Origin: Alphaproteobacteria bacterium
Lineage (GTDB): Bacteria > Pseudomonadota > Alphaproteobacteria > CALKHQ01
Assembly (NCBI GenBank): GCA_965227515.1
Contig: CBDDFZ010000001.1
Coordinates: 3,904,001-3,968,000 of the forward strand
Length of the DNA stretch: 64,000 nt
Reading direction: 5' to 3'
A model generated the notes under the pieces. It made no database searches. It was not told the origin of the DNA and saw only the letters and a program-made list of their open reading frames with translations. The position numbers were made by a program, and so were the translations under genes. Every line of letters begins with the position of its first letter. Position 1 is the first letter of the stretch. Below are positions 1 to 64,000 of the stretch, one piece after another.

Positions 1-748
1 CCACCACCACCACGCCGCTCATGAAGATGCCGATGTCGAGCCCGATCATCGCGACGATGGGCAGGATCGCGTTCCTGAGCGCGTGCACGATCAGCACCCG
101 GCGCGGGCTCGCCCCCTTGGCGACCGCGGTGCGGATGTAGTCGCGGCGCAGCACGTCGACCATCGACGAGCGCATCATCCGCGCGTACCAGCCGCCGCCC
201 AGGATGCCGAGCGTCAGCGACGGCAGGATCATGCTCTCGAACGTGCCGTCGGCGCGCAGCGGCAACCAGCCAAGCGTCGCCGCGAAGACGAACAGCAGCA
301 GGATGCCGACCACGAACTGCGGCGCCGACACACCGACGAAGGCGCCGACCATGACGACGCGGTCCAGCGCACGCCCACGATGGGCGGCGGCCAGAACGCC
401 GGCCGGGATGCCAATCAGCAGTTCGCAGAAGATGCCGCCGGCCATCAGCAGCAGGGTCGCCGGCAGCCGGCTCATGATCAGCTCGGTGACCTCGGTGCGC
501 TGCAGGTACGACCGGCCGAGGTCGCCCTGCACCAGATTGCCGAGATAGATCAGGTACTGCTCGACCAGGCCGCGGTCGAGGCCGAGCTGGCGGCGGATAG
601 ACTCCACCGTGTCGGGCGGCGCGTTGCGGCCGGCGATCATCCGCGCCGGGTCGGCCGGGATCAGGTAGACCAGCAGGAATGTGATGATCGAGATGCCGAT
701 CAGGATCAGCACCGCCTGCCCCAATCGCCGCGCCAGGAAGCCACCCAT
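1..748 (-). CDS. Peptide/nickel ABC transporter permease (DppB/OppB-like), 3' end runs off the window
   Basis: Manual translation from ATG at 748: MGGFLARRLGQAVLILIGISIITFLLVYLIPADPARMIAG...GDLGRSY...RDYIRTAVAKGASPRRVLIVHALRNA. Start overlaps the upstream stop (TGATG). Confidence 0.9.
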   Translation of the reverse strand, partial: MGGFLARRLGQAVLILIGISIITFLLVYLIPADPARMIAGRNAPPDTVESIRRQLGLDRGLVEQYLIYLGNLVQGDLGRSYLQRTEVTELIMSRLPATLLLMAGGIFCELLIGIPAGVLAAAHRGRALDRVVMVGAFVGVSAPQFVVGILLLFVFAATLGWLPLRADGTFESMILPSLTLGILGGGWYARMMRSSMVDVLRRDYIRTAVAKGASPRRVLIVHALRNAILPIVAMIGLDIGIFMSGVVVV

Positions 749-1587
749 CAGCGCCGCCCCCGCTGGGTCGGGTCCAGTGCGTCGCGCAGCGCGTCGCCGA
801 CCAGGTTGAACGAGAGCGCCAGCAGCAGGATCGCCGCCCCCGGAATGAACACCAGCCACGGCGCGGAACTGAAGTAGGTCTGGTTCTCCTGGATGATGTT
901 GCCCCACGAGGGCAAGGGCGGCTGCACCCCGATGCCCAGAAACGACAGGGTCGCCTCCAGCAGCACCGTGGTGGCGATGCCCAGCGTCGCCCACACCAGC
1001 ATGGTCGGGATCAGGTGCGGGATGATGTGGATGGCGAGGATGCGCAGATTGCCCGCGCCGACCGCGCGCGCCGCCTCCACGTACTCGCGCTCGGCCAGGC
1101 TGGTGGTCTCGGTATAGACCACGCGCGCCACTTGCACCCAGTTTACCAGCGCGATCACCAGGGCGACGATCCACAGGCTGGGGCCGATGATCGCGGCCAG
1201 CGCGATCGCCAGCAGCAGGGCCGGGAACGCCATCATCAGGTCGGTGAACCGCATGATGGTGGCACCGGTGACGCCGCGCACGTAGCCGGCGAACGCGCCC
1301 AGAAGGGTGCCGATCAGCACCGCAGCGCCATTCGACACCACGCCGATGAGCAGGGAATAGCGCGCGCCGTACATCATCCGGCTGAGGAGGTCGCGGCCCA
1401 GGGTGTCGGTGCCGAACCAGAACGGCTCGCCCGGCGGCAGCGGCGCGCCCTCCAGGGTCAGGCCCTCGAACCGCTGGTCGTCGTACTCGAACGGCGAGAT
1501 CACGGGCGCCAGCAGGGCCACCGCGACGGTGATTACGATCACCGCGATGCCGAAGATGGCGGTTGGCGTCAGCAGGTGGCGGCGCAT
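748..1587 (-). CDS. Peptide/nickel ABC transporter permease (DppC/OppC-like)
   Basis: FGTDTLGRDLLSR, EYVEAARAVGA, EATLSFLGIG and PSWG motifs. Confidence 0.92.
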   Translation of the reverse strand: MRRHLLTPTAIFGIAVIVITVAVALLAPVISPFEYDDQRFEGLTLEGAPLPPGEPFWFGTDTLGRDLLSRMMYGARYSLLIGVVSNGAAVLIGTLLGAFAGYVRGVTGATIMRFTDLMMAFPALLLAIALAAIIGPSLWIVALVIALVNWVQVARVVYTETTSLAEREYVEAARAVGAGNLRILAIHIIPHLIPTMLVWATLGIATTVLLEATLSFLGIGVQPPLPSWGNIIQENQTYFSSAPWLVFIPGAAILLLALSFNLVGDALRDALDPTQRGRR

Positions 1588-1629
1588 GCTGACCGCCTGT
1601 TTATTCCGTCAGGCAAAATAAGCACTGCC

Positions 1630-1718
1630 GTCATGCCCGCACTTGTTGCGGGCATCCACGCCTTATTGGCCGCTAAGGCGGCCACCTCGTGGATCCTCGG
1701 GACAAGCCCGAGGATGAC
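1630..1718. repeat. REP-like palindromic element, family A (doublet)
   Basis: GTCATGCCCGCACTTGTTGCGGGCATCCAC ... GTGGATCCTCGGGACAAGCCCGAGGATGAC; arms recur elsewhere in the window. Confidence 0.85.
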
Positions 1719-1749
1719 GATTGTGTGCTTGATCAAAGACCGCGTTCGG

Positions 1750-2766
1750 TCATGCGAACTTCGGGATGATGTGCTCCCCGTATTCGGCGACCTGGCGCTC
1801 CTCCTCGCCGCACATCAGGTAGATGTTGAACTGGGTCACGCCGGCGGCCTCCAGGGCGCGCAGCTTCTCGATGTGGGCCTCCACCGGCCCCAGGATCGAG
1901 AATGACTCCACGATGTCGGGCGTGATGAAGTCCAGGTGGTCGGCGTCCTTGTCGGCGTGGTGGCGATAGTCGTAGCCCTTGCGCCGCTCGATATAGGCGG
2001 TGAAGTTGCCCGGCACCAGGTCGGTGTCCGACCCGTACTTCTCCACGATGTCGGCGACGTGGTTGCCCACCATGGCCGGGAACCAGCGGGTCTGCTCCAT
2101 GCCCTTCTCGACGTCGCCGACCCAGACCGGGGCGGCAGACATCACCTGATAGTTGGACATATCGCGTCCGGCCTCCTTGCCGGCGGCGACCGCCTGCTCG
2201 GTGAACCACTGGCAGAGCGAGGGGTCGCCGATCTGCAGGATCAGGCCGTCGCCCGCCGTGCCCGCCGCCGCCAGCGCCTTCGGGCCGTAGGCCGCGATCC
2301 ACACCGGCAGGTCGTAGCCGTTGGACCAGGTGAAATCGACCGGGTTCGGGCTCTCGCCATAGGTCACGCTCTCGCCGCGCACCATAGCCTTCAGCTTCTC
2401 GGTGAACTCCACCATCCGCGCCACGGTGGCCGGCTTGTGGCCCATCACCCGGCGCGAGCTGTCGCCACGGCCGAGCCCGACATCGACGCGGTTGCCGGAC
2501 TGGAGCGCCAGGGTCAGGAAGATCGACGCCGCCTCGGACCAGTCGCGCACGGCCGGGTTGGTGACGCACGGGCCGAAGCGCATGTGCTGCGTGTGCTCCA
2601 TGCACATCGCCATGGTCACGAAGCACTGCCGCCACAGGATGTGGGAATCGTAGAACCAGGCGTATTTGAAGCCGGCGATCTCCGCCTGCCGGCACAGCGC
2701 CACCGTGCGCTGCGGAGAAATATCGCCCTTGAAACAGATGCCGAAATCCATGTCGGTTACTCCCAC
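1750..2766 (-). CDS. LLM-class (luciferase-like) F420-dependent oxidoreductase, resembling the TIGR03842/CPS_4043 family; start may be the ATG of MDFGI
   Basis: WFYDSHILW, GPCVTNPAVRD, GLGRGDS and AAYGPKAL motifs; lies in the F420 operon. Confidence 0.82.
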   Translation of the reverse strand: MGVTDMDFGICFKGDISPQRTVALCRQAEIAGFKYAWFYDSHILWRQCFVTMAMCMEHTQHMRFGPCVTNPAVRDWSEAASIFLTLALQSGNRVDVGLGRGDSSRRVMGHKPATVARMVEFTEKLKAMVRGESVTYGESPNPVDFTWSNGYDLPVWIAAYGPKALAAAGTAGDGLILQIGDPSLCQWFTEQAVAAGKEAGRDMSNYQVMSAAPVWVGDVEKGMEQTRWFPAMVGNHVADIVEKYGSDTDLVPGNFTAYIERRKGYDYRHHADKDADHLDFITPDIVESFSILGPVEAHIEKLRALEAAGVTQFNIYLMCGEEERQVAEYGEHIIPKFA

Positions 2767-2796
2767 ATTCTTCGTGTCATTTGCGGACCGCGGCGG

Positions 2797-3456
2797 CTAT
2801 TCCGCGATCCGGACGCCGGCATGCTTGAACGGCGTCGTCTTTGAGATGTTGAGGCGGATCAGGATGGGTGTCAGCGCCTCGATGCAGCGGGCGTTCACCG
2901 CCGGCCCGCAATTGTAGACCGGCGTCTGGAGCGCGCCCAACAGGTCGATGACCTCGCGCTTGGCGTCCATGCTGTCGCCGGCGATCAGGATGTCGCAATT
3001 GACCGGGTGGTCCAGGTCGTTCAGCACGTGCGCCGAGACGTTGTGCAGCGCGCCGACCACGGGCACATCCGCGCCCACCAGCGCCTGCGCCCGCTCGGTC
3101 GCGGAGCCTTCCGCCGGCATGTCGACCGCCTTCGGGTCGCCCTGTTTCAGCGGCACCACGATGTCGATCAGGATCTTGCCGGCAAGAACCGCGCGCACCT
3201 CCTCGATGGCGGCGTCGTGGCCGGCATAGGGGACCGCCAGGATGACGAAACGCTCGGCAACCATGGCGGCGTCCAGATTGCTGGCGCCGTCGATGGCAGC
3301 AGCCCCCGCGCCCGCTGTCGCGGACAGTTCCGCCGCCACCTCCGCCGCCCGTGCGGCATCGCGCGAGCCGATGATGACCGGCACCCCACCGCGCGCCAGA
3401 CGCAGCGCGGTGCCCCGCCCCTGCGGCCCGGTGCCGCCGATGATCGCAACGCTCAC
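2797..3456 (-). CDS. npdG: NADPH-dependent F420 reductase
   Basis: [11 protein letters not shown] Rossmann motif, [16 protein letters not shown]-terminal AGVRI; context. Confidence 0.9.
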
Positions 3457-3466
3457 AGAAAAACAC

Positions 3467-4252
3467 TCATAAGAACAAATCCTCCGCCGCCGGCCGCAGC
3501 AGGGCTGCCGCCGTGTCCGTGCTTTCGATCCAGTCGAGCCCGCGCACGATGGTCACGGGCGTCATGTCCGTCTTGCCGCTTGCCAGGCCGCTCGCCGCCG
3601 CCACCTCGTCGGCGAAGGCCGGCATGCTGGCGTGCATGGGCCGGCCATAGGCGTCGTTCTGGCCGCGCAGGTCGATGCGGGCCGGCACACCGGCGATGCC
3701 GATGGCGACATTCACCAGCCCGACCCTCCAGGCCCGCCCGAACGTGTCGGTGATGACCACGCCGACGCGGGCGTCGAAATGCGCTTCCAGATGGGCGCGC
3801 AACCCACGCGCGCTGGCGTCGGGGTCCTCGGGAAGCAGCACGATACTGTCGCCAGCATCAGTCCCTGGGCCGACATTGGACTCATCGACGCCGGCATTCG
3901 CGCTAACGAAGCCAAGCCTGTGGCGGGTGATCAGCACACCGGTGCCAGCACCCGGGTGATACGCGGTGCGCAGCACGTCCGCGCTCTCGCGCAGGATGAT
4001 CTCGACCTTGCGCGGGTCCTTGCCGACCTCGCCGGCCAGGCGGTCGGCGCGGGCGCCCGGCGCCACATCGGCCAGCGCGACGATGCGTCCCTCGGCCTTG
4101 GAGACCACCTTGTGGGCGACCACGACGATATCGCCGTCGACGAGCACGATCCCGGCCCGGTCCAGCGCACCGGCAATCAGTGCCGCCAGATCGTCGCCGG
4201 GGCGAATGTCCGGCAGGCCGGGCACGGCCTCGATGGACACAGGCCCGGTCAT
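3467..4252 (-). CDS. cofE: Coenzyme F420-0:L-glutamate ligase (no fused nitroreductase domain)
   Basis: [39 protein letters not shown]; ATG at 4252 overlaps the cofC stop. Confidence 0.92.
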
Positions 4253-4923
4253 GCCGACTGCCAAGCCGAATGTTCCGCGTCCGACAGCCAGTCGCGCACC
4301 CGAACCGCCAATGGCGATGTTGGGTTCGCGGCCAGGAAAGCATCCAGGTCCTCGGGCGTGTCGATATCGAGCCGGAAGCTCGCCAGCCGCAGCACGGTCA
4401 CCGGCACGCCCAGGGTCGCCGCGCGCGCGCGGTAGCCGGCGAACGACTTGTCGCCGAAGCGGAACGGCACGGCACCCGGCGGGGTCGAGAGCACCGCGTT
4501 GGTGCCGTCGTCGCCGGTGGCCGGACACAGGATCAGAGACGGCGACGGCCGCGGCTGCGCCAGCAGGGTCGCGAACTCGTGCCCGTCGATGGCGGCCATG
4601 TCGGCGGGGATGACGAGTTGCGAGGTGTAGCCATGGGCAACGCTCCAACTGGTGGCGCGCTCCACCGCCAGGGTCTCGCCGCCGCCCTCGCCCTCGTGCA
4701 GCACGGTGCAGCCGAAGCCGGACGCGAGTGCGTCGAAACGGGTGCAATCGGTCACCAGCAGCACATGGGTGCCGGCGGCATGGTCGCGCACGAAGGCGAG
4801 CGTCTGTTCCAGCAGCGCACAGGCAAGCTCGGTCCGCCGCGCTTGCGGCAGTGCCGCGCCCAGCCGCTGCTTGGCACCGGCGGGGTCCTTGATCGGGATC
4901 ACGATGTTGAGGCCGGTAGTCAT
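4249..4923 (-). CDS. cofC: Phospholactate/PEP guanylyltransferase (CofC/FbiD)
   Basis: VIPIKDPAGAKQRL, IPAD, GTNA, FRFG and DIDTPEDL motifs. Confidence 0.9.
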   Translation of the reverse strand: MTTGLNIVIPIKDPAGAKQRLGAALPQARRTELACALLEQTLAFVRDHAAGTHVLLVTDCTRFDALASGFGCTVLHEGEGGGETLAVERATSWSVAHGYTSQLVIPADMAAIDGHEFATLLAQPRPSPSLILCPATGDDGTNAVLSTPPGAVPFRFGDKSFAGYRARAATLGVPVTVLRLASFRLDIDTPEDLDAFLAANPTSPLAVRVRDWLSDAEHSAWQSA

Positions 4924-6035
4924 GAAACAACGTCGCCCTCGCCCTTGTGGCTAGGGCCCATGGTCGTGACAGGCTCGGTCCGTCGACAAGTGGCCTCAAT
5001 GGCAGCTATGCGCTCAAGCCCTGCCCCGGAAGCTGATGATTCCACGTGCTGTACCGAACCACGGCCCACAAATGGGTCCTCGCCACAAGGGCGAGGACGA
5101 CAAATCTTCTTGTTCACCCAGCCCCAAATTTCATTGGCCAGCCGCGCCCGTGCGGCACGGTCCGGCATCAGGGTGTCCATCACCACCACATCGAGCCCGA
5201 GCGCCGCGATCTCGCTGGCGCGCTGGCGGTCCTGGCCGTCAATGACCATGGCGTCGATTAGCCCGTCGTAGAACCGCGCGACGCCAACCGCATCGCTGCC
5301 ATGGCCGGCGGCCCGCATCATCCGGTCGGACGGCCCCTTCAGCGATTGCCCGCCAACCAGCGGCGACACGGCGAAGCGAATCGCCTTCGACGCCTGTAGC
5401 GCCTCGCGGATGCCGGGCACGTCGATGATAGGTGCGATGCTGGCGATGGGGTTGGACGGCGCGATGCAGATGACGTCCGCCGCCGCGATGGCGTCCAGCG
5501 CCTCCGGCGTCGGCCGCGCCGCTTGCTGCCCCTCGACCCAGACGCGGCGGATCGCCGGCCCGCACTTCTCGCGCACGAAGAACTGCTGGAAGTCGAGCAC
5601 GCCGTCCGGCGTCTCGATCATCGTTGCCAGTGTATCGTCGGTGGGGAGCAGGATGCGCGCCTCTGCACCCAGCCGCGCCGCGATCTCCGCCGCGATCTCG
5701 GTCGGCCGCGCGCCCTGGTGGCGCCGCATGGTGCGGTGAATGTGGGTGGCGAAGTCGCGGTCGCCCAAATTCATCCAGGTCGGGCCGCCGAGAACGCCCA
5801 GCCGCTCCATCGTATCGAAGGTGTCGTCGCGATAGCCCCAGCCGCGCTCGTGATCCACCACGTCGGCAAGCGTGTAGGTGATGGTGTCGATATCGGGCGA
5901 GATCCACAGGCCATGCAGTTCGGTGTCGTCGGCCACGTTGCCGATCACCGTCAGCGCCGGCTGGCCCAGCACCTGGGCGAAGCCGTCGACCATCTTGGCG
6001 CCGCCGACCCCGCCGGCAAGGATCACGATGCTCAT
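4920..6035 (-). CDS. cofD: 2-phospho-L-lactate transferase with a repeat-derived C-terminal extension
   Basis: LAGGVGGAK, NVADD, GLWISPDIDT, LGDRD, FQQFFV and PSNP motifs. Confidence 0.92.
   Translation of the reverse strand: MSIVILAGGVGGAKMVDGFAQVLGQPALTVIGNVADDTELHGLWISPDIDTITYTLADVVDHERGWGYRDDTFDTMERLGVLGGPTWMNLGDRDFATHIHRTMRRHQGARPTEIAAEIAARLGAEARILLPTDDTLATMIETPDGVLDFQQFFVREKCGPAIRRVWVEGQQAARPTPEALDAIAAADVICIAPSNPIASIAPIIDVPGIREALQASKAIRFAVSPLVGGQSLKGPSDRMMRAAGHGSDAVGVARFYDGLIDAMVIDGQDRQRASEIAALGLDVVVMDTLMPDRAARARLANEIWGWVNKKICRPRPCGEDPFVGRGSVQHVESSASGAGLERIAAIEATCRRTEPVTTMGPSHKGEGDVVS
4932..5101. repeat. MITE/REP-like element, family B, inside the cofD 3' end
   Basis: GTCGCCCTCGCCCTTGTGGCTAGGGCCCAT ... 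ATGGGTCCTCGCCACAAGGGCGAGGACGAC; the same termini occur at 35909, 37306 and 61318. Confidence 0.85.
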
Positions 6036-7270
6036 GCGACTGCCACTTCTTCCGCGCGCGGCACCAGCGGCGCCATCGGCAGCGGCATATGGTCGTCATA
6101 GACCTCAAGCGTGCGGTAGAGCGTGGAGCGGCGCACCGCGCGGCGGCCGGCGCCACGGATCAGCGCCACCATCTCCGCCGGCGTCACCTCCTGGCCGTGG
6201 ACCGCGCCCGCGGCCCGCGAGATGCTCTCGTTCATCAAGGTTCCGCCCAGGTCGTTGGCGCCGCAGGTCAGCATGGTCTGTGCAAGCGCCGGGCCGAGCT
6301 TCACCCACGAGCACTGGATGTTGTCGATGCTGCCGGCGAGCATCAGGCGCGCCACGGCGTGCAGCCGCAGGTGCTCGTCCACCGTCGGGCCGGGACGCAC
6401 GTCGGAGCGTTCGTTGAACAGCGGGGAGTCGGTGTGGATGAAGCCCAGCGGCACGAACTCGGTGAAGCCCCCGGTTTCGCGCTGGATGTCGCGGATCAGC
6501 GCGATGTGCGCCGCCCAGTGCCGGGGCCCGTCGATGTGGCCATACATGATAGTGGCGGTGCTGGGCAGGCCAACCTCATGCGCCGCCCGGATGATGCGCA
6601 CCCAATCCTCGGTGGAGAGCTTGTTGCGGGTGAGCTGCTGGCGCACCTCTGTGTCCAGGATTTCCGCCGCCGTGCCGGGCACCGAGCCCAGGCCGGCATC
6701 GCGCAGGTCGGCCAGGAAGTCGGACACGTCGAGGCCGGTTTTCTTGGAGCCGTACCAGATCTCGAACGGCGAGAACGCGTGCACGTGCATTTCGGGCACC
6801 GCCGCGCGCACGGCCCCCACGATATCGCGATAGGTGCTGCCGGGCAGCTTGGGGTGAAGTCCGCCCTGGATACAGACCTCGCTCGCGCCCCGGCCATGGG
6901 CCTCGCGCGCCCGGCGGGCGATTTCGTCCAGGCCCAGCCATTCGGCATCCGCCGCGTCGTGGCGCTTGGCGAAATTGCAGAAGCGGCAGCCCATGTGGCA
7001 GACGTTGGTGAAGTTGATGTTGCGGTTGACCACGAACGCGACGTCGTCGCCGACGCGTTGCCGGCGCACGGCATCCGCCACCGCCAGCAGGGCCGGCAGG
7101 TCTTCCGGCGGCGCGGAGAACAGCGCTACCGCCTCCGTTTCGCTGACCGGCGTGCCCGCCAGCGCGTTGCCCAGAATGCGCGCGGTTCCAGGTGTGGCGC
7201 GCGCGACCAAAATCTCCGCATCGCGCCAGCGGTCCGGCACCGGTTCGTGAACCATCGCCTTGGGCATCAT
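6032..7270 (-). CDS. cofH: FO synthase subunit 2 (radical SAM)
   Basis: NRNINFTNVCHMGCRFCNF, EVCIQGGLHP, PGTAAEIL, GANDLGGTLMNESISRAAGA; ATGA overlaps on both sides. Confidence 0.92.
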   Translation of the reverse strand: MMPKAMVHEPVPDRWRDAEILVARATPGTARILGNALAGTPVSETEAVALFSAPPEDLPALLAVADAVRRQRVGDDVAFVVNRNINFTNVCHMGCRFCNFAKRHDAADAEWLGLDEIARRAREAHGRGASEVCIQGGLHPKLPGSTYRDIVGAVRAAVPEMHVHAFSPFEIWYGSKKTGLDVSDFLADLRDAGLGSVPGTAAEILDTEVRQQLTRNKLSTEDWVRIIRAAHEVGLPSTATIMYGHIDGPRHWAAHIALIRDIQRETGGFTEFVPLGFIHTDSPLFNERSDVRPGPTVDEHLRLHAVARLMLAGSIDNIQCSWVKLGPALAQTMLTCGANDLGGTLMNESISRAAGAVHGQEVTPAEMVALIRGAGRRAVRRSTLYRTLEVYDDHMPLPMAPLVPRAEEVAVA

Positions 7271-8415
7271 GCCGCTTCCAATGCCGCCGTCCCGGCCAGT
7301 CGCGCCAGAGCGGACCGCATGGCCGGGTCCAGATAGCGCTCGGCATCCGCCAGATAGCGCGGATACACGGTCAGCCGCTCGGCCAGGTCGTACCCGCGCC
7401 CTTCGGTTACCGCGCGCAGGCGGTCGATGGCCGGCCATGCGCGCTCGGGGTTGATGTGGTCCGGCGTCACCGGCGATACGCCGCCCCAATCGTTGATGCC
7501 GGCATCGATCAGGCCGCCGAACTCCTCCGACAGGTTGGGCGGGGCCTGGATGGAAATCTCCGGGTCGAGCACCAGCCGCGCCGCCGCGACCGTGCGCAGC
7601 ATGTCGCCCATGCTCGGCTCGGGGTGGTCGGCCATCGCCGTGCCCGGTTTGGCGCGGAAGTTCTGGACGATCACCTCCTGGATGTGGCCATGGCGCGCAT
7701 GCGCCTCGCCAATGGCGCGCAGGGTCGCCATCCGCTCCGCCCAGGTCTCGCCGATGCCGATCAGGATGCCGGTGGTGAAGGGAACGTGCGCCTGCCCTGC
7801 CCGCTCCAGCGTGCGCAGCCGCTGCACCGGCACCTTGTCCGGGCAGGCATGGTGCGCCATGCCCGGCTCGAGCAGCCGGCGGGAGGTGCTTTCCAGCATC
7901 ATCCCCATGCTGCCGCTGACGGCGCGCAAGGCGGCGATCTCGTCGTCGTCCAGGGTGCCGGCGTTGACGTGCGGGATCAGCCCGGTTTCACGCAGCACCA
8001 GCTTGCACATCTCGACCAGATATCCGGTCATCGAGGCGTGGCCGAGCAGGTCGAGGGCGGCGCGCGCCTGGGGGTATTTGCGCTCCGGCTTCTCGCCCAG
8101 GCTGAACAGCGCCTCCTTGCAGCCGGCCCGGCGCCCCTCCTCCGCCACCGCAAGCACCTGCTCCGGCATCATGATGTTGGCGCCCGGCGTGCCTGGCTGC
8201 TTGACGAACGCGCAATAACCGCAGGTGTCGCGGCACATGGTGGTCAGCGGAATGAAAACCTTGCGCGAGTAGGTGATCGTGCAGCCCCAGGCATCGTCGC
8301 GCACCGCCGCCGCCTCGGCACACAATGCCGTCAGGTCGGCTCGTTCGAGCATGTCATCGGAATACGCTTCACCCCTCATCGCCCGAGCATACGACCAGCC
8401 GAATCTCAACCACAA
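7267..8415 (-). CDS. cofG: FO synthase subunit 1 (radical SAM); true start probably slightly downstream of the ORF start
   Basis: TYSRKVFIPLTTMCRDTCGYC, EALFSLGEKPE, IQAPPNL, DWGGVSPVTPDHINPE. Confidence 0.92.
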   Translation of the reverse strand: MWLRFGWSYARAMRGEAYSDDMLERADLTALCAEAAAVRDDAWGCTITYSRKVFIPLTTMCRDTCGYCAFVKQPGTPGANIMMPEQVLAVAEEGRRAGCKEALFSLGEKPERKYPQARAALDLLGHASMTGYLVEMCKLVLRETGLIPHVNAGTLDDDEIAALRAVSGSMGMMLESTSRRLLEPGMAHHACPDKVPVQRLRTLERAGQAHVPFTTGILIGIGETWAERMATLRAIGEAHARHGHIQEVIVQNFRAKPGTAMADHPEPSMGDMLRTVAAARLVLDPEISIQAPPNLSEEFGGLIDAGINDWGGVSPVTPDHINPERAWPAIDRLRAVTEGRGYDLAERLTVYPRYLADAERYLDPAMRSALARLAGTAALEAA

Positions 8416-8436
8416 CAGGGAATTGGCGTGTTTAGC

Positions 8437-9576
8437 TCATTCCGCCAACAGCTTGCGCGCGACAATCACGCGCATGATCTCGTTGGTGCCCTCCAGGATC
8501 TGGTGCACCCTAAGGTCGCGCACATAGCGCTCGATCGGGAACTCCTTCAGGTAGCCATAGCCGCCGTGGAGCTGAAGCGCTTGGTTGCAGATGTCGAACC
8601 CTGCATCGGTGGCGTGGCGCTTGGCCATCGCGCACAGCATGGTCTTGTCGGGATGGTCTGTGTCCAGGGCCACGGCGGCGCGGTAGACCATCAGCCGCGC
8701 GGCGGCCAGCTCGGTCGCCATGTCGGCGAGCCGGAACTGCAGCGCCTGGAAGTCGGCAAGCGGGCGGCCGAACTGCTTGCGGGTGCCCAAATAGTCGCGG
8801 GCCATGTCGAGGCAGGCCTGGGCGCCGCCCAGCGAGCACGCGCCGATGTTGACCCGGCCGCCGTCGAGCCCGGCCATGGCGTATTTGAAGCCCTCGCCCT
8901 CCGGCCCGATGCGGTTCGCGACCGGAACCTGGCAATCCTCGAACACGACCGCCGCCGTCGGCTGGCTATTCCAGCCGAGCTTCTTCTCTTGCTTGCCGAA
9001 CGATAGCCCCGGCGTGCCGCCCTCCACCACCAGCGCGCTGATCCCGCCGGGCCCATCGTCGCCGGTGCGCACCATCACCATGTAGAGGCCCGACGCCCCG
9101 CCGCCCGAAATGAACGCCTTGCTGCCGTTGACGACGTAGTGGTCGCCGTCGCGCACGGCCCGTGTCGTGAGTGCCGCGGCATCGGACCCCGACCCGGGCT
9201 CGGTCAGGCAATAGCTGGCGAAGCGCTCCATGGTCATCAGGCCGGGCAGCAGCCGGGCGCGCTGGTCGTCGTCGCCGAAGCTGTCGATCATCCAGCCGAC
9301 CATGTTGTGAATGGAGATGAAGGCAGCGGTCGACGGGCAGGCCGCCGCGAGCTGCTCGAAGATCAGCGCCGCCTCGATCCGCCCCAGGCCGCTACCGCCA
9401 TGCTGTTCGACGACGTAGATACCGGCCATGCCCAGGCCGGCGGCCTGTCGCAGCGTGTCCTCAGGGAAGATGCACTCGGCGTCCCACCGGGCCGCGTGCG
9501 GCGCCATCTCGGCAGCGGCGAAATCGCGCGCCATGTCGGCAATGGCGTGCTGGTCCGGGCTGAGGTCGAAGTCCAT
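8437..9576 (-). CDS. Acyl-CoA dehydrogenase (isobutyryl-CoA dehydrogenase-like)
   Basis: [44 protein letters not shown]. Confidence 0.9.
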
Positions 9577-9720
9577 GGCGGGGATTATGGCATTGCCGCG
9601 CGGCCAAGTCAGTGGTCGGCAGGGCGTCGGTCTGCCAACCTCTCCAGTCAGGCCCGGGCCGGCCCACTACCAGGGGCCGAGTCCCGGGTATCCACGTCTT
9701 GGCAACGGCTGACGCAAGTC

Positions 9721-9750
9721 GTGGATGCGCGGATCAAGTCCGCGCATGAC
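9721..9750. repeat. REP-like family A single arm
   Basis: GTGGATGCGCGGATCAAGTCCGCGCATGAC, identical to the arm at 16578-16607. Confidence 0.75.
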
Positions 9751-9770
9751 GGTCTGAATAGATCAGCCCG

Positions 9771-10982
9771 TCAGTTCGGCAGTCGGAACAGCGGCCTGAT
9801 GCGGGTGCCGAGCAGGTTGCCGAGGAACGCGGAGGCAAGCCACAGCCAGCCGTGCACGCTGCCCGACGACACCCCGCTGAAGAACGCGCCGATGTTGCAG
9901 CCGAAGGCAAGCCGGGCGCCATAGCCCAGCATCAGCCCGCCGATCACCGCCGCCACGATGGAACGCAGCGGGATGCGCCATGTCGGCGCGTACTTGCCGG
10001 CCAGCCCCGCCGCCAGCAGTGCGCCCAGCATGATGCCGAAATTCATCACCGAGGTGGTGTCGTTGAAGACGCTCGCCTCCAGCCGGCCGGTCTGGTTCTG
10101 CCAGTACGACCACGCGGCGACGTCGATACCGGCGGCGTCGAACCACTTGCCGCCCCACAGCGCGAACGCCGAGGTGACACCCCAGGGGCGGCCGGCCAGC
10201 AACAGGGTCGCGAAGTTCAGCACCGCCAGCGCCAGTGCGCCGGCCAGCAGCGGCCATGGCCCGCGCAGCATGCGCCGCCACAACGGGCCTTCGCCGAAGG
10301 TCGAGGTGATGGAGGCAAGCTTGCCGTGGCGACGCCGCTCGATCCAGACCGCCAGCGCCGCGATGGCAGCGAACAACGCCAGGTTTAGCACCAGGGCGGG
10401 CAGCCAGCCGAACTCGCGCACCATCGAGATCCGCCCCAGCGACGGCAGGTCGTACCACCAGTTTAGGTGATGGGTCGCCAGAACCGAGCCGATGACGAAG
10501 AACACCAGCGTGATCACCATGCGGCTGTTGCCGCCGCCAACGGTGAACAGCGTGCCCGAGGCGCAGGCCCCGCCGAGTTGCATGCCGATGCCGAAGATGA
10601 AGGCGCCGACCAGCACCGCGGTGCCCACCGGATTGACGAAACCGAACACGCGCTGGCCGAATATCTCGCCGGCCGACAGCACCGGGAAGAACAGCAGCAC
10701 CGCCAGCGCCAGCATGGCCATTTGCGCGCGCAGGCCGGCGCCCTTGCCGTTCAGGATCAGGTTGCGCCACGATCCCGTAAACCCGAAGCTGGCGTGATAG
10801 AGGGTCAGCCCGAGCAGCGCGCCAACGATGTAGAGCGCGCCGCGCCGCCAACCGTATTCGCTGCCCAGGTAGAATGCGCCGACGGCCAGCAGCGTCGCCG
10901 CCAGCCCGATGGCGAACGGGTTGCGGTTCTGCTGCCAGAAGCTTGGCAGGGCCTGCGGGGCATCGGCGGTGCTGATCGACAT
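9771..10982 (-). CDS. YeeE/YedE family sulfur-compound (thiosulfate) transporter
   Basis: Polytopic membrane protein with GMQLGGACASGTL and GARLAFGCNIG motifs. Confidence 0.85.
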   Translation of the reverse strand: MSISTADAPQALPSFWQQNRNPFAIGLAATLLAVGAFYLGSEYGWRRGALYIVGALLGLTLYHASFGFTGSWRNLILNGKGAGLRAQMAMLALAVLLFFPVLSAGEIFGQRVFGFVNPVGTAVLVGAFIFGIGMQLGGACASGTLFTVGGGNSRMVITLVFFVIGSVLATHHLNWWYDLPSLGRISMVREFGWLPALVLNLALFAAIAALAVWIERRRHGKLASITSTFGEGPLWRRMLRGPWPLLAGALALAVLNFATLLLAGRPWGVTSAFALWGGKWFDAAGIDVAAWSYWQNQTGRLEASVFNDTTSVMNFGIMLGALLAAGLAGKYAPTWRIPLRSIVAAVIGGLMLGYGARLAFGCNIGAFFSGVSSGSVHGWLWLASAFLGNLLGTRIRPLFRLPN

Positions 10983-11312
10983 CGGAACCTTGGGCGTCGG
11001 TGTGGCGTTGCTTATTGCGCCAGATGCAGCGGCATCGGCACTGACAACGTCTCAATAGTGCGTGACGGGCGCGCCGGCCAGTGCTCGCCCAGCAAATCCT
11101 TCACGCAGGATTGAGCATTGCTGTTTCGCACCCGCCGAACCGCGGGTCTATTCGTTTGCCGCTTACGCTGAGTCGGCGCCAGCCCGCACCCCCACCCAAC
11201 CGCCCCATTGTCACAATCACCGGGCGGATGGGTGGGGGCGTGGGCTGGCGCAGATCAAACCAAGAGCGGCCTAGCGTGGCGGCCACAAACAAACTGCCGG
11301 AGAGGGATCGTG

Positions 11313-11801
11313 ATGTTGAAGAGAATTGCGCTGGCGGCATGCCTGCTCGCCGCCCCCCAGTTCGCCGCCCTGCCGTCCGCGGTCGCGATGGAGCCGCACA
11401 ACTTCCCCTATGATGGCGTCGTCATCCTGCAGTCGGGCCACAACTTCGGCACTATGTACGACCGCATGGTGCAGTCGATCCAGGACCACGAGATGCTGGT
11501 GCTGGCCAGGCCCAGCGCCAGCCGGGGCGCCGCCGGTCGCGGCATCGAAATCCCCGGCAATGCGGTGTTCGAGACCTATCGCAACGACTTCGCGGTGCGC
11601 ATGCTGGAGGCGAGCATCCCGGCGGGCATCGAGGCGCCGCTGCGCTATTACCTGACCGAGAACGAGGACGGCACCACGACGCTGATCTACCGCGCGCCGT
11701 CGGCCGTGTTTGCGCCGTATGACAGCGACGCGCTGGACGAGATGGCCGCCGAACTGGACGACATCCTGGGATCCATCGCCGCCCAGGCGGTCGGGGAGTA
11801 G
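11313..11801 (+). CDS. Secreted DUF302-domain protein
   Basis: Signal peptide MLKRIALAACLLA; AGIEAPLRYYL and ELDDIL resemble DUF302; GGAGAGG RBS upstream. Confidence 0.7.
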   Translation: MLKRIALAACLLAAPQFAALPSAVAMEPHNFPYDGVVILQSGHNFGTMYDRMVQSIQDHEMLVLARPSASRGAAGRGIEIPGNAVFETYRNDFAVRMLEASIPAGIEAPLRYYLTENEDGTTTLIYRAPSAVFAPYDSDALDEMAAELDDILGSIAAQAVGE

Positions 11802-11808
11802 GTACTAA

Positions 11809-12040
11809 GCCCCTCTCCCCGCCGCGCAGCGGTGCGGGAGAGGAAGGGGCCCAGCCGGAGGCTGGGAAGGTGAGGGGCGCGGCGCGATCGGTCGCGATCT
11901 CACTTTCATGGCGGCAAGAGGGTGTTTTCTTGCCTGCAGTGCGGTGAAGTTTCATCCACCGGCGACTTGGCCCTCACCCTCCCAGCCGGCTATGCCGGCC
12001 GGGCCCCTCCCTCTCCCGCGCGTTCCGCTGGGAGAGGGGA
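11809..12040. repeat. Palindromic repeat, family C (CCCTCTCCC...GGGAGAGG / CCCTCACCC type), with long inverted arms
   Basis: Left arm CCCCTCTCCCCGCC...GGGAAGGTGAGGGG mirrors right arm CCCTCACCCTCCC...GGGAGAGGGG; lies between convergent genes. Confidence 0.75.
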
Positions 12041-13366
12041 ATTAGCAACCGCATCGAACGTGGGCAGGGTGCCCGGAGGCGGCGGCGATTTCGGCGGCTT
12101 GGCACCCTGCTTCTTCCAGGGCGACGCCTTGATGAACGCCAGCAGGTAGGCGATGGCGATCAGCATGGCGATCCAGAACGCGTTGACCAGCAGCACGATC
12201 CAGTTGGCGATCTCGTCATGGTCCTCGCCGAACTGGTCGAGCATCACCCCGGCCAGCCGCGAGAACGTCATCGAGCACAGGAAGATCGGCAGCGATTGTT
12301 GGCCGCACTGGGCGATGGGCCGCGCCCAGGCCATCTTCAGCCAGTGGTGCCGCCCGCGCAGCAACAGCACCACGATGTAGGCCAGCGCCAGGAAGTGCAG
12401 GTAGCGCAGGATCCACAGATTGGTCTTCGGGAAGCCAGGCTGCCCGTCCACCGCGCGCGGGTAGAGGTGGTACCAGAACCCCTGGTAGTCGGGGCCCAGC
12501 GGCGCGCCGGTCCACCACACCACCAGCGGCTGCCAGATATCCTCCTCAATGAACGGCCGGATCTGGAGCTTGCGCCACAACAGCGCGCTGACGATCAGGT
12601 ACGCCACGCACAGCACGATCAGCCACACGCGCGGCTTCGGCGCCTTCAGCCAGCCGACCGACAGCGCCAGCCCGGTGAAGAAGATCAACTGCCAGCCGAA
12701 CGGGTTGAAGAACCACGCCCGGTCGACGTCCGGCCGCACCTCGGCGGGGAACTGCAGTTCGGCCGACCAGTCGTTGACGCCGGCCCACCAGTTGTAGGCG
12801 TAGAGCAGCACGCAGGCGCCCAGCGCCAGCCACGGGTGCACCCGCCCCAGCGCCATGAACACCGGGATCATGGTCAGGATCACGATGTACATCGGCAGGA
12901 TGTCGAAATAGTTCGGCACGTAGTTCAGCGTGAACAGGCCGACCAGGGCATCCGCCGTGTGCTCGAAGAAGTAGTAGAGGTTGAGCTGGCCGACATAGTC
13001 GCCTGTCGTGAACCAGCGGGTCGCCACCACCATGAAAAGCGTGATGAAAAAGAACATCAGCAGGTGGGCGACATAGACCTGCCAGGCCCGGAACCCGATG
13101 CGGATCGTGCCCACCACCCAGCCGGCGCGCAGGTAGATGGTGCCGAATGCGATGCCGGCCGCGAAGCCGGACATGAACACGAACATCTCGGTCGCGTCGC
13201 TGAAGCCGAACACTGCCGGAATCCAGCGCTTCGGCCAGTTGTCCGGCACATGCGCGATGAAGATGATGATGAACGCCAACCCACGGAAGAAGTCGATCCG
13301 GGGATCGCGTTCCTTCTTGGCAGGCGCCACCGGGGCAGCGGGGGCGGCGGGCGATGCGGTGCTCAT
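11990..13366 (-). CDS. opgC: OpgC-family periplasmic glucan acyl(succinyl)transferase
   Basis: RDPRIDFFRG, FGFSDATEMFVFMSG, DILPMY, WFFNPFGWQLIF, GQQSL. Confidence 0.85.
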   Translation of the reverse strand: MSTASPAAPAAPVAPAKKERDPRIDFFRGLAFIIIFIAHVPDNWPKRWIPAVFGFSDATEMFVFMSGFAAGIAFGTIYLRAGWVVGTIRIGFRAWQVYVAHLLMFFFITLFMVVATRWFTTGDYVGQLNLYYFFEHTADALVGLFTLNYVPNYFDILPMYIVILTMIPVFMALGRVHPWLALGACVLLYAYNWWAGVNDWSAELQFPAEVRPDVDRAWFFNPFGWQLIFFTGLALSVGWLKAPKPRVWLIVLCVAYLIVSALLWRKLQIRPFIEEDIWQPLVVWWTGAPLGPDYQGFWYHLYPRAVDGQPGFPKTNLWILRYLHFLALAYIVVLLLRGRHHWLKMAWARPIAQCGQQSLPIFLCSMTFSRLAGVMLDQFGEDHDEIANWIVLLVNAFWIAMLIAIAYLLAFIKASPWKKQGAKPPKSPPPPGTLPTFDAVANSPLPAERAGEGGARPA

Positions 13367-13423
13367 TCAGCGTGATGTATCGCTATGGCGCTACGCGCCA
13401 ACACCATTTCCGCGCGCACCACA

Positions 13424-15061
13424 TCAAAACGCACCGTCATAGGCGCGGCGGCCGATCCGGCAGGCAATCACCGTGAAGCTATCGCGTTGCATTGCGGTCC
13501 TTATCTCGTCGGCCAGCGCACCGGCGTCGTTGACCGTCGCGCCCACGCCACCCATGGCGTTGGCCACCGCCTCGAAATCGGTGGCGTTGAAGTCGACGGC
13601 CACGTTCGGCAACTGGGCGCGGCGCTGCTTCAGTTCTATGAGGCCGAGTTGATCGTCGACCAACACAATGACGATCACAGGCGCGTCAAGCTCGCGCGCG
13701 GTCGCCAGCTCGCCCAGTACCATCTCCAGGCCGGCGTCGCCGACGAAGGCGGCCACCGGCCGTCCGGGCGCCGCCAGCCTCGCGCCGATGGCCAGCGGCA
13801 CCGCGCAGCCCATGGTGCAGAGGCCCGTCGACTGCAACAGGCCGCGCGGCGCGTGGCAGGTCCACATCTGGCTGAGCAGGATGCGATGCGCGCCGCTGTC
13901 GGCGGTGACCACGGCATCGGCCGGCAGCACCTCGCGCGCGGTGCGGAACACCGCATGCGCGCCCCATTCCGTCGGCGGCGCGAATGCCTCGGCCAGCGCC
14001 TGACGGACCTTGGCCGGCGCACCGTCCGCCCAGACCGGGCGCGGCGTGACGCCGTCGGTCAATGCCTTCAGTCCCGCGCCGGTGTGGCAGACGAAGCTCA
14101 TCGTCGGCTGGTGCATGTAGTGCGTATTCGCCTCGGCCACCAGGTCGATCATTGGCACGCTCTCGGGCCAGGGCCGCCGCCAGCCGGCGCGCATCTCGAT
14201 CGGGTCGTAGCCGACCGCCAGCACCAGATCCGCCTCGGCGAACAGCGGCAGCAACAGGGCATCTGCCTTGGGGGAAAGCCCGGCGCCGCCGAGCACGTTG
14301 TCCCGCGCCTCGTCGACGATGCCCTTGGCCTTGTAGGTGGTGACCACCGGCCAGCCGAACCGGTCGTTGAATGCCGCGACCTCCGCCTCCGCGCCATCGT
14401 TCAGCGCGTCAACGCCGACCAGCAGGATCGGGCGCTCGGCGCCGGCCACCAGCTCGCGCGCGGCTTCCAGGTCCGGCCCGGCGGGCGCGGTGCGCGGCCG
14501 GGCGCGCTTGCCCGCCACCGGTCCATTGGCCACCGCCTTCGCATCGGCGACGCCAATCGGCAGGTCGACATGGACCGGGCCCGGCCGTCCGCTGGTCGCG
14601 ATGGACAGCGCCTTGTCGATGATGACGTCGGCCGCACCGTCGGCCACGGTCAGCGACGCCTTGGTCACCGCGCCCAGCAGGCGGGTGTGGTCGAAGACCT
14701 GGTGGGTGTAGGTTGCGGCCTCGGCCGGGTCGACGCAGCCGGTCAGGAAAATCATCGGCACCCGGTCCTGCCAGGCATTGGCCACGACATTGACCGCGTT
14801 GGCCACGCCGGGCCCGATGGTCGCCACCAGAACCGCCGGCGCGCCGGTCATGTGGTGCGTGCCCTCGGCCATGAAGCCGCCGGCGTTCTCGTGCTTGCAC
14901 AGCAGCACCTTGATGCCGGCCGCCCGCAGCGCCTCGCACAGGGTCAGCACCTCACCGCCGGGAATACCGAACGCGAAGCGGCAGCCCTGTTCGGCCAGCC
15001 GTCGGGCAATGATGTCGGCATTGTTGGCCGTGGTGGCGGCCCGGTCGTTCTGCTCGGTCAA
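13424..15061 (-). CDS. Thiamine-pyrophosphate-dependent enzyme (acetolactate-synthase-like)
   Basis: FGIPGGE, HENAG, GPG, GRPGPVHVDLP, GDAG motif; probable TTG start at 15061 after GGAGA. Confidence 0.8.
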   Translation of the reverse strand: MTEQNDRAATTANNADIIARRLAEQGCRFAFGIPGGEVLTLCEALRAAGIKVLLCKHENAGGFMAEGTHHMTGAPAVLVATIGPGVANAVNVVANAWQDRVPMIFLTGCVDPAEAATYTHQVFDHTRLLGAVTKASLTVADGAADVIIDKALSIATSGRPGPVHVDLPIGVADAKAVANGPVAGKRARPRTAPAGPDLEAARELVAGAERPILLVGVDALNDGAEAEVAAFNDRFGWPVVTTYKAKGIVDEARDNVLGGAGLSPKADALLLPLFAEADLVLAVGYDPIEMRAGWRRPWPESVPMIDLVAEANTHYMHQPTMSFVCHTGAGLKALTDGVTPRPVWADGAPAKVRQALAEAFAPPTEWGAHAVFRTAREVLPADAVVTADSGAHRILLSQMWTCHAPRGLLQSTGLCTMGCAVPLAIGARLAAPGRPVAAFVGDAGLEMVLGELATARELDAPVIVIVLVDDQLGLIELKQRRAQLPNVAVDFNATDFEAVANAMGGVGATVNDAGALADEIRTAMQRDSFTVIACRIGRRAYDGAF

Positions 15062-15183
15062 GGCGATCTCCGTGTCGATCCGCCGACCACTATGAGCAGG
15101 CCCAGGCCTTGTCAATCCGCCGCGCTGTCGCGCGTGACCAATCATGTTGACGATTACACCGCAGGGCCACTATCGATTTCCCG

Positions 15184-16515
15184 ATGACGGTGGCAGACGA
15201 CAAGACGGTCGCGATCCGCGGGCAGGTGCTGTGGTTCCGCGACGACCCGGCGGTGGCGGGCCGCGACGCCGCGGTGTTCCACGAGGACGGCATCGTCGCG
15301 ATGCGGGACGGGACGATCACTGCATCCGGCGACGCCGGCGAGGTTCGGGCCACATTGGGACCCGACGTCCCGGTGGTGCACTACCCGGACGCGCTGATCG
15401 TGCCCGGTTTCATCGACACCCACATCCACTATCCGCAGGGCGCCATTATCGCCTCCTACGGCGCGCAGCTCCTGGATTGGCTGAACACCTACACCTTCCC
15501 CGAGGAGGCACGGTTCGGCGATGAAGCCTACGCCGCCGCCGCCGCGCGCTTCTTCTGCGACGAGCTGGCGCGCAGCGGCACCACCACGGCCGCGACCTAC
15601 TGCACCGTGCACCCGTCTTCCGTCGATGCCCTGTTCGCCGAGGCGGAAATGCGCGGCATGCGGATGATCGCCGGCAAGGTGATGATGGACCGCAACGCGC
15701 CGCCCGAACTCTGCGACACGGCCGAGGCCAGCTATACCGACAGCAAGGCGCTGATCGCGCGCTGGCATGGGCGCGGGCGGCTGGCCTATGCGGTGACGCC
15801 GCGTTTTGCGATTACCTCCACCCCGGCCCAACTCGACGCCGCCGGCACCCTGATGCGTGAACATGATGGCGTCTATCTGCAGACCCATCTGTCGGAGAAC
15901 GCGGACGAGATCGCCACGGTGCGACAGCTGTTTCCCGACGCGGCCTCCTACGCCGATGTCTATCGCCGCCACGGGCTGATCGGCCCGCGATCGCTGTTCG
16001 GACACTGCGTCCATGTGGACGACGGGGAATGCGCCATGCTGTCGGACGCGGGCGGCGTGGCCGCGCTGTGCCCGACCTCCAACCTGTTCATCGGCTCGGG
16101 CCTGTTCGACATGGCGCATCTGCGCGACCCCGCGCGGCCGGTGCGCACGGCGCTCGCCACCGATGTCGGCGGCGGCACCAGCTTCTCGATGCTGACCACG
16201 CTGTCGGAGGCGTACAAGGTGATGCAGCTTCGCGGCCAGTCGCTGCCGGCGCTGGAGGGCTTCCACATGATCACGCGAGGCAATGCGGCGGCGCTGTCTC
16301 TGGAAGGCACAATCGGCACCCTGGCCGAGGGCGCGGAAGCCGATGCGGTGGTGCTGGACCTGGCCGCGACCCCGTTGCTGCGCCATCGCATCGACGCCGC
16401 CGACGGCGACCTCGACGACATCCTGTTCGCGCTGATGATGCTGGGCGACGACCGCACGGTCCGCGCCACCTATATCGCCGGCCGACTGGCGCACGATCGG
16501 GATGTCACGGGCTAA
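15184..16515 (+). CDS. guaD: Guanine deaminase
   Basis: PGFIDTHIHYPQ, LLDWLNTYTFPEE, TPRFA, QTHLSEN, TDVGGGTS. Confidence 0.93.
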   Translation: MTVADDKTVAIRGQVLWFRDDPAVAGRDAAVFHEDGIVAMRDGTITASGDAGEVRATLGPDVPVVHYPDALIVPGFIDTHIHYPQGAIIASYGAQLLDWLNTYTFPEEARFGDEAYAAAAARFFCDELARSGTTTAATYCTVHPSSVDALFAEAEMRGMRMIAGKVMMDRNAPPELCDTAEASYTDSKALIARWHGRGRLAYAVTPRFAITSTPAQLDAAGTLMREHDGVYLQTHLSENADEIATVRQLFPDAASYADVYRRHGLIGPRSLFGHCVHVDDGECAMLSDAGGVAALCPTSNLFIGSGLFDMAHLRDPARPVRTALATDVGGGTSFSMLTTLSEAYKVMQLRGQSLPALEGFHMITRGNAAALSLEGTIGTLAEGAEADAVVLDLAATPLLRHRIDAADGDLDDILFALMMLGDDRTVRATYIAGRLAHDRDVTG

Positions 16516-16523
16516 TTGATGTC

Positions 16524-16607
16524 GTCATGCCCGCACTTGTTGCGGGCATCCACGTCTTTCAGCAGCGGTGGCAAGTCGTGGATGCGCGGATCAAGTCCGC
16601 GCATGAC
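16524..16607. repeat. REP-like family A doublet between convergent guaD and puuD
   Basis: GTCATGCCCGCACTTGTTGCGGGCATCCAC ... GTGGATGCGCGGATCAAGTCCGCGCATGAC. Confidence 0.85.
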
Positions 16608-16622
16608 GCACTTGTTGGATAC

Positions 16623-17795
16623 CTACTCCACCCCGGCGGCCCATTGCACCAGCATGGCGCGTTCTTCCGGCGTCAGCTCGGTCAGATTGCCCGGCGGCAT
16701 GACGTTGGAGATGACCTGGGCGTGGATGCGTTCGGCGTTGGCGACAATGTCCTCGGGCGTGTCGAACACGACCCCGGCCGGCGGGGCGGCGAACGCGGGG
16801 TTGGCCGGCTGCGCGGCATGACACTCGGCGCAGCGCAGCGACACGATGGAGCGCACGTCCTCCATGGTTACCTCGCCGACCTCGATATCGCTGCCGCGCG
16901 GAATGGCGGAGATCAGGAAGATGATCACCACGCCCGCGGCCGCCGCCACCCACGTCCACATCAGCGACTTGCCGGTGCCGTGCTTGACGTTGAAATAGTG
17001 GCGGATCAGCCCGCCGACGACCCCGATGCCGATCAGGATCAGCCAGTTCAGGTGATGGCCGTAGATCACCGAGTAATGGTTTGACACCATTATGAAAACG
17101 ACCGGCAGCGTGAGGTAGTTGTTGTGCAGCGAGCGCTGCTTGGCGACCTTGCCCAGGTTCGGGTCCGGGTTCTCGCCCGCCACCAGCGCCTTCACCACCT
17201 TGCGCTGGTTCGGGATGATGATCATGAACACGTTGGCGGCCATGATGGTGCCGATCAGCGCGCCGACGTGGATGAACGCGCCCCGCCCGCCGAACACCTG
17301 GGTGTAGCCGAAGGCCACCAGCGCCAGCAGCACGAAGCCGATGGCGGACAGCGCGTCGAGCTGGTCCGGCATGCCGCGGCATATCAGGTCGTAGATGATC
17401 CAGCCGAACACCAGCGAGCCGACGCCGATGACGATGGCCGTCATCTGGCTGAGGTCGGCAACCGACGGGTCGATCAGATAGACGTCGGCGCTCATGTAGT
17501 AGAGCAGCACCAGGAGGGCGAAGCCCGACAGCCAGGTGGTGTAAGCCTCCCACTTGAACCAGTGCAGCACCTTCGGCATCCGCTCCGGCGCCACCATGTA
17601 CTTCTCGACCAGGTAGAAGCCGCCGCCGTGCACCAGCCAGCTCTCGCCCATGATGCCGTCCTTGGTCCACGCCTCCTTGCGCAGGCTGGCATCCAGGAAC
17701 ACGAAGAAGAATGACGAGCCGATCCAGGCGATGCCAGCGATGACGTGCAGCCAGCGCACCAGCGCCTGCACCCAGTCGAAGATCAGGGATTCCAA
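16623..17795 (-). CDS. puuD: Membrane urate hydroxylase with C-terminal cytochrome c
   Basis: RWLHVIAGIAWIGSSFFF, VHGGGFY, HWFKWEAY, RSLHNNYLTLPV, C-terminal CAECH heme motif; probable TTG start. Confidence 0.88.
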   Translation of the reverse strand: MESLIFDWVQALVRWLHVIAGIAWIGSSFFFVFLDASLRKEAWTKDGIMGESWLVHGGGFYLVEKYMVAPERMPKVLHWFKWEAYTTWLSGFALLVLLYYMSADVYLIDPSVADLSQMTAIVIGVGSLVFGWIIYDLICRGMPDQLDALSAIGFVLLALVAFGYTQVFGGRGAFIHVGALIGTIMAANVFMIIIPNQRKVVKALVAGENPDPNLGKVAKQRSLHNNYLTLPVVFIMVSNHYSVIYGHHLNWLILIGIGVVGGLIRHYFNVKHGTGKSLMWTWVAAAAGVVIIFLISAIPRGSDIEVGEVTMEDVRSIVSLRCAECHAAQPANPAFAAPPAGVVFDTPEDIVANAERIHAQVISNVMPPGNLTELTPEERAMLVQWAAGVE

Positions 17796-17823
17796 GGGGT
17801 GCCCCTGGCAAACCGTTGGCGGG

Positions 17824-19008
17824 TCACGCCGAGGCGGACAGGGCGGCGGCGCCCTTTGGATCGAGGCCGCGCCGCTGCGTCGTCCAGGCCTCGACCAGCA
17901 GAGCGCCGGCCCGGTCGATTTCAGCTTCGGTGGTGTAGCGCCCCAGGCTGAGGCGCAGCGCCCCGGCAATTTCGTCGTCGCCGCGGCCCATGGCGGTCAG
18001 CACGTGGGAGGCGCCACGGTGCTCGGTCGCGCAGGCCGACACGGTGGAGGCGGCGATCTCGTCGATGCCGAGCAACAGGTCGACCGCATCGGTTTCCGGC
18101 AGGCTGACGTTCAGGCAGCCGGCGACGCAACTGTCCGGCGGCGTGTTACGCGCGGCCCCCGGAATGCCGGCCTGGAGGTGGCCCCACAGGCGCTCGCGCA
18201 AGGCGGTCATGCGGGCCGCGTCGTCGTCGCGGCGTTCCAGCGCCACCGCGCAGGCCGTCCCCAGCCCCACCGTCAGCCCCACAGGCACGGTCCCAGAGCG
18301 GCGGCCGGCTTGCTGCCCCCCGCCGTGGATGGTCGGGTGCAGCGTGGTGCCGTTGCGAACGTAGAGCGCGCCGATGCCCTGCGGCCCGTAGATCTTGTGG
18401 CCGGAGATGCTCAATAGGTCGATGGGTGCCGCCGATACGTCGATGCGGCGGGTACCCACCGCCTGGGTCGCATCGGTGTGGAACAGCACCCCGCGCGCCC
18501 GGCAAATCTCCGCGATCTCCTCGATCGGCTGGACGATGCCGGTCTCGTTATTGACCGCCATCACCGTCACCAGGGCGGTGTCATCGGCGATGGCATCCGC
18601 CACCGCCGCCGGGTCGACCCTGCCGTCGCGGTCGACCGGCAGCACCGTGGTGCGTGCACCCATTTCGGCCAGCCATTCGACGCAGCTCAGCACCGCCGGG
18701 TGTTCGGTGGCGACCGTGATGACGTGGTCGCCTGCCCGGACCGTGCCGCAGATCGCCAGATTGTTGGCCTCGGTGGCGCCGGCGGTGAACACGATCTCGT
18801 CGGGCAGCCCGCCAATCAACGCCGCCACCTGGCCCTGGGCACGCGCGACCTCCTGCGCCGCGTCCCAGCCCAGATTGTGCATCTGGGCATGCGGGTTGCC
18901 GAAGCGGGTCGCGCCGACGCCCAGCCAAGGCGCCATCGCCTGCGCCACCGCCGGGTCCAGCGGGCACGAAGCCATGTGGTCGAGGTAGATGATGGCGTGG
19001 TCTGTCAT
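17824..19008 (-). CDS. Cysteine desulfurase (IscS/NifS family)
   Basis: IYLDHMA, GATEANN, HTDATQ, SGHKIYGPQG, SAC catalytic cysteine, LRLSLGR. Confidence 0.88.
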   Translation of the reverse strand: MTDHAIIYLDHMASCPLDPAVAQAMAPWLGVGATRFGNPHAQMHNLGWDAAQEVARAQGQVAALIGGLPDEIVFTAGATEANNLAICGTVRAGDHVITVATEHPAVLSCVEWLAEMGARTTVLPVDRDGRVDPAAVADAIADDTALVTVMAVNNETGIVQPIEEIAEICRARGVLFHTDATQAVGTRRIDVSAAPIDLLSISGHKIYGPQGIGALYVRNGTTLHPTIHGGGQQAGRRSGTVPVGLTVGLGTACAVALERRDDDAARMTALRERLWGHLQAGIPGAARNTPPDSCVAGCLNVSLPETDAVDLLLGIDEIAASTVSACATEHRGASHVLTAMGRGDDEIAGALRLSLGRYTTEAEIDRAGALLVEAWTTQRRGLDPKGAAALSASA

Positions 19009-19023
19009 GCTCGAAACCTAACC

Positions 19024-19052
19024 GTCATGCCCGCAACAAGTGCGGGCATGAC
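19024..19052. repeat. Collapsed family A hairpin
   Basis: GTCATGCCCGCAACAAGTGCGGGCATGAC. Confidence 0.75.
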
Positions 19053-19064
19053 GCAACCGAATCG

Positions 19065-20144
19065 TCAACCCGGCAGCTGGTCGTCGATGCCCTCGACATA
19101 CCAGTCCATGCCGAGCAGCTCCTCGTCGGACATGACCTCGCCCTCCGGGACCACCAGCTCGCCGTCCTGGTTGTTGATCGGCCCGGCGAACGGGTGCAGC
19201 TCGCCGGCGATGATGGCGTTCTTCACCGCCTCGGCGGCGTCGATCACCTCCTGCGGCAGACCTTCCATATAAGGCGAGATCTCGACCATGCCGGTGTCCA
19301 GCCCGCCCCAGGTGTCCATCGACTCCCAGGTGCCATCGATCACCGCCTGTACGCGGCTGACGTAGTAGCTGTCCCAGTTGTCGACGATGGAGGTGAGCTG
19401 CGCCTCGGGCGCGAACGCCGACATGTCGGAGGCTTGGCCGAACGCGTAGACGCCGCGCTCCTGCGCCACCTGCAGGGCGGCCGGGGAGTCGGTGTGCTGC
19501 ACGATGATGTCGGCACCCTGGTCGATCAGCGCACCGGCGGCATCCGCCTCCTTGCCCGGGTCGTACCAGGTGTTGGCCCAGATCACCCGCACCTCGATGT
19601 CGGGATTGACCTTGGCGGCGGCGAGGTAGAATGCGTTGATGCCGCGCACCACTTCCGGGATCGGGAACGAGGCGATGTAGCCGACGATGTTGGACTCGGT
19701 CATGTGCCCGGCGATGGTGCCGATGACCGCGCGGCCCTCGTAGAAGCGCGCCATGTAGGTCGACAGGTTGTCGGCGCGCTTGTAGCCGGTGGCGTGCTCG
19801 AACACCACGTCCGGGAACTGCTCGGCGATATTCGCCGTCGGGTTCATGTAGCCGAACGAGGTGGTGAAGATGATATCATGGCCGGTGGTGGCGAGCTGGC
19901 GGATAACCCGCTGGGCATCCTGGCCTTCGCTGACGCTCTCGACGAAAGTGGTCTCCACCGCGTCGCCAAACGCCGCTTCCACCGCCTGGCGGCCGATGTC
20001 ATGCCGGTAGGTCCAGCCATGGTCGCTGACCGGGCCGACATAAACGAAACCGGCTTTCACCGTGTCTTGCGCCGATGCGGTCCCCATCGCCGCCGCCAAT
20101 GCCATACCGGCAGCCAACACTCCCCAACGAGCCTTCATGCTCAC
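19065..20144 (-). CDS. BMP-family ABC substrate-binding protein (purine/nucleoside)
   Basis: Signal peptide, GFVYVGPVSDHGWTYRHD, FPIPEVVRGINAF, QHTDSP. Confidence 0.9.
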   Translation of the reverse strand: MSMKARWGVLAAGMALAAAMGTASAQDTVKAGFVYVGPVSDHGWTYRHDIGRQAVEAAFGDAVETTFVESVSEGQDAQRVIRQLATTGHDIIFTTSFGYMNPTANIAEQFPDVVFEHATGYKRADNLSTYMARFYEGRAVIGTIAGHMTESNIVGYIASFPIPEVVRGINAFYLAAAKVNPDIEVRVIWANTWYDPGKEADAAGALIDQGADIIVQHTDSPAALQVAQERGVYAFGQASDMSAFAPEAQLTSIVDNWDSYYVSRVQAVIDGTWESMDTWGGLDTGMVEISPYMEGLPQEVIDAAEAVKNAIIAGELHPFAGPINNQDGELVVPEGEVMSDEELLGMDWYVEGIDDQLPG

Positions 20145-20254
20145 ACTCCCTGCTTCAGTTCGAATTAGGTCGATACGTATGCGCGAACCTTACACCCACC
20201 GATGCAAGTTTTACACCGGTCCGTCTGGTGCGCCCTCAGCCTGAGCCAACTCAT

Positions 20255-21175
20255 CTAGACAGTAGGATGGAACGGCTGGCCCAGGCAGGCCGGGGCGTTC
20301 AACCGCACCTTCAGCGCGTCGCGCGAGATGACGACCAGCACGATGATGGTCGCCAGATAGGGCAGCATCGAGAAGATCTGCGACGGCATATCCCAGTCGA
20401 GCAGGCTTTGCCCGTGCAGCTCCAGCATGCGCATGATGCCGAACAAGTAGGCACCCAGCAGCACGCGCCACGGGCGCCAGGTCGCGAACACCACCAGCGC
20501 CAGCGCGATCCAGCCGCGGCCCGCCGAAAGCTCTTCCTTCCAGCCGTACTCGATGGCGAGCGTGGCGCCCGCCAGCCCCGCCATCGCGCCGCCGAACAGC
20601 ACCGCGCCATACCTGATGCCGATGACCGGGTAGCCGATGGCGTGCGCGGCGTCGTGGCTCTCGCCCACCGCGCGCAACGCGAGGCCGGCCTTGGTGCGGG
20701 TGAGGAACCACCACACCGCCGGCACCATGGCGATGCCGAGGTAGATCAGGAAATGGTGCGAGAACAGGATCGGCCCGATGACCGGAATGTCCGACAGGCC
20801 CGAAATGTCGAGCTGCAGCTTGTCGACCTTGGGATCGCCGACATAGGCGGTGCCGGCAAGCGCGCTGACCCCGATGCCGAAGATGGTCAGCGCCAAGCCG
20901 GTGGCGACCTGATTGGCCAGCAGGGTCAGCGTCATGATGCCGAAGACCAGCGCCATCGCCATGCCGGCCACCAGCCCGAACACGATGCCGAGATAGACGC
21001 TGCCGGTCTCCTGCACGCCGACGAAGGCGACCACCGCGCCCACCAGCATCATGCCCTCGACACCCAGGTTCAGCACCCCGGCGCGCTCGACGACCAGCTC
21101 GCCAATGGCGGCCAGCACCAGCGGCGTGGAGGCGACGATGACCGCGACGATGATCGAGACCGCGATTTCCATCAT
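20255..21175 (-). CDS. Nucleoside ABC transporter permease
   Basis: GELVVERAGVLNLGVEGMML, GRGWIALALV. Confidence 0.9.
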   Translation of the reverse strand: MMEIAVSIIVAVIVASTPLVLAAIGELVVERAGVLNLGVEGMMLVGAVVAFVGVQETGSVYLGIVFGLVAGMAMALVFGIMTLTLLANQVATGLALTIFGIGVSALAGTAYVGDPKVDKLQLDISGLSDIPVIGPILFSHHFLIYLGIAMVPAVWWFLTRTKAGLALRAVGESHDAAHAIGYPVIGIRYGAVLFGGAMAGLAGATLAIEYGWKEELSAGRGWIALALVVFATWRPWRVLLGAYLFGIMRMLELHGQSLLDWDMPSQIFSMLPYLATIIVLVVISRDALKVRLNAPACLGQPFHPTV

Positions 21176-22305
21176 CCGTCACCCGCGATGGCTGCGGTGG
21201 GCGCCGCCGAGGGATTGTCGGGTGGTGCTGCCACGTGGTGCTTCGTGTGCCGCGCCCAGGTGACGCGGTAGCGGATCAGCACGTCGGTGCCGAGCAGGAA
21301 GAACAGCAGCAGGCCCTGGAACACGCCGGTTACCGCCAGCGGCACGCCGACAGCAAGCTGCGCGAACTCACCGCCGATATAGGACAGCGCCACCAGCAGG
21401 CCGCCGAGCACGATGCCGACCGGATGCAGCCGGCCGAGGAACGCGACGATGATGGCGGTGAAGCCGTAGTTGGTCGAGATGCTGTCGGTGAGCTGGCCGA
21501 TGGGGCCCGACACCTCGATGCAGCCGGCCACGCCCGCCAGCCCGCCGCCGATCAGCAACGAGGCCCAGATCATCTTCTTCTGGCTGAAGTCGGCGAAACG
21601 CGCGGCGGCGGGGGCGGCACCGATCACCCGGACCTGGAAGCCGAACAGCGAGCGGCTGAGCGCCAGCCAGCCGAGCCCGGCCACCACCAGGGCGATGATC
21701 GCACCGATGTGCAGCCGCGTGCCCTCCAGGATGATCGGCAGGCGCGCGTCGCCGTGGAACTGGCGCGACTGCGGGAAACCGAAGCCGTCCGGGTCCTTCA
21801 GCGGCCCGTGCACCATGATGGCGAGGAACTGCACCGCCACATAGGTCAGCATCAGGCTGGACAGGATCTCGTTGACGTTGAACTGGGTCTTCAGGAGCGC
21901 CGGGATCGCCGCGTAGACCATGCCGCCGAGCGCACCGGCGATGAACATCGCCGGCAGGATGAGGCCGCTCTCCACGTCATAGAACGCCAGGGCCACGGCG
22001 CCGGCCGCCACACCGCCGAAGATGAGTTGGCCCTCGGCGCCGATGTTCCAAACGTTGGCGCGGAAACCGATGGCAAGCCCGATGCCGATCAGGATCAACG
22101 GCGTCGCCTTAACCCCAATTTCCGCAATGTTATAAGTGCTTTGGAACGGGGTGATGAAGAAGTGATAGAGCGCCTCACCCGCGTCGTAGCCGAGCGCCCA
22201 GAACAGGATGGCGCCGACCGCGACCGTCAGCACGACCGCGATCACCGGCGTGATGTAAGACATGACGCGCGACGGCGCGGGCCGCTTCTCCAGCCTAATC
22301 AGCAT
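21172..22305 (-). CDS. Nucleoside ABC transporter permease
   Basis: WNIGAEGQ, NEILSSLML, YGFTAIIVAFLGRLHP. Confidence 0.9.
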   Translation of the reverse strand: MLIRLEKRPAPSRVMSYITPVIAVVLTVAVGAILFWALGYDAGEALYHFFITPFQSTYNIAEIGVKATPLILIGIGLAIGFRANVWNIGAEGQLIFGGVAAGAVALAFYDVESGLILPAMFIAGALGGMVYAAIPALLKTQFNVNEILSSLMLTYVAVQFLAIMVHGPLKDPDGFGFPQSRQFHGDARLPIILEGTRLHIGAIIALVVAGLGWLALSRSLFGFQVRVIGAAPAAARFADFSQKKMIWASLLIGGGLAGVAGCIEVSGPIGQLTDSISTNYGFTAIIVAFLGRLHPVGIVLGGLLVALSYIGGEFAQLAVGVPLAVTGVFQGLLLFFLLGTDVLIRYRVTWARHTKHHVAAPPDNPSAAPTAAIAGDG

Positions 22306-23881
22306 GGGCCGTCTCCCCCGAAACGCTGGCCGTGGCCGCCACGCCGCCGCTCTCGTCGCCACCGTCGTCGCCATGGACGCCGCCCATCAGCAGGCCCAGT
22401 TCCTCGACCGTAACGTCGCCCACCGGTCGTGGCTCGGATAGGCGACCGAGATTGAGCACCGCGATCCGGTGGCTGATCTCCATCAGTTCGTCGAGGTCCT
22501 GGGAGATGACGACGATGGCTGCCCCGGCGGCCGCGAGGTCGCGCAGGGCCTGCCGGATCGCGGCCGCCGCGCCGGCATCGACACCCCATGTCGGCTGCGA
22601 GGCGATCAGCACCGTCGGCTTCTGCTCGACCTCCCGGCCGACCACGAACTTCTGCAGGTTGCCGCCCGACAGGCTGCTTGCCGCCGCATGGGTGCCGGGC
22701 GTGCGAACATCAAAACTTTCAACAACTTGTCCGGCGAACTTGCGCGTATCCTGGAACTTGATGAAGCCGCCTGAGAGCAGGTGCTGGCTCTGGTAGGCGC
22801 TGAGCAGCGCGTTCTCCACCAGCGACATCGCTGGCACCGCCGCGTGGCCCAATCTCTCCTCCGGCACGAACGCCATGCCGTTGGTGCGGCGGCGGCGCGG
22901 GCCATAGGTGCCCAGCGGCGCGCCGTCGACCTCGACCGAGCCGGGATCGTGCGTCGGCGTCTCGCCACTCAAGGCGGCCAGCAGCTCGACCTGGCCGTTA
23001 CCGGCAACGCCGGCGATGCCCATGATCTCGCCGCTCTGCACCGCGAACGAGATGTCCTTCAGGTTGACGCCGAAGCGCTCGCGCGACACCAGGTTCAGAT
23101 TGTTGACCTTCAGCAGCGCCCCACCGGCAGCAGGCGGCGCGGTCTGCACCGGTGCGGCCAGTTCCTCGCCGATCATCATCTGCGCCATCGAGCGCGGCGA
23201 TTCCTGGCGCGGGTCGCAGCGCGCCACCACCCGGCCCTGGCGCAAGATGGTGGCGGTCTCGCACAGCTCCACGATCTCCTGCAGCTTGTGACTGATGTAG
23301 AGGATGGAGCACCCCTCCGCCGCGAGCTGGCGCAGGGTGGTGAACAGCCGGTCCACTTCCTGCGGCGTCAGCACCGAGGTCGGCTCGTCCATGATCAGCA
23401 GCTTCGGCGACTGCAACAGGCAACGCACGATCTCGATGCGCTGGCGCTCGCCGACGGACAAGGTGTGGACGTGGCGGCGCGGGTCGAGCGGCAGGCCATA
23501 GGCGTGGCTGACCCGCTCGATCTCGGCCATCAACGCACGGCCGTCGCGCGCGCCGGGCACGCCGAGCGCGATGTTCTCGCTGACCGTCAGCCCCTCGAAC
23601 AGAGAGAAGTGCTGGAACACCATGCCGATGCCGAGCCGGCGCGCGGCGTTCGGGTTCGGGATCTCGACCGGCTTGCCCTGCCAGAACTTGTCGCCCTCAT
23701 CGGGCTGAACCACGCCGTAGATGATCTTGACCAGGGTCGACTTGCCGGCGCCGTTCTCACCCAGCAGCGCGTGGGTCTCGCCCGGCTTGACGGTCAGGTC
23801 GATGCGGTCGTTGGCCAGAGTGCCCGGGTACTGCTTGGTAATGCCGCGCAGTTCGAGTTGGGCGTGCGTGTCAGAGGTCAA
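22295..23881 (-). CDS. Nucleoside ABC transporter ATP-binding protein (tandem ABC domains)
   Basis: GENGAGKS, DEPTSVL, LSGGNLQK. Confidence 0.92.
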   Translation of the reverse strand: MTSDTHAQLELRGITKQYPGTLANDRIDLTVKPGETHALLGENGAGKSTLVKIIYGVVQPDEGDKFWQGKPVEIPNPNAARRLGIGMVFQHFSLFEGLTVSENIALGVPGARDGRALMAEIERVSHAYGLPLDPRRHVHTLSVGERQRIEIVRCLLQSPKLLIMDEPTSVLTPQEVDRLFTTLRQLAAEGCSILYISHKLQEIVELCETATILRQGRVVARCDPRQESPRSMAQMMIGEELAAPVQTAPPAAGGALLKVNNLNLVSRERFGVNLKDISFAVQSGEIMGIAGVAGNGQVELLAALSGETPTHDPGSVEVDGAPLGTYGPRRRRTNGMAFVPEERLGHAAVPAMSLVENALLSAYQSQHLLSGGFIKFQDTRKFAGQVVESFDVRTPGTHAAASSLSGGNLQKFVVGREVEQKPTVLIASQPTWGVDAGAAAAIRQALRDLAAAGAAIVVISQDLDELMEISHRIAVLNLGRLSEPRPVGDVTVEELGLLMGGVHGDDGGDESGGVAATASVSGETAHAD

Positions 23882-23913
23882 GGCAGGCTATTTCCTCAAT
23901 GAAAACAACAACC

Positions 23914-24002
23914 GTCATCCTCGGGCTTGTCCCGAGGATCCACGAGGTGGCCGCTCATGCGGCCAAGGAGACGTGGATGCCCGCAACAAGTGCGGGCATG
24001 AC
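23914..24002. repeat. REP-like family A doublet
   Basis: Near reverse-complement of the 1630-1718 element. Confidence 0.85.
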
Positions 24003-24029
24003 GACAAGCGATTCTTGGCACCGTATCCA

Positions 24030-25067
24030 TCACGCGGCCGCCTGGGCGGCGTGGTAGGACCGCGCGCGCATGTCGGCGATGCGCAGCAGCAGGTCGGCGG
24101 CGACCGAGGCAGCGATGACGGCGGGCGCCTTGCCGCCGGTCATCTTGGAATCGAGGCCCGGCAGGCCGATGGGGCAATGGATGCGGTCGATGGCCTCTTG
24201 GGCGAAGCCGCGCGCGGCGAGACGCTTGAAGAAGCTGGCGCGCTTGCTCGCCGAACCGATCAGGCCGAGATAGACAAAATCGTTCCGCATCAGCCAGTTG
24301 GTGCAGATTGCTTCGTCCAGCGCATGAGAGTGCGTCATCACCAGGGCCGCCATGCCCGGCGGCAGGCCCTCGACCGCCGCAGCCGGGTCGGCGCGGAGTT
24401 CAGTCCTCACGCCGCCACCCTCCGGCGGCACCAGCCACTCGGCCCGGCTGTCGATCCAGGTGATGCGGAATGGCAGCGGCGTCAGCGCGCGCACCAGCGC
24501 GGTGCCGACATGGCCGGCGCCGAACAGCGCCAGCGGCTGCCGTGGCGGCCAATAAGGGCGAATCAGCGCCGCCCGGCCGTCAGCCAATCGCGCGATGCGC
24601 GGCACTCCGTCTTCCAGGCAACCGGCGGCCTCGGCGGCCCAGTCGCCGGCCTCGCCGGCCGCGACCACGCGCAACGGCCTTGGCGGGTCGATCTCGGACA
24701 GCACCACGGCGCGCTCGGCGGCCTTGTCGTCCATGTCTGGCAAGGCCATCTGGGCGGGCACGACCCGCTCGTAGAGCACTTCGGCCTGGCCGCCGCAGCA
24801 CTGGCCGAGCCGGGGGCCGAGCGCCATCGCCCGCACGTCGGCGGCATCGCCCGACACAAGCAGCCGCCGCGCCTCCTGGGTCGCCACGTATTCCAGCTTG
24901 CCGCCGCCGATGCTGCCGGAGAGCCCGTCGGGCGTGACCAGCATGGCCGCCCCCACCTCGCGCGGGGTCGAACCCTTGGTCGCGGCGACCGAGACCAGCA
25001 TGCCGGCCCCCGCCGCACCGGCTATCGCATCGAACGTTGGCCAGTCGATATCGACGGAAACGCTCAT
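24030..25067 (-). CDS. xdhC: Xanthine dehydrogenase accessory protein
   Basis: GSTPRE, GSIGGGKLE, LGQCCGG, FGAGHVG, THSHALD, GLIGSASK. Confidence 0.9.
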   Translation of the reverse strand: MSVSVDIDWPTFDAIAGAAGAGMLVSVAATKGSTPREVGAAMLVTPDGLSGSIGGGKLEYVATQEARRLLVSGDAADVRAMALGPRLGQCCGGQAEVLYERVVPAQMALPDMDDKAAERAVVLSEIDPPRPLRVVAAGEAGDWAAEAAGCLEDGVPRIARLADGRAALIRPYWPPRQPLALFGAGHVGTALVRALTPLPFRITWIDSRAEWLVPPEGGGVRTELRADPAAAVEGLPPGMAALVMTHSHALDEAICTNWLMRNDFVYLGLIGSASKRASFFKRLAARGFAQEAIDRIHCPIGLPGLDSKMTGGKAPAVIAASVAADLLLRIADMRARSYHAAQAAA

Positions 25068-27440
25068 TCGGCTGCTTCCCGGCCGGGTGTATCGGCGGCA
25101 CGACGGCGCAGATTGTCGATGGTCGCCAGCACCACTTCCGGCGTCGCCGGCGCATCGAGCCGCGGGCACACCGCATGATCGGCGACGCTGGCGATGGCAT
25201 CCGACAGTGCATGCAGCACCGAGACCGCCAGCAGCACCGGCGGCTCGCCCACCGCCTTGGAGCGGTGGATCGTCGGCTCCTCGGCGCGCACGCCTTCCAT
25301 CAGCTTCAGGTTGAACACGGCAGGGCGGTCGCCGCAGGCCGGGATCTTGTAGGTGGAGGGCGCATGGGTGCGCAGCCGCCCATCATCGTCGAACCACAGC
25401 TCCTCGGTGGTCAGCCAGCCCATGCCCTGTATGAAGCCGCCCTCGACCTGGCCCATGTCGACCGCCGGGTTCAGCGACTTGCCGACATCGTGCAGGATGT
25501 CGACGCGGGTCACCTTGTACTCGCCGGTCAGGGTGTCGACCGCGACCTCGCTGACTGCGGCGCCATAGGCGAAATAGTAGAAGGGCCGGCCCGATGCCGT
25601 CTCGCGGTCGTAGTAGACGTGGGGCGTGGCATAGAAGCCGGATGCGGACAGCGGCACCCGCGCCATGTAGGCGGCATGGGCGAGCTCGGCGAAGGTCCAC
25701 GACTTGTCGCCGGCGGTGATCCGGTCCGGCACCCAGCGCACCGCCTGGGGTGCGACCTCGCCCGCCTCGGCGGCAAACGCCGTCATCCGGTCGCGGATCT
25801 GCTGGGCCGCGTCCAGGGCCGCCATGCCGTTCATGTCGCTGCCGGACGAGGCCGCGGTCGGCGACGTGTTCGGCACCTTGCCGGTGGTGGTGGCGGTGAT
25901 CTGCACCAGGTCGATGGCGACCTGGAACACGTCGGCCACCACCTGGGCGACCTTGATGTAGAGGCCCTGCCCCATCTCGGTGCCGCCGTGGTTCACCTGC
26001 ACGCTGCCGTCGGTATAGACCAGCACCAGGGCGCCGGCCTGGTTCAGGTGGGTGACGGTGAACGAGATGCCGAATTTCACCGGCACCAGGGCGAGGCCGT
26101 GCTTGATGATGGGGCTCGCCGCATTGGCCTCGCGGATCGCCGCCCTGCGGGCCTGGTAGTCCGATGTTTCCACCAACTCATCGACGACCCGGTCGACGAT
26201 ATTGTCGGTGATGGGCATGTGGTACTGGGTCACGTTGCGGTCGGTGGTGCCGTAGAAATTGGCCCGCCGCACTTCCAGCGGGTCCTTGCCGAGCGCGAAC
26301 GCGATCTCCTCGATCACCCGCTCGCCGATCACCATGCCCTGCGGCCCGCCGAAGCCCCGGAACGCAGTGTTGGACTGGGTGTGGGTCTTGCAGCGGTGCG
26401 ACACCACCCGCACGTCCGGCAGGTAGTAGCAATTGTCGATGTGGAACATCGCGCGGTCGTTGATGCCGAGCGACAGGTCGACCGAGCGGCCGCAGGCGCG
26501 ACGCCAGCATGTAGTCGGCGGCGGTGATGCGCCCGTCGTCGTCGTAGCCGACATCGTAGTCGCCGATGAAGTCGTGGCGCTTGCCGGTGATCATCATGTC
26601 GTCGTCGCGGTCCACCCGCATCTTCGCCGGCCGGCCGGTCACGTGGGCGGCCAGCGCCGCCGCCGCCGCGAACATGGTCGCCTGGGCCTCCTTGCCGCCG
26701 AAGCCACCGCCCATCCGCCGCACCTCGACGGTGATCGCCGCACTCGCCACGCCAAGCAGGTCGGCGGTCTTGTGCTGCACCTCGGTGGGGTGCTGGGTGG
26801 AGCTGTAGACGGTCATCTCCGGCCCCTCGCCGGGGATCGCCAGCGCCGCCTGGCCCTCAAGGTAGAAATGCTCCTGCCCGCCGACCGCCATCCGCCCCTT
26901 GATGCGATGCGGCGCGCGTTCCAGGGCGGCGGCCACATCGCCGCGCTTCATGGTGTGGGTCGGCAGCACGAACAGCTCGCGTTCCAGGGCGGCTTCCGCC
27001 GTCAGCACCGCCTCGCGCGGCGCATACGCGATCTTGCCGAGCCGGGCGGCGCGGCGCGCCTGCTGATAGGTCTCCGCCACCACGCCGAAGATCGGCTGGC
27101 CGACATATTCGACCACCTGGTCGGCGAACAGCGGGTCGTCGCCGAACACCGGGCTGACGTCGTTCTTGCCGGGAATGTCGCTCGGGGTCAGCACGGCGAT
27201 GACGCCGGGGGCCGCGCGCACCGCATCCAGGTCGATGGACGTGATCTCGGCGTGAGCGTGCTCGGAGGTGCCGAACTGCACGTGGACCAGACCCGGCGGC
27301 TCCAGCATGTCGTCGATATAAGCCGCGGTGCCGGTGACGTGCCGAGCAGCACTGTCGTGCGGAATCGGGTGGCGCACCACATGCAGGTCGCCGTCGGCCG
27401 CCGTTTCGGGCGTCACGTCTTGCCGCACGTCGTCAGCCAT
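25064..27440 (-). pseudogene. xdhB: Xanthine dehydrogenase molybdopterin subunit, split by a +1 frameshift near 26495 (sequencing error or recent pseudogene)
   Basis: N-terminal half in ORF 26178..27440 (QEHFYLE, RMGGGFGGKE) and C-terminal half in ORF 25064..26554 (AFRGFGGPQG, TAASSGSD, KAVGEPP); removing one base joins them. Confidence 0.85.
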
Positions 27441-28929
27441 AGGCGACCTCTACCGCGTCGACCACTCGACCCGCGCCATCTGCGCCGGCGCTTTCGATGA
27501 ACGCCCGCAGCAACAGGTTCTGCGCCACCCGCGCCCGATAGGCCGCCGACGCACGCATGTCGCTGATCGGCGCGAAGTCGTCGGCCAGCGCCGCCATGCC
27601 GGCGTCCGCCGTTTCGCGGGTCCAGGGCTGGCCGGTGATCGCCGCCTCGCAGGCCGCCGCGCGCTTCGGCGTCGCCGCCATACCGCCGAACGCGATCCGC
27701 GCCGCGTCCACCACACCGTCGCGCACCGTCAGTCGGAACGCGCCGCACACGGCGGAGATGTCCTGGTCGAAGCGCTTGGAGATCTTGTACATGTGGAGCG
27801 CGGTGTCGGCAGGCAATTTTGGAATGACGATTTTCTCAACAAATTCAGATGCCTGTCGGTCCTGTTTACCATAGTCGATGAAGAAATCTTCCAGCTTCAG
27901 CTTGCGCCTGTCCTGGCCGCGCCGCAGCACCACGCTGGCATCGAGCGCGATCAGGCCGGGCGGGCCGTCGCCGATGGGCGACCCGTTGGCGACGTTGCCG
28001 CAGAGCGTGCCGGCATTGCGCACCTGCACCGACCCGTAGCGCCGCATGACCTCGCCGAAGTCCGGGAAGTTGGCGGCGATAACAGGCATCGCCCGGCTGA
28101 GCGACGCGGCGGCGCCGATCTCGATGGCGTCCCCGGTGTCGGTGACGAAATCCAGGTCGCTGACCCGGCCCAGGTAGATGACGGTGTCGAGCACCCGCAT
28201 CTGCTTGGTCACCCACAGCCCGACATCGGTGCCGCCGGCCAGGATGCGCGCGTCCGGGTGGTCGAGCAGCAAAGCGGCCAGGTCGTCAGCCGTTGCCGGC
28301 GCCAGGAACCGGCGGCCCTCGCCCTCGCACGCGACCGTCGCCGCGTCATCCTCGCCAAGTTGGTCGACGGCCGTGGCCTCCATCATCGCCAGATGCACGT
28401 CGTTGCCCGGACCGTCATTCATGACCTGGGCGGCGGCGATGATCGGCCCGTAGCCGGTGCACCGGCACAGGTTTCCGGCGAGCAGGTCCTTGGCCGCGCC
28501 GTCGTCCAGCGCCATGCCGGCGCGGTAGGCCGCATAGAGCGACATGACGAAGCCGGGCGTGCAGAAGCCGCACTGCGAGCCGTGGCAGTCGACCATCGCC
28601 TGCTGCACCGGATGCAACCGACCGGCAGGCGACGCCAGGTCCTCCACCGTCAGCAAATGGCAGCCATCCAGCGTCGGCACGAACTGGATGCAGGCATTGA
28701 CCGCCTTGTAGGCCATCTCGCCATCGGCCTGCGGGCGGCCGACGACCACCGTGCAGGCGCCGCAATCGCCCTCGGCACATCCTTCCTTGGTGCCGCAACG
28801 CCCGGCCGGGCCGCGCAGATATTCCAGCACCGTCATCGTCGGGTCGATGCCGTCCAGCTCCACCAGCCGGTCGCCCAAGACGAACCGTGCCGGGCGGGTG
28901 TCGATCGATGCTGCGGAAGGTCCGGGCAC
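27433..28929 (-). CDS. xdhA: Xanthine dehydrogenase small (2Fe-2S/FAD) subunit
   Basis: GTKEGCAEGDCGACTV, QCGFCTPG, GNLCRCTGY, AGGTD, KISKRFDQDIS. Confidence 0.93.
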   Translation of the reverse strand: MPGPSAASIDTRPARFVLGDRLVELDGIDPTMTVLEYLRGPAGRCGTKEGCAEGDCGACTVVVGRPQADGEMAYKAVNACIQFVPTLDGCHLLTVEDLASPAGRLHPVQQAMVDCHGSQCGFCTPGFVMSLYAAYRAGMALDDGAAKDLLAGNLCRCTGYGPIIAAAQVMNDGPGNDVHLAMMEATAVDQLGEDDAATVACEGEGRRFLAPATADDLAALLLDHPDARILAGGTDVGLWVTKQMRVLDTVIYLGRVSDLDFVTDTGDAIEIGAAASLSRAMPVIAANFPDFGEVMRRYGSVQVRNAGTLCGNVANGSPIGDGPPGLIALDASVVLRRGQDRRKLKLEDFFIDYGKQDRQASEFVEKIVIPKLPADTALHMYKISKRFDQDISAVCGAFRLTVRDGVVDAARIAFGGMAATPKRAAACEAAITGQPWTRETADAGMAALADDFAPISDMRASAAYRARVAQNLLLRAFIESAGADGAGRVVDAVEVAYG

Positions 28930-28937
28930 GACGTGTC

Positions 28938-29291
28938 CTAGCTGCCGCGATAGGTGGTGTAGCCGTAAGGCGAGAGCAGCAGCGGCACGTGATAGTGCGC
29001 GCCCGCATCGGCGATGTGGAACCGCACCGGCACGTCGGACAGGAACTGCCCGGCGGCCGTGTCGACGCCCTGGGCGGCCAGGTAGGCGCCGGCCGCGAAC
29101 ACCAGCTCGTACTGCCCGATCTGCATCGCCTCTCCCTCCAGCAGCGGCTGGTCGGCGCGACCGTCGCTGTTGGTCACCACCTCGGCCACGGCCGTGCGCG
29201 TGTCGCCGTCCAGGCGATAGAGGCGGATATGCAAGCCCGATGCCGGATGCCCAGCCGCCGTATCCAGAACATGAGTGGTCAACCGGCCCAT
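28938..29291 (-). CDS. uraH: 5-hydroxyisourate hydrolase (transthyretin-like)
   Basis: LTTHVLD, HYHVPLL, C-terminal YRGS. Confidence 0.95.
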
Positions 29292-29476
29292 CGGCGGCTC
29301 CAGAAGGTTAATTGAGGAAGTTGATCACCGCCTTAGCCCCAAAGTCAATTGTTGCACCCGATTGCGCGCCTTTGCGGCCGTACGATTTCTGTTCCATTGC
29401 GCCCCGTGCATCGCGCTTCCATAATCCTGCCAGGGACCGGCCCGCGACGGCGGCATGCGAGGAATTGGACCAGAAC

Positions 29477-30412
29477 ATGAACGACGGCTATCCGCGCGAC
29501 CTGATTGGCTACGCCGACAACCCGCCGCAGGCCGACTGGCCGGGCGCTGCGCGCGTGGCGGTGCAATTCGTCCTCAATTACGAGGAGGGCGGCGAGAACA
29601 GCGTGCTGCACGGCGACCCCGCCGCCGAGGCGTTTCTGTCGGAGATTGTCGGCGCGGCACCGATCCACGGTATGCGCCACATCAACATGGAAACCATCTA
29701 CGAGTACGGCAGCCGCGTCGGCGTGTGGCGCATTCTGAAGCTGTTCCAGCGCAAGCAGGTGCCAATCACCGTCTTCGCCGTCGGCATGGCGGCGGAGCGC
29801 CACCCCGACGTGATCAAGGCGATGGTGGCCGACGGGCACGAAATCTGCAGCCATGGCTATCGCTGGATCGACTACCAGTACGTGCCGGAGCAGGTGGAGC
29901 GCGAGCACATCATGCGCGCCATCACCGCCATCCACAACGCCGCCGGCACGCCGCCGCTGGGCTGGTATACCGGCCGCACCAGCCCGAACACCCGCCGGCT
30001 GGTGGTGGAGCACGGCGGCTTCCTCTACGACGCCGACGCCTACAACGACGACCTGCCCTATTGGGTCACGGTTGGCGACACGCCGCACTTGGTGGTGCCC
30101 TATACTCTGGACGCCAACGACATGCGCTTCGCGACCCCGCAGGGGTTCAATTCCGGCGACCAGTTCTTTGCCTACCTGCGCGACAGTTTCGACGTGCTCT
30201 ATGCCGAGGGCGCTGAGACGCCTCGGATGATGTCGATCGGGCTGCATTGCCGCCTGGTCGGCCGGCCGGGCCGCATCGCGGCTCTGGAGCGCTTCATCGA
30301 CCACGTCCAGGGCCACGGCGATGTGTGGTTCTGCCGGCGGATCGACATTGCTAGGCATTGGCGCGAACGCCACCCCTACCCGCCACACGCCGCCGCATCG
30401 CCGGACGCATGA
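29477..30412 (+). CDS. puuE: Allantoinase PuuE (polysaccharide deacetylase fold)
   Basis: YPRDLIGY, NYEEGGE, YEYGSRVG, HGYRW, GWYTGR, GLHCR. Confidence 0.92.
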   Translation: MNDGYPRDLIGYADNPPQADWPGAARVAVQFVLNYEEGGENSVLHGDPAAEAFLSEIVGAAPIHGMRHINMETIYEYGSRVGVWRILKLFQRKQVPITVFAVGMAAERHPDVIKAMVADGHEICSHGYRWIDYQYVPEQVEREHIMRAITAIHNAAGTPPLGWYTGRTSPNTRRLVVEHGGFLYDADAYNDDLPYWVTVGDTPHLVVPYTLDANDMRFATPQGFNSGDQFFAYLRDSFDVLYAEGAETPRMMSIGLHCRLVGRPGRIAALERFIDHVQGHGDVWFCRRIDIARHWRERHPYPPHAAASPDA

Positions 30413-30912
30413 GCGCGGCGCCGACAGATCGCGCCGGCTTCGTTGCCCGCTTCGGCGGTGTGTTCGAGCATTCGCCGTGGATCGCCGAGACCGCGTTCGA
30501 CCGCTACGGCTTCGACCCCGACGAGACCGCCGCCGATGTGCATCGCCACATGGTGGCCGTGCTGGACGACGCCAAGGAGACCGCGCACCTGGCGCTGATC
30601 CGCGCCCATCCCGACCTTGCCGGCAAGCTGGCCCGCGCCGGCGAGCTGACCGAGGCGTCGCGCCGCGAACAGGCCGGCGCCGGCCTGGATGCCTGCTCCG
30701 ACGAGGAGTTCACCCGGCTTACCGCGCTGAACGACGCCTACAAGGAGCGTTTCGGCTTCCCCTTCATCCTGGCGGTGAAGGGGCGCACCCGTCACGACAT
30801 CATCGCGGCCTTCGAGCGGCGGCTGCACAACGACCGCGCCGCCGAGATCGCCACCGCCATCGCCGAGATCAAGAAGATCGCCCTTTTCCGCTTACAGGAC
30901 ATGCTGCCATGA
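30409..30912 (+). CDS. uraD: OHCU decarboxylase
   Basis: FEHSPW, AHPDLAG, SRREQ, FGFPFI; ATGA overlap with puuE. Confidence 0.92.
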   Translation: MSAAPTDRAGFVARFGGVFEHSPWIAETAFDRYGFDPDETAADVHRHMVAVLDDAKETAHLALIRAHPDLAGKLARAGELTEASRREQAGAGLDACSDEEFTRLTALNDAYKERFGFPFILAVKGRTRHDIIAAFERRLHNDRAAEIATAIAEIKKIALFRLQDMLP

Positions 30913-31928
30913 CCGCCCCAGACCAGGACAACGCCCCCGCCTTCACACGCCAATGGGCCAATGTCGCCGACGCCACCCTGGGGGCCTATGCCGTGGAAGC
31001 CACCGACGAGTTCTTCGGCGGCAAGGCCCGGCTGCTGAAACCGGAGGCGCCGATCTCCAAGATCGGCACGTTTGACGCCCATGGCCAGTGGATGGACGGC
31101 TGGGAGTCCCGCCGTCGCCGCGTGCCCGGCCACGACCACGTGGTGGTGCGCCTGGCCGCGCGCTGCCGCATCCACGGCTTCGACATCGACACTGCGTTCT
31201 TCACCGGCAATTACGCGCCGGCCGCATCCATCGAAGCCTGCCTCAGCGACAGCGAGCGGATCGAAGAAGGCGACTGGCGGCAGGTGATGCCGCACACGCC
31301 GCTTGGGCCGAACGCGCACCACTACATCGCCGTCGACGATCCGGAACTGGTCAGCCACATCCGCCTGCACATCTACCCCGATGGCGGCGTCGCGCGCTTG
31401 CGGGTCTATGGCGAGGTCGCGATCGACTGGTCGCGCCACGACCCCGACGAGATGATCGACCTCGCCGCGCTGATGAACGGCGGGCGCGCGGTCGCCTGGA
31501 ACGATTCCCACTACGGTACGCCGTCGAACATCCTCAAACCCGGCCGCGGGACCAACATGGCCGACGGGTGGGAGACCAGGCGCAGGCGCGAGCCGGGGTA
31601 CGACTGGACGATCATCGCGCTGGGCTCGCCCGGCGCGCCGCGGCGGCTGGAGATCGACACCACCCACTTCAAGGGCAACAACCCGGCGCGGTGTTCGGTG
31701 CAGGGCGCGATCAGCGACACCGACATCGAACAGGCGCTGGTGGCCGAAAGCCTGCACTGGCCCGACCTGCTGCCGGAACAGCCGATCCAGCCCAACGCCG
31801 CGCAGGTGTTCGAGGACGAGCTGCGCGATCTGGGGCCGATCAGCCATGTGCGGCTGAACATGATCCCGGACGGCGGCATCAGCCGGTTCAGGGTCCACGG
31901 CCACCGTGGCGAAGCATCGGAAGGTTGA
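30909..31928 (+). CDS. alc: Allantoicase
   Basis: Two repeats with DGWESRRRR / DGWETRRRR, FTGN / FKGN and PDGG motifs. Confidence 0.92.
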   Translation: MTAPDQDNAPAFTRQWANVADATLGAYAVEATDEFFGGKARLLKPEAPISKIGTFDAHGQWMDGWESRRRRVPGHDHVVVRLAARCRIHGFDIDTAFFTGNYAPAASIEACLSDSERIEEGDWRQVMPHTPLGPNAHHYIAVDDPELVSHIRLHIYPDGGVARLRVYGEVAIDWSRHDPDEMIDLAALMNGGRAVAWNDSHYGTPSNILKPGRGTNMADGWETRRRREPGYDWTIIALGSPGAPRRLEIDTTHFKGNNPARCSVQGAISDTDIEQALVAESLHWPDLLPEQPIQPNAAQVFEDELRDLGPISHVRLNMIPDGGISRFRVHGHRGEASEG

Positions 31929-31935
31929 GGGTGAA

Positions 31936-32469
31936 ATGAGCGCCAACCCTGCACAATCCGCCTTGTTGCGGATACAACCGTTGAGCCGCGATGCCTTCAG
32001 GCCGTTCGGCGACGCAATCACGGCCGAGGGCGTGACGCCGCTGTCGATCAATGACGGCTATACCGCGCGCTTCAACGACCTCGCGAACGTGGATGTCGCC
32101 GAGAACGGCGGCCGGCCGCTGGTCTCCATCTTCCGCACCCAGCCGTTTGCAATGCCCTACCGCCTGACCATGATGGAACGCCATCCGCTGAGCAGCCAGG
32201 GCTTTTATCCGGCGACCGACGGCAGGTTCATCGCGGTGGTGGCACCGCCCGGCACCGCACCGACGCCGGATGACTTGGTGGCGTTCTTGTGCGGACCCGG
32301 CCAGGGGCTCAACCTGGCGCGTGGCGTGTGGCACCATCCGCTGATGCCGATCGATCGGCCGATGGACTTCGTCGTCGTCGATCGGGGCGCGCCGGACGGC
32401 GAGGAAGATCCGAACTGCGACATCGTCGACATGACGCGCGCCAACATCTCGGTCGGCCCCGGCGCCTGA
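31936..32469 (+). CDS. allA: Ureidoglycolate lyase
   Basis: FRPFGD, ERHPLSSQ, GVWHHP, VVDR. Confidence 0.88.
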   Translation: MSANPAQSALLRIQPLSRDAFRPFGDAITAEGVTPLSINDGYTARFNDLANVDVAENGGRPLVSIFRTQPFAMPYRLTMMERHPLSSQGFYPATDGRFIAVVAPPGTAPTPDDLVAFLCGPGQGLNLARGVWHHPLMPIDRPMDFVVVDRGAPDGEEDPNCDIVDMTRANISVGPGA

Positions 32470-32584
32470 CCGCCGGAGGTCGCGGCGGATGGAACTGTTG
32501 GCATACGTCAACGTTCCTGGTCACGTGATGTCATCAAACTGTCATGCCCGCCACTCAGGATGAGGTGCGCAGGGTCGCTGGACC

Positions 32585-33130
32585 ATGGAAAACGAACTTA
32601 TCAGCCTCACCACGCACTTTGGAATTCCGCCCCTGGAAGTGGCGGCGCGCCTGGCGCTGTCCATGGTCCTGGGCGGGCTGATCGGGATCGACCGCGAGAT
32701 CCACAACAAGGCGGCGGGCCTGCGCACCCACATTCTGATCGCGCTGGCATCGGCGACCTTCACGGTGCTGACGTTCGAGTTGTTCACCGCGTTGCGTCAC
32801 GAGGGCGACAATGCACAGTTGGATGCGTCACGCGTCATTCAGGCGGTCACGGCCGGTGTCGCATTCCTGGCCGCCGGCGCCATCATCCGGTCACGGCGTG
32901 GCGTGCGCGGTCTCACCACCGGCGCCAGCATGTGGATGGCCGGCTCGGTTGGCGTCGGCTGCGGGTCCGGTCTCTACGTCGTGGCGCTCATCGGGACCGG
33001 GCTGGCCATGCTGGCGTTGACCATTCTGGGCTGGATCGAACACAGGCTGACCAGGCGCAGACGCCGAAACAACGACGACAACGACGACGGTGACGGGGAT
33101 GACTGGCACGGGCGCCCGCCGCGCGATTGA
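32585..33130 (+). CDS. MgtC/SapB family membrane protein
   Basis: GIDRE...AGLRTH, GVAFLAAG, GLTTGA. Confidence 0.85.
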   Translation: MENELISLTTHFGIPPLEVAARLALSMVLGGLIGIDREIHNKAAGLRTHILIALASATFTVLTFELFTALRHEGDNAQLDASRVIQAVTAGVAFLAAGAIIRSRRGVRGLTTGASMWMAGSVGVGCGSGLYVVALIGTGLAMLALTILGWIEHRLTRRRRRNNDDNDDGDGDDWHGRPPRD

Positions 33131-33220
33131 CTGCGACGGGGCTTGCGCGGGCAACGCCTAGCGGCCATGGTCGGCGCCCCGCCAACGCGGCAGCCATAAT
33201 GGCCATTTGCGGAGTCCCGA

Positions 33221-34462
33221 GTGCGCTACGACCTGAACCTGACCGAGGACCGGCCGACCTTCGTCACCCACCTGGAATGCGCCTACACTGGCGCCACCTA
33301 TCCTGCCGACACACCGCACAATCTGTCCGACGCCGGCAAGCCGCTGCTGGTCCGCTACGACCTGGACGGCGTACGCGGCGCGCTGAGCAAGGACACGCTC
33401 GCCGCGCGCCCCGCCGACCTTTGGCGCTACCGCGAGATGCTGCCGGTGCGCCGCACCGAGAACATCGTCTCGCTCGGCGAGGTGATGACCCCCATCGTGC
33501 CGCTGCGCGCCAGTGCGGACCGCCTCGGCGCCACCGACCTCATGGTCAAGGACGAGGGCCGGCTGCCGACCGGCTCGTTCAAGGCGCGCGGCCTGGTAAT
33601 GGCGGTCTCGATGGCGAAGGAACTGGGCCTGCACCATCTGGCGATGCCGACCAACGGCAACGCCGGTGCCGCGATGAGCGCCTATGCCAGCGCCGGCGGC
33701 ATGCGGACCACCGTGTTCTGTCCCGAGGACACGCCGGAAGTGAACGTCTCTGAGATCGACATCCAGGGCGGGCGGGTCTACCGCGTCAACGGACTGATTG
33801 ACGATTGCGGCAAGCTGGTCGGCGCCGGCAAGGCGGCCGCCGGCTGGTTCGACGTCTCGACCCTGAAGGAGCCCTATCGGATCGAGGGCAAGAAGACCAT
33901 GGGGCTGGAACTGGCCGAGCAGCTCGACTGGGAGCTGCCGGATGTCATCTTCTACCCCACCGGCGGCGGCACCGGCCTGATCGGCATGTGGAAGGCGTTC
34001 CAGGAACTGGAGGCCATCGGCTTCACCGGCGCCAAGAGGCCGCGCATGGTGGCGGTGCAGGCCGAGGGCTGCGCCCCGATGGTGCGCGCCTGGGAGGCCG
34101 GCGAGGAGCACGCGCCGCGGTGGGAGAATGCACACACCATCGCCGCCGGCATCCGGGTGCCGCAGGCGGTGGGCGACTTCTTGATCCTGCGCGCGGTGCG
34201 CGAGAGCGGCGGCTTCGCCATCGCGGTCTCCGACGACGCGATCTCGGCCGCCCGCGACCGAGTAGCGCGCGAGGACGGCTTCCTGATGTGCCCGGAGGGG
34301 GCTGCGACCTTCGCTGCCTTCGAGCAGGCGCTGGCCGACGGCCGGGTGGCGCCGGGCGACCGAGCGGTGCTGTTCAATTGCGCAACCGGGCTGAAATACC
34401 CGCTGCCCCATGTCGACCGCGCCCTGGACCGCCACGCCGACATCGATTTCGCGACGTTGTAG
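33221..34462 (+). CDS. thrC: Threonine synthase-like PLP enzyme
   Basis: PTGSFKARG PLP lysine, TNGNAG, RIEGKKT, PTGGG. Confidence 0.75.
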   Translation: MRYDLNLTEDRPTFVTHLECAYTGATYPADTPHNLSDAGKPLLVRYDLDGVRGALSKDTLAARPADLWRYREMLPVRRTENIVSLGEVMTPIVPLRASADRLGATDLMVKDEGRLPTGSFKARGLVMAVSMAKELGLHHLAMPTNGNAGAAMSAYASAGGMRTTVFCPEDTPEVNVSEIDIQGGRVYRVNGLIDDCGKLVGAGKAAAGWFDVSTLKEPYRIEGKKTMGLELAEQLDWELPDVIFYPTGGGTGLIGMWKAFQELEAIGFTGAKRPRMVAVQAEGCAPMVRAWEAGEEHAPRWENAHTIAAGIRVPQAVGDFLILRAVRESGGFAIAVSDDAISAARDRVAREDGFLMCPEGAATFAAFEQALADGRVAPGDRAVLFNCATGLKYPLPHVDRALDRHADIDFATL

Positions 34463-34470
34463 GGTCGGAA

Positions 34471-35409
34471 ATGGCCCGCATCGTCATTTCCGAGTTCATC
34501 GACGAGTCCGCGCTCGCCGTCCTACAAGCCGCCCACGACGTCGACTTCGCGCCGGACCTGGCGCGCGAACCCGAGGAACTGGCGCGGCGCGTGATCACCG
34601 CCGACGCCCTGATCGTGCGCAACGTCACCCAGGTGCGCGGCGACGTGCTGGCGGCGGCCACCAACTTGCGCGTGGTCGGCCGGCTGGGCGTCGGCCTCGA
34701 CAACATCGACCTGGAGGCGTGTGCGGCGCGCGGCATCGAGGTGATCCCGGCCACCGGCGCCAATGCCGCCTCGGTCGCAGAGTGGGTGCTGGCAAGCGCA
34801 ATGATCCTGCTGCGCGGCGGCGCCTATGCCGCCACCGCCTCGGTGCTCGCCGGCGAATGGCCGCGCGCGCGCCTGATCGGCCACGAGATCGCGGGACGCA
34901 CCATCGGGCTGGTCGGTTTCGGCTCCATCGCGCGGCAGACGGCGCGCCGCGCCCAGGGCCTCGAACTCAAGGTTATTGCCCATGACCCTGTGCTGCCGGG
35001 CGACGATCCGGTCTGGGCCGCCACGAACGTGCGCCCGGTCGGGTTTGAGGCCCTTCTGGCCGAAGCCGATATCGTCAGCCTGCATGCACCGCTGCTGGAG
35101 AGCACCCGCAATCTGATCGATGCCGCCGCCCTGGCGGCGATGAAACCGGACGCGATCCTGCTCAACTCCGCGCGCGGCGGACTGGTCGATGAGGTGGCAT
35201 TGGCCGCCGCGTTGCTCGATGGCGGGATCGCCGGCGCGGCGCTGGACGTCTATGCCGAGGAACCTTTTCCGGCCAGCTCGCATTTAGTTGACGTGCCCAA
35301 TCTGCTGCTGACGCCCCATATCGCCGGTGTGACAGTAGAGGCAAACGCGCGCGTCAGCATGATGATCGCGCGCGCGGTGGCCGACTTCCTGGGAGATGCA
35401 CCATCCTGA
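34471..35409 (+). CDS. D-2-hydroxyacid dehydrogenase, (S)-sulfolactate dehydrogenase-like
   Basis: IVISEF, LIVRN, GRLGVGLDNID, PATGAN.SVAE, LAGEWPR, GFGSIAR, TPHIAGVT; resembles SlcC as recalled. Confidence 0.75.
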   Translation: MARIVISEFIDESALAVLQAAHDVDFAPDLAREPEELARRVITADALIVRNVTQVRGDVLAAATNLRVVGRLGVGLDNIDLEACAARGIEVIPATGANAASVAEWVLASAMILLRGGAYAATASVLAGEWPRARLIGHEIAGRTIGLVGFGSIARQTARRAQGLELKVIAHDPVLPGDDPVWAATNVRPVGFEALLAEADIVSLHAPLLESTRNLIDAAALAAMKPDAILLNSARGGLVDEVALAAALLDGGIAGAALDVYAEEPFPASSHLVDVPNLLLTPHIAGVTVEANARVSMMIARAVADFLGDAPS

Positions 35410-35894
35410 ACCTTAGACCGATTGCGTTCGCCATTCTGGCAGCCGCCAGCGTGGGCGGCTGCGGCGGCTTCAACAGCAGTGCCGCGGACGCCAGCAGTGT
35501 CGGTATCGGCACGGCAATCGGTCTGGCGACGGGCAATCCGTTCATCGGCGTGGCAGCCGGCATCGCCGCGAACGCCGGCCTGAACGCGGGCGTCGACTAT
35601 GTCGAGCGCGAGTATGCCGCCGCAACCCAGGAGGCGATCGCCGCCAAGGCCGGCACCGCGCCCATCGACGAGTGGGTCGGCTGGTCGACCGAGGCCGAGC
35701 TTGAGCTGGGCAAGGACTCCGGCCGGCTGCTGGTGGTGCGCGAGTTCGGCGGCGACCCACCCTGCCGCGAGATCATCTTCACCGAGAATGGCCAGCGCGG
35801 CCGCTACTACACCGCCACCGTCTGCCGGGGGCCGGACGCGTGGACATGGGCGGTGGCGGAACCGGCCACCCCGCGCTGGGGCGACTTGCAGTAG
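35406..35894 (+). CDS. Putative lipoprotein (glycine-zipper/surface-antigen-like); start uncertain
   Basis: The frame upstream of GTG 35451 gives LNLRPIAFAILAAASVGGC, a lipobox-like signal; Gly/Ala-rich helix; C-terminal cysteine pair. Confidence 0.55.
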   Translation: MNLRPIAFAILAAASVGGCGGFNSSAADASSVGIGTAIGLATGNPFIGVAAGIAANAGLNAGVDYVEREYAAATQEAIAAKAGTAPIDEWVGWSTEAELELGKDSGRLLVVREFGGDPPCREIIFTENGQRGRYYTATVCRGPDAWTWAVAEPATPRWGDLQ

Positions 35895-35908
35895 CCAAAT
35901 AGGCGCTT

Positions 35909-36083
35909 GTCGTCCTCGCCCTTGTGGCGAGGACCCATTTGCGTCCAACAAATCAGCGGGCGCCACTCAATTCAGCGAACTTTGGGGCACGTCCGAACCG
36001 GCTGGCATGGCGCCTCCAGTTCTTGGCAACTCAGGAATGAGACCCGCATGACCATGGGCCCTCGCCACAAGGGCGAGGGCGAC
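35909..36083. repeat. MITE/REP-like element, family B
   Basis: GTCGTCCTCGCCCTTGTGGCGAGGACCCAT ... ATGGGCCCTCGCCACAAGGGCGAGGGCGAC. Confidence 0.85.
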
Positions 36084-36088
36084 GAAAA

Positions 36089-37255
36089 CTATTCTTGTTG
36101 GGTCCGATCCCTCTGAAACGCGGTCAGCACCACGCCGGCCAGGATCGCGCCGCAGCCCCAGGCAAGCCCGTCGGACAGCCCACCGGTCGCGTCGCTGATC
36201 GCGCCCGACATGATCGGCCCGATCGACTGGCCCAGGCCGAACGCGAAGGTGAACACCGCAATCGCGAACGGCCAGGCGCCGACACCGGCATTGCGGCGCG
36301 CGAACGCGGTGGTGGCGGTGACCACGGCGAAGAATGCCGAGCCGAACACCAGCGCGGACACCAGCGCCCAGGCATAGCCGTCGACCAGCAGCGGCAAAGC
36401 GGCGCCGACCAGCGTCAGCGCCATCGCCGCCATCGCCGCATATCCATGGTGCAGGGTCGCGATCACCCACCCCCACGCCCAGGGCGCGGCAATGGCCGCC
36501 AGCCCGATGCAGACCCAGAACGCCGACAGCTCGAACGCGGAGGTATCGAGGGCTGCCAGATAGGCGAACATGAAGGTCATGTAGCTGATCGACCCGATGC
36601 CGAAGAGCACGTAACCGACCAGCAGTGGCAGTGTTGCCGCCACGCTGAATGGCGCGCCCTCGCCCTTGCCCCGCCCCTGCGCCCGCGGCGTGTGGCGCAG
36701 CGCGACGGTCGACACCAGCCATAGCGCGGCCGCCAGCCCACCCAGCGCCAGCCAGGCCACATCCCAACCGCCGGGGCCGGTCGCCACCAGCAGGCCGGGC
36801 ACCAGCGCGCCGGAGAGCGTGATCCCGATACCGGGGCCGGTGTAGAACAGGCCAAGCACCACGCCGCCGCGTGCCGGAGAGCTTGCCACCAGCGCCGCCG
36901 TCAGCGCGCCGCCGGCCACGAAAATCAGCCCTGCGGTGATGCCGGCGGCCAGCCGCAGCACGCTCAGCAGCACGAAGTCGCGGGTCAGCCCGACCAGCAG
37001 CACCGCCACCACCGTCGTGCCCGCCGCGCCGACGAACATCAGGTGCAGCCCGGTCCGCTTGGCGATGGGGGCCGCCGTCAGTGCGCCGACAATATAGCCG
37101 ATGGCGTTGATGGTGTTCATCCACCCGGCATCGGCATAGGACCAGTCCAGGTCCTGGCGCATATCGGGCAGCACCAGCGAATAGGCGAAGCGCGCGATGC
37201 CGATGCCGATGGCCGGCCCGAACGCCAGCAGCACCGCGCGCAGTTCAGGCGTCAT
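36089..37255 (-). CDS. MFS transporter, YbfB/YjiJ-like
   Basis: GIARFAYSLVLPDM, GWMNTINAIGY; multiple transmembrane segments. Confidence 0.8.
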   Translation of the reverse strand: MTPELRAVLLAFGPAIGIGIARFAYSLVLPDMRQDLDWSYADAGWMNTINAIGYIVGALTAAPIAKRTGLHLMFVGAAGTTVVAVLLVGLTRDFVLLSVLRLAAGITAGLIFVAGGALTAALVASSPARGGVVLGLFYTGPGIGITLSGALVPGLLVATGPGGWDVAWLALGGLAAALWLVSTVALRHTPRAQGRGKGEGAPFSVAATLPLLVGYVLFGIGSISYMTFMFAYLAALDTSAFELSAFWVCIGLAAIAAPWAWGWVIATLHHGYAAMAAMALTLVGAALPLLVDGYAWALVSALVFGSAFFAVVTATTAFARRNAGVGAWPFAIAVFTFAFGLGQSIGPIMSGAISDATGGLSDGLAWGCGAILAGVVLTAFQRDRTQQE

Positions 37256-37305
37256 AACTGCCTTTCGATGTCATGACCGGCACTGTTTCAAAGCAAAGCA
37301 TTGTT

Positions 37306-37481
37306 GACGCCCTCGCCCTTGTGGCGAGGGCCCATTTATGGGCAATGCGCGGCCGGATTGGTTGGCCGCCGATCACACCGCAACGACAGTCTGGTTTGGA
37401 ACGCGGCGCGTCGATCTGCTCTTCGACACGGATGCCCAGGCCTGCCCACCCATGGGCCCTCGCCACAAGGGCGAGGGCGTC
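37306..37481. repeat. MITE/REP-like element, family B
   Basis: GACGCCCTCGCCCTTGTGGCGAGGGCCCAT ... ATGGGCCCTCGCCACAAGGGCGAGGGCGTC, terminal inverted repeats. Confidence 0.85.
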
Positions 37482-37512
37482 GAGTTTGAGGATGGGGCAT
37501 TGGCGGCTGTCC

Positions 37513-37989
37513 CTAATACGCGCTTGGATCGAACTTCTTCTCGTACAGCGTCCAGGCGGTCTTGGTGGCGATGCGGTCATAGACCCCGCGCGCCCGGTAG
37601 TTCAGGTCGTGGGTGATCCAGCGGATCACCGGCCAGCCGCGCCGCTGGCCGATCTCGTAGACCGCCTCCATCAGGCGGTCGGCGGCGCCGGACCCGCGCA
37701 CGTCGGGGCGCACGAACAGGTCGTCGATGAAGCCGGCCTCGGTGGCGCGCAGCGGGCTCGGCATCACCCGGAAATGGACCAGCCCGATCAGCCCGCCGTC
37801 CCGCGCCGCGACCAGCCCCTCGAACGGATAGGCCGGATCCATCAGCCAGCCCCACACCACCTCCTTGCCGGCGGCGTCGATCGGCGAGTGATAGAAGTCG
37901 GCATAGCCCTGGTAGAGGTCCATCCACGCGTCGTGATGGTCCGCGGTGACCGGGGTGATGGTGAGATCACCTGCCGCAGCAGTGTTCAT
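37513..37989 (-). CDS. GNAT family N-acetyltransferase
   Basis: DDLFVRPDVRGSG, WIT, ARGVYD. Confidence 0.85.
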   Translation of the reverse strand: MNTAAAGDLTITPVTADHHDAWMDLYQGYADFYHSPIDAAGKEVVWGWLMDPAYPFEGLVAARDGGLIGLVHFRVMPSPLRATEAGFIDDLFVRPDVRGSGAADRLMEAVYEIGQRRGWPVIRWITHDLNYRARGVYDRIATKTAWTLYEKKFDPSAY

Positions 37990-38020
37990 AGTGTCCTCCG
38001 AAATCTCTCAACCCAAAATC

Positions 38021-38049
38021 GTCATGGTCGGGACAAGCCCGAGGATGAC
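38021..38049. repeat. Collapsed, chimeric family A hairpin
   Basis: GTCATGGTCGGGACAAGCCCGAGGATGAC. Confidence 0.65.
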
Positions 38050-38075
38050 GCCTGAGAGTGGCATTGGGCCGGGCG

Positions 38076-39788
38076 CTAGGCGCCAGCCTGTTTCTTCTCG
38101 CCGACCGCGCGCATGCCGGCCAGGGTCTGAGCGGGGGTCAGCGCCTCGGGGTCGACGCGCAGCTCGATCAGGCTGGGCTTGCCGGACGCCAGCGCGGCAT
38201 CGAACGCCGGGCCGAACACGTCGGTGCGGGTGACCACATGGCTGTCCAGCCCGAAGGCGTCGGCGAGCGCGGCAAAGTCCGGGTTGTGCAGCCGGGTGCC
38301 GCTGATCCGCCCCGGATACTCGCGCTCCTGGTGCATCCGGATGGTTGCGAACATGCCGTTGTTGACGACGACGAACACCACCGGCGCATCGTGCTGCACC
38401 GCGGTGGCAATCTCCTGGCCATGCATCAGGAAGCAGCCGTCGCCGGCAAAGCAGACCACCGGGCGGTCGGGGTGGCGCAACTTGGCGGCCACCGCCGCCG
38501 GCACGCCGTAGCCCATGGTGCCGTTGGTCGAGCCGACCTGGGTCGGGAACGTGCGGTGGCGGAAGAAGCGGTGCACCCAGGCGTTGTAGTTGCCCGCACC
38601 ATTGGTGATGATCGCCTCGGGCGGCAGGTTCTCCGCCAGCCATGCGACCACCTGGGAGAACTGGACGTCGCCCGGCCCCGGCACCGGGGTCGACCAGGCC
38701 AGATAGGCTTCGTGCGCCGCCTCCGCCCGGCCTGCCCACGGCACCGGGCCGTCGGGTGCCGTGCCGGCGATGGCGGCGGCAAACGCATCCGGCCGGGCCG
38801 CGATGCCGAGTTCGGCGTGGTAGACGCGGCCGACCTCGTCTGCGTCCGGGAACACGTGAACCAGGGTCTGCGCCGGTTTCGGCGCGTCGAACAGCGCGTA
38901 GCCGCCGGTGGTCATCTCGCCAAGCCGTGGCCCGAGCGCGATCAGCAAATCGCTCTCGTCGATCAGCTTGCCGAGGGCCGGGTTGATGCCGATGCCGACA
39001 TCGCCGGCGAACAACGGGTGGGTGTTGTCGAACCGGTCCTGGCGGCGGAAGGCGGTGCCGACCGGCAGCGACCACGCCTCCGCGAACGCCTGGATGTCGG
39101 CAGAGGCCTGGGTACTCCATCCGCCGCCGCCGAGCAGCAGGAACGGCCGTTCGGCGCCCGCCAGCATGTCTTGGAAACGCGCCAGATCGTCGGTGCCCGG
39201 CGCGGCGAGCGCGGGGGCGGCCGGCGGCGCATCGGCGGTGTCGACCCGCTCGCGCAGCATGTCCTCCGGCAGCGCCAGCACCACCGGGCCGGGACGCCCG
39301 CTCATGGCGGTGTGCCAGGCGCGGCTGATGTACTCCGGGATGCGCGCGGTGCTCTCGATCCGCTCCACTTTCTTGGCGATGGGCGCGAAGAAGGCAGTGA
39401 AGTCGACCTCCTGGAACGCCTCACGGTCGCGCAGGTCGCGGCCGACGTCGCCGACCAGCAGGATCATCGGCGTGGAGTCCTGGAACGCGATGTGGACGCC
39501 GGTGCTGGCATTGCAGGCGCCAGGCCCACGGGTGACGATGGCGACACCGGGCCGCCCGGTCAGCTTGCCGTCGGCCTCGGCCATCATCGCCGCACCGCCC
39601 TCCTGCCGGCAGGTCACGACCTCGATCTCCGGGTGGTCGAACAGCCCGTCCAGCACCGCCAGGAAGCTTTCGCCCGGCACCTGGAACACACGGTCGCAGC
39701 CGTTCAGCGCCAGTTGGTCGACCAGGATGCGGCCGCCGTGGCGCAGATTGCTGCCCTGCCGGTTACCCATGTGCCGTTGTTCGTTCAT
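38076..39788 (-). CDS. Thiamine-pyrophosphate-dependent enzyme (acetolactate-synthase-like)
   Basis: VPGESFL, RQEGGA, TRGPG, EAFQE, GDGCFLM...NN; ATG overlaps the Fpg stop. Confidence 0.85.
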   Translation of the reverse strand: MNEQRHMGNRQGSNLRHGGRILVDQLALNGCDRVFQVPGESFLAVLDGLFDHPEIEVVTCRQEGGAAMMAEADGKLTGRPGVAIVTRGPGACNASTGVHIAFQDSTPMILLVGDVGRDLRDREAFQEVDFTAFFAPIAKKVERIESTARIPEYISRAWHTAMSGRPGPVVLALPEDMLRERVDTADAPPAAPALAAPGTDDLARFQDMLAGAERPFLLLGGGGWSTQASADIQAFAEAWSLPVGTAFRRQDRFDNTHPLFAGDVGIGINPALGKLIDESDLLIALGPRLGEMTTGGYALFDAPKPAQTLVHVFPDADEVGRVYHAELGIAARPDAFAAAIAGTAPDGPVPWAGRAEAAHEAYLAWSTPVPGPGDVQFSQVVAWLAENLPPEAIITNGAGNYNAWVHRFFRHRTFPTQVGSTNGTMGYGVPAAVAAKLRHPDRPVVCFAGDGCFLMHGQEIATAVQHDAPVVFVVVNNGMFATIRMHQEREYPGRISGTRLHNPDFAALADAFGLDSHVVTRTDVFGPAFDAALASGKPSLIELRVDPEALTPAQTLAGMRAVGEKKQAGA

Positions 39789-40714
39789 GTCGGAGACGTA
39801 TCCCTCAATGCTTCCAGTTCCTCGATGGTGCGCGGCCAGTCCTTCTTCAGAAGGCGCGACAGCGACCGGTCGGCCAGCACCTTGCCCCCGGTCTGGCAAC
39901 GCGGGCAATAGTTGGTTTCGTTGTCGGCGTAACGGATGCGCTGCACCTTGGTATCGCACACCGGGCACGGCTGGCCGTACTTGCCGTGAACGGCCATCTC
40001 CGGCCGGAACGCGGTGACCTTCTCGGGAAACTTGGTCCGCGCCTCGGCGCCCAGCCGGTCGCACCACAGCGCCAGCGTGTCCTGCACCGCCGTGTGCAGG
40101 CGGTCGATCTGGTCGCCGTCGAGCTTCTGGGTCATCGCCACCGGCGACAGGCCGGCGGCGTGCAGGATCTCGTCGGAATAGGCATTGCCGATGCCGCTGA
40201 ACAGCCGCGGGTCGGTCAGCGCCCGCTTCACCGTATGGTTGGCGGCGGTCAGCCGCTCGGTGAAGGCGTCGCGGGCGAGACCCAACGGCTCGATGCCGCC
40301 GGGGTCGAGGGCGGCCAGCCCCGCCTCCCCCGCCGCCAGATGCAGCGAGGCGCGGCGCTTGGTGCCGGCCTCGGTCAGCACCAGCGACCCAGAAGAAAAG
40401 TCGAACGCAGCCAGCCCCTGCTTGCCGCGTGGGATCGCCGCCCCTTTCGGCTTCCAGTGCAGACGGCCGGCAATCATCAGGTGCAGCACCAGCCAGATGT
40501 CATCGCCGTCTCCAGCCAGCCCGATGGCGATGCGCTTGCCGACCCGCCTGAGGCCCGACACCCGCCTGCCCTTCGCGTCCGAAACCGGCGGCTGGACCGA
40601 GCGCAGCAGGAACGGGTTGGCGATCCGCACATCGTCCAGGGTCGCGGCCGGGTCGCCAAGCAAGTGCGGCTCAAGTGCCGTGAGATAGGCCTGGATGTCG
40701 GGCAGTTCCGGCAA
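39785..40714 (-). CDS. Fpg/Nei family DNA glycosylase
   Basis: N-terminal PELP, H2TH GIGNAY, zinc finger CPVC...CPRCQ. Confidence 0.88.
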
Positions 40715-40730
40715 TGGGCGCCTCTTGGAA

Positions 40731-42155
40731 TTATTTCAGCGCGTATGGCACCGCGTCGCGCCGGGCCGGGTCAAGCAGGATCGCGCGGTCGATGGGCGGG
40801 AACGCGCGCTGCGGGCATTTCGGCCGCTCGCAGATGCGGCAATTCACGCCGATCTTGACGTAGGCGTTGTCGTCCTTGAGGTCGAGGCCGGAGGCATAGA
40901 CCAGGTCGCCGGCATGGGCGAGCTCGCAGCCGAGCCCGATGGCATAGCGCCGGTCCGGCTCCAGATAGCCGCGCCCGCGCTTTACCACCGAGCGCGAGAT
41001 GCACAGATAGCGCGCGCCATCCGGCATCTCGGCGAGTTGCACCAGGAAGCGGCCGGGCGTGACGAATGCCTGGTGCACGTTCCACAGCGGGCAGGTGCCG
41101 CCGAAGCGCGCGAACTGGAATGGCGTGGCGCTGTGCCGCTTGGTGATGTTGCCGGCCTGGTCGACCCGCACGAAAAAGAACGGCACGCCCCGGCTGCCCG
41201 GCCTCTGCAGGGTGCTCAGCCGGTGGGCGACCTGTTGCAGGCTGGTGCCGAAGGCGAGTTGCAGGCGCTCCAGATCGTGGCGGACCGCGCGCGCCGTCTC
41301 CAGGAACCGGCCATAGGGCATCAACAGCGCGCCGGCGAAATAGTTGGCCAGCGCCACCCGGCAGATCGCCTGGGCGTCGTGGCTGGTGAGCCCGGATGCG
41401 GCGACGATATCGTCGAGTTCGTCGGCCAGGCTCAACAGCCCGATGTGGTGGGCGAGCATGAAGGCGATGCTGGCCCGGTCCAGCGCCGGGTTGACCGCGA
41501 TCGCGCGCGCCTTGGCGTCGAAACGCCAGAACTGCTGGGCGGAAGGGTCGTCCAGCCCGGCGTCGACCCGCACGTCGAGCGCATCGCGCAGATGGTCGGC
41601 CAGCAGGCGGGTTGCGTCGTCGCCGCCAAGCCCGATGCGCCCCGACAAGGTCTCGGCCGCGCGGTCCAGCGTGTCGATGTAGTTGTTGTGGTAGTGGAAG
41701 TAGTCGCGCACCTCCTCGTAGGGCAGCATGGCGGCGTCATGCGCGCCCTCCGGCGACGTCAGACTCTCGTCCACCGCGCGCAGACGCTCGCGCAACCGGT
41801 GGGTCTCGCTGTGGAGCAACAAGAGGCTGCGCGCCACGTTCGGCGCCACCGAGACCGCCTGTTTCACCTCCTGCAAGCCCGGCGCCTGGCCGGCGAACAG
41901 CGGATCGGTCAGGGTCTCGCGCAGGTCGGCGACGATGCGCTCGTGATCGTCCTCGGCAAACTCGCCGACGTCGATGCCGAAGGCACGGCTCAGCGCCACC
42001 AGCACGGTCGCGGTCACCGGGCGCTGGTTGTTCTCGAGCTGGCTGACATAGCTGAGCGAAAGGCCCAGCCGCTCGGCGAGATCGGCCTGGGTCAGCGCGC
42101 TGTCCTGGCGCAGGCCGCGCAACTTGTGGCCGAGGAACAGTTTGGCGTCGTCCAA
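40731..42155 (-). CDS. prpR: Short-chain fatty acyl-CoA regulator (PrpR/RamB/ScfR family)
   Basis: XRE HTH ([12 protein letters not shown]), [32 protein letters not shown]; divergent from prpD. Confidence 0.85.
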
Positions 42156-42175
42156 GGGCGCATCCTCGCGGCAAT

Positions 42176-42216
42176 CTTCGCAATTTCACAACTTCACGCT
42201 TGTGAATTGTGCGAAG
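42176..42216. promoter_or_regulatory. Probable PrpR operator
   Basis: Imperfect inverted repeat CTTCGCAATTTCACAA / TTGTGAATTGTGCGAAG made of TTTGCAAA-like boxes, in the divergent prpR-prpD gap. Confidence 0.55.
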
Positions 42217-42335
42217 TTTACAACATGGCCATTTCAACACAATCCCGAATTGCGCCGCGCCGCGATTTGGGGATTATGGCCGCCATCGGCCGGCTGGCCC
42301 GGCTGCGACGTCGTCACAGATCGGAACCGCGCGCC

Positions 42336-43853
42336 ATGAAGACATACAACGTCACCGTCCATCCCGAGGCCGAGCGGCTGCCCAAGGCCGACCAACTCGC
42401 CTACAAGATCGCCGAGGTCGCCGCCGACCCGGTGCCGCTGGACGACGACGTGGTCGACATGATCATCAACCGCATCATCGACAACGCCTCGGTGGCAATG
42501 GCGGCGATCAATCGCCGGCCGGTTGCCACTGCGCGGGCGCAGGCAGTGGCGCACCCACGGGCCAGCGGCGCCACGGTGTTCGGTGTGTCGAAGGACGCGC
42601 GGTTCAGCCCGGAGTGGGCGGCATGGGCGAACGGCACCGCGGTGCGCGAACTCGATTTCCACGACACCTTCCTGGCCGCCGACTATTCGCATCCCGGCGA
42701 CAACATCCCGCCGATCCAGGCGGTCGCCCAGACCATGGGGTCCGACGGCCAGGCGCTGCTGCGCGGCATCGCCACCGGCTACGAGATCCAGGTGAACCTT
42801 GTGCGGGCGATCTGCCTGCACAAGCACAAGATCGACCACGTCGCCCATCTGGGCCCGTCGGCGGCCGCCGGCATCGGCACGCTGCTCGGCCTGGACGTCG
42901 ACACCATCTACCAGGCGGTGCAGCAGGCGCTTCATGTCACCACCGCCACCCGCCAGTCGCGCAAGGGCGAGATTTCGAGCTGGAAGGCGTTCGCGCCCTC
43001 CCACGCCGGCAAGCTGGCGATCGAGGCGGTCGACCGGGCGATGCGCGGCGAAGGCGCCCCCTCCCCGATCTATGAGGGCGAGGACAGCGTAATCGCCTGG
43101 ATGCTGGACGGGCCGGACGCCGACTACCGGGTGCCGATGCCCGGCCCCGGCGAGGCCAAGCGCGCGATCCTGGACACCTACACCAAGGAACACTCGGCCG
43201 AATACCAGAGCCAGGCGCTGATCGACCTCGCCTTCGACATGGGCAAGAAGATCGAGGCGAAGACCGGCGGCGACTGGGACCAGGTGGAGAGCATAGTGCT
43301 CCACACCAGCCACCACACCCACTACGTCATCGGCACCGGCGCCAACGACCCGCAAAAGATGGACCCGACCGCCAGCCGCGAGACGCTGGACCATTCCATC
43401 ATGTACATCCTGGCCGTCGCCCTGCAGGATGGGCGCTGGCACCATGTCGACAGCTACGCGCCGGAGCGTGCGGCCCGCGCCGACACCGTGCGGCTGTGGC
43501 ACAAGATCAGCACGGTAGAGGACCCGAAGTGGTCGATCCGCTACCACGCCACCGACCCGGAGGATAAGGCGTTCGGCGGCAAGCTGGTGGTGACCCTGAA
43601 GGACGGCACCGTGCTGGAGGACGAGCTGGCGGTCGCCAATGCCCACTCGCTGGGCGCCCGCCCGTTCGCGCGGCCCGACTACATCAACAAGTTCAAGACG
43701 TTGTGCGCGGGCACCGTGCCCGCCGACGAGCAGGAGCGGTTCTTGGCCGCGGTGCAGCGCCTGCCCGACATGGGCCCGGCCGACCTGGGCGAGCTGACCG
43801 TACAGTTGGACGATGCCGCGCGCACCGACAACACGGCGAAGGGGATATTCTGA
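42336..43853 (+). CDS. prpD: 2-methylcitrate dehydratase (MmgE/PrpD)
   Basis: [33 protein letters not shown]. Confidence 0.9.
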
Positions 43854-44746
43854 TGCTGTTCAGCCAGAAACTCGCCGGCGACAAGCGCGCGGCCTTTCGC
43901 GCCGCACTCGCCTCCGGGCGGCTGCTGCAGTTCCCCGGCGCGTTCAACCCGCTGGCGGCGATGTCGATCCAGAACCACGGCTTCGACGGGGTCTACATCT
44001 CCGGCGCCGTGCTGTCCGCCGACCTCGGCCTGCCCGACATTGGACTCACCACGCTGACCGAAGTGTCGGGCCGGGCCGAGCAGATCGCCCGGGTCACCGA
44101 CCTGCCCTCCATCGTCGATTGCGATACCGGGTTCGGCGAGCCGATGTCGGTCGCCCGCTCGATCCGCACCATGGAGGAGCGCGGGCTGGCAGGCTGCCAC
44201 CTGGAGGACCAGGTGGCACCGAAGCGTTGCGGCCATCTCGACAACAAGTCCGTGGTCGGCATCCCGGAGATGGCGATGCGCCTGCGCGCCGCTGTCGACG
44301 CACGCCGCGACGCCAACTTCGTGATCATCGCGCGCACCGACAGCCGGGCGATGGAGGGGCTGGACAAGGCCATCGACCGGGCCAAGGCCTATGTCGATGC
44401 CGGCGCCGACATGATCTTTCCCGAAGCGATGGCCGACGAGAGCGAGTTCGAGGCGATGCGCAAGGCGGTCGATGTGCCGCTGCTCGCCAACATGACCGAG
44501 TTCGGCAAGTCCGAGCTGCTGACCAAAGACGCGCTGGAGGGCCTGGGCTACAACATCGTGATCTACCCGGTCACCCTGCTGCGGCTGGCGATGGGCGCCA
44601 CCGAGCGGGGGCTTGCCGAGATCAAGGCCCAGGGCACGCAGGCCGGCCTGCTGGACCAGATGCAGCACCGCCGCGACCTCTACGCGCTGCTGCGCTACGA
44701 GGACTACAACGCGTTCGATCAGTCGATCTACAACTTCAAGGTTTGA
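43853..44746 (+). CDS. prpB: 2-methylisocitrate lyase
   Basis: DCDTGFG, EDQVAPKRCGH, ARTD, ANMTEFGK. Confidence 0.93.
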   Translation: MLFSQKLAGDKRAAFRAALASGRLLQFPGAFNPLAAMSIQNHGFDGVYISGAVLSADLGLPDIGLTTLTEVSGRAEQIARVTDLPSIVDCDTGFGEPMSVARSIRTMEERGLAGCHLEDQVAPKRCGHLDNKSVVGIPEMAMRLRAAVDARRDANFVIIARTDSRAMEGLDKAIDRAKAYVDAGADMIFPEAMADESEFEAMRKAVDVPLLANMTEFGKSELLTKDALEGLGYNIVIYPVTLLRLAMGATERGLAEIKAQGTQAGLLDQMQHRRDLYALLRYEDYNAFDQSIYNFKV

Positions 44747-44778
44747 GGCCGGCTGCAAACTCGGTTCTGAAAAAGACC

Positions 44779-44866
44779 GTCATGCCCGCACTTGTTGCGG
44801 GCATCCACGAGATGGCGGCAAAGCCGCCAACAAGACGTGGATGGTCGGGACAAGCCCGACCATGAC
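44779..44866. repeat. REP-like family A doublet inside the prp operon
   Basis: GTCATGCCCGCACTTGTTGCGGGCATCCAC ... GTGGATGGTCGGGACAAGCCCGACCATGAC. Confidence 0.85.
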
Positions 44867-44891
44867 AGTGGTTGTGTGAGGGAGAGGAAAC

Positions 44892-46022
44892 ATGGCGAGC
44901 GACGGAGAAGACATCAAATACGGGCTGGCGGGCGTTCTGGCCGACGAGACCGCGGTCTCCAAGGTGATGCCGGAGACCAACTCGCTGACCTATCGCGGCT
45001 ATGCGGTGCAGGACCTGTGCGCCGCGCGCGACTTCATGGACGTCGCCTACCTGCTGCTGCACGACGACCTGCCCGATGCCGCCCAGCGCACAGCGTTCTG
45101 CGCCAAGGAGGCCGGCTACCGCGCGCTCAGCGACGACTGCCTGACGCTGATCGGCATGTTCAACACCGCCGCCCACCCGATGGACACCCTGCGCACCGCG
45201 GTCAGCCTGCTGGGCGTCGAGGACGACACCACCAACGACAATACTGTCGAGGCGGACCTGGAAAAGTCGATCAAGCTGTTGGCGCGCATCCCCACCATCG
45301 TCGCCGCCGACTTCCGCCACCGCCATGGCAAGGCGCCGATCGCGCCCGATCCGGCGCTCGGCTATTGCGAGAACTTCTTCAATATGTGCTTCGGCGAGGT
45401 ACCGCCGGCCGAGGTCATCCGCTGCTTCGACATCTCGCTGATCCTCTATGCCGAGCACAGTTTCAACGCTTCCACCTTCACCGCGCGCACCATCACGTCG
45501 TCGATCTCCGACCTCTATTCGGCGATCACCGGCGCCATCGGCTCGCTGAAGGGCCCGCTGCACGGCGGCGCCAACGAGGCGGTGATGCATGTGCTGCTGG
45601 AGATCGGCTCGCCCGACAACGCCGAGCCCTGGCTGCGCAAGGCGCTGGCCGAGAAGCGGCTGATCATGGGCTTCGGCCACCGGGTCTACCGCAGCGGCGA
45701 CAGCCGGGTGCCGACCATGACCGCCGCCTTCCACGACATGGCGAAGCTGCGCGACGGCGAGAAGTGGATCGAGATTTCCGACGTATTGTCGAAGATCATG
45801 ATCGGCGAGAAGGGCATCCACCCCAATCTCGATTTCCCCACCGGGCCGGCCTACTATCTGATGGGCTTCGACATTCCCATGTTCACGCCGATCTTCGTGA
45901 TGTCGCGGATCACCGGCTGGGCCGCCCACGTGCTGGAGCAGCGGGCCAACAACAAGCTGATCCGCCCGCTCAGCGCGTACAACGGCGTGCCGCAGCGCCC
46001 GGTGCCGCCGCGGGAGGGGTAG
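44892..46022 (+). CDS. prpC: 2-methylcitrate synthase
   Basis: AEHSFNASTF, GPLHGGANE, GFGHRVY, PNLDF, KLIRP. Confidence 0.92.
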   Translation: MASDGEDIKYGLAGVLADETAVSKVMPETNSLTYRGYAVQDLCAARDFMDVAYLLLHDDLPDAAQRTAFCAKEAGYRALSDDCLTLIGMFNTAAHPMDTLRTAVSLLGVEDDTTNDNTVEADLEKSIKLLARIPTIVAADFRHRHGKAPIAPDPALGYCENFFNMCFGEVPPAEVIRCFDISLILYAEHSFNASTFTARTITSSISDLYSAITGAIGSLKGPLHGGANEAVMHVLLEIGSPDNAEPWLRKALAEKRLIMGFGHRVYRSGDSRVPTMTAAFHDMAKLRDGEKWIEISDVLSKIMIGEKGIHPNLDFPTGPAYYLMGFDIPMFTPIFVMSRITGWAAHVLEQRANNKLIRPLSAYNGVPQRPVPPREG

Positions 46023-46040
46023 GCGACTATTAAGCTTCCC

Positions 46041-46128
46041 GTCATGCCCGCACTTGTTGCGGGCATCCACGAGATGGCGGCGAAGCCGACAAGAAGACGT
46101 GGATGCTCGGGTCAAGCCCGAGCATGAC
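46041..46128. repeat. REP-like family A doublet
   Basis: Same left arm as 44779 and a similar central GATGGCGG..AAGCCG loop. Confidence 0.85.
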
Positions 46129-46185
46129 GAAAGGTGGTTTTGGCCAGTGCTGACGACAAATGCTCGGCCAGGGAGGGAAACGACC

Positions 46186-48081
46186 ATGAGCGAACGCTTC
46201 GATGCCGTGTATCGGCGCGCGCACGACGATCCTGAGGCGTTCTGGGCCGAGGCCGCCCAGGCGGTCGACTGGATCTCGCCCTGGGAGCGGGTGCTGGACG
46301 ACAGCGACGCGCCGTTCTACCGCTGGTTCACCGGCGCCACCCTGAACACCTGCTACAACTGCGTCGACCGCCATGTCGCGGCCGGGCGCGGCGACCAGGC
46401 GGCGATCATCCACGACAGCCCGATCACCGGCAGCCAGCGCACCCTCACCTACGCCGAGCTGCAGGACCAGGTCGCGCGTTGCGCCGGCGCGCTGAAGGAC
46501 ATCGGCGTCGCCTATGGCGACCGTGTGATCGTCTACATGCCGATGGTGCCGGAGGCCGCCATCGCCATGCTGGCCTGCGCGCGCATCGGCGCGATCCATT
46601 CGGTCGTGTTCGGCGGCTTCGCGGCCAAGGAGCTGGCCACCCGCATCGACGACGCCAAGCCGGTCGCCATCGTCTCCGCGAGCTGCGGCATCGAGCCGGG
46701 CCGGGTGGTCGAGTACAAGCCGCTGCTGGACGAGGCGATCGAACTGGCGACGCACAAGCCGACGAGCTGCCTGATCCTGGCCCGCCCCCAGGCCGCCGCC
46801 GCGCTGATCGACGGCCGCGACCACGACTGGAACGACGCGCTGGCCGCCGCGACGCCGGCCGACTGCGTGCCGGTGAAGGCGACCGACCCGCTCTACATCC
46901 TCTACACGTCGGGCACGACGGGGCAGCCCAAGGGCATCGTGCGCGACAATGGCGGCCATGCGGTGGCGCTGACGTGGTCGATGAAGAACATCTACGACGT
47001 CAATCCCGGCGACGTGTACTGGGCGGCGTCCGATGTCGGCTGGGTGGTCGGCCACTCCTACATCGTCTACGGCCCGCTGCTGCACGGCTGCACCACCATC
47101 GTCTATGAGGGCAAGCCGGTCGGCACGCCGGACGCCGGCGCGTTCTGGCGGGTGATCGCGGAGCACGGGGTCGCCGCCATGTTCACCGCCCCCACCGCGA
47201 TCCGCGCGATCAAGAAGGAAGACCCCTCCGGCGCGCGGCTGAAGGACTACGACCTCGGCAAAATGCGGACGCTGTTCCTGGCCGGCGAGCGCTGCGACCC
47301 TGACACGCTGAACTGGTGCGAGGAGATCCTGGGCCTGCCGGTGATCGACCACTGGTGGCAGACCGAGACCGGATGGGCCATCGCCGCCAACTGCGTCGGC
47401 ATCGAGCGCCTGCCGGTGAAGCCGGGTTCGCCGACCCGCGCCGTTCCGGGCTACGACGTGCAGATCCTCAACGAGGCCGGCGAGCAGGTCGGTGCCAACG
47501 AGATCGGCAACATCGTCGTCAAGCTGCCGCTGCCCCCCGGCACCCTGCCCACCCTGTGGGGCAACCGGGAGCGCATGCGGCAATCCTATCTGTCGCGCTA
47601 TCCCGGCTACTACCTGACCGGCGACGCCGGCATCGTGGACGACGACGGCTACATCCACATCATGAGCCGCATCGACGACGTCATCAATGTGGCCGGCCAC
47701 CGGCTGTCGACCGGCGCGATGGAAGAGGTGCTGTCCAGCCACCCCGCGATTGCCGAATGCGCGGTGTTCGGCGTCGACGACGCGCTGAAGGGCCAGGTGC
47801 CGGTCGGGCTGGTGGTCATCAAGGACGGGGTTGGCCAGGCGCCGGGCGACATCGTCAGCGAATTGCTGGCCAAGGTGCGCCACGACATCGGGCCGGTCGC
47901 GGCATTCAAGACCGCGGCCGTGGTGGCGCGCCTGCCCAAGACCCGGTCCGGCAAGATTCTGCGCGGCACCATGCAAAAGATCGCAAACGGCGCCGACTAC
48001 CAGGTCCCCGCCACCATCGACGACCCGGCGATCCTCAGCGAGATCGAGACAACGCTGTCAGGCATCGGCTACCCCAAGTAG
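46186..48081 (+). CDS. prpE: Propionyl-CoA synthetase
   Basis: YTSGTTGQPKG, WWQTETG, PKTRSGKILR; prp operon context. Confidence 0.88.
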   Translation: MSERFDAVYRRAHDDPEAFWAEAAQAVDWISPWERVLDDSDAPFYRWFTGATLNTCYNCVDRHVAAGRGDQAAIIHDSPITGSQRTLTYAELQDQVARCAGALKDIGVAYGDRVIVYMPMVPEAAIAMLACARIGAIHSVVFGGFAAKELATRIDDAKPVAIVSASCGIEPGRVVEYKPLLDEAIELATHKPTSCLILARPQAAAALIDGRDHDWNDALAAATPADCVPVKATDPLYILYTSGTTGQPKGIVRDNGGHAVALTWSMKNIYDVNPGDVYWAASDVGWVVGHSYIVYGPLLHGCTTIVYEGKPVGTPDAGAFWRVIAEHGVAAMFTAPTAIRAIKKEDPSGARLKDYDLGKMRTLFLAGERCDPDTLNWCEEILGLPVIDHWWQTETGWAIAANCVGIERLPVKPGSPTRAVPGYDVQILNEAGEQVGANEIGNIVVKLPLPPGTLPTLWGNRERMRQSYLSRYPGYYLTGDAGIVDDDGYIHIMSRIDDVINVAGHRLSTGAMEEVLSSHPAIAECAVFGVDDALKGQVPVGLVVIKDGVGQAPGDIVSELLAKVRHDIGPVAAFKTAAVVARLPKTRSGKILRGTMQKIANGADYQVPATIDDPAILSEIETTLSGIGYPK

Positions 48082-48429
48082 CCCCCGACCGCAGCCAGCC
48101 TGCCCGACCCGCGGTCCGCCGCCCATTGTGCCGGCATCGGTAACGACCGGCCGACAACGACATCGCACGGTTGTGCGATTGTCCGGACAACGCCTTTTCC
48201 AACCTTACGTCTCGTTCAGGCAACGCATTACGCTTGCACGCGCCTCCACTATTGGTGTTACACAAAGCTGTGACACAAGAGTGTTACGAATCTGGGCAGG
48301 CGGGGGGAAGCTGGCATCGCAGGCGAATGATGCTAGGCGGGACATTAGTCGCGCATGAAACGGATACAATAGCGCGCGCTCGTTCTACTTCCTCGCGGCC
48401 ACCCATGTGCAATGGAAAGGCGGGGAAGT

Positions 48430-49416
48430 ATGACCTTTACAACACCATCTACTCCAATGTTGAGTGACGGCGCCGACGGTTCGGCCGCGCGCCATATCTC
48501 CGACCGCTACGATGCCCGTGTGGTCGACAATCTACGCAATGCGGCGGCCCAGGCGGCGCAGTTCGCGACACCCTTCGACGACTGGAAGGGCCTTACCGAG
48601 CTTGAGCTTGCCTACGATCGCACCTATGGCGCGTTGTGGCTGTATGCCTGCCCGTCGGGCCGGCCGAGCTCGACACCGCAACTGCTCCACGACATGGTCG
48701 CCGTCTTCGACCAGATCGAGGAAGCGCACACGTCTGGCGCAACCCGGGCCGCACCGCTGAAATGGCTGATCACCGCGTCGGGCGTGCCGGGCATCCTGCA
48801 CCTGGGCGGCGACCTGAAGCGGATCGTCGAAATCGTGCGCGATTGCGACCGTGACTCCCTGATGGACTATGCGCGGCTGTGCATCGACGTGGTGTACGCG
48901 CGTCTGGCCAAGCGCAACATGCCTTACATCAGCATCACCCTGGCACAGGGCGACACCTTGGGTGGCGGCTTCGAGGCCGTGCTGGCCGACGACGTCATCA
49001 TCGCCGAGAAGCAGGCGCGTTTCGGCATGCCCGAAGCCCTGTTCAATATGTTCCCGGGCATGGGTGCGCTCAGCTTCCTGACCCGCCGGGTCGGACAGCG
49101 GCTGGCCGAGGAGATCGTGTTCAGCGGCTCGATCTACAGCGCCGCGCAGATGCACGAGATGGGCGTGGTCGACATTCTGGTCGAGGACGGCACCGGCGAG
49201 GATGCGGTCGACGAGTTCATTCGCTCGATCGGGCGCAGCTACAACTCGCGGCGCAGCGTCTATGCCGCGCGCGGGCTGACCAACCCGGTCACCTACGAGG
49301 AACTGCTGGGCATCACCACCATGTGGGTGGACACGGCGATGGCGCTGGACGCCAAGGACCTTCGCCGGATGGAGCGTTTGGTGGCGGCGCAAGACAGGAG
49401 ATTGGCTCAGATGTAA
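48430..49416 (+). CDS. rpfF: DSF/BDSF synthase (crotonase family, RpfF)
   Basis: LGGDL, GGGFEA and GMPEALFNMFPGMGA.SFL.R catalytic glutamates; C-terminal WVDTAM...RMERLVAAQ as in RpfF; convergent with an rpfC homologue. Confidence 0.85.
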   Translation: MTFTTPSTPMLSDGADGSAARHISDRYDARVVDNLRNAAAQAAQFATPFDDWKGLTELELAYDRTYGALWLYACPSGRPSSTPQLLHDMVAVFDQIEEAHTSGATRAAPLKWLITASGVPGILHLGGDLKRIVEIVRDCDRDSLMDYARLCIDVVYARLAKRNMPYISITLAQGDTLGGGFEAVLADDVIIAEKQARFGMPEALFNMFPGMGALSFLTRRVGQRLAEEIVFSGSIYSAAQMHEMGVVDILVEDGTGEDAVDEFIRSIGRSYNSRRSVYAARGLTNPVTYEELLGITTMWVDTAMALDAKDLRRMERLVAAQDRRLAQM

Positions 49417-49686
49417 GCCACTCATGACTTCGTAGCGCCGGGAACGCCGGCGAACGACCCGCGCCTTATGACGGCGCGTGGCATGGGGGCAAAAATGGGG
49501 GCATCTGCGCGCATTATGGGGGCATCTTGCGCGCTGCATCGCTGATTACGACGATCCGCAACTGACCGGCGTGCACACCCGGCTGTTGCCTTGGCGCACC
49601 CTGATTGCAGGCGAGCGCAACTGATCCTCGGCGGCACCGCCACGCGGAAACGAACGCGGCCTGAACGAGGCTGGCTATCTTGCTGG

Positions 49687-52293
49687 TTAGGTCTTGCTGT
49701 CCGAGCCGCCCTGGCGCGCCCATCGTTCGCGCAGGGTCTGGTCATACAGCGACAATTGCGTGCGCAGGCTGGGCAGCGCATCGGCCATGAACGCCACCAC
49801 CTGGGTGCGCCGCTGCTGCGACAGTTCCGAGCAGATCGCCTGGATGCGCGCGGCGCCGACATGGGCCGAACTGCTCTTCAGGGCGTGCGACGTGTCGCGA
49901 ACGCCGCCGATATCGCGCTCCGCGACCGCGCGCTCCAGGTCGTCAAGCAACTGCCCGGCATCCTCGACATACTCGGTCACCAGTTCGCGGACGAACGAAC
50001 CGCCATTGTCCAGCGCCGACAGGCTTTGCAGCGAATGCTCGTCGACCACCGGGCGCGCGGTCATGCGGAAACGCGGATGGGAGCTCAAGTCGGCGACCTG
50101 GGTGTCGTCCACCGCGCCGCTGGACAGCCTGTCTGCAAAAGTCTCGACCGGGTCCAGGCGTGGGCTCGATGCCGGTGCTGGCCGCGCCGGCGTGGCGGGC
50201 ACTGGCGTTGCGGCCAGTGCGCCGCCCGTGCCCAGTGCAGTCCCAGGTGCGGTTCCAGGCGCGGTGCCATTCGCGCAGTGATCGAGCACACGGATCAGGT
50301 GCTCCGCCTCCACCGGCTTGGTGACGAATGCATCCATGCCGGCCGCCTTGCAGGCCCGCTCGGTGACCGTGGTGGCGTCGGCGGTCAGGGCGATGATCGG
50401 CAGTCGCGGCTGCGGCCCCACCTCGCCCATGCGGACTTCCTTGGCCACATCGATGCCGGACGTGCCGGGCATGTTGACGTCGAGCACCAGGATTTCCGCG
50501 TCGAACTCCGCCAATGCGTCCAGCGCGGCCTCGCCGTTCTCAACCAACCGCACCTCGTGACCGGCCTGGCGCAGGATCATCGCCGTCACCCGGCGGTTCA
50601 CGGCATTGTCCTCGGCCACCAGAACACGCAGCGGTCGCTGCGCCTTGGTGTCGGCCGTGCGTTGATCGATATCGTCGGCAAGGGCGTCGCCGGGGGCACA
50701 GCGCGCACCGAGCCGCGCCGCGGCCTGGATCAGGTCGCCATCGACAGGCTCGGTCACCGCGCAGTAGACCCCGGTGCGCAGCGTGGGCAAGGCCGTGGCG
50801 GTCCACGTGGCCGGCACCACCAGGGCGCCGCGGAACGGTGTCTCGATGGAGTCGATGGCCGTCCCCTGACCTGCATCCTGGTCCCGAATGCTCAGCACCA
50901 CCTTGTCGGGGCTGCCGCCGCTTTCCGCCACCAATTCGAGCCCAAGGTCGCCGGCAAGGGCCGCCACCCGCCCCCGCAGCCGGTCGTCGGAGACCCGCAG
51001 GCGAAGGCCCTCCGGCCGGACCGGTGCCTCGGTGTGGGCCGACACGCTGGCCGGCCGGATCGGCAACTCCATCCAGAAGCGGCTGCCGGCACCGACTTCG
51101 CTGTCGACGCCGATACGTCCGCCCATCAGGTCGGTCAGTTGCCGGCAGATCGCAAGACCCAGGCCGGCGCCGCCATAGCGCCGGCTGGTCGCCTGATCCT
51201 CCTGCGTGAACGGCTCGAAGATATGGCGCTGGGCGTTGGCGTCGATGCCAATGCCGGTATCGATTACGTCGAAGGTCATGCGCGGCGGCGCGTTATCGCG
51301 GGTGACGAGCCTGCAGCAGACGCGCACATAACCCTTCTCGGTGAACTTGATGGCGTTGGCGACCAGATTGGTCAGGATCTGGCGGATGTAGTGCGGCGCG
51401 CCGCGCATCCACGGATCGATCCGCCCATCGATCACGAACTGCAGCCGCAGGCCACGCTCCGTGCACTGCGGCTCCAGCATGCGGTAGAGCTCGACCAACT
51501 CGCCGTTCAGGTCGAAATCGACCTCGTCCACCGGCATGCGCCCAGCCTCGATGCGGGAGAAATCGAGAATCTGGTCGATGTTCGCCAGCAAGGTGCGCGC
51601 CGACGTGCCAATGGTGCGCGTCATGTCGCGCTGCTCCGCGCTCAGGCTGGTCTTCTGCATCAGGCCGCCGATGCCGATGATCGCATTCAGCGGCGTGCGC
51701 AGCTCATGGCTCATGGTGGCCAGGAACTGGCCCTTGGCGTTGCTCGCCGCCTCGGCCTGCAGCTTGGCTTCGGTCAGCTTGCGGATCAGGGTGGAAACGT
51801 AGGCGGGCAGGACGACCAGGGCCGCCAGCAGACCCGCCGACGTGGTCATGTTGTCGTGCCAGTACGGCGACAGCCAGACGACGGCGCCGAAACCCAGCAG
51901 GCTCCCCATCGCGCTCAACGCCAGATACCGGTTGCCGTAGCGGAAGCCGTTACCGAAGGTGACCCACAGGTAGACCAGATAGATCATCGCCGTGGCCGAC
52001 CCCCACCAGTACATGGCGAACGACGTGATCGCGATGTCGGCCACCATGCCGAGCAGGCGGCGGGCTGGATTGGGGTCCGGGTCGGCAGCGATCCAGGCGA
52101 TGAAGCCCAGGGAGACGGTTACGTAGACGGCGATGGAGACAACGGTGACGACACGGTCGCCGGACGCGCCCGCGCCGGCAACCTCCAGAACGCCAAGATA
52201 GACGGCAACCAGACTGACGATGACCAGGCGCACGAACGCCTGCTCGTGCTCGCTATCTGCCCGTCCCCGGAAGCGATCCAAAATGTGTCGCAC
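49687..52293 (-). CDS. rpfC: DSF sensor hybrid histidine kinase (TM-HisKA-HATPase-REC-HPt)
   Basis: N-terminal RGRADSEH, about five TM helices with WVTFGNGFRYG, MSHELRTPLN, AEDN / LDVNMP receiver, HALKSSS HPt. Confidence 0.85.
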   Translation of the reverse strand: MRHILDRFRGRADSEHEQAFVRLVIVSLVAVYLGVLEVAGAGASGDRVVTVVSIAVYVTVSLGFIAWIAADPDPNPARRLLGMVADIAITSFAMYWWGSATAMIYLVYLWVTFGNGFRYGNRYLALSAMGSLLGFGAVVWLSPYWHDNMTTSAGLLAALVVLPAYVSTLIRKLTEAKLQAEAASNAKGQFLATMSHELRTPLNAIIGIGGLMQKTSLSAEQRDMTRTIGTSARTLLANIDQILDFSRIEAGRMPVDEVDFDLNGELVELYRMLEPQCTERGLRLQFVIDGRIDPWMRGAPHYIRQILTNLVANAIKFTEKGYVRVCCRLVTRDNAPPRMTFDVIDTGIGIDANAQRHIFEPFTQEDQATSRRYGGAGLGLAICRQLTDLMGGRIGVDSEVGAGSRFWMELPIRPASVSAHTEAPVRPEGLRLRVSDDRLRGRVAALAGDLGLELVAESGGSPDKVVLSIRDQDAGQGTAIDSIETPFRGALVVPATWTATALPTLRTGVYCAVTEPVDGDLIQAAARLGARCAPGDALADDIDQRTADTKAQRPLRVLVAEDNAVNRRVTAMILRQAGHEVRLVENGEAALDALAEFDAEILVLDVNMPGTSGIDVAKEVRMGEVGPQPRLPIIALTADATTVTERACKAAGMDAFVTKPVEAEHLIRVLDHCANGTAPGTAPGTALGTGGALAATPVPATPARPAPASSPRLDPVETFADRLSSGAVDDTQVADLSSHPRFRMTARPVVDEHSLQSLSALDNGGSFVRELVTEYVEDAGQLLDDLERAVAERDIGGVRDTSHALKSSSAHVGAARIQAICSELSQQRRTQVVAFMADALPSLRTQLSLYDQTLRERWARQGGSDSKT

Positions 52294-52299
52294 GAATAG

Positions 52300-53958
52300 T
52301 CATTCTCCAGAACTCGGCGTCGACGCTTGATTGGCAGTCAAGACACGCGCCGCGGGAAAAGTTGCGACAACCGTTGTGCCTTCGCCGACTGAACTTTCGA
52401 TATTCAGCTTTCCACCATGCAATTCCGTTAATTCGAGGGCCAAAGAAAGCCCAAGGCCGGCCCCCGGCTTCGGAGTATTTCCGGGGCTGCGCAGCCGGCC
52501 AAACCTGGCCAAAGCGAGCTTGACGTCGTCTTCGGCGATCCCGATGCCCTCGTCGGCCACAGCCACCGTCAGATCGCCGCCTTCGGCCAACGCGGACGCG
52601 ACCTTAACATGGCCGCCCTGTGTTGAAAACTTCACGCCGTTCGATACCAGGTTCGACAAGACTTGCTTGAAACGCCGCTCGTCGGCCCAGAGTTCCAGCG
52701 ACGGGTCGACGTCGATCTCGATCGTCACTTCCAAGTCCTCGGCCTTGGCCTCGAAAAACCGCACGACGTTGCGCACCACGTCCCGCACCGAGAATCTCGA
52801 TTCGACCAGGCTAAGGCGCCCGCTCTCTATCTGCGAAATATCAAGTATATCTTCGATCAGCCCCAGCAGGTGCTCGGCACTGCCCAGAATGTCGCCCGCA
52901 TATTCCTTGTAGCGCATGGTCCCGACCGGCCCCAGAAGCTCGGTCGAAAGCACCTCGGCGAATCCGATGATCGCGTTCAGCGGCGTGCGCAGCTCGTGGC
53001 TGGTGTTGGCGAGAAATTCCGACTTGCTACGGTTCGCGAGCTCGGCCGCGAGCTTCGCATCCAGCAGCACGGTCTCGGCCCGTTTCTGCTCGCTGATGTC
53101 GACCGAAACCGTCAGCACCTCGTCGGAGGGGCCATCGCCCTGTAGCAGTGGCAGCTTGGTGGTCTTGAAGCTGACCACCCGGCCGTCGCTGTCCTCCAGC
53201 TCCTCCTCGAACATGCATATGGTCTCGCCGTCCAGTATACGACGGTCGAAGACACCATGGTCGCTACCGCCCCGCGGCAGGCCGATGCTGTCCCAATGCT
53301 GGCCGACGATGGGCGTGCCCAGCGCGAAGAACTCCTCGCACGCACGGTTTGCCATCGTGATGTACCCGGTGGCATCGCGCACGGTGATCAGCGCCGGCAG
53401 CCCATTGATGACCGCGTTCAGCCGGTCCTCCGACTGCCGCAACTCATCGGCGCGCAGCTTGTTGGTGACCTGAAGCCGCTCTTCCAGGCTGACGGCGCGA
53501 CGCCGGATGATCTCCTGCTGATGGCGCAAGGTCAGCAGATTGCTGATTCGCGCCCGGAACTCGCGGTGGTCCAGCGGACTGATCAGGAAGTCGGTGGCGC
53601 CTGCATCCAAGGCGCGGTACCGGAGCTCGCGCTCCTCGTAGACGGTGACCACGACCACCGGCACGTCGAAGCAGTTCGGCATCGCGCGCAATCGGCGAAT
53701 GAAATCGGCGCCGTCCATCGACGGCATCTTGAAATCGGTGATGACCAGATCCGGCGGATTGCGCGAAATCCACTCCAGCGCCGGGCTCGGGCTGTCGAAG
53801 GGCTGGACCTGGACACGCGCGCTCAGGCTAGAGGCAAGCTTGCCCAGGACCGCGCGGTTCGTCGCCCGGTCGTCGACGATGACGATCACCGGCAAGGTGG
53901 CCGTCCGGGTCTGAACCGGCAACCGCGTGACGAGTTGAGGACCTTGTGCCGGAGTCAT
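52300..53958 (-). CDS. REC-PAS-histidine kinase with an RpfG-like receiver domain
   Basis: IVDD...TDFKMPSMDG receiver, RARISNLLTLR...AVSLEERL linker, PAS ending SVDISEQK, TSHELRTPLN, NLVSNGVKF, GAGLGL; start uncertain. Confidence 0.85.
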   Translation of the reverse strand: MTPAQGPQLVTRLPVQTRTATLPVIVIVDDRATNRAVLGKLASSLSARVQVQPFDSPSPALEWISRNPPDLVITDFKMPSMDGADFIRRLRAMPNCFDVPVVVVTVYEERELRYRALDAGATDFLISPLDHREFRARISNLLTLRHQQEIIRRRAVSLEERLQVTNKLRADELRQSEDRLNAVINGLPALITVRDATGYITMANRACEEFFALGTPIVGQHWDSIGLPRGGSDHGVFDRRILDGETICMFEEELEDSDGRVVSFKTTKLPLLQGDGPSDEVLTVSVDISEQKRAETVLLDAKLAAELANRSKSEFLANTSHELRTPLNAIIGFAEVLSTELLGPVGTMRYKEYAGDILGSAEHLLGLIEDILDISQIESGRLSLVESRFSVRDVVRNVVRFFEAKAEDLEVTIEIDVDPSLELWADERRFKQVLSNLVSNGVKFSTQGGHVKVASALAEGGDLTVAVADEGIGIAEDDVKLALARFGRLRSPGNTPKPGAGLGLSLALELTELHGGKLNIESSVGEGTTVVATFPAARVLTANQASTPSSGE

Positions 53959-54401
53959 AAGCCGTCTAGCGCTAGGCGAAAGCGACACCCCACCCACAAT
54001 GCCCTGGCTAACTGAGCGTCCACCAAGGCTGCAACTCGCCGCTTCGCCTTCTCAAGATAGCAGTTCGCCACCCTCAATCAAACTATTCCGCCCAATCGGC
54101 AGCCCGCGATGGGCCAAAAACGCACCGGGTTCCGCCGTCGAAGCGCCTATCGGCGGGCAACGGGCATCCCCACGTATGCGGCTCGGCGGTCCGGATGTCG
54201 CGCCCGCCAGCGGAGTCGCAGCGCCGTGCCGACAGGCGCGCGACGTCCGGTGGGTGCCGACTTGACAGCCGTGGGCAATCGCCCGCAACATCCCGGTTGC
54301 AGAACACTCCGTTCGCGACAGCGTGCACGGCAACAGTCGGTACGTGGCCTGGTCCGCCGGGTCGGCAGCGCGGCGGTCTGATGGGGGAGCGCCGAGTAGC
54401 G

Positions 54402-54704
54402 ATGTCGCGATTTGCCATCGTCGTGGATTTCCGGATGAAGCCGGAAGACGTCGACACCTTCGTCACCGCCGTCACAGAGAATGCGGCCGCGTCAGCGGGC
54501 ACGGAGCCCGGATGCCGGCGCTTCGACGTGCTGACGTCGCGCGACGGCGAGCCCGTGGTCTGGCTCTATGAGATCTACGACGACCGGGACGCCTTCGAGG
54601 CGCATCTGCGCACGGAGCATTTCGCCAAGTTCAAGGCCGCGACCGACCCGATTGTGCAAGGCGTCACGGTACGCGAACTGACGGTGGACGAAAATGCCGG
54701 CTGA
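54402..54704 (+). CDS. ABM-family (putative quinol monooxygenase/LsrG-like) protein
   Basis: EPGCRRFDV, LYEIY, HLRTEHF. Confidence 0.82.
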   Translation: MSRFAIVVDFRMKPEDVDTFVTAVTENAAASAGTEPGCRRFDVLTSRDGEPVVWLYEIYDDRDAFEAHLRTEHFAKFKAATDPIVQGVTVRELTVDENAG

Positions 54705-55497
54705 TCGGACCGCTGCCGACGGGGCTACGCTGCGCGCGATGGCGCGCACCAAGGACCTGAAGGTCGGCCACTTCATCGTCGAGTTCGCCACGCCGGGCAT
54801 CGGCCATATGCTGAAGAACGCCGGCTGCGATTTCGTGCTGTTCGACACCGAGCATTCAGGCTTCCACCACGAGACGATCAAGAGCGCCATACGATATTTC
54901 GAGGCGGCGCGCCTGCCCACCATCGTGCGCGTGCCGTCGAAGGCCTATCACCACATCGCGCGTGCCGCCGATATGGGCGCGGAAGGCATCATGCTGCCGA
55001 TGGTCGGCAGCGCCGAAGAGGCGCGCGCCATTCTGGACTGCATGAAGTATGTGCCGGTCGGCCAGCGTGGCGTGGCCCTGGGTGTTGCCCACGATGCCTA
55101 TCATGTCAGCGACGTGATGGGTTCGCTAGCGGCCGCCAATGATCGCACCGCCCTGTTCGCCCAGATCGAGACCAGGGAGGGGGTGGAGAACGCCGACGCG
55201 ATCGCCGCCGTCGACGGTGTCGACTGCCTGTGGGTCGGCCATTTCGACCTGTCATGCTCGCTGGGCGTGCCCGGGCAGTTCGACAGCAAGGTCTTCAGCG
55301 ACGCCATCGATGTCGTGGCCAAGGCGTGCGCCGCCCACGGCAAGGCGCTGGGCCGACTGGTGCCCGACGTCGCCACCGGCGTCGAATACAACAAGCTGGG
55401 CTTCGATTTCATCTGTTACTCGGGCGACGTGTGGGCCTATCAGGCCGCGGTCAAGCAGGGGGTTGACGGCATTCGCGAGGGCTGTGCCGCCAACTGA
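54694..55497 (+). CDS. HpcH/HpaI family aldolase
   Basis: FDTEHS, VRVP, GQRG, QIET, GHFDL. Confidence 0.85.
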   Translation: MPADRTAADGATLRAMARTKDLKVGHFIVEFATPGIGHMLKNAGCDFVLFDTEHSGFHHETIKSAIRYFEAARLPTIVRVPSKAYHHIARAADMGAEGIMLPMVGSAEEARAILDCMKYVPVGQRGVALGVAHDAYHVSDVMGSLAAANDRTALFAQIETREGVENADAIAAVDGVDCLWVGHFDLSCSLGVPGQFDSKVFSDAIDVVAKACAAHGKALGRLVPDVATGVEYNKLGFDFICYSGDVWAYQAAVKQGVDGIREGCAAN

Positions 55498-55576
55498 CGG
55501 TGGCAATAGCGTCGCGGCAACAACAAAGACATGGCGACGCGTTTCGACACCGGCGCCTGACCAACGAGGAAACGAC

Positions 55577-56626
55577 ATGGCCAAGTTCCGGGTTGCCCTT
55601 TCCAGCGACTTCCGCAGGCCCGACGGCTCACCCGCCTTCGTCGACTGGGATATGGCGCCGCTGGACGACAACCCGGATATCGAGGTCACCTACGTCGACG
55701 CCATCGACAACGTGATGCCGGCCGAGGGCCTGGCCGGTCACGACGCCCTGATCCTGTTGGCCAAGAAATTCACCGCCGCCAGCGTACCCGCCGACGGGCG
55801 GCTGGCGATGGTGGCCCGCTTCGGCGTCGGTTTCGACAATGTCGACATCCCGGCCTGCAACGCGAATGGCATCGCGGCGGTGATCACGCCCGACGGGGTG
55901 CGCCGGCCGGTCGCCGTCTCCATTCTCACCTTCATGCTGGCGTTGAGCCAGAAGATGCACATCAAGGAGCGGCTGACCCGCCAGGGGCCGGAGGGGTGGA
56001 AGCAGATCTCCTCCAACATGGGCGTCGGCCTGATGGGCCGCACCTTCGGCTCGCTCGGCATCGGCAATATCGGCGCCGAGGCCTACCGGCTGATCCAGCC
56101 GTTCGGCATGCGCCACATCGCGCACGACCCGTTTGCCGACCAGAAGGTGGCCGCCGACCTGAACATCGAGCTGGTCTCGATCGAGGACCTGTTCAAGCAG
56201 TCCGACTTCCTGTCGGTCAGTTGTCCGCTGAACGACCAGACGCGCGGCATCGTCAATGCCGAGAAACTGGCGATGATGAAGCCGACCGCCTACGTCATCA
56301 ACACCGCACGCGGGCCGATCATCGACGAGCCCGCACTGGTCGATGCGCTGAAATCGGGCACCATCGCGGGTGCCGGGCTGGATGTCTTCGAGCAGGAGCC
56401 CTGCCCCGCCGACGCACCGATCCTGCAGCTCGACAGTGTCATCGTGACGCCCCACTCGCTGTGCTGGACCGACCAGTGCTTCGCCGGCATCGGCGCGTCG
56501 GACGTGAAATCGGTGCTGGCGATGATGCGCGGGGAGATCCCCGGCGGCATCGTGAACAAGGACATAACAAGCAATTCCGCGTGGCTGGAGAAGCTCGCGG
56601 GATACAAGGCCGCGTTCGGGTCCTGA
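55577..56626 (+). CDS. D-2-hydroxyacid dehydrogenase family protein
   Basis: RFGVGFDNVD, GIGNIG, NTARG, DVFEQEP, TPH. Confidence 0.85.
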   Translation: MAKFRVALSSDFRRPDGSPAFVDWDMAPLDDNPDIEVTYVDAIDNVMPAEGLAGHDALILLAKKFTAASVPADGRLAMVARFGVGFDNVDIPACNANGIAAVITPDGVRRPVAVSILTFMLALSQKMHIKERLTRQGPEGWKQISSNMGVGLMGRTFGSLGIGNIGAEAYRLIQPFGMRHIAHDPFADQKVAADLNIELVSIEDLFKQSDFLSVSCPLNDQTRGIVNAEKLAMMKPTAYVINTARGPIIDEPALVDALKSGTIAGAGLDVFEQEPCPADAPILQLDSVIVTPHSLCWTDQCFAGIGASDVKSVLAMMRGEIPGGIVNKDITSNSAWLEKLAGYKAAFGS

Positions 56627-56693
56627 CCCGGTACTGGCCTTGTCGATAACGTCGCGGCACAACGATCGCGGCGGCAAACGGAGGGAAGCAACG

Positions 56694-58136
56694 ATGGCAA
56701 GAGGACCGACATTCGGGTTGCCCATCGTGGCTGCAGCGGCTGCGTTGGCCGCCTTTTCCGCACCGGCATGGTCGCAGTCCGCGGCCGAACGGGCGGTGGA
56801 GGCGGCGAAGCAGTATGCCGGCACCACGATCACGGTAACCTGGGAAGCCGGCCTGCAAGCCCACGACCCGTTGAATTTCTCGGGTCCGATGTGGGAGGAG
56901 CTGACCGGCATCAAGGTCGAGGTGATCGAGATACCGATCAACGAGCTGTTCACCAAGACGCTGGCCGAACACCGGGCCGGCACCGGTGCATACGACCTGT
57001 TGAACGTCATCCCTGCGTGGATGCCCGATCTGGTCAACGCCGGCGCGCTGGAACCGCTCGACGGTTATGTCGACGAATACGGCTACCGCGACGAACTGGA
57101 CGACATCGCCCCCGTCTATCGGGACAACCAGATGTCGTACAACGGCGAGATCTACGGCTTCCCCGACGACGGCGACGTGCTGCTGCTCTACTACCGCACG
57201 GACCTGTTCAGCGACCCGGACCATCAGGCCGCGTTCGAGGAAGCCTATGGCTATCCGCTGGCGCCGCCGGCCGATTGGGACCAGTTCTACGACATCTCCA
57301 AGTACTTCACCGATGCGATGGCACCGGACCTCTATGGCTCGGCCCTGATCTTGTCTCCGGGCCTGGTCCACTTCCTGTTCGAAGAGCGCTTCCGGGTCGC
57401 CGGCGGCCGTTTCTTCGACGAGGAGACGATGGAGGCCACCATCAATTCCGACATCGGCGTCGCGGTGCTGGAGGACATGGTCCGCCAACTCGACAACATG
57501 CCGCCGGGTGCTGCGAGCTGGGGCCCGATCGAGGTGCTGAACGCGTGGCTGGCCGGTGAGCTTGCCATGCAGATCTGGTGGCCGCCGCCCGGGCGCTGGT
57601 CGGCAGGCTATGGCACCGAGATCGAGGCACTGTCATGGCTGCCGGAATCGACCGTCGCGGGCAAGGTGGGTTACGCACCGACGCCGGGCGGCCATCCGCA
57701 GCTTGCCGCGGGCTTCCTGCTTTCCGTCTCGTCCAACAGCGAGAACAAGGAAGCGGCCTATCTGTTCGCCCAGTGGATGAACAGCAAGGAAATCAGCCTG
57801 CAGCGGGTGCAGTTGCCCTACGCCCTGCGCGATCCGTTCCGCACCTCTCACTTCGAGAGCGAGGAATATCGCAGCCTCTGGGGCGAGGCCGGCAACTACC
57901 TCGACACGCTGACCGCAAACGCCAACACCGGCATGCTGGATCTTTCGATCATCGACACCTTCTCGTACGAGGAGTCGCTGACCCGGGCGATCACGGAAGT
58001 GCTGGCTGGCGGCGATGCGCGCGATGCGTTGGATGCCGCGGCCGAGGAATGGGACGAGATCACCGACGACATCGGGGTCGACGACCAGCGCGAGGCCTAC
58101 ATCGAATGGGCGTCCAAGCCGAGCGCGTATCCTTGA
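56694..58136 (+). CDS. Carbohydrate ABC transporter substrate-binding protein
   Basis: Signal peptide, EELTGIKV, LYYRTDLF, PPADWD; acidic composition. Confidence 0.85.
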   Translation: MARGPTFGLPIVAAAAALAAFSAPAWSQSAAERAVEAAKQYAGTTITVTWEAGLQAHDPLNFSGPMWEELTGIKVEVIEIPINELFTKTLAEHRAGTGAYDLLNVIPAWMPDLVNAGALEPLDGYVDEYGYRDELDDIAPVYRDNQMSYNGEIYGFPDDGDVLLLYYRTDLFSDPDHQAAFEEAYGYPLAPPADWDQFYDISKYFTDAMAPDLYGSALILSPGLVHFLFEERFRVAGGRFFDEETMEATINSDIGVAVLEDMVRQLDNMPPGAASWGPIEVLNAWLAGELAMQIWWPPPGRWSAGYGTEIEALSWLPESTVAGKVGYAPTPGGHPQLAAGFLLSVSSNSENKEAAYLFAQWMNSKEISLQRVQLPYALRDPFRTSHFESEEYRSLWGEAGNYLDTLTANANTGMLDLSIIDTFSYEESLTRAITEVLAGGDARDALDAAAEEWDEITDDIGVDDQREAYIEWASKPSAYP

Positions 58137-58236
58137 CCTGAGTAACCTGGCCTGAGCGATTGGGCCTGAACGGACGGGACCGTATGGCACGTTGCCATGC
58201 GGTCCCCACCGCCGGATCGAGCTAGACGACTGAACC

Positions 58237-59175
58237 ATGGCGTTGGCGGAAGCATCCCGCGGAGGCGGGTCTGAGCGACGGACCCCGTCCAGTCGCCTGA
58301 GCCTGTTCGCAGACCGCCACTTCAGATGGCTGATCATCTGGCCGTCGATCCTGATCATCCTGCTGATCGGCCTGTTCCCGATCATCTACTCCCTGGTTGT
58401 CAGCTTCATGCGCTTCACCCGGCGCGGCGAGGACACCTCGTGGCAGGGGTTCGACAACTACGGGCGCCTGCTCGGCGACGACCGGTTCTGGGAATCGCTG
58501 CTGCACACCGGCATCTTCACCGCGGTCGCACTGCCGCTGGAGCTGCTGCTGGGTTTGGCGCTGGCCCGCCTGTTCCTGGAAAAGATGCCGGGCCGCCAGG
58601 CGCTGATTTCCATCCTGATCCTGCCGACCGCCATCGCGCCCTTCGTCGCCGGCGCCATGTGGCGGCTGATGTGGGACAACATCTTCGGCCCGATCAACCA
58701 GATCCTGTCGTGGTTCTACGGCGAGTCCGTCGACATCCTGTGGCTCGTCAACGACAACCCCTTCATCGTCTATTCGGCGATCCTGGTCTGCGAAATCTGG
58801 CAGTGGACGCCGTTCATGTTCCTGGTGCTGCTGGCGGCCATGTCGAACGTCGACAAGTCGCAGCTGGAGGCGGCCGAGCTTGACGGCGCGTCGGCGCTGA
58901 AGGTGTTCCGCCGCATCATCCTGCCCGCGATCAAGCCGGTGATCATCGTGGCGCTGACCATCCGCGGCCTGGAACTGGTGCGCCTGTTCGACATCGTCTG
59001 GGCGCTGACCCACGGCGGGCCGGGCAACATGACCGAGACGCTGAGCGTCTACGCCTACGTCAAGGGCTTCGAGCGTTTCGACACATCCGTCACCGCCGCG
59101 ATGACGTTCCTGGTCATCATTGCGCTGTCGCTGCTGGTGATGATGCTGCTGAAACGCGTGGCGATTGCGCGATGA
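58237..59175 (+). CDS. Carbohydrate ABC transporter permease
   Basis: WQWTPFM, EAAELDGA, GGPG..TETLS. Confidence 0.9.
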   Translation: MALAEASRGGGSERRTPSSRLSLFADRHFRWLIIWPSILIILLIGLFPIIYSLVVSFMRFTRRGEDTSWQGFDNYGRLLGDDRFWESLLHTGIFTAVALPLELLLGLALARLFLEKMPGRQALISILILPTAIAPFVAGAMWRLMWDNIFGPINQILSWFYGESVDILWLVNDNPFIVYSAILVCEIWQWTPFMFLVLLAAMSNVDKSQLEAAELDGASALKVFRRIILPAIKPVIIVALTIRGLELVRLFDIVWALTHGGPGNMTETLSVYAYVKGFERFDTSVTAAMTFLVIIALSLLVMMLLKRVAIAR

Positions 59176-60023
59176 GACGCGGCAGCCGCAAGCCCTGGTA
59201 CCAGCGCCGCGACGGGCGGCTGACCGCGATGCGCCTGGTCGGCGCCATCGTTATCGCGATCGTCTTCCTGTTCCCGATCTACTGGCTGTTCATCATGGCG
59301 TTCAAGACGCCGGAGGAGGTGTTCTCCAGCACGCCGGTCTGGCTTCCGGAAACGCCGAATTTCGACACGTTCCTGGCGCTGTGGGGCGATGGCGATTTCG
59401 TGTCGGTGTGGAACAGCTTCGTCATCGCCGGCATCAGCACGGTGGTGGCGATGTTCCTGGGCACCATCGCCGCCTACAGCATCGCGCGCTACAACACCGG
59501 CGGCGACAATCTGGCAATCTGGATCATCTCCCAGCGCATGATCCCGCCGATCGCGGTCGCGTTCCCGATCTTCCTGCTCTATGCCATCGTCGACCTGAAC
59601 GACACCTATTTCGGCCTGATCGCGCTCTACACCGCCTTCAACATCCCCTACGTCATCTGGATGATGCGCGGCTACATCGAGGATGTGCCGCTTGAACTGG
59701 AGGAAAGCGCCCTCGTCGACGGGCTGAGCCACTGGCAGACGCTGCTTCGGGTCACCTTCCCGATGGTCCGGACCGGCCTGTTCGCGACCGCCGTGTTCAC
59801 ATTCATCTTTGCCTGGAACGAGTTCCTGTTCGCGCTGATCCTGACCAAGACCGACGTCATCACGTTCCCGGTCCAGATCACGCACTATTTCGGCCAGCAG
59901 CAGACGTTCTGGGCGAAGATCGGCGCGATGTCGCTGGTCGGCGCGCTGCCGGTGTTCTTCACTGTCGCCATGGCCCAGAAATTCCTGGTCCGCGGCATCT
60001 CCATGGGCGCCGTGAAGGGGTGA
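59172..60023 (+). CDS. Carbohydrate ABC transporter permease
   Basis: ELEESALVDG, FAWNEF, GAVKG. Confidence 0.9.
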   Translation: MRRGSRKPWYQRRDGRLTAMRLVGAIVIAIVFLFPIYWLFIMAFKTPEEVFSSTPVWLPETPNFDTFLALWGDGDFVSVWNSFVIAGISTVVAMFLGTIAAYSIARYNTGGDNLAIWIISQRMIPPIAVAFPIFLLYAIVDLNDTYFGLIALYTAFNIPYVIWMMRGYIEDVPLELEESALVDGLSHWQTLLRVTFPMVRTGLFATAVFTFIFAWNEFLFALILTKTDVITFPVQITHYFGQQQTFWAKIGAMSLVGALPVFFTVAMAQKFLVRGISMGAVKG

Positions 60024-60030
60024 GCCGCCA

Positions 60031-61137
<1,107 letters not shown>

Positions 61138-61149
61138 GCCAACTCTATT

Positions 61150-61483
61150 GTCGTCTTCAGGCTTGTGCCGGTGGCACTCACGCATCTCGCGGGAGAACGG
61201 CTCGATCCCCAGAAATAACTATCATTGTCGTCCTCGCCCTTGTGGCGAGGCACTCACTTCCCCTCTCCCAGCGGTACGCGCGGGAGAGCGGCTTGATCCT
61301 CAGAAAATACTTTCATTGTCGTCCTCGCCCTTGTGGCGAGGACCCATCCCTGTCCAGAAACTCAATAAGTTGAGGTACACCGGTCACTGAAATGGCGGGC
61401 GCGACGGACCACGCTGCCAGCCTCCTACAGAACTGATCCAGACTGCCCCACAAATGGGCCCTCGCCACAAGGGCGAGGGCGAC
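61150..61483. repeat. Composite repeat: degenerate arms plus a full family B element (61318-61483)
   Basis: ATTGTCGTC(C/T)TC... arms at about 61148, 61225 and 61316; duplicated GCGGGAGA..GGCT.GATCC.CAGAAA. Confidence 0.75.
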
Positions 61484-61528
61484 GGATAGTTGTTGGTGGA
61501 GGGGCTGACTTGGCTCAGCCGCCCTCCC

Positions 61529-62113
61529 CTAGCCGATCGTACCCGCCCAAGGGCCGCCGAAGGGAATGCCGCACACACCAAGCGCGCCGTCGAACACCAG
61601 CCCGTCCTCGGTTTCGGTGACCGCCACATCGAACGTGCCCCAGGTGTCCAGCGCGGCGTCGAAGGTGAAGCCGGCGTCCAGCAGCGCGGCCGGGGCAGCC
61701 AGCGTGTCGGGGCAATCCACGTCGCCCGTTTCGATCCAATAGCCGGAGAAGCGCCCGGTCTCGCGGTCATAGGTGCCCCAGCTCAAGCCAAGGCCATCCT
61801 CGCGGACCGCGATCAGCATGGTCTCGCCCACCAGGTAGCCGGCAAAGCTGCCGGTGTTGGTGTCGACTTGCACCTCGGGCAGGCCCAGCCCCGCCGGCAG
61901 CGCCCATTCGTCGACCATGGGTGCACGGCGGGCATCGGTCTGCAATACGCCGCCGTCCGGATCGCCGTTCTGGAAGTAAGAGGCGGTCATGCCGCCGTCT
62001 TGCATCCGGTCCGCGTCGGCGGCGAAGGCGCCGGTGCCGCCCGCGATACCGATCGTCAGTGCGGCGGCGGCGATTTTAGCGATGGTGCTGGTCAGTCCGT
62101 TGTTGCGTCGCAT
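61529..62113 (-). CDS. Hypothetical secreted protein, paralogue A (acidic)
   Basis: Signal peptide MRRNN...AFA, GGAGGG RBS; aligns by eye with the neighbouring gene. Confidence 0.75.
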   Translation of the reverse strand: MRRNNGLTSTIAKIAAAALTIGIAGGTGAFAADADRMQDGGMTASYFQNGDPDGGVLQTDARRAPMVDEWALPAGLGLPEVQVDTNTGSFAGYLVGETMLIAVREDGLGLSWGTYDRETGRFSGYWIETGDVDCPDTLAAPAALLDAGFTFDAALDTWGTFDVAVTETEDGLVFDGALGVCGIPFGGPWAGTIG

Positions 62114-62172
62114 GGGTGGTCCCTCCGATCCGGTCCCGGCGTTGCCGGGGTGTCTGTGTGTCCCTGGCAACC

Positions 62173-62218
62173 AATATCGGGGGTAACCGCCGGTCGCGGT
62201 ATGGGGTCGATTCCCCAT
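62173..62218 (-). promoter_or_regulatory. Conserved upstream motif, copy 1
   Basis: AATATCGGGG-N16-GTATGGGGTCGATTCCCCAT on the + strand. Confidence 0.6.
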
Positions 62219-62334
62219 TCGCGTGTCGGCCAGGCCGGACAAGAAGGCGCGGACGATGGGAGGGACAGCCCATCGCCCGCACGCCGACGCCACACCGATG
62301 GAGGGAGCTGCGGCATCGGCAATCCACTCAGGCG

Positions 62335-62925
62335 CTACGGCACCATCGTACCGTTCCAGGCGCCGCCGATGGGGGCACCGCACGCCCCCCAGGCGCCGTT
62401 GAACTGCACCGCCATGCCGTTCGCGGTGTAGCTGACGTCGAAAGTGCCCCAGGTGTAGAGCGGTGCCTGAAACTGGAAGCCCAGGCCGGTCAGCTCACTC
62501 GGCGCGGGCAGCGGCAGCGGGCACGCAATGCCCTGGGGTACGATCCAGTAGCCGGTCCAGCGGCCGGTAGCGTCGTTGAAGGTGCCCCAAGTGATGCCCT
62601 GGCCGTCGTTGCGGATGGCGACCATCATGTTGCCGACCACGTAGCTGGTGAAATCGCCGGTGGTCGAACTCAGCCGCAGCCGCGGGTAGCTGAGATTGCC
62701 GGGCCACATCCACGTGCCGTTGCCCTGCATGTAGCCGGGATTGGGCTGCCCGTAGCCGGGGCCGCCGACCACCGGCATGGGCTGCGCGCCGTAGCCTGGT
62801 GCTGGCTGTCCGTAGCCCGGAGCCCCATTCGGCGCCGCAGAGGCGTTGCCGCCGGCCAAGGTGCCGATCGCAAGCACCGCGGCGGCAATATGTGTCAGTG
62901 CCCGGCGGGCAGAGAAGCGTCGCAT
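62335..62925 (-). CDS. Hypothetical secreted protein, paralogue B (PGYG-repeat N-terminus)
   Basis: Signal peptide MRRFSARR...ASA, GGAGG RBS; shares WGT, GYW, TWGTFDV and CG.P.GG.W.GT with paralogue A. Confidence 0.75.
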   Translation of the reverse strand: MRRFSARRALTHIAAAVLAIGTLAGGNASAAPNGAPGYGQPAPGYGAQPMPVVGGPGYGQPNPGYMQGNGTWMWPGNLSYPRLRLSSTTGDFTSYVVGNMMVAIRNDGQGITWGTFNDATGRWTGYWIVPQGIACPLPLPAPSELTGLGFQFQAPLYTWGTFDVSYTANGMAVQFNGAWGACGAPIGGAWNGTMVP

Positions 62926-63009
62926 GATGTGTTCCTCCGTTGCCCGCGCCATGCGGGCGGTGATGGGGTGCGCATCCGGGCCGATTGCCCGCAGCGCGTC
63001 GTTGGGGTG

Positions 63010-63054
63010 AATATCGGGGCAGCAGCGCCGCGGCTGTATGGGGTCGATGCCCCA
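63010..63054 (-). promoter_or_regulatory. Conserved upstream motif, copy 2
   Basis: AATATCGGGG-N16-GTATGGGGTCGATGCCCCA on the + strand, same spacing as copy 1. Confidence 0.6.
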
Positions 63055-63146
63055 ATCTTTGCGGCTGCCAATTCCGCAATCCGCCCGGATGCTCTAAAAG
63101 CAATGCGCAAGGCGCCGACAAAGGCGGCGGAGGGAGGACTACCGGA

Positions 63147-64000
63147 ATGTCGAACACACCAAGCGATGCCGTGGCCCTGTTCGGGACCGAGGAGCCGGTG
63201 CCCGATTGCCCGCAGCTCAGGGCCGGCGCGCTGACCGCCAGCCTGGATGCCGGCAATCTGCGCCACATCAAGCTCAATGGCGTGGAGGCGATCCGCGCCA
63301 TCCAGTACCTGTCGCGCAACAAGAACTGGGGCACCTACAGCCCCGACATCGCCAACCTGAAGATCGACCAGGGCGACGACTCCTTCGTCGTCACCTACGA
63401 CGCCGTCTGTCGCGACGCCGAGCAGGAACTCGCCTACAGCGCGCGCATCGAGGGGCGGGCCGACGGCTCGCTGGCGTTCGACGTGACCGCAACCCCGAAA
63501 GGCGAATACCTGACCGCGCGCACCGGCTTCGTGGTGCTGCACCCGTCCGACGTCAGCGGGCAGCCGGTCAAGGTCGGCCAGGTCGACGGGACCAGCACGG
63601 TGGCGACCTTCCCGGTCGAGATCGACCCGGCGCAGCCGTTCAAGAACATGCGCGCGCTGACCCACGAGGTGACGCCGGGCGTCAACGTCACCTGCACCAT
63701 GCTGGGCGACACCTTCGAGATGGAGGACCAGCGCAACTGGATGGATGCGTCGTACAAGACGTATGTCCGCCCGCTGGCCCTGCCCTGGCCCTACACCCTG
63801 CCCGGCGGCGAGGCGTTCGAGCAGTCGGTGACGCTGGCGGTGACCGGCCCCGTCAGTAGCCAAGCTGCCGGGGATGCGGAAGGTGCCGTGACGGTCACGG
63901 TCGGTGGCGAGACGGAAAGCACCGTGCCCAGCCTCGGCCTCTACATCCCGCCCGAGCTGTCGCGCGATGCGCGCGGCCTGTCAGACGCCTTGGGCGCCCT
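63147..64000 (+). CDS. D-apionate lactonase-like protein (ApnL family), runs off the window end
   Basis: Manual translation: MSNTPSDAVALFGTEE...GNLRHI...NWGT...RTGFVVLHP...FEMEDQRNWMDASYKTYVRPLALPWPY; GGAGG RBS. Confidence 0.75.
   Translation, partial: MSNTPSDAVALFGTEEPVPDCPQLRAGALTASLDAGNLRHIKLNGVEAIRAIQYLSRNKNWGTYSPDIANLKIDQGDDSFVVTYDAVCRDAEQELAYSARIEGRADGSLAFDVTATPKGEYLTARTGFVVLHPSDVSGQPVKVGQVDGTSTVATFPVEIDPAQPFKNMRALTHEVTPGVNVTCTMLGDTFEMEDQRNWMDASYKTYVRPLALPWPYTLPGGEAFEQSVTLAVTGPVSSQAAGDAEGAVTVTVGGETESTVPSLGLYIPPELSRDARGLSDALGA

Follow-up and report, generated by a model that had tools for sequence, protein, structure and literature searches.

The window, i.e., the whole stretch of 64 kb of DNA that was analysed, carries three adjacent genes with the layout of a DSF (diffusible signal factor) signalling locus: a putative synthase gene related to rpfF, a hybrid sensor kinase gene related to rpfC that converges on it and, directly upstream of the latter, a gene for a receiver-bearing histidine kinase (hereafter the partner), which stands in the position of rpfG. 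The genes, their relevant domains and the spacers between them are as follows (with the source of the assignment in brackets where it applies):

48412..49416, + strand: rpfF-like gene, predicted DSF-family synthase of the crotonase family (Pfam, NCBIfam, solved-structure alignments)
49417..49686, no strand: convergent spacer of 270 bp between the rpfF-like and rpfC-like genes
49687..52293, - strand: rpfC-like gene, hybrid sensor kinase of 868 aa with membrane input, HisKA, HATPase, REC and HPt (Pfam)
49783..49986, - strand: HPt domain of RpfC, residues 770-837, with His803
51769..52293, - strand: input domain of RpfC, residues 1-175, with TM-like segments (hydropathy)
52240..52263, - strand: codons for the sensor peptide R-A-D-S-E-H-E-Q, RpfC residues 11-18
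52294..52299, - strand: gap of 6 bases between the partner stop and the rpfC start
52300..53997, - strand: REC-PAS-HisKA-HATPase partner in the RpfG position (Pfam)
52348..53028, - strand: kinase core of the partner, HisKA residues 324-393 (with His334) and HATPase residues 439-550
53080..53406, - strand: PAS_4 domain of the partner, residues 198-306, common to the GGDEF-EAL class
53545..53886, - strand: receiver of the partner, residues 38-151

The rpfF-like product has a crotonase (ECH) fold (PF00378 ECH_1, 5e-21 with Pfam). Its best matches among solved structures are characterised DSF/BDSF synthases (1e-45 to 1e-50), including Xanthomonas RpfF (3m6m, 1e-49), the Burkholderia BDSF synthase (5fus, 3e-45) and 6dgn (6e-45), while ordinary hydratases are matched at 1e-13 to 1e-14. 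Numbered from 48412, Glu188 (GGGFE motif) and Glu208 (MPE motif) align with the glutamates of 3m6m, 7zq7 and 5fus, and both are kept in all the relatives aligned (23/23); in Xanthomonas RpfF, we take the catalytic residues to be Glu141 and Glu161. The protein passes the NCBIfam model PRK08788 (327 bits for a cut-off of 177) and fails the RpfF equivalog model NF053515 (211 bits for a cut-off of 550). Many of its relatives are labelled “DSF synthase” by JGI, and it sits on a long branch (1.06) in the RpfF tree. We infer that it is a DSF-family synthase, which would make a cis-2-unsaturated fatty acid. Regarding the start of the gene, ATG codons are also found at 48430 and 48457, the latter being the likely true start (319 aa, as in the matching database form); the preliminary description of the locus had chosen 48430.

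In the rpfC-like protein, the input domain is followed by HisKA (residues 186-251), HATPase (301-413), REC (557-669) and HPt (770-837), which is the domain order of RpfC, and the predicted phosphorelay residues are His196, Asp605 and His803. Where RpfC-type kinases have five transmembrane helices, a simple hydropathy scan of this input domain reveals four strong TM-like windows, plus weaker hydrophobicity around residues 82-112. According to the part of PMC5391125 available to us, DSF sensing by Xanthomonas RpfC, which has the same domain order, requires R15, D17, S18, E19 and Q22, and all five residues are found in the window protein (R11, D13, S14, E15 and Q18), again in a short N-terminal stretch adjoining TM1. 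The stop codon of the partner (TGA) lies 6 bases before the start codon of rpfC (GTG, with GGAG upstream), a gap that suggests a single operon and points to co-translation of the two genes. No terminator-like site was listed in the 270-bp spacer (the promoter/terminator scan performed no better than on shuffled sequence), and the Rfam scan of the window yielded 0 matches.

The partner is 565 aa long if read from GTG 53997 or 552 aa from ATG 53957. With its N-terminal receiver followed by a PAS domain and a complete kinase core, it has the layout of a response regulator-histidine kinase hybrid, and both the H, N, G1 and G2 motifs of the kinase and the Asp residues of the receiver are conserved in 82 aligned sequences. 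Receivers almost always carry a phosphate-contacting Lys; that of the partner keeps Asp42/43, Asp88 and Thr118 but has Ser140 at the site of this Lys, so that its phosphorylation may be atypical or weak. The substitution is general among partner receivers without HD-GYP (Ser in 42/43 rows, Thr in 1/43). For the receiver alone, NCBIfam returned only generic matches, headed by the PleD family (69.7 bits for a cut-off of 474), and the NCBIfam scans as a whole listed no model named RpfG or RpfC among the best 25 rows per protein. The PAS domain, compared to PDB sequences, had no match below E = 0.005 and is thus devoid of a close solved homologue. A 98-nt DNA match hinted at an origin of the partner kinase by duplication of the RpfC kinase, but this was rejected: the two cores are only about 33-39% identical, and the match spans the universally conserved H-box.

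Regarding c-di-GMP, no HD-GYP, GGDEF or EAL domain was detected among the 44 main ORFs of the window, nor did a six-frame tblastn of the window with the corresponding queries give anything better than an E-value of 0.43; the partner itself has no HD or HD_5 match in Pfam. This absence applies to 64 kb of a 4.07-Mb contig, so that a canonical RpfG may be encoded elsewhere in the genome. Altogether, these results agree with the preliminary description, which had recognised an RpfF-type synthase with both catalytic glutamates, a full RpfC (sensor peptide, HisKA, HATPase, REC, HPt) convergent with it, a REC-containing gene 6 bp upstream of RpfC, a resemblance to the rpfF >< rpfC-rpfG layout of xanthomonads and, for the window, the lack of any HD-GYP or GGDEF/EAL gene.

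To place the locus in a broader context, RpfF-like loci were compared, the survey being based on the best 80 of 579. In 60 of these 80 loci, an RpfC-type sensor domain adjoins the RpfF relative, nearly always in convergent orientation and at about +3 kb, which indicates that the pairing is due to more than chance; the input domain of the window is 29.9-51% identical to the sensor domains of these 60 loci (29.9-47% for full-length matches). A partner ORF, defined by a receiver scoring at least 100 bits against that of the window, was found in 52 of the best 80 loci, with these outputs:

REC-PAS-GGDEF(-EAL): 29 ORFs
REC-HD-GYP (classical RpfG): 10 ORFs
REC-PAS-HisKA-HATPase (as in the window): 9 ORFs
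REC-PAS-HisKA_2: 2 ORFs
REC-HisKA-HATPase: 1 ORF
REC-PAS without output domain (locus L065): 1 ORF

Histidine kinases thus amount to 12 of the 52 partners, nine of which have the exact architecture of the window; among the 120 top-ranking relatives of the REC-PAS module in the database, 74 are built in this way too. Judging from these comparisons, the receivers of the RpfG-like and REC-PAS-GGDEF-EAL proteins encoded at the same position are orthologues of the partner receiver. The exchange of outputs is best seen in loci L006 (GGDEF-EAL) and L007 (kinase), which group together as sisters in the tree of REC domains (SH-aLRT 95) and are 71% identical over 3.3 kb of rpfF-rpfC DNA: their partners share 75% identity over 284 REC-PAS residues and are then unrelated. 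Because these two loci share the REC-PAS module yet differ in output, the kinase form is the result of a genuine, repeated domain swap rather than of an accident of the window genome. In the RpfF tree, the window falls within a clade of 51 rows (SH-aLRT 99) that includes all kinase-class and GGDEF-EAL-class loci and 0 HD-GYP loci. Each kinase-class locus has flanking genes of its own, which argues for an autonomous cassette, and neither a conserved response regulator nor any other conserved neighbour was found beside it in the window or the 9 kinase-class loci (Pfam on 45 flanking ORFs; tblastn with 10 window neighbours). In terms of synteny, the synthase, sensor and partner are co-inherited across changing genomic contexts. 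Carriers of the kinase form are uncultured Alphaproteobacteria along with a few cultured ones; among the latter, the kinase form is represented by Roseiterribacter gracilis TMPK1 (L062), and the HisKA_2 form by Skermanella species (L030, L040). The relatives of the cassette make an alphaproteobacterial host plausible, as the preliminary description had proposed, although PrpE, the propionyl-CoA synthetase encoded in the window, gives no decisive signal: its top match shares 76% identity, with Chromatiales and an alphaproteobacterial MAG next at 72-74%.

Textbook accounts of DSF signalling usually lead from a fatty-acid signal to c-di-GMP turnover. The part of a 2015 review available to us (PMC4504480) distinguishes RpfC/RpfG and RpfR as the core systems, two in number, and gives the layout of Xanthomonas campestris, in which the synthase gene converges with an operon ending in rpfC, as it does in the window. 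The window receiver gene also lies directly upstream of rpfC, as does RpfG in Xanthomonas; the window receiver shares 42-50% identity with the receivers of the REC-HD-GYP partners of related loci. In contrast, the window has PAS-HisKA-HATPase instead of HD-GYP, Ser instead of the conserved Lys of the receiver, and neither rpfH nor an rpfB-type ligase. Also comparable are the REC-PAS-GGDEF-EAL partners of other Alphaproteobacteria (Pseudovibrio, Gluconacetobacter liquefaciens, Inquilinus limosus, Sphingomonadales and others), for which we found no description as partners of RpfC: they belong to the same cassette and RpfF clade, have Ser at the Lys position and share 44-47% identity with the window over the REC-PAS module, but their output is the synthesis and hydrolysis of c-di-GMP, while that of the window is a histidine kinase. 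The RpfF-RpfR system of Burkholderia and Cronobacter has a homologous synthase (the 5fus and 6dgn matches above) and a PAS domain in its signalling protein; however, RpfR, which lacks a receiver, is itself the protein that binds the signal, without any RpfC, whereas the window partner has a receiver and neither GGDEF nor EAL. RpfR-like neighbours (MerR-PAS-GGDEF-EAL) occur at L017, L044, L052 and L072 and are absent from the window.

DSF-family signals also act via kinases and DNA-binding regulators, as described for RpfS (a PAS kinase), BCAM0227/0228 and PA1396/1397 in the available parts of PMC4504480 and PMC4159695, but those kinases sense the signal themselves, while the second kinase of the window, which occupies the RpfG position, would act after RpfC. 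A kinase acting on the receiver of a second kinase has a precedent in an alphaproteobacterium, Rhodospirillum centenum, in which, according to the part of PMC3868531 available to us, CheA3 phosphorylates the receiver of the kinase CheS3, and CheS3 alone phosphorylates the final regulator; that system, compared to the window here at the level of its described phosphotransfer, belongs to a chemotaxis-like pathway rather than to quorum sensing. Our literature searches, which were partly not specific to RpfF, returned no description of a DSF cassette with a REC-PAS-kinase in the RpfG position, and the kinase-output cassette is apparently a recurrent, undescribed variant.

The preliminary description had thus rightly proposed an Rpf/DSF cassette with a REC-PAS-kinase in place of RpfG, given the orthology of the receivers and the recurrence of the arrangement, the suggested search for rpfF-rpfC loci with REC-PAS-HK neighbours finding it in 9 of the best 80 loci. 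Its view of the architecture as undescribed is still consistent with the literature searched, but this architecture characterises a recurrent family (9/80 loci, 74/120 best relatives) and not the window genome only. Likewise, its idea that the output leaves c-di-GMP holds for the window partner, which is a kinase, but not for the commoner alphaproteobacterial form, REC-PAS-GGDEF-EAL, which makes the kinase one of several swapped outputs.

On balance, we consider it probable that the three genes form a self-contained quorum-sensing cassette of the DSF family relaying into the partner kinase, its signal chemistry, each phosphotransfer step, its regulatory direction and its downstream target being inferred as follows. 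The RpfF-like crotonase would make the cis-2-unsaturated fatty acid signal, which the membrane kinase RpfC would sense via the short peptide at its N-terminus, along with its transmembrane input. RpfC would then autophosphorylate at His196 and pass the phosphate to Asp605 and on to His803 of the HPt, from which it would reach Asp88 of the adjacent REC-PAS-kinase, where the classical target is the REC-HD-GYP phosphodiesterase RpfG. Phosphorylation of the receiver would switch the partner's own kinase/phosphatase activity, possibly along with a second cue at the PAS domain, and the partner would act on a response regulator encoded elsewhere. Since the output of the partner in this relay is a kinase, cell density would be read as a phosphorylation cascade and not directly as c-di-GMP turnover. 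A docking model of the RpfC HPt and the partner REC, of a kind unable to separate cognate from related receivers, scores 0.64 (best of 3 controls: 0.06) and places His803 and Asp88 within the interface, with a partner pLDDT of at least 83 and three runs whose contacts agree to at least 90%. The mark is reached by 116/157 solved complexes and 2/215 mismatched pairs, but HPt-receiver complexes have already been solved, so that the pass may reflect mere likeness to them.

At face value, the genomic setting of the synthase might suggest something else, as a prp (methylcitrate) cluster includes a propionyl-CoA synthetase gene that precedes the rpfF-like gene by 330 bp: the crotonase could be a metabolic enoyl-CoA hydratase/isomerase tied to these propionate genes, in line with the missed RpfF equivalog cut-off, and both kinases could sense a non-DSF cue. 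This appears highly improbable, since prp neighbours are shared by 0 of the best 80 of 579 loci (tblastn), compared to 60/80 for the RpfC-type sensor, while the DSF/BDSF synthases match far better than the hydratases and the DSF-sensing residues are kept in the RpfC peptide. The AMP-binding gene upstream of rpfF, considered as an analogue of RpfB, was rejected, as it is the propionyl-CoA synthetase itself and does not accompany the cassette in the loci compared.

The other two alternatives bear on the partner. It might belong to an unrelated pathway merely sharing the operon, with RpfC signalling to a canonical REC-HD-GYP RpfG or to another regulator elsewhere; indeed, our survey spans 64 kb of the genome, hybrid kinases with an HPt can serve several receivers, and the docking model does not discriminate between related ones. 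Yet, in 39 other loci, the orthologous receiver at the same position bears HD-GYP or GGDEF-EAL, co-translation is suggested by the 6-base gap, and the partner follows rpfF and rpfC through changing contexts, both it and RpfF being encoded, in the closest named relative, on a single contig of 539,575 bp with accessions that differ by two, all of which makes such a coincidence improbable. Somewhat less so, but still unlikely, is that the partner works without a further regulator, as a phosphate sink, phosphatase or feedback modulator of RpfC that drains or buffers HPt~P or tunes DSF synthesis. This would fit the lack of a cognate response regulator beside the cassette in the window and the 9 related loci, the loss of the conserved Lys and the existence of the REC-PAS protein without output domain, but a complete kinase core conserved across 82 sequences would be superfluous for a mere sink, and the same receiver family elsewhere bears enzymatic outputs (HD-GYP, GGDEF-EAL, HisKA_2 kinases).

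If we return to the relay into the partner kinase, a bolder scenario, which we regard as unlikely, is that the receiver-PAS adaptor with Ser for Lys has been re-plugged repeatedly, in a large and mostly alphaproteobacterial clade, between c-di-GMP enzymes on the one hand and histidine kinases of two kinds or more on the other, cell density, in the kinase form, feeding a PleC/DivJ-like kinase and, through it, single-domain or PleD-type regulators of development. Were this true, fatty-acid quorum sensing would be directly linked to the cell-cycle phosphorelay via such a kinase. More generally, Alphaproteobacteria widely carry this synthase-sensor pair, and its receiver module is a swappable adaptor, of which one recurring form would drive a second kinase. 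This kinase form would offer a natural setting for studying how the input of a quorum-sensing system becomes connected to a different output, and it predicts a further regulon along with its regulator.

The synthase gene of the cassette converges with an rpfC-like gene, which in turn follows a third gene on the same strand:

48412–49416, + strand: P0001, rpfF-like crotonase (ORF and Pfam ECH_1)
49687–52293, − strand: P0002, rpfC-like hybrid kinase (Pfam HisKA, HATPase, REC, HPt)
52300–53997, − strand: P0003, partner kinase, REC-PAS_4-HisKA-HATPase (Pfam)

P0001 has alternative ATG starts at 48430 and 48457, the latter being the start of its 319-aa database form, P0004. The protein matches ECH_1 at 5e-21 and, among solved structures, a crotonase-family protein (7zq7, 1.3e-50), Xanthomonas RpfF (3m6m, 1.1e-49) and two BDSF synthases (5fus and 6dgn, about 1e-45); the best values for ordinary hydratases are 1e-13 to 1e-14. 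Aligned to 3m6m and 5fus, it keeps both catalytic glutamates, Glu188 and Glu208, which are invariant across 23 relatives. It is taken in by NCBIfam PRK08788 (327 bits vs. a cut-off of 177) and scores below the cut-off of the Xanthomonas-trained RpfF equivalog (211 vs. 550 bits). Altogether, its membership in the RpfF family is well supported, as is the assignment of P0002 to the RpfC type. In P0002, a hydrophobic N-terminal input domain accompanies the kinase, receiver and HPt domains, and residues 11–18 read R-A-D-S-E-H-E-Q. According to the account of the 22-residue sensor of Xanthomonas RpfC in PMC5391125, Arg15, Asp17, Ser18, Glu19 and Gln22 are essential for DSF detection, with Ala16 and Ala21 sitting among them; P0002 keeps all five with the same spacing.

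The stop codon of P0003, which has an alternative ATG start at 53957, lies 6 bases from the rpfC start codon, itself preceded by GGAG. The gene occupies the place of RpfG, yet its product is not an RpfG, being devoid of the defining HD-GYP domain. Moreover, none of the 44 ORFs of the window encodes an HD-GYP, GGDEF or EAL domain, nor does a six-frame search of the window reveal one (best E = 0.43). Since this search covered 64 kb of a 4.07-Mb contig, the absence of c-di-GMP enzymes is unproven for the whole genome, and an RpfG may be encoded elsewhere. Domains, residues, gaps and six-frame search thus agree with the preliminary description, which had reported a synthase with both glutamates convergent with a full RpfC, a REC-containing gene 6 bp upstream of the latter and no c-di-GMP domain in the window, and which proves correct in every testable particular.

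The partner has the hallmarks of an intact kinase. Conservation is at least 95% for the H-box and the N, G1 and G2 boxes, as well as for the acidic pair, Asp88 and Thr118 of the receiver, in an alignment of 82 sequences drawn from the window, nine loci and 72 database proteins of more than 480 aa. The lysine of the receiver "KP" motif is near-universal and normally contacts the phosphoryl group. In P0003, it is replaced by Ser140 (53578–53580), giving "SP". The receiver alignment features serine in 42 of 43 non-HD-GYP partner rows (threonine in L068) vs. lysine in six and arginine in four HD-GYP rows, while a regular expression finds serine in 102 of the 120 best database relatives of the REC-PAS module, the other 18 not matching the pattern. 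Some relatives are labelled "PleC" by JGI and P0003 shows a sub-threshold match to the NCBIfam DivJ model (184.6 bits vs. a cut-off of 1000), which is a weak hint at best.

Scanning a single genome for each species yielded 579 loci with an RpfF relative, of which the best 80, not including the genome of the window itself, were compared. Among these 80, an RpfC-type sensor domain is found in 60, in nearly all cases about +3 kb from rpfF and convergent with it, and 53 also have a receiver scoring at least 100 bits against that of the window partner. Leaving out the truncated 109-aa ORF of L025, 52 partners were scanned with Pfam.

Partner architectures (Pfam; 52 ORFs from the best 80 of 579 loci)
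REC-HD_5 (classical RpfG): 10/52; Methylophaga, Nitrospirae, Sideroxydans, Burkholderiales and others
REC-PAS-GGDEF(-EAL): 29/52; Pseudovibrio, Gluconacetobacter liquefaciens, Inquilinus limosus, Sphingomonadales, Hyphomicrobiales and others
REC-PAS-HisKA-HATPase (as in the window): 9/52; L001, L002, L004, L007, L012, L018, L035, L062, L067
REC-HisKA-HATPase: 1/52; L013
REC-PAS-HisKA_2: 2/52; L030, L040 (two Skermanella species)
REC-PAS only: 1/52; L065

The synteny comparison proposed in the preliminary description recovers the architecture of the window in nine loci, in all of which the partner immediately precedes rpfC, in the same orientation; the partner of L003, L013, L030 and L040 is located on the opposite side of rpfF. 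The 120 best database relatives of the REC-PAS module comprise 74 REC-PAS-kinases, including the first 52 (top identity 63%), and 46 REC-PAS-GGDEF-EAL proteins. With nine of 52 partner ORFs and 74 of 120 relatives, the kinase form is a family rather than a one-off. The closest relative bearing a name is an alphaproteobacterial MAG, in which the accessions of the partner and RpfF homologues differ by two and belong to the same 539,575-bp contig. The relatives of the cassette are overwhelmingly alphaproteobacterial; it moves as a three-gene unit among unrelated contexts, and no conserved flanking gene or response regulator stands beside it in the window or in the nine kinase-class loci.

Several loci show further variations. 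In Inquilinus limosus DSM 16000 (L045:12869–15540), the RpfC sensor domain occurs in three tandem copies, two of them in short ORFs (about 313–316 aa) that separate rpfC from the REC-PAS-GGDEF-EAL gene and recall the Xanthomonas RpfH, made of the input domain only. Besides the convergent pair of rpfC and REC-PAS-kinase, Roseiterribacter gracilis TMPK1 has another RpfC-like hybrid kinase gene (L062:7407–9755; sensor, HisKA, HATPase, REC, HPt) immediately upstream of rpfF. Finally, the rpfF relative is followed by a co-directional MerR-HTH-PAS-GGDEF-EAL gene, resembling RpfR, in L017, L044, L052 (Betaproteobacteria or Pseudomonadota MAGs) and L072, and preceded by an acyltransferase/AMP-binding fusion gene in the first three.

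The collections searched contain no close relative of the organism of the window (best identities: PrpE 76%, RpfF 61%, partner 63%), and the next-best named PrpE matches are taxonomically mixed. The closest metagenome proteins reach 60–61% identity to its RpfF; among the best 80 of 579 loci, the nearest has 48% by tblastn and at most 50% in the alignment used for the tree. Beside the cassette lies a methylcitrate (propionate) cluster:

40695–48081: whole cluster, including a PrpD-domain gene
44892–46022: citrate or 2-methylcitrate synthase
46054–48081: propionyl-CoA synthetase

The 5' end of the 1052-aa PrpD ORF has probably been called too far upstream, as an ORF on the opposite strand (40731–42185) has the higher GC3. 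The window also features coenzyme F420-related genes at 1750–7489 (luciferase-like monooxygenase, F420-dependent NADP oxidoreductase-like, CofC-like, CofD, radical-SAM CofH/CofG-like) and a purine and urate catabolism cluster at 16623–32469 (membrane urate oxidase, Bmp-family ABC transporter, xanthine dehydrogenase subunits, HIU hydrolase, PuuE-like deacetylase, OHCU decarboxylase, ureidoglycolate lyase).

The partner receivers can be aligned end to end. That of the window shares 52–66% identity with the kinase-class and GGDEF-EAL-class receivers, except for the five Sphingomonadales GGDEF-EAL loci (43–46%), vs. 41–51% with the HD-GYP class. In the receiver tree (52 rows, truncated L016 left out), the HD-GYP group is split from all others (SH-aLRT 99), while the kinase class occupies a basal, poorly resolved part of the non-HD-GYP group, the nearest rows to the window being L002, L012 and L001. 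The RpfF tree (81 rows) places the window inside a 51-row clade (SH-aLRT 99) gathering all kinase-class and GGDEF-EAL-class loci and not a single HD-GYP locus. An exchange of outputs is clearest between two closely related alphaproteobacterial MAGs that are sisters in both trees: the partners of L006 (L006:7203–9839) and L007 (L007:13700–15286) are 75% identical over their first 284 residues (REC and PAS), with a clean breakpoint behind the PAS, after which no similarity is left, PAS-GGDEF-EAL following in L006 and HisKA-HATPase in L007. At the DNA level, 3.3 kb of rpfF-rpfC are 71% identical between the two. In Skermanella (L030:2608–4131, L040:2646–4178), members of this receiver family are joined to PAS-HisKA_2, whose kinase belongs to another family; this looks like an independent kinase output.

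A 2015 review (PMC4504480) recognizes two core DSF perception systems, RpfC/RpfG and RpfR, along with the accessory sensors RpfS, BCAM0227 and PA1396, and names non-xanthomonad rpfF-rpfG-rpfC clusters only in Methylophaga, Leptospirillum, Thiobacillus and Methylobacillus. Listings and abstracts of open-access PMC papers and bioRxiv preprints, together with passages of a cold-seep preprint (10.1101/2024.11.15.623595), yielded no description of DSF signalling in Alphaproteobacteria, nor of a REC-PAS-kinase or REC-PAS-GGDEF-EAL partner of RpfC; as subscription journals lie outside this scope, the missing description is no proof of novelty.

By homology with the Xanthomonas system, RpfF would make a cis-2-enoic acid sensed by RpfC, within which phosphate would pass from His196 to Asp605 to His803. 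Judging from the position of the gene, the orthology of its receiver and the intactness of its kinase, phosphate would then be transferred onto Asp88 of the partner, whose kinase or phosphatase activity towards a regulator encoded elsewhere would be altered. A docking model of the RpfC HPt (residues 745–868) and the partner receiver (residues 30–165) scores 0.64 vs. 0.06 for the best of three controls, a level passed by 116 of 157 solved complexes and two of 215 mismatched pairs, these benchmark counts being rough because our own alignments were supplied to the model. At least 90% of the contacts agree across three runs (partner pLDDT at least 83), and the predicted interface includes His803 and Asp88. 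Since solved HPt–receiver complexes exist, this score indicates a canonical docking geometry and is no proof of binding by this particular pair. An alphaproteobacterial precedent is offered by Rhodospirillum centenum, in which a kinase phosphorylates the receiver of a second kinase (CheA3/CheS3; PMC3868531).

The finding is real, and its initial interpretation as a DSF system with a kinase output is supported with corrections: the absence of c-di-GMP enzymes applies to the window, and the kinase form is recurrent and one among several output swaps.

Follow-up and report, generated by a model that had tools for sequence, protein, structure and literature searches.

DSF signaling, as treated in the sources cited here, has been described mainly in xanthomonads, Burkholderia, and some other bacteria, and one of these sources, a 2026 abstract, calls DSFs a gammaproteobacterial family (PMC13711827). 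According to the account of the rpf genes in PMC4504480, phosphate is transferred from RpfC to RpfG, and rpfGHC is convergent with rpfF. Binding of DSF is reported for two PAS-type domains, PAS_4 in RpfS and PAS in RpfR (PMC4159695 and PMC4504480). Our literature search returned no description of an RpfG-type receiver fused to a sensor kinase, or of a cluster containing such a gene. Here, we analyzed a gene of this kind in a 64,000-nucleotide (nt) stretch of an alphaproteobacterial genome, referred to below as the window. The features are listed in Table 1.

Table 1. Features of the kinase gene and its neighbors (positions in the window; residues and codons in the 552-aa numbering).
Feature	Position	Strand	Evidence
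REC-PAS_4-HisKA-HATPase gene	52300..53958	-	Open ORF, Pfam domains, full-length relatives
Receiver domain, residues 24-140	53539..53889	-	Pfam, invariant columns, AlphaFold2 strands and helices 24-125
Codon 127 (AGT, Ser) at conserved receiver Lys position	53578..53580	-	Profile alignment, codon read
RpfG-like linker, residues 141-186	53401..53538	-	Alignment with RpfG reaching residue 196; AlphaFold2
PAS_4 domain, residues 187-288	53095..53400	-	Pfam, AlphaFold2 models, generic PDB PAS matches
DHp/HisKA helices, residues 289-378, with H321 in H box (codon 52996-52998)	52825..53094	-	Pfam, invariant residues, AlphaFold2
HATPase (CA) domain, residues 387-541	52336..52800	-	Pfam HATPase_c (90.3 bits); invariant N/G residues
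Low-GC3 tail, codons 478-552	52303..52527	-	Codon usage, GC3 comparison with long ORFs
RpfC-like hybrid kinase, 868 aa	49687..52293	-	Pfam, RpfC alignment, hydropathy
RpfF-like crotonase, 334 aa	48412..49416	+	NCBIfam, Glu alignment; convergent with the two kinase genes

The product of the kinase gene comprises 552 aa when counted from the ATG at 53958, and its stop codon occupies 52300-52302. An alternative upstream start, a GTG at 53997, would give 565 aa; the position of the ATG is the one matched by the starts of the sister-genus orthologues. In the 565-aa numbering, which we use for Pfam coordinates, Response_reg (38-151, 78.9 bits), PAS_4 (198-306, 45.8 bits), HisKA (324-393, 71 bits), and HATPase_c (439-550) all scored over the cut-off. 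These domains bear out the first-pass annotation of the DNA, which had described an RpfG-like receiver running on into PAS and HisKA/HATPase domains, and the linker string and the DFLISP motif that it quoted are both present in the translation. The AlphaFold2 model (mean pLDDT 81.5) has continuous helices at 131-186 and 289-340 on either side of the PAS domain. The former is predicted as a single helix that leads from alpha5 of the receiver to the PAS domain and includes the linker; the latter and a helix at 348-378 are the predicted DHp helices. A fold search with the whole model returned mainly PAS-kinase and kinase-core structures. In 32 of 32 relatives, S320, H321, and E322 of the H box showed no variation, and N436, N440, D469, G471, G473, G499, G501, and G503 of the ATP-binding domain were invariant. 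The protein thus carries what is expected of a HisKA-type kinase, an H box with a putative phospho-acceptor His and a predicted ATP-binding domain with the N, G1, and G2 residues. By its sequence, the gene product is a predicted sensor kinase with an RpfG-type receiver as its front end.

At the RNA level, no structured RNA was found by Rfam across 51800-54400 (0 matches at E ≤ 1), and folding of the junction region 52230-52380 was no different from that of shuffled sequences (z = 0.34). Among the public runs, no RNA run with this sequence was listed. A simple scan of 52000-54300 for an internal sigma-70 promoter returned 0 consensus sites, which is no evidence of absence. DNA-run reads piling up at 52936-53009 correspond to the conserved H box of kinases from other organisms.

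The kinship of the receiver and linker with RpfG was assessed using a reference RpfG; the RpfF encoded in its locus reaches 583 bits with the model NF053515 (cut-off 550). By tblastn, the identity was 39.5% over 172 aa, linker included, and the alignment reached residue 196; the reference reads DFLVKP where the kinase reads DFLISP. When the receiver plus linker was searched against three genomes that have an rpf cluster, the RpfG gene scored 123.7, 125.7, and 120 bits and the next receiver 55.1, 50.5, and 71.1 bits (G399, G082, and G312, respectively). In the reverse search from RpfG the kinase gene ranked first with 113 bits, so the two are reciprocal best hits, and the HD-GYP part of RpfG matched a different gene of this genome. 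In the receiver tree, a Lys-less clade of 17 tips (support 96.4/99) lies within a 21-tip clade that also holds two RpfG receivers, a REC-HD-GYP protein, and one REC-GGDEF protein (SH-aLRT 86, UFBoot 96). The 47 other receivers of the genome fall outside this RpfG-type clade. The node uniting the Lys-less clade directly with RpfG has a support of only 61/69, and the trees are unrooted and do not set the direction of exchange, that is, whether HD-GYP was replaced or the reverse. With the receiver alone, NCBIfam gave no RpfG-specific model among the best 25 of 75 matches; PleD came first with 74.9 bits, below its cut-off of 474. The proposed echo of RpfG in the receiver and linker nevertheless stands on the reciprocal best hits, the 21-tip clade, and the gene position described next; clustering of the receiver with those of RpfG (86/96) was the outcome of the separate phylogeny that had been suggested as a check.

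The gene neighborhood resembles that of an rpf locus. The RpfC-like gene begins 7 bp past the stop of the kinase gene, and its product combines a hydrophobic multi-pass input region, whose membrane segments are predicted by hydropathy, with HisKA, HATPase, REC, and Hpt domains found by Pfam, which is the architecture of RpfC. It shares 36.9% identity over 450 aa (residues 2 to 442), input region included, with RpfC from a bona fide rpf cluster, and the Hpt His is invariant in 12/12 sequences. The crotonase passes the cut-off of NF006452 (327 bits; cut-off 177). Against the RpfF model NF053515 it scores 211 bits, below the equivalog cut-off of 550, so the signal may be other than the known DSFs. 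In 7/7 sequences, Glu is kept at the positions that align with E142 and E162 in the RpfF of another locus (L086), a pair that we take to be the two catalytic Glu residues of DSF synthase.

The arrangement recurs among Alphaproteobacteria. Sixteen loci were fetched; an RpfC-like gene lies directly downstream of the kinase gene in all 15 that were assessable, and a convergent RpfF-like gene was present in 12 of 12 assessable loci. In locus L001, the kinase and RpfC-like genes are present, and the flanks gave no RpfF-like match, even at E ≤ 1e-3; this locus and L002 were drawn from a contig scan that used the general H box as one of its two patterns and yielded few family members among its 80 loci. 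The layout of the cluster matches that of a bona fide rpfF/rpfC-rpfH-rpfG locus, with the kinase gene at the position of rpfG, upstream of rpfC and convergent with rpfF. Apart from the receivers of the two kinases themselves, no further response regulator or receiver gene was found up to about 5 kb away from the cluster, either in the window or in 13 related loci. As judged by this synteny, the kinase gene belongs to a conserved three-gene signaling cluster of Alphaproteobacteria. Its receiver and linker are RpfG-type and it occupies the slot of rpfG; homologous receivers therefore carry different outputs. HD-GYP was found in 0 of 66 Lys-less representatives.

The receiver retains the DD pair (D29/D30), the phospho-acceptor D75 (codon 53734-53736), and T105, all as in a canonical phospho-receiver and all invariant in 32/32 relatives, as is the presence of an aromatic residue at K-3. 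What it lacks is the conserved Lys at the end of beta5. When the 49 near-full-length REC domains of the genome were aligned to a profile, 47 had Lys at this column; the kinase has Ser127, and one degenerate receiver has Asn and has also lost the Asp. The replacement of Lys in DFLISP with retention of the DD pair and the phospho-Asp, noted in the first-pass annotation, is thus confirmed. As a peculiarity of this gene it does not hold up, since Ser occupies the position in 120/120 family relatives; among 66 Lys-less representatives of at least 300 aa, Ser predominates, with Thr, Asn, or other residues in some. The replacement of the phosphoryl-binding Lys by Ser is ancient and has been fixed in the Lys-less receiver clade. 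As summarized in PMC12632262, the receiver Lys contacts a phosphoryl oxygen, and a substitution at DD, T, or K need not put an end to the reactions. The invariance of DD, D75, T105, H321, and the N/G1/G2 residues points to live phosphochemistry, and the Ser most likely retunes phosphorylation or dephosphorylation kinetics without abolishing them.

From these features, we consider it probable that the kinase is the response-regulator-like member of an alphaproteobacterial DSF-type (rpfF/rpfC-like) cluster and acts in the following path. A cis-2-enoic fatty-acid signal would be made by the RpfF-like crotonase, as its homology suggests. The RpfC-like membrane kinase, judged by its architecture and homology, would sense this signal and relay phosphate from His to Asp to the Hpt His. 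The Hpt domain would then phosphorylate D75 of the receiver, in line with the synteny and the relationship to RpfG. According to the predicted structure, the phospho-state could be transmitted by helix 131-186, via the PAS domain, to the DHp helices and switch the kinase/phosphatase balance at H321. The output would pass to a response regulator encoded elsewhere; among the roughly 49 receivers of the genome, the RpfG-like REC-GGDEF protein encoded at C1:1342002-1343192 of the genome contig is one candidate. Phosphorylation of the receiver by the RpfC-like Hpt, gating a second-tier kinase with an unlinked target, is the most likely core of this path. Complex prediction for Hpt and receiver gave weak support to the pairing: the score was 0.49 compared with 0.01 for the best control, on a scale on which the mark was reached by 116/157 solved complexes and 2/215 mismatches and passes at or below 0.60 are often wrong. 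The runs agreed in at least 96% of contacts, and the pLDDT of the partners was at least 83. Since Hpt-REC complexes have already been solved, the pass may reflect likeness alone.

The absence of Lys from all 120 relatives, and the variety of residues found in its place, would also fit a true pseudo-receiver that is not phosphorylated at all. Such a domain would serve docking or dimerization, for instance by attaching to the RpfC-like kinase or by locking the kinase in a single state, and the PAS domain would be the real input. There are precedents: hybrid kinases such as ShkA and CikA are regulated by pseudo-receivers that are not phosphorylated (PMC12632262). The same source states that pseudo-receivers often lose the T and K-3 residues, which are kept here in every relative along with DD and D75, and that loss of K alone need not end phosphorylation. 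An Hpt-bearing partner moreover adjoins in each of the 15 assessable loci, and we regard this explanation as unlikely. A different idea, compatible with the proposed phosphorelay path, makes the kinase a coincidence detector, in which PAS_4 binds the fatty-acid signal and the kinase integrates it with the RpfC-like phosphorelay. Besides the DSF binding described for RpfS and RpfR (PMC4159695 and PMC4504480), the architecture speaks for it: PAS_4 is found at the same distance behind the Lys-less receiver in most of the 66 representatives, whose outputs are a kinase or GGDEF/EAL, and sibling REC-PAS-GGDEF-EAL proteins fill the same slot in three rpf-like loci. The PAS domain itself argues the other way. 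It is the least conserved part of the protein (44% identity to the sister genus compared with 80% for the receiver), with only 8 columns invariant in 13 sequences. A sequence search of the PDB with this domain gave no relative below E 0.005, and a fold search of the PDB with a PAS-only model (pLDDT 86.9) gave generic PAS, LOV, and heme-PAS matches only, among which no DSF-binding PAS stood out. Attempts to derive from structure a PAS ligand, the possible second cue of the first-pass annotation, ended with these generic matches. Direct sensing by PAS_4 is accordingly a tentative proposal of low probability. We are similarly doubtful of its broader form, in which the Ser-for-Lys receiver and PAS_4 would be a distinct ancient module across Alphaproteobacteria that accepts the Hpt phosphate via a hydroxyl, perhaps aided by a near-invariant Arg after DD, and reads the fatty acid directly.

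The first-pass annotation had also described the 3' kinase part as AT-richer and had read this as the trace of a domain swap. GC3 is 0.85 in the receiver plus linker, 0.86 in PAS, 0.79 in HisKA, and 0.71 in HATPase, and in the last 75 codons it falls to 0.573, compared with 0.832 elsewhere in the gene. Of 2778 long ORFs in the genome, 0.36% have a tail as low and 0.25% a drop as large, and the shift therefore exceeds ordinary variation, a point on which a check had been suggested. The reported count (28 G+C among the 60 bases 52381-52440) and the TTA codon (codon 510) were correct; TTA is one of the 19 of 75 tail codons with a relative codon usage below 0.1, and 26 of the 47 rare codons of the gene lie after codon 385. 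The shift spans the end of the ATPase domain and not the whole kinase part. Some contigs of close relatives from four public DNA runs match the 3' end with 3 differences in 492 bases, 0 in 296, and 4 in 295; these contigs are short, each covering only part of the tail. The low-GC3 tail is a real outlier and lineage specific.

Recent acquisition of the kinase end, or of its last third, from a donor of lower GC content would explain the AT-richer codons, and the rarity of such tails and the position of the rare codons are in its favor. In BLAST searches, moreover, the kinase half scored slightly better against more remote members of the family than against orthologues from the sister genus. This ranking arises because both branches are long: in likelihood trees, these same orthologues are the sister group of both halves, with SH-aLRT 91 for the kinase half and 100 for the N-terminal half. 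With the trees of the two halves in agreement, a recent domain swap or a foreign kinase end was rejected, and the GC shift lost its value as evidence for one. In the ATPase part, GC1 and GC2 show nothing unusual, and the catalytic motifs are intact. The tail terminates in GGAG, 12 nt ahead of the GTG of the next gene, and GC3 is also lower in the first 50 codons of that gene (0.74-0.78). Full-length relatives are abundant at 45-60% identity, and an architecture common to so large a family speaks against a recent event. We therefore hold recent acquisition to be very improbable; the kinase has been inherited vertically within its family and is no recent chimera.

Diverse Alphaproteobacteria have a conserved rpfF/rpfC-like pair. 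If the proposed path is true, the output would be exerted by a second histidine kinase instead of by c-di-GMP hydrolysis, tying fatty-acid quorum sensing to a further phosphorylation network. If the coincidence-detector module is true, DSF-type quorum sensing would be routed to a second kinase tier, or to c-di-GMP turnover in the sibling forms. The receiver clade is in addition a natural experiment, a large family with Ser fixed at the phosphoryl-binding Lys and every other catalytic residue kept, and bears on the real need for Lys and on the boundary between receivers and pseudo-receivers.

Compared with known systems, the receiver would count as a pseudo-receiver under the definition given in PMC12632262, because K, one of the five catalytic residues, is absent; it differs from the pseudo-receivers treated there in that DD, D, T, and the K-3 aromatic residue are retained in all relatives and an Hpt donor adjoins. 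LvrB of Leptospira (PDB 8vc9, "hybrid response regulator"), which was among the sequence and fold matches, has an N-terminal receiver before a HisKA/HATPase core, as in the kinase. The superposition was weak (TM 0.26 query-normalized and 0.37 target-normalized), and the LvrB chain of 378-382 residues is, judged by length, too short to hold the PAS domain of the kinase as well. RpfS (XC_2579) of Xanthomonas campestris is likewise a cytoplasmic PAS_4 histidine kinase tied to DSF signaling; PMC4159695, the source for this comparison, describes it as a hybrid kinase of 955 aa that has a receiver domain besides several PAS/PAC domains and whose gene lies apart from rpfF/rpfC. RpfR of Burkholderia (PAS-GGDEF-EAL) has no receiver and a c-di-GMP turnover output (PMC4504480). 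The REC-PAS-GGDEF-EAL siblings found in other rpf-like clusters of Alphaproteobacteria match the kinase in the Lys-less receiver, the linker, and PAS_4, with 40-46% identity across residues 22-299; they have the same gene neighbors and are nested inside the Lys-less clade, whereas their output is c-di-GMP turnover and not a kinase. RpfG of the Xanthomonas-type rpf cluster shares with the kinase a homologous receiver and linker, the clade in the receiver tree, and the gene position (PMC4504480). In contrast, RpfG carries HD-GYP where the kinase, with no HD or HD-GYP by Pfam, carries PAS_4, HisKA, and HATPase, and RpfG has the Lys that is replaced by Ser in the kinase.

The gene under study encodes a receiver, a PAS domain and a histidine kinase core (here, the REC-PAS-kinase). 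Pfam positions follow the 565-residue numbering of an alternative GTG start, which lies 39 bases upstream of the ATG and adds 13 residues. Both peptides quoted in the first-pass annotation are present in the translation. The gene of an RpfC-like hybrid kinase starts 7 bases past the stop codon, and an RpfF-like crotonase gene is convergent with both. The crotonase scores 327 bits with NCBIfam NF006452, above the cut-off of 177. DSF synthase RpfF (NF053515) is the second-best NCBIfam model and gave 211 bits, below its cut-off of 550. Methylcitrate-cycle genes precede the crotonase gene, and unrelated metabolic and transport genes lie on the other side of the cluster. The former include a 1052-aa ORF with MmgE/PrpD domains (first ~560 residues without a Pfam match), a citrate-synthase family gene and an AMP-binding enzyme of the acetyl/propionyl-CoA synthetase type.

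Positions of the genes, domains and other stretches discussed (window coordinates unless a contig or locus is named; C1 is a contig of the window's own genome)
Feature	Position	Strand	Description
REC-PAS-kinase ORF	52300-53958	(-)	Open frame, 552 codons from ATG
Response_reg	residues 38-151		REC-PAS-kinase; Pfam, over cut-off
PAS_4	residues 198-306		REC-PAS-kinase; Pfam, over cut-off
HisKA	residues 324-393		REC-PAS-kinase; Pfam, over cut-off
HATPase_c	residues 439-550		REC-PAS-kinase; Pfam, over cut-off
H-box coding stretch	52936-53009		Within the REC-PAS-kinase gene
RpfC-like hybrid kinase	49687-52293	(-)	868 residues; Pfam HisKA, HATPase, REC, Hpt after hydrophobic N-terminal region
RpfF-like crotonase	48412-49416	(+)	334 residues; convergent with the two kinase genes
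Methylcitrate-cycle genes	40695-48081	(+)	Directly upstream of the RpfF-like gene
REC-GGDEF protein	C1:1342002-1343192	(-)	Outside the window; 396-aa ORF
Paralogue of REC-PAS-kinase	C1:2211975-2213597	(+)	Outside the window; 540 aa
Second RpfC-like gene	L085:12307-13506		Genome G019; beyond the RpfF-like gene

An RpfF equivalog search of 400 genomes of the phylum and the window's own genome exceeded the cut-off in two genomes (G399, 583 bits; G189, 579 bits). The RpfF locus of G399, named L086, was probed by tblastn with the three window proteins. Its rpfF and rpfC converge, and it also contains a gene similar to the RpfC input region only and a 379-residue REC-HD-GYP gene, which was taken as RpfG. 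This is the published rpf layout, as described in part of PMC4504480. The RpfC-like kinase was 36.9% identical to RpfC of L086 over residues 2-442; since the alignment starts at residue 2, the input region is homologous too. The RpfF-like crotonase was 41% identical to L086 RpfF over 252 residues. Glu is kept in the RpfF-like protein at the columns of E142 and E162 of L086 RpfF, which we take to be catalytic residues, in 7/7 aligned sequences.

Residues 25-196 of the REC-PAS-kinase aligned with L086 RpfG at 39.5% identity, past the receiver into the linker, and the L086 linker is very close to the RpfG linker quoted in the first-pass annotation. When receiver plus linker were searched against whole genomes, the top match was the RpfG gene, far ahead of the receiver ranked second: 123.7 versus 55.1 bits in G399, 125.7 versus 50.5 in G082 and 120 versus 71.1 in G312. 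In G084 and G049 (loci L099 and L100) and many other small (~2-Mb) genomes of family f73, RpfF-like (230-260 bits) and RpfC-like genes lie side by side; these genomes have no RpfG-type receiver, and the best receiver match in G084 had 59.4 bits. In the reverse search, the best match to L086 RpfG in the window's genome was the REC-PAS-kinase (113 bits), ahead of a REC-GGDEF protein that bears the conserved receiver Lys (108 bits) and of the next receiver (68.6 bits); the HD-GYP half of RpfG matched another gene.

A tree of 68 receivers (49 own-genome and 19 external; 112 columns, LG+G4) grouped those without the conserved Lys (Lys-less receivers) in one clade of 17 tips (SH-aLRT 96.4, UFBoot 99). 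A 21-tip clade (86/96) comprised these, the REC-GGDEF paralogue, two RpfG receivers and the REC-HD-GYP protein of G312, and left out the other 47 receivers of the window's genome; the inner node, Lys-less clade plus paralogue with RpfG, was weak (61.4/69). By this tree, the receiver clusters with RpfG receivers, as first proposed. The REC-GGDEF protein keeps the Lys (DFLKKP), groups beside the Lys-less clade and may act in this pathway as a partner or target.

The receiver Lys is present in the DFLVKP motif of L086 RpfG, whereas the REC-PAS-kinase has Ser in DFLISP. With a receiver profile built from six-frame ORFs of the window's own genome, 52 receiver domains were identified, of which 49 are close to full length. 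Lys occupies the column in 47/49, and the REC-PAS-kinase has Ser (codon 127, AGT), which bears out the Lys replacement read from the sequence earlier; one degenerate receiver has Asn there and also lacks the Asp. Ser is fixed at this position in all 120 best relatives (of 7664 matches). A 32-member alignment shows no variation at D29, D30, R31, N34, D75, T105, Y107, S127, P128, H321 or the ATP-binding residues, and the kinase motifs are intact.

According to passages of a 2025 review (PMC12632262), the Lys and Thr of receivers each bind one phosphoryl oxygen, substitutions at either need not abolish receiver reactions, and pseudo-receivers often lose the Thr and the aromatic residue at K-3. 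Both of these residues are retained in 32/32 relatives of the REC-PAS-kinase. Because of this retention and the review passages, we favor a receiver that can probably still be phosphorylated, with altered kinetics. The alternative, a docking domain that is not phosphorylated, is unlikely: such a domain would often have lost the two residues that all 32 relatives keep, and the change at the Lys does not in itself necessarily end phosphorylation. The near-invariant Arg after the DD pair might provide the charge lost with the Lys, although this is speculation. Of the 120 best relatives, 107 have Arg at that position and 10 have Gln (the pattern left 3 unmatched); the Arg is missing from RpfG and the other Lys-bearing relatives.

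An AlphaFold2 model of the monomer of a presumed dimer, built from the 32-sequence alignment (mean pLDDT 81.5, pTM 0.41), places the receiver fold at 24-125, followed by a single unbroken helix (131-186) that runs up to the PAS domain (189-287). Another long helix (289-340) connects to the DHp hairpin; the ATPase domain comes next, and its lid (485-502) has low confidence. Among solved structures, the nearest were kinase cores and PAS-kinases, the latter including a WalK model, LOV-kinase chimeras and VicK. The matches also include 8vc9, the Leptospira protein LvrB, in which a receiver is combined with a kinase ("hybrid response regulator"). A PAS-only model (pLDDT 86.9) matched generic PAS, LOV and heme-PAS domains.

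From 5.8 billion proteins searched, 8000 candidates were scored, and 7664 of these matched at E ≤ 1e-10. REC, PAS, HisKA and HATPase are present in each of the best 120, and the top relatives (56-60% identity, 95-98% query coverage) come from alphaproteobacterial MAGs where a source is named. Receiver plus linker, searched against 1.84 billion cluster representatives, gave 291 at E ≤ 1e-30. We analyzed 66 of 150 listed representatives (at least 300 aa, motif found, without Lys); the other 84 were shorter, Lys-bearing or unmatched by the pattern. By Pfam, 30/66 carry a kinase output (HisKA, HisKA_2, HWE or HATPase), 25 carry GGDEF and/or EAL, and 11 are REC or REC-PAS only, several apparently truncated; HD or HD-GYP was found in none of the 66. 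The Lys position is mostly Ser, sometimes Thr, with other residues as single cases, and PAS_4 lies at ~residues 164-274 in most. The conserved unit is therefore a Lys-less receiver followed by a long linker and PAS_4, to which different outputs can be attached. The REC-PAS-kinase is one of a family, not a one-off chimera.

Three related observations were made. In the cluster representative P0165 (1592 aa), a Lys-less receiver, GGDEF and EAL are joined to HisKA/HATPase further on, which looks like a regulator fused with an RpfC-like kinase or a gene-calling read-through. The paralogue of the REC-PAS-kinase (38% identity over residues 64-541) has a degenerate receiver-like N-terminus, then PAS and kinase core, and no adjacent rpf-like genes. 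Over the H-box coding stretch, metagenome contig depth at 80% likeness rose by orders of magnitude, to 1293 and 428, in two runs and ~ten- to thirty-fold, to 20 and 96, in two others; therefore, this stretch is conserved at the DNA level among other organisms' kinases.

A match at E ≤ 1e-80 was found in 21/401 genomes (400 of the class plus the window's own; the 21 include the latter and G623, which is flagged unpublished and enters this count alone). Among 16 full-length family loci (39-59% identity), the RpfC-like gene is directly downstream on the same strand in all 15 assessable loci (one ends at a contig edge), and the convergent RpfF-like gene lies beyond it in 12/12 assessable loci (three end at contig edges). 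At L001, from a Stellaceae MAG, the kinase and RpfC-like genes are present and no RpfF-like match was detected in the flanks at E ≤ 1e-3. In G583, a receiver-PAS gene is divergent from the RpfC-like/RpfF-like pair, and three other alphaproteobacterial genomes have REC-PAS-GGDEF-EAL proteins with the same Ser in the REC-PAS-kinase slot. The second RpfC-like gene of G019 (37% identity over residues 4-412) gives that locus two RpfC-like sensors.

The first-pass annotation had called the 3' kinase part of the gene AT-richer and had inferred a domain swap that replaced HD-GYP with a kinase module. The 28 G+C that it counted in 52381-52440 are confirmed, and the rare TTA is codon 510 (~0.29 per 1000 codons in the genome's long ORFs). 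For the whole gene, G+C is 0.628 and GC3 0.796, values as low in 3.5% and 11% of 1991 long ORFs. In 50-codon windows, GC3 is 0.72-0.90 to ~codon 475, then 0.62 and 0.50; it is 0.573 in the last 75 codons versus 0.832 in the rest. Among 2778 long ORFs, 0.36% have so low a tail and 0.25% so large a drop. Of 47 codons with relative usage < 0.1, 26 follow codon 385 and 19 are in the last 75; the ATPase part is unremarkable in GC1 and GC2. The drop is not common to orthologues (last 75/rest: 0.89/0.91, 0.91/0.95, 0.77/0.85, 0.79/0.79, 0.69/0.72, 0.84/0.93). Contigs of four other public runs span parts of the stretch with 0-4 differences per ~300-490 bases, which rules out an assembly artefact.

By BLAST, the kinase half matched distant family members (best 261 bits) slightly better than the sister-genus group. 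However, a likelihood tree of 33 members placed this half sister to that group (SH-aLRT 91, on two long branches of 0.65 each), and the N-terminal half gave the same grouping (SH-aLRT 100). Per-domain identity to the sister genus is 80% (REC), 69% (linker), 44% (PAS), 72% (HisKA) and 46% (HATPase); PAS and ATPase are simply the faster-evolving domains. Because of this and the agreement of the two trees, a swap since the family's ancestor, and with it the foreign module, is rejected; the gene was inherited vertically within its family. The low-GC3 tail abuts the RpfC-like start: GGAG lies 12 nt before its GTG, within the last codons of the REC-PAS-kinase gene, and the first 50 RpfC-like codons also have lower GC3 (0.74-0.78). 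Selection on translation initiation at this operon junction is a plausible cause. Around the tail, nothing emerged from Rfam, from a simple search for promoters or from a test of RNA folding.

In the pathway we propose, the RpfF-like crotonase would make a DSF-family signal, which the RpfC-like kinase would sense, relaying phosphate to its own Hpt, whose His is invariant in 12/12 sequences. The Hpt would phosphorylate D75 of the REC-PAS-kinase, and the long helices would carry the change to H321. A predicted complex of Hpt and receiver weakly supports this pairing: it scored 0.49 (best control, 0.01), with at least 96% of contacts agreeing from run to run and a partner pLDDT of 83 or more, on a scale whose mark is reached by 116/157 solved complexes and 2/215 mismatches and where passes at or below 0.60 are often wrong. 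Since Hpt-receiver complexes are already solved, the pass may reflect mere likeness to them. Within ~5 kb of the cluster, both in the window and at 13 related loci, no receiver gene was found besides those of the two kinases; therefore, the target of the REC-PAS-kinase is encoded elsewhere. No description of an rpfF/rpfC cluster with a receiver-PAS-kinase, or of the Lys-less receiver clade, was found in the Creative Commons PMC/bioRxiv literature. The parts and the logic match those of RpfF/RpfC/RpfG; throughout the family, the differences lie in the output domain and in one catalytic residue.
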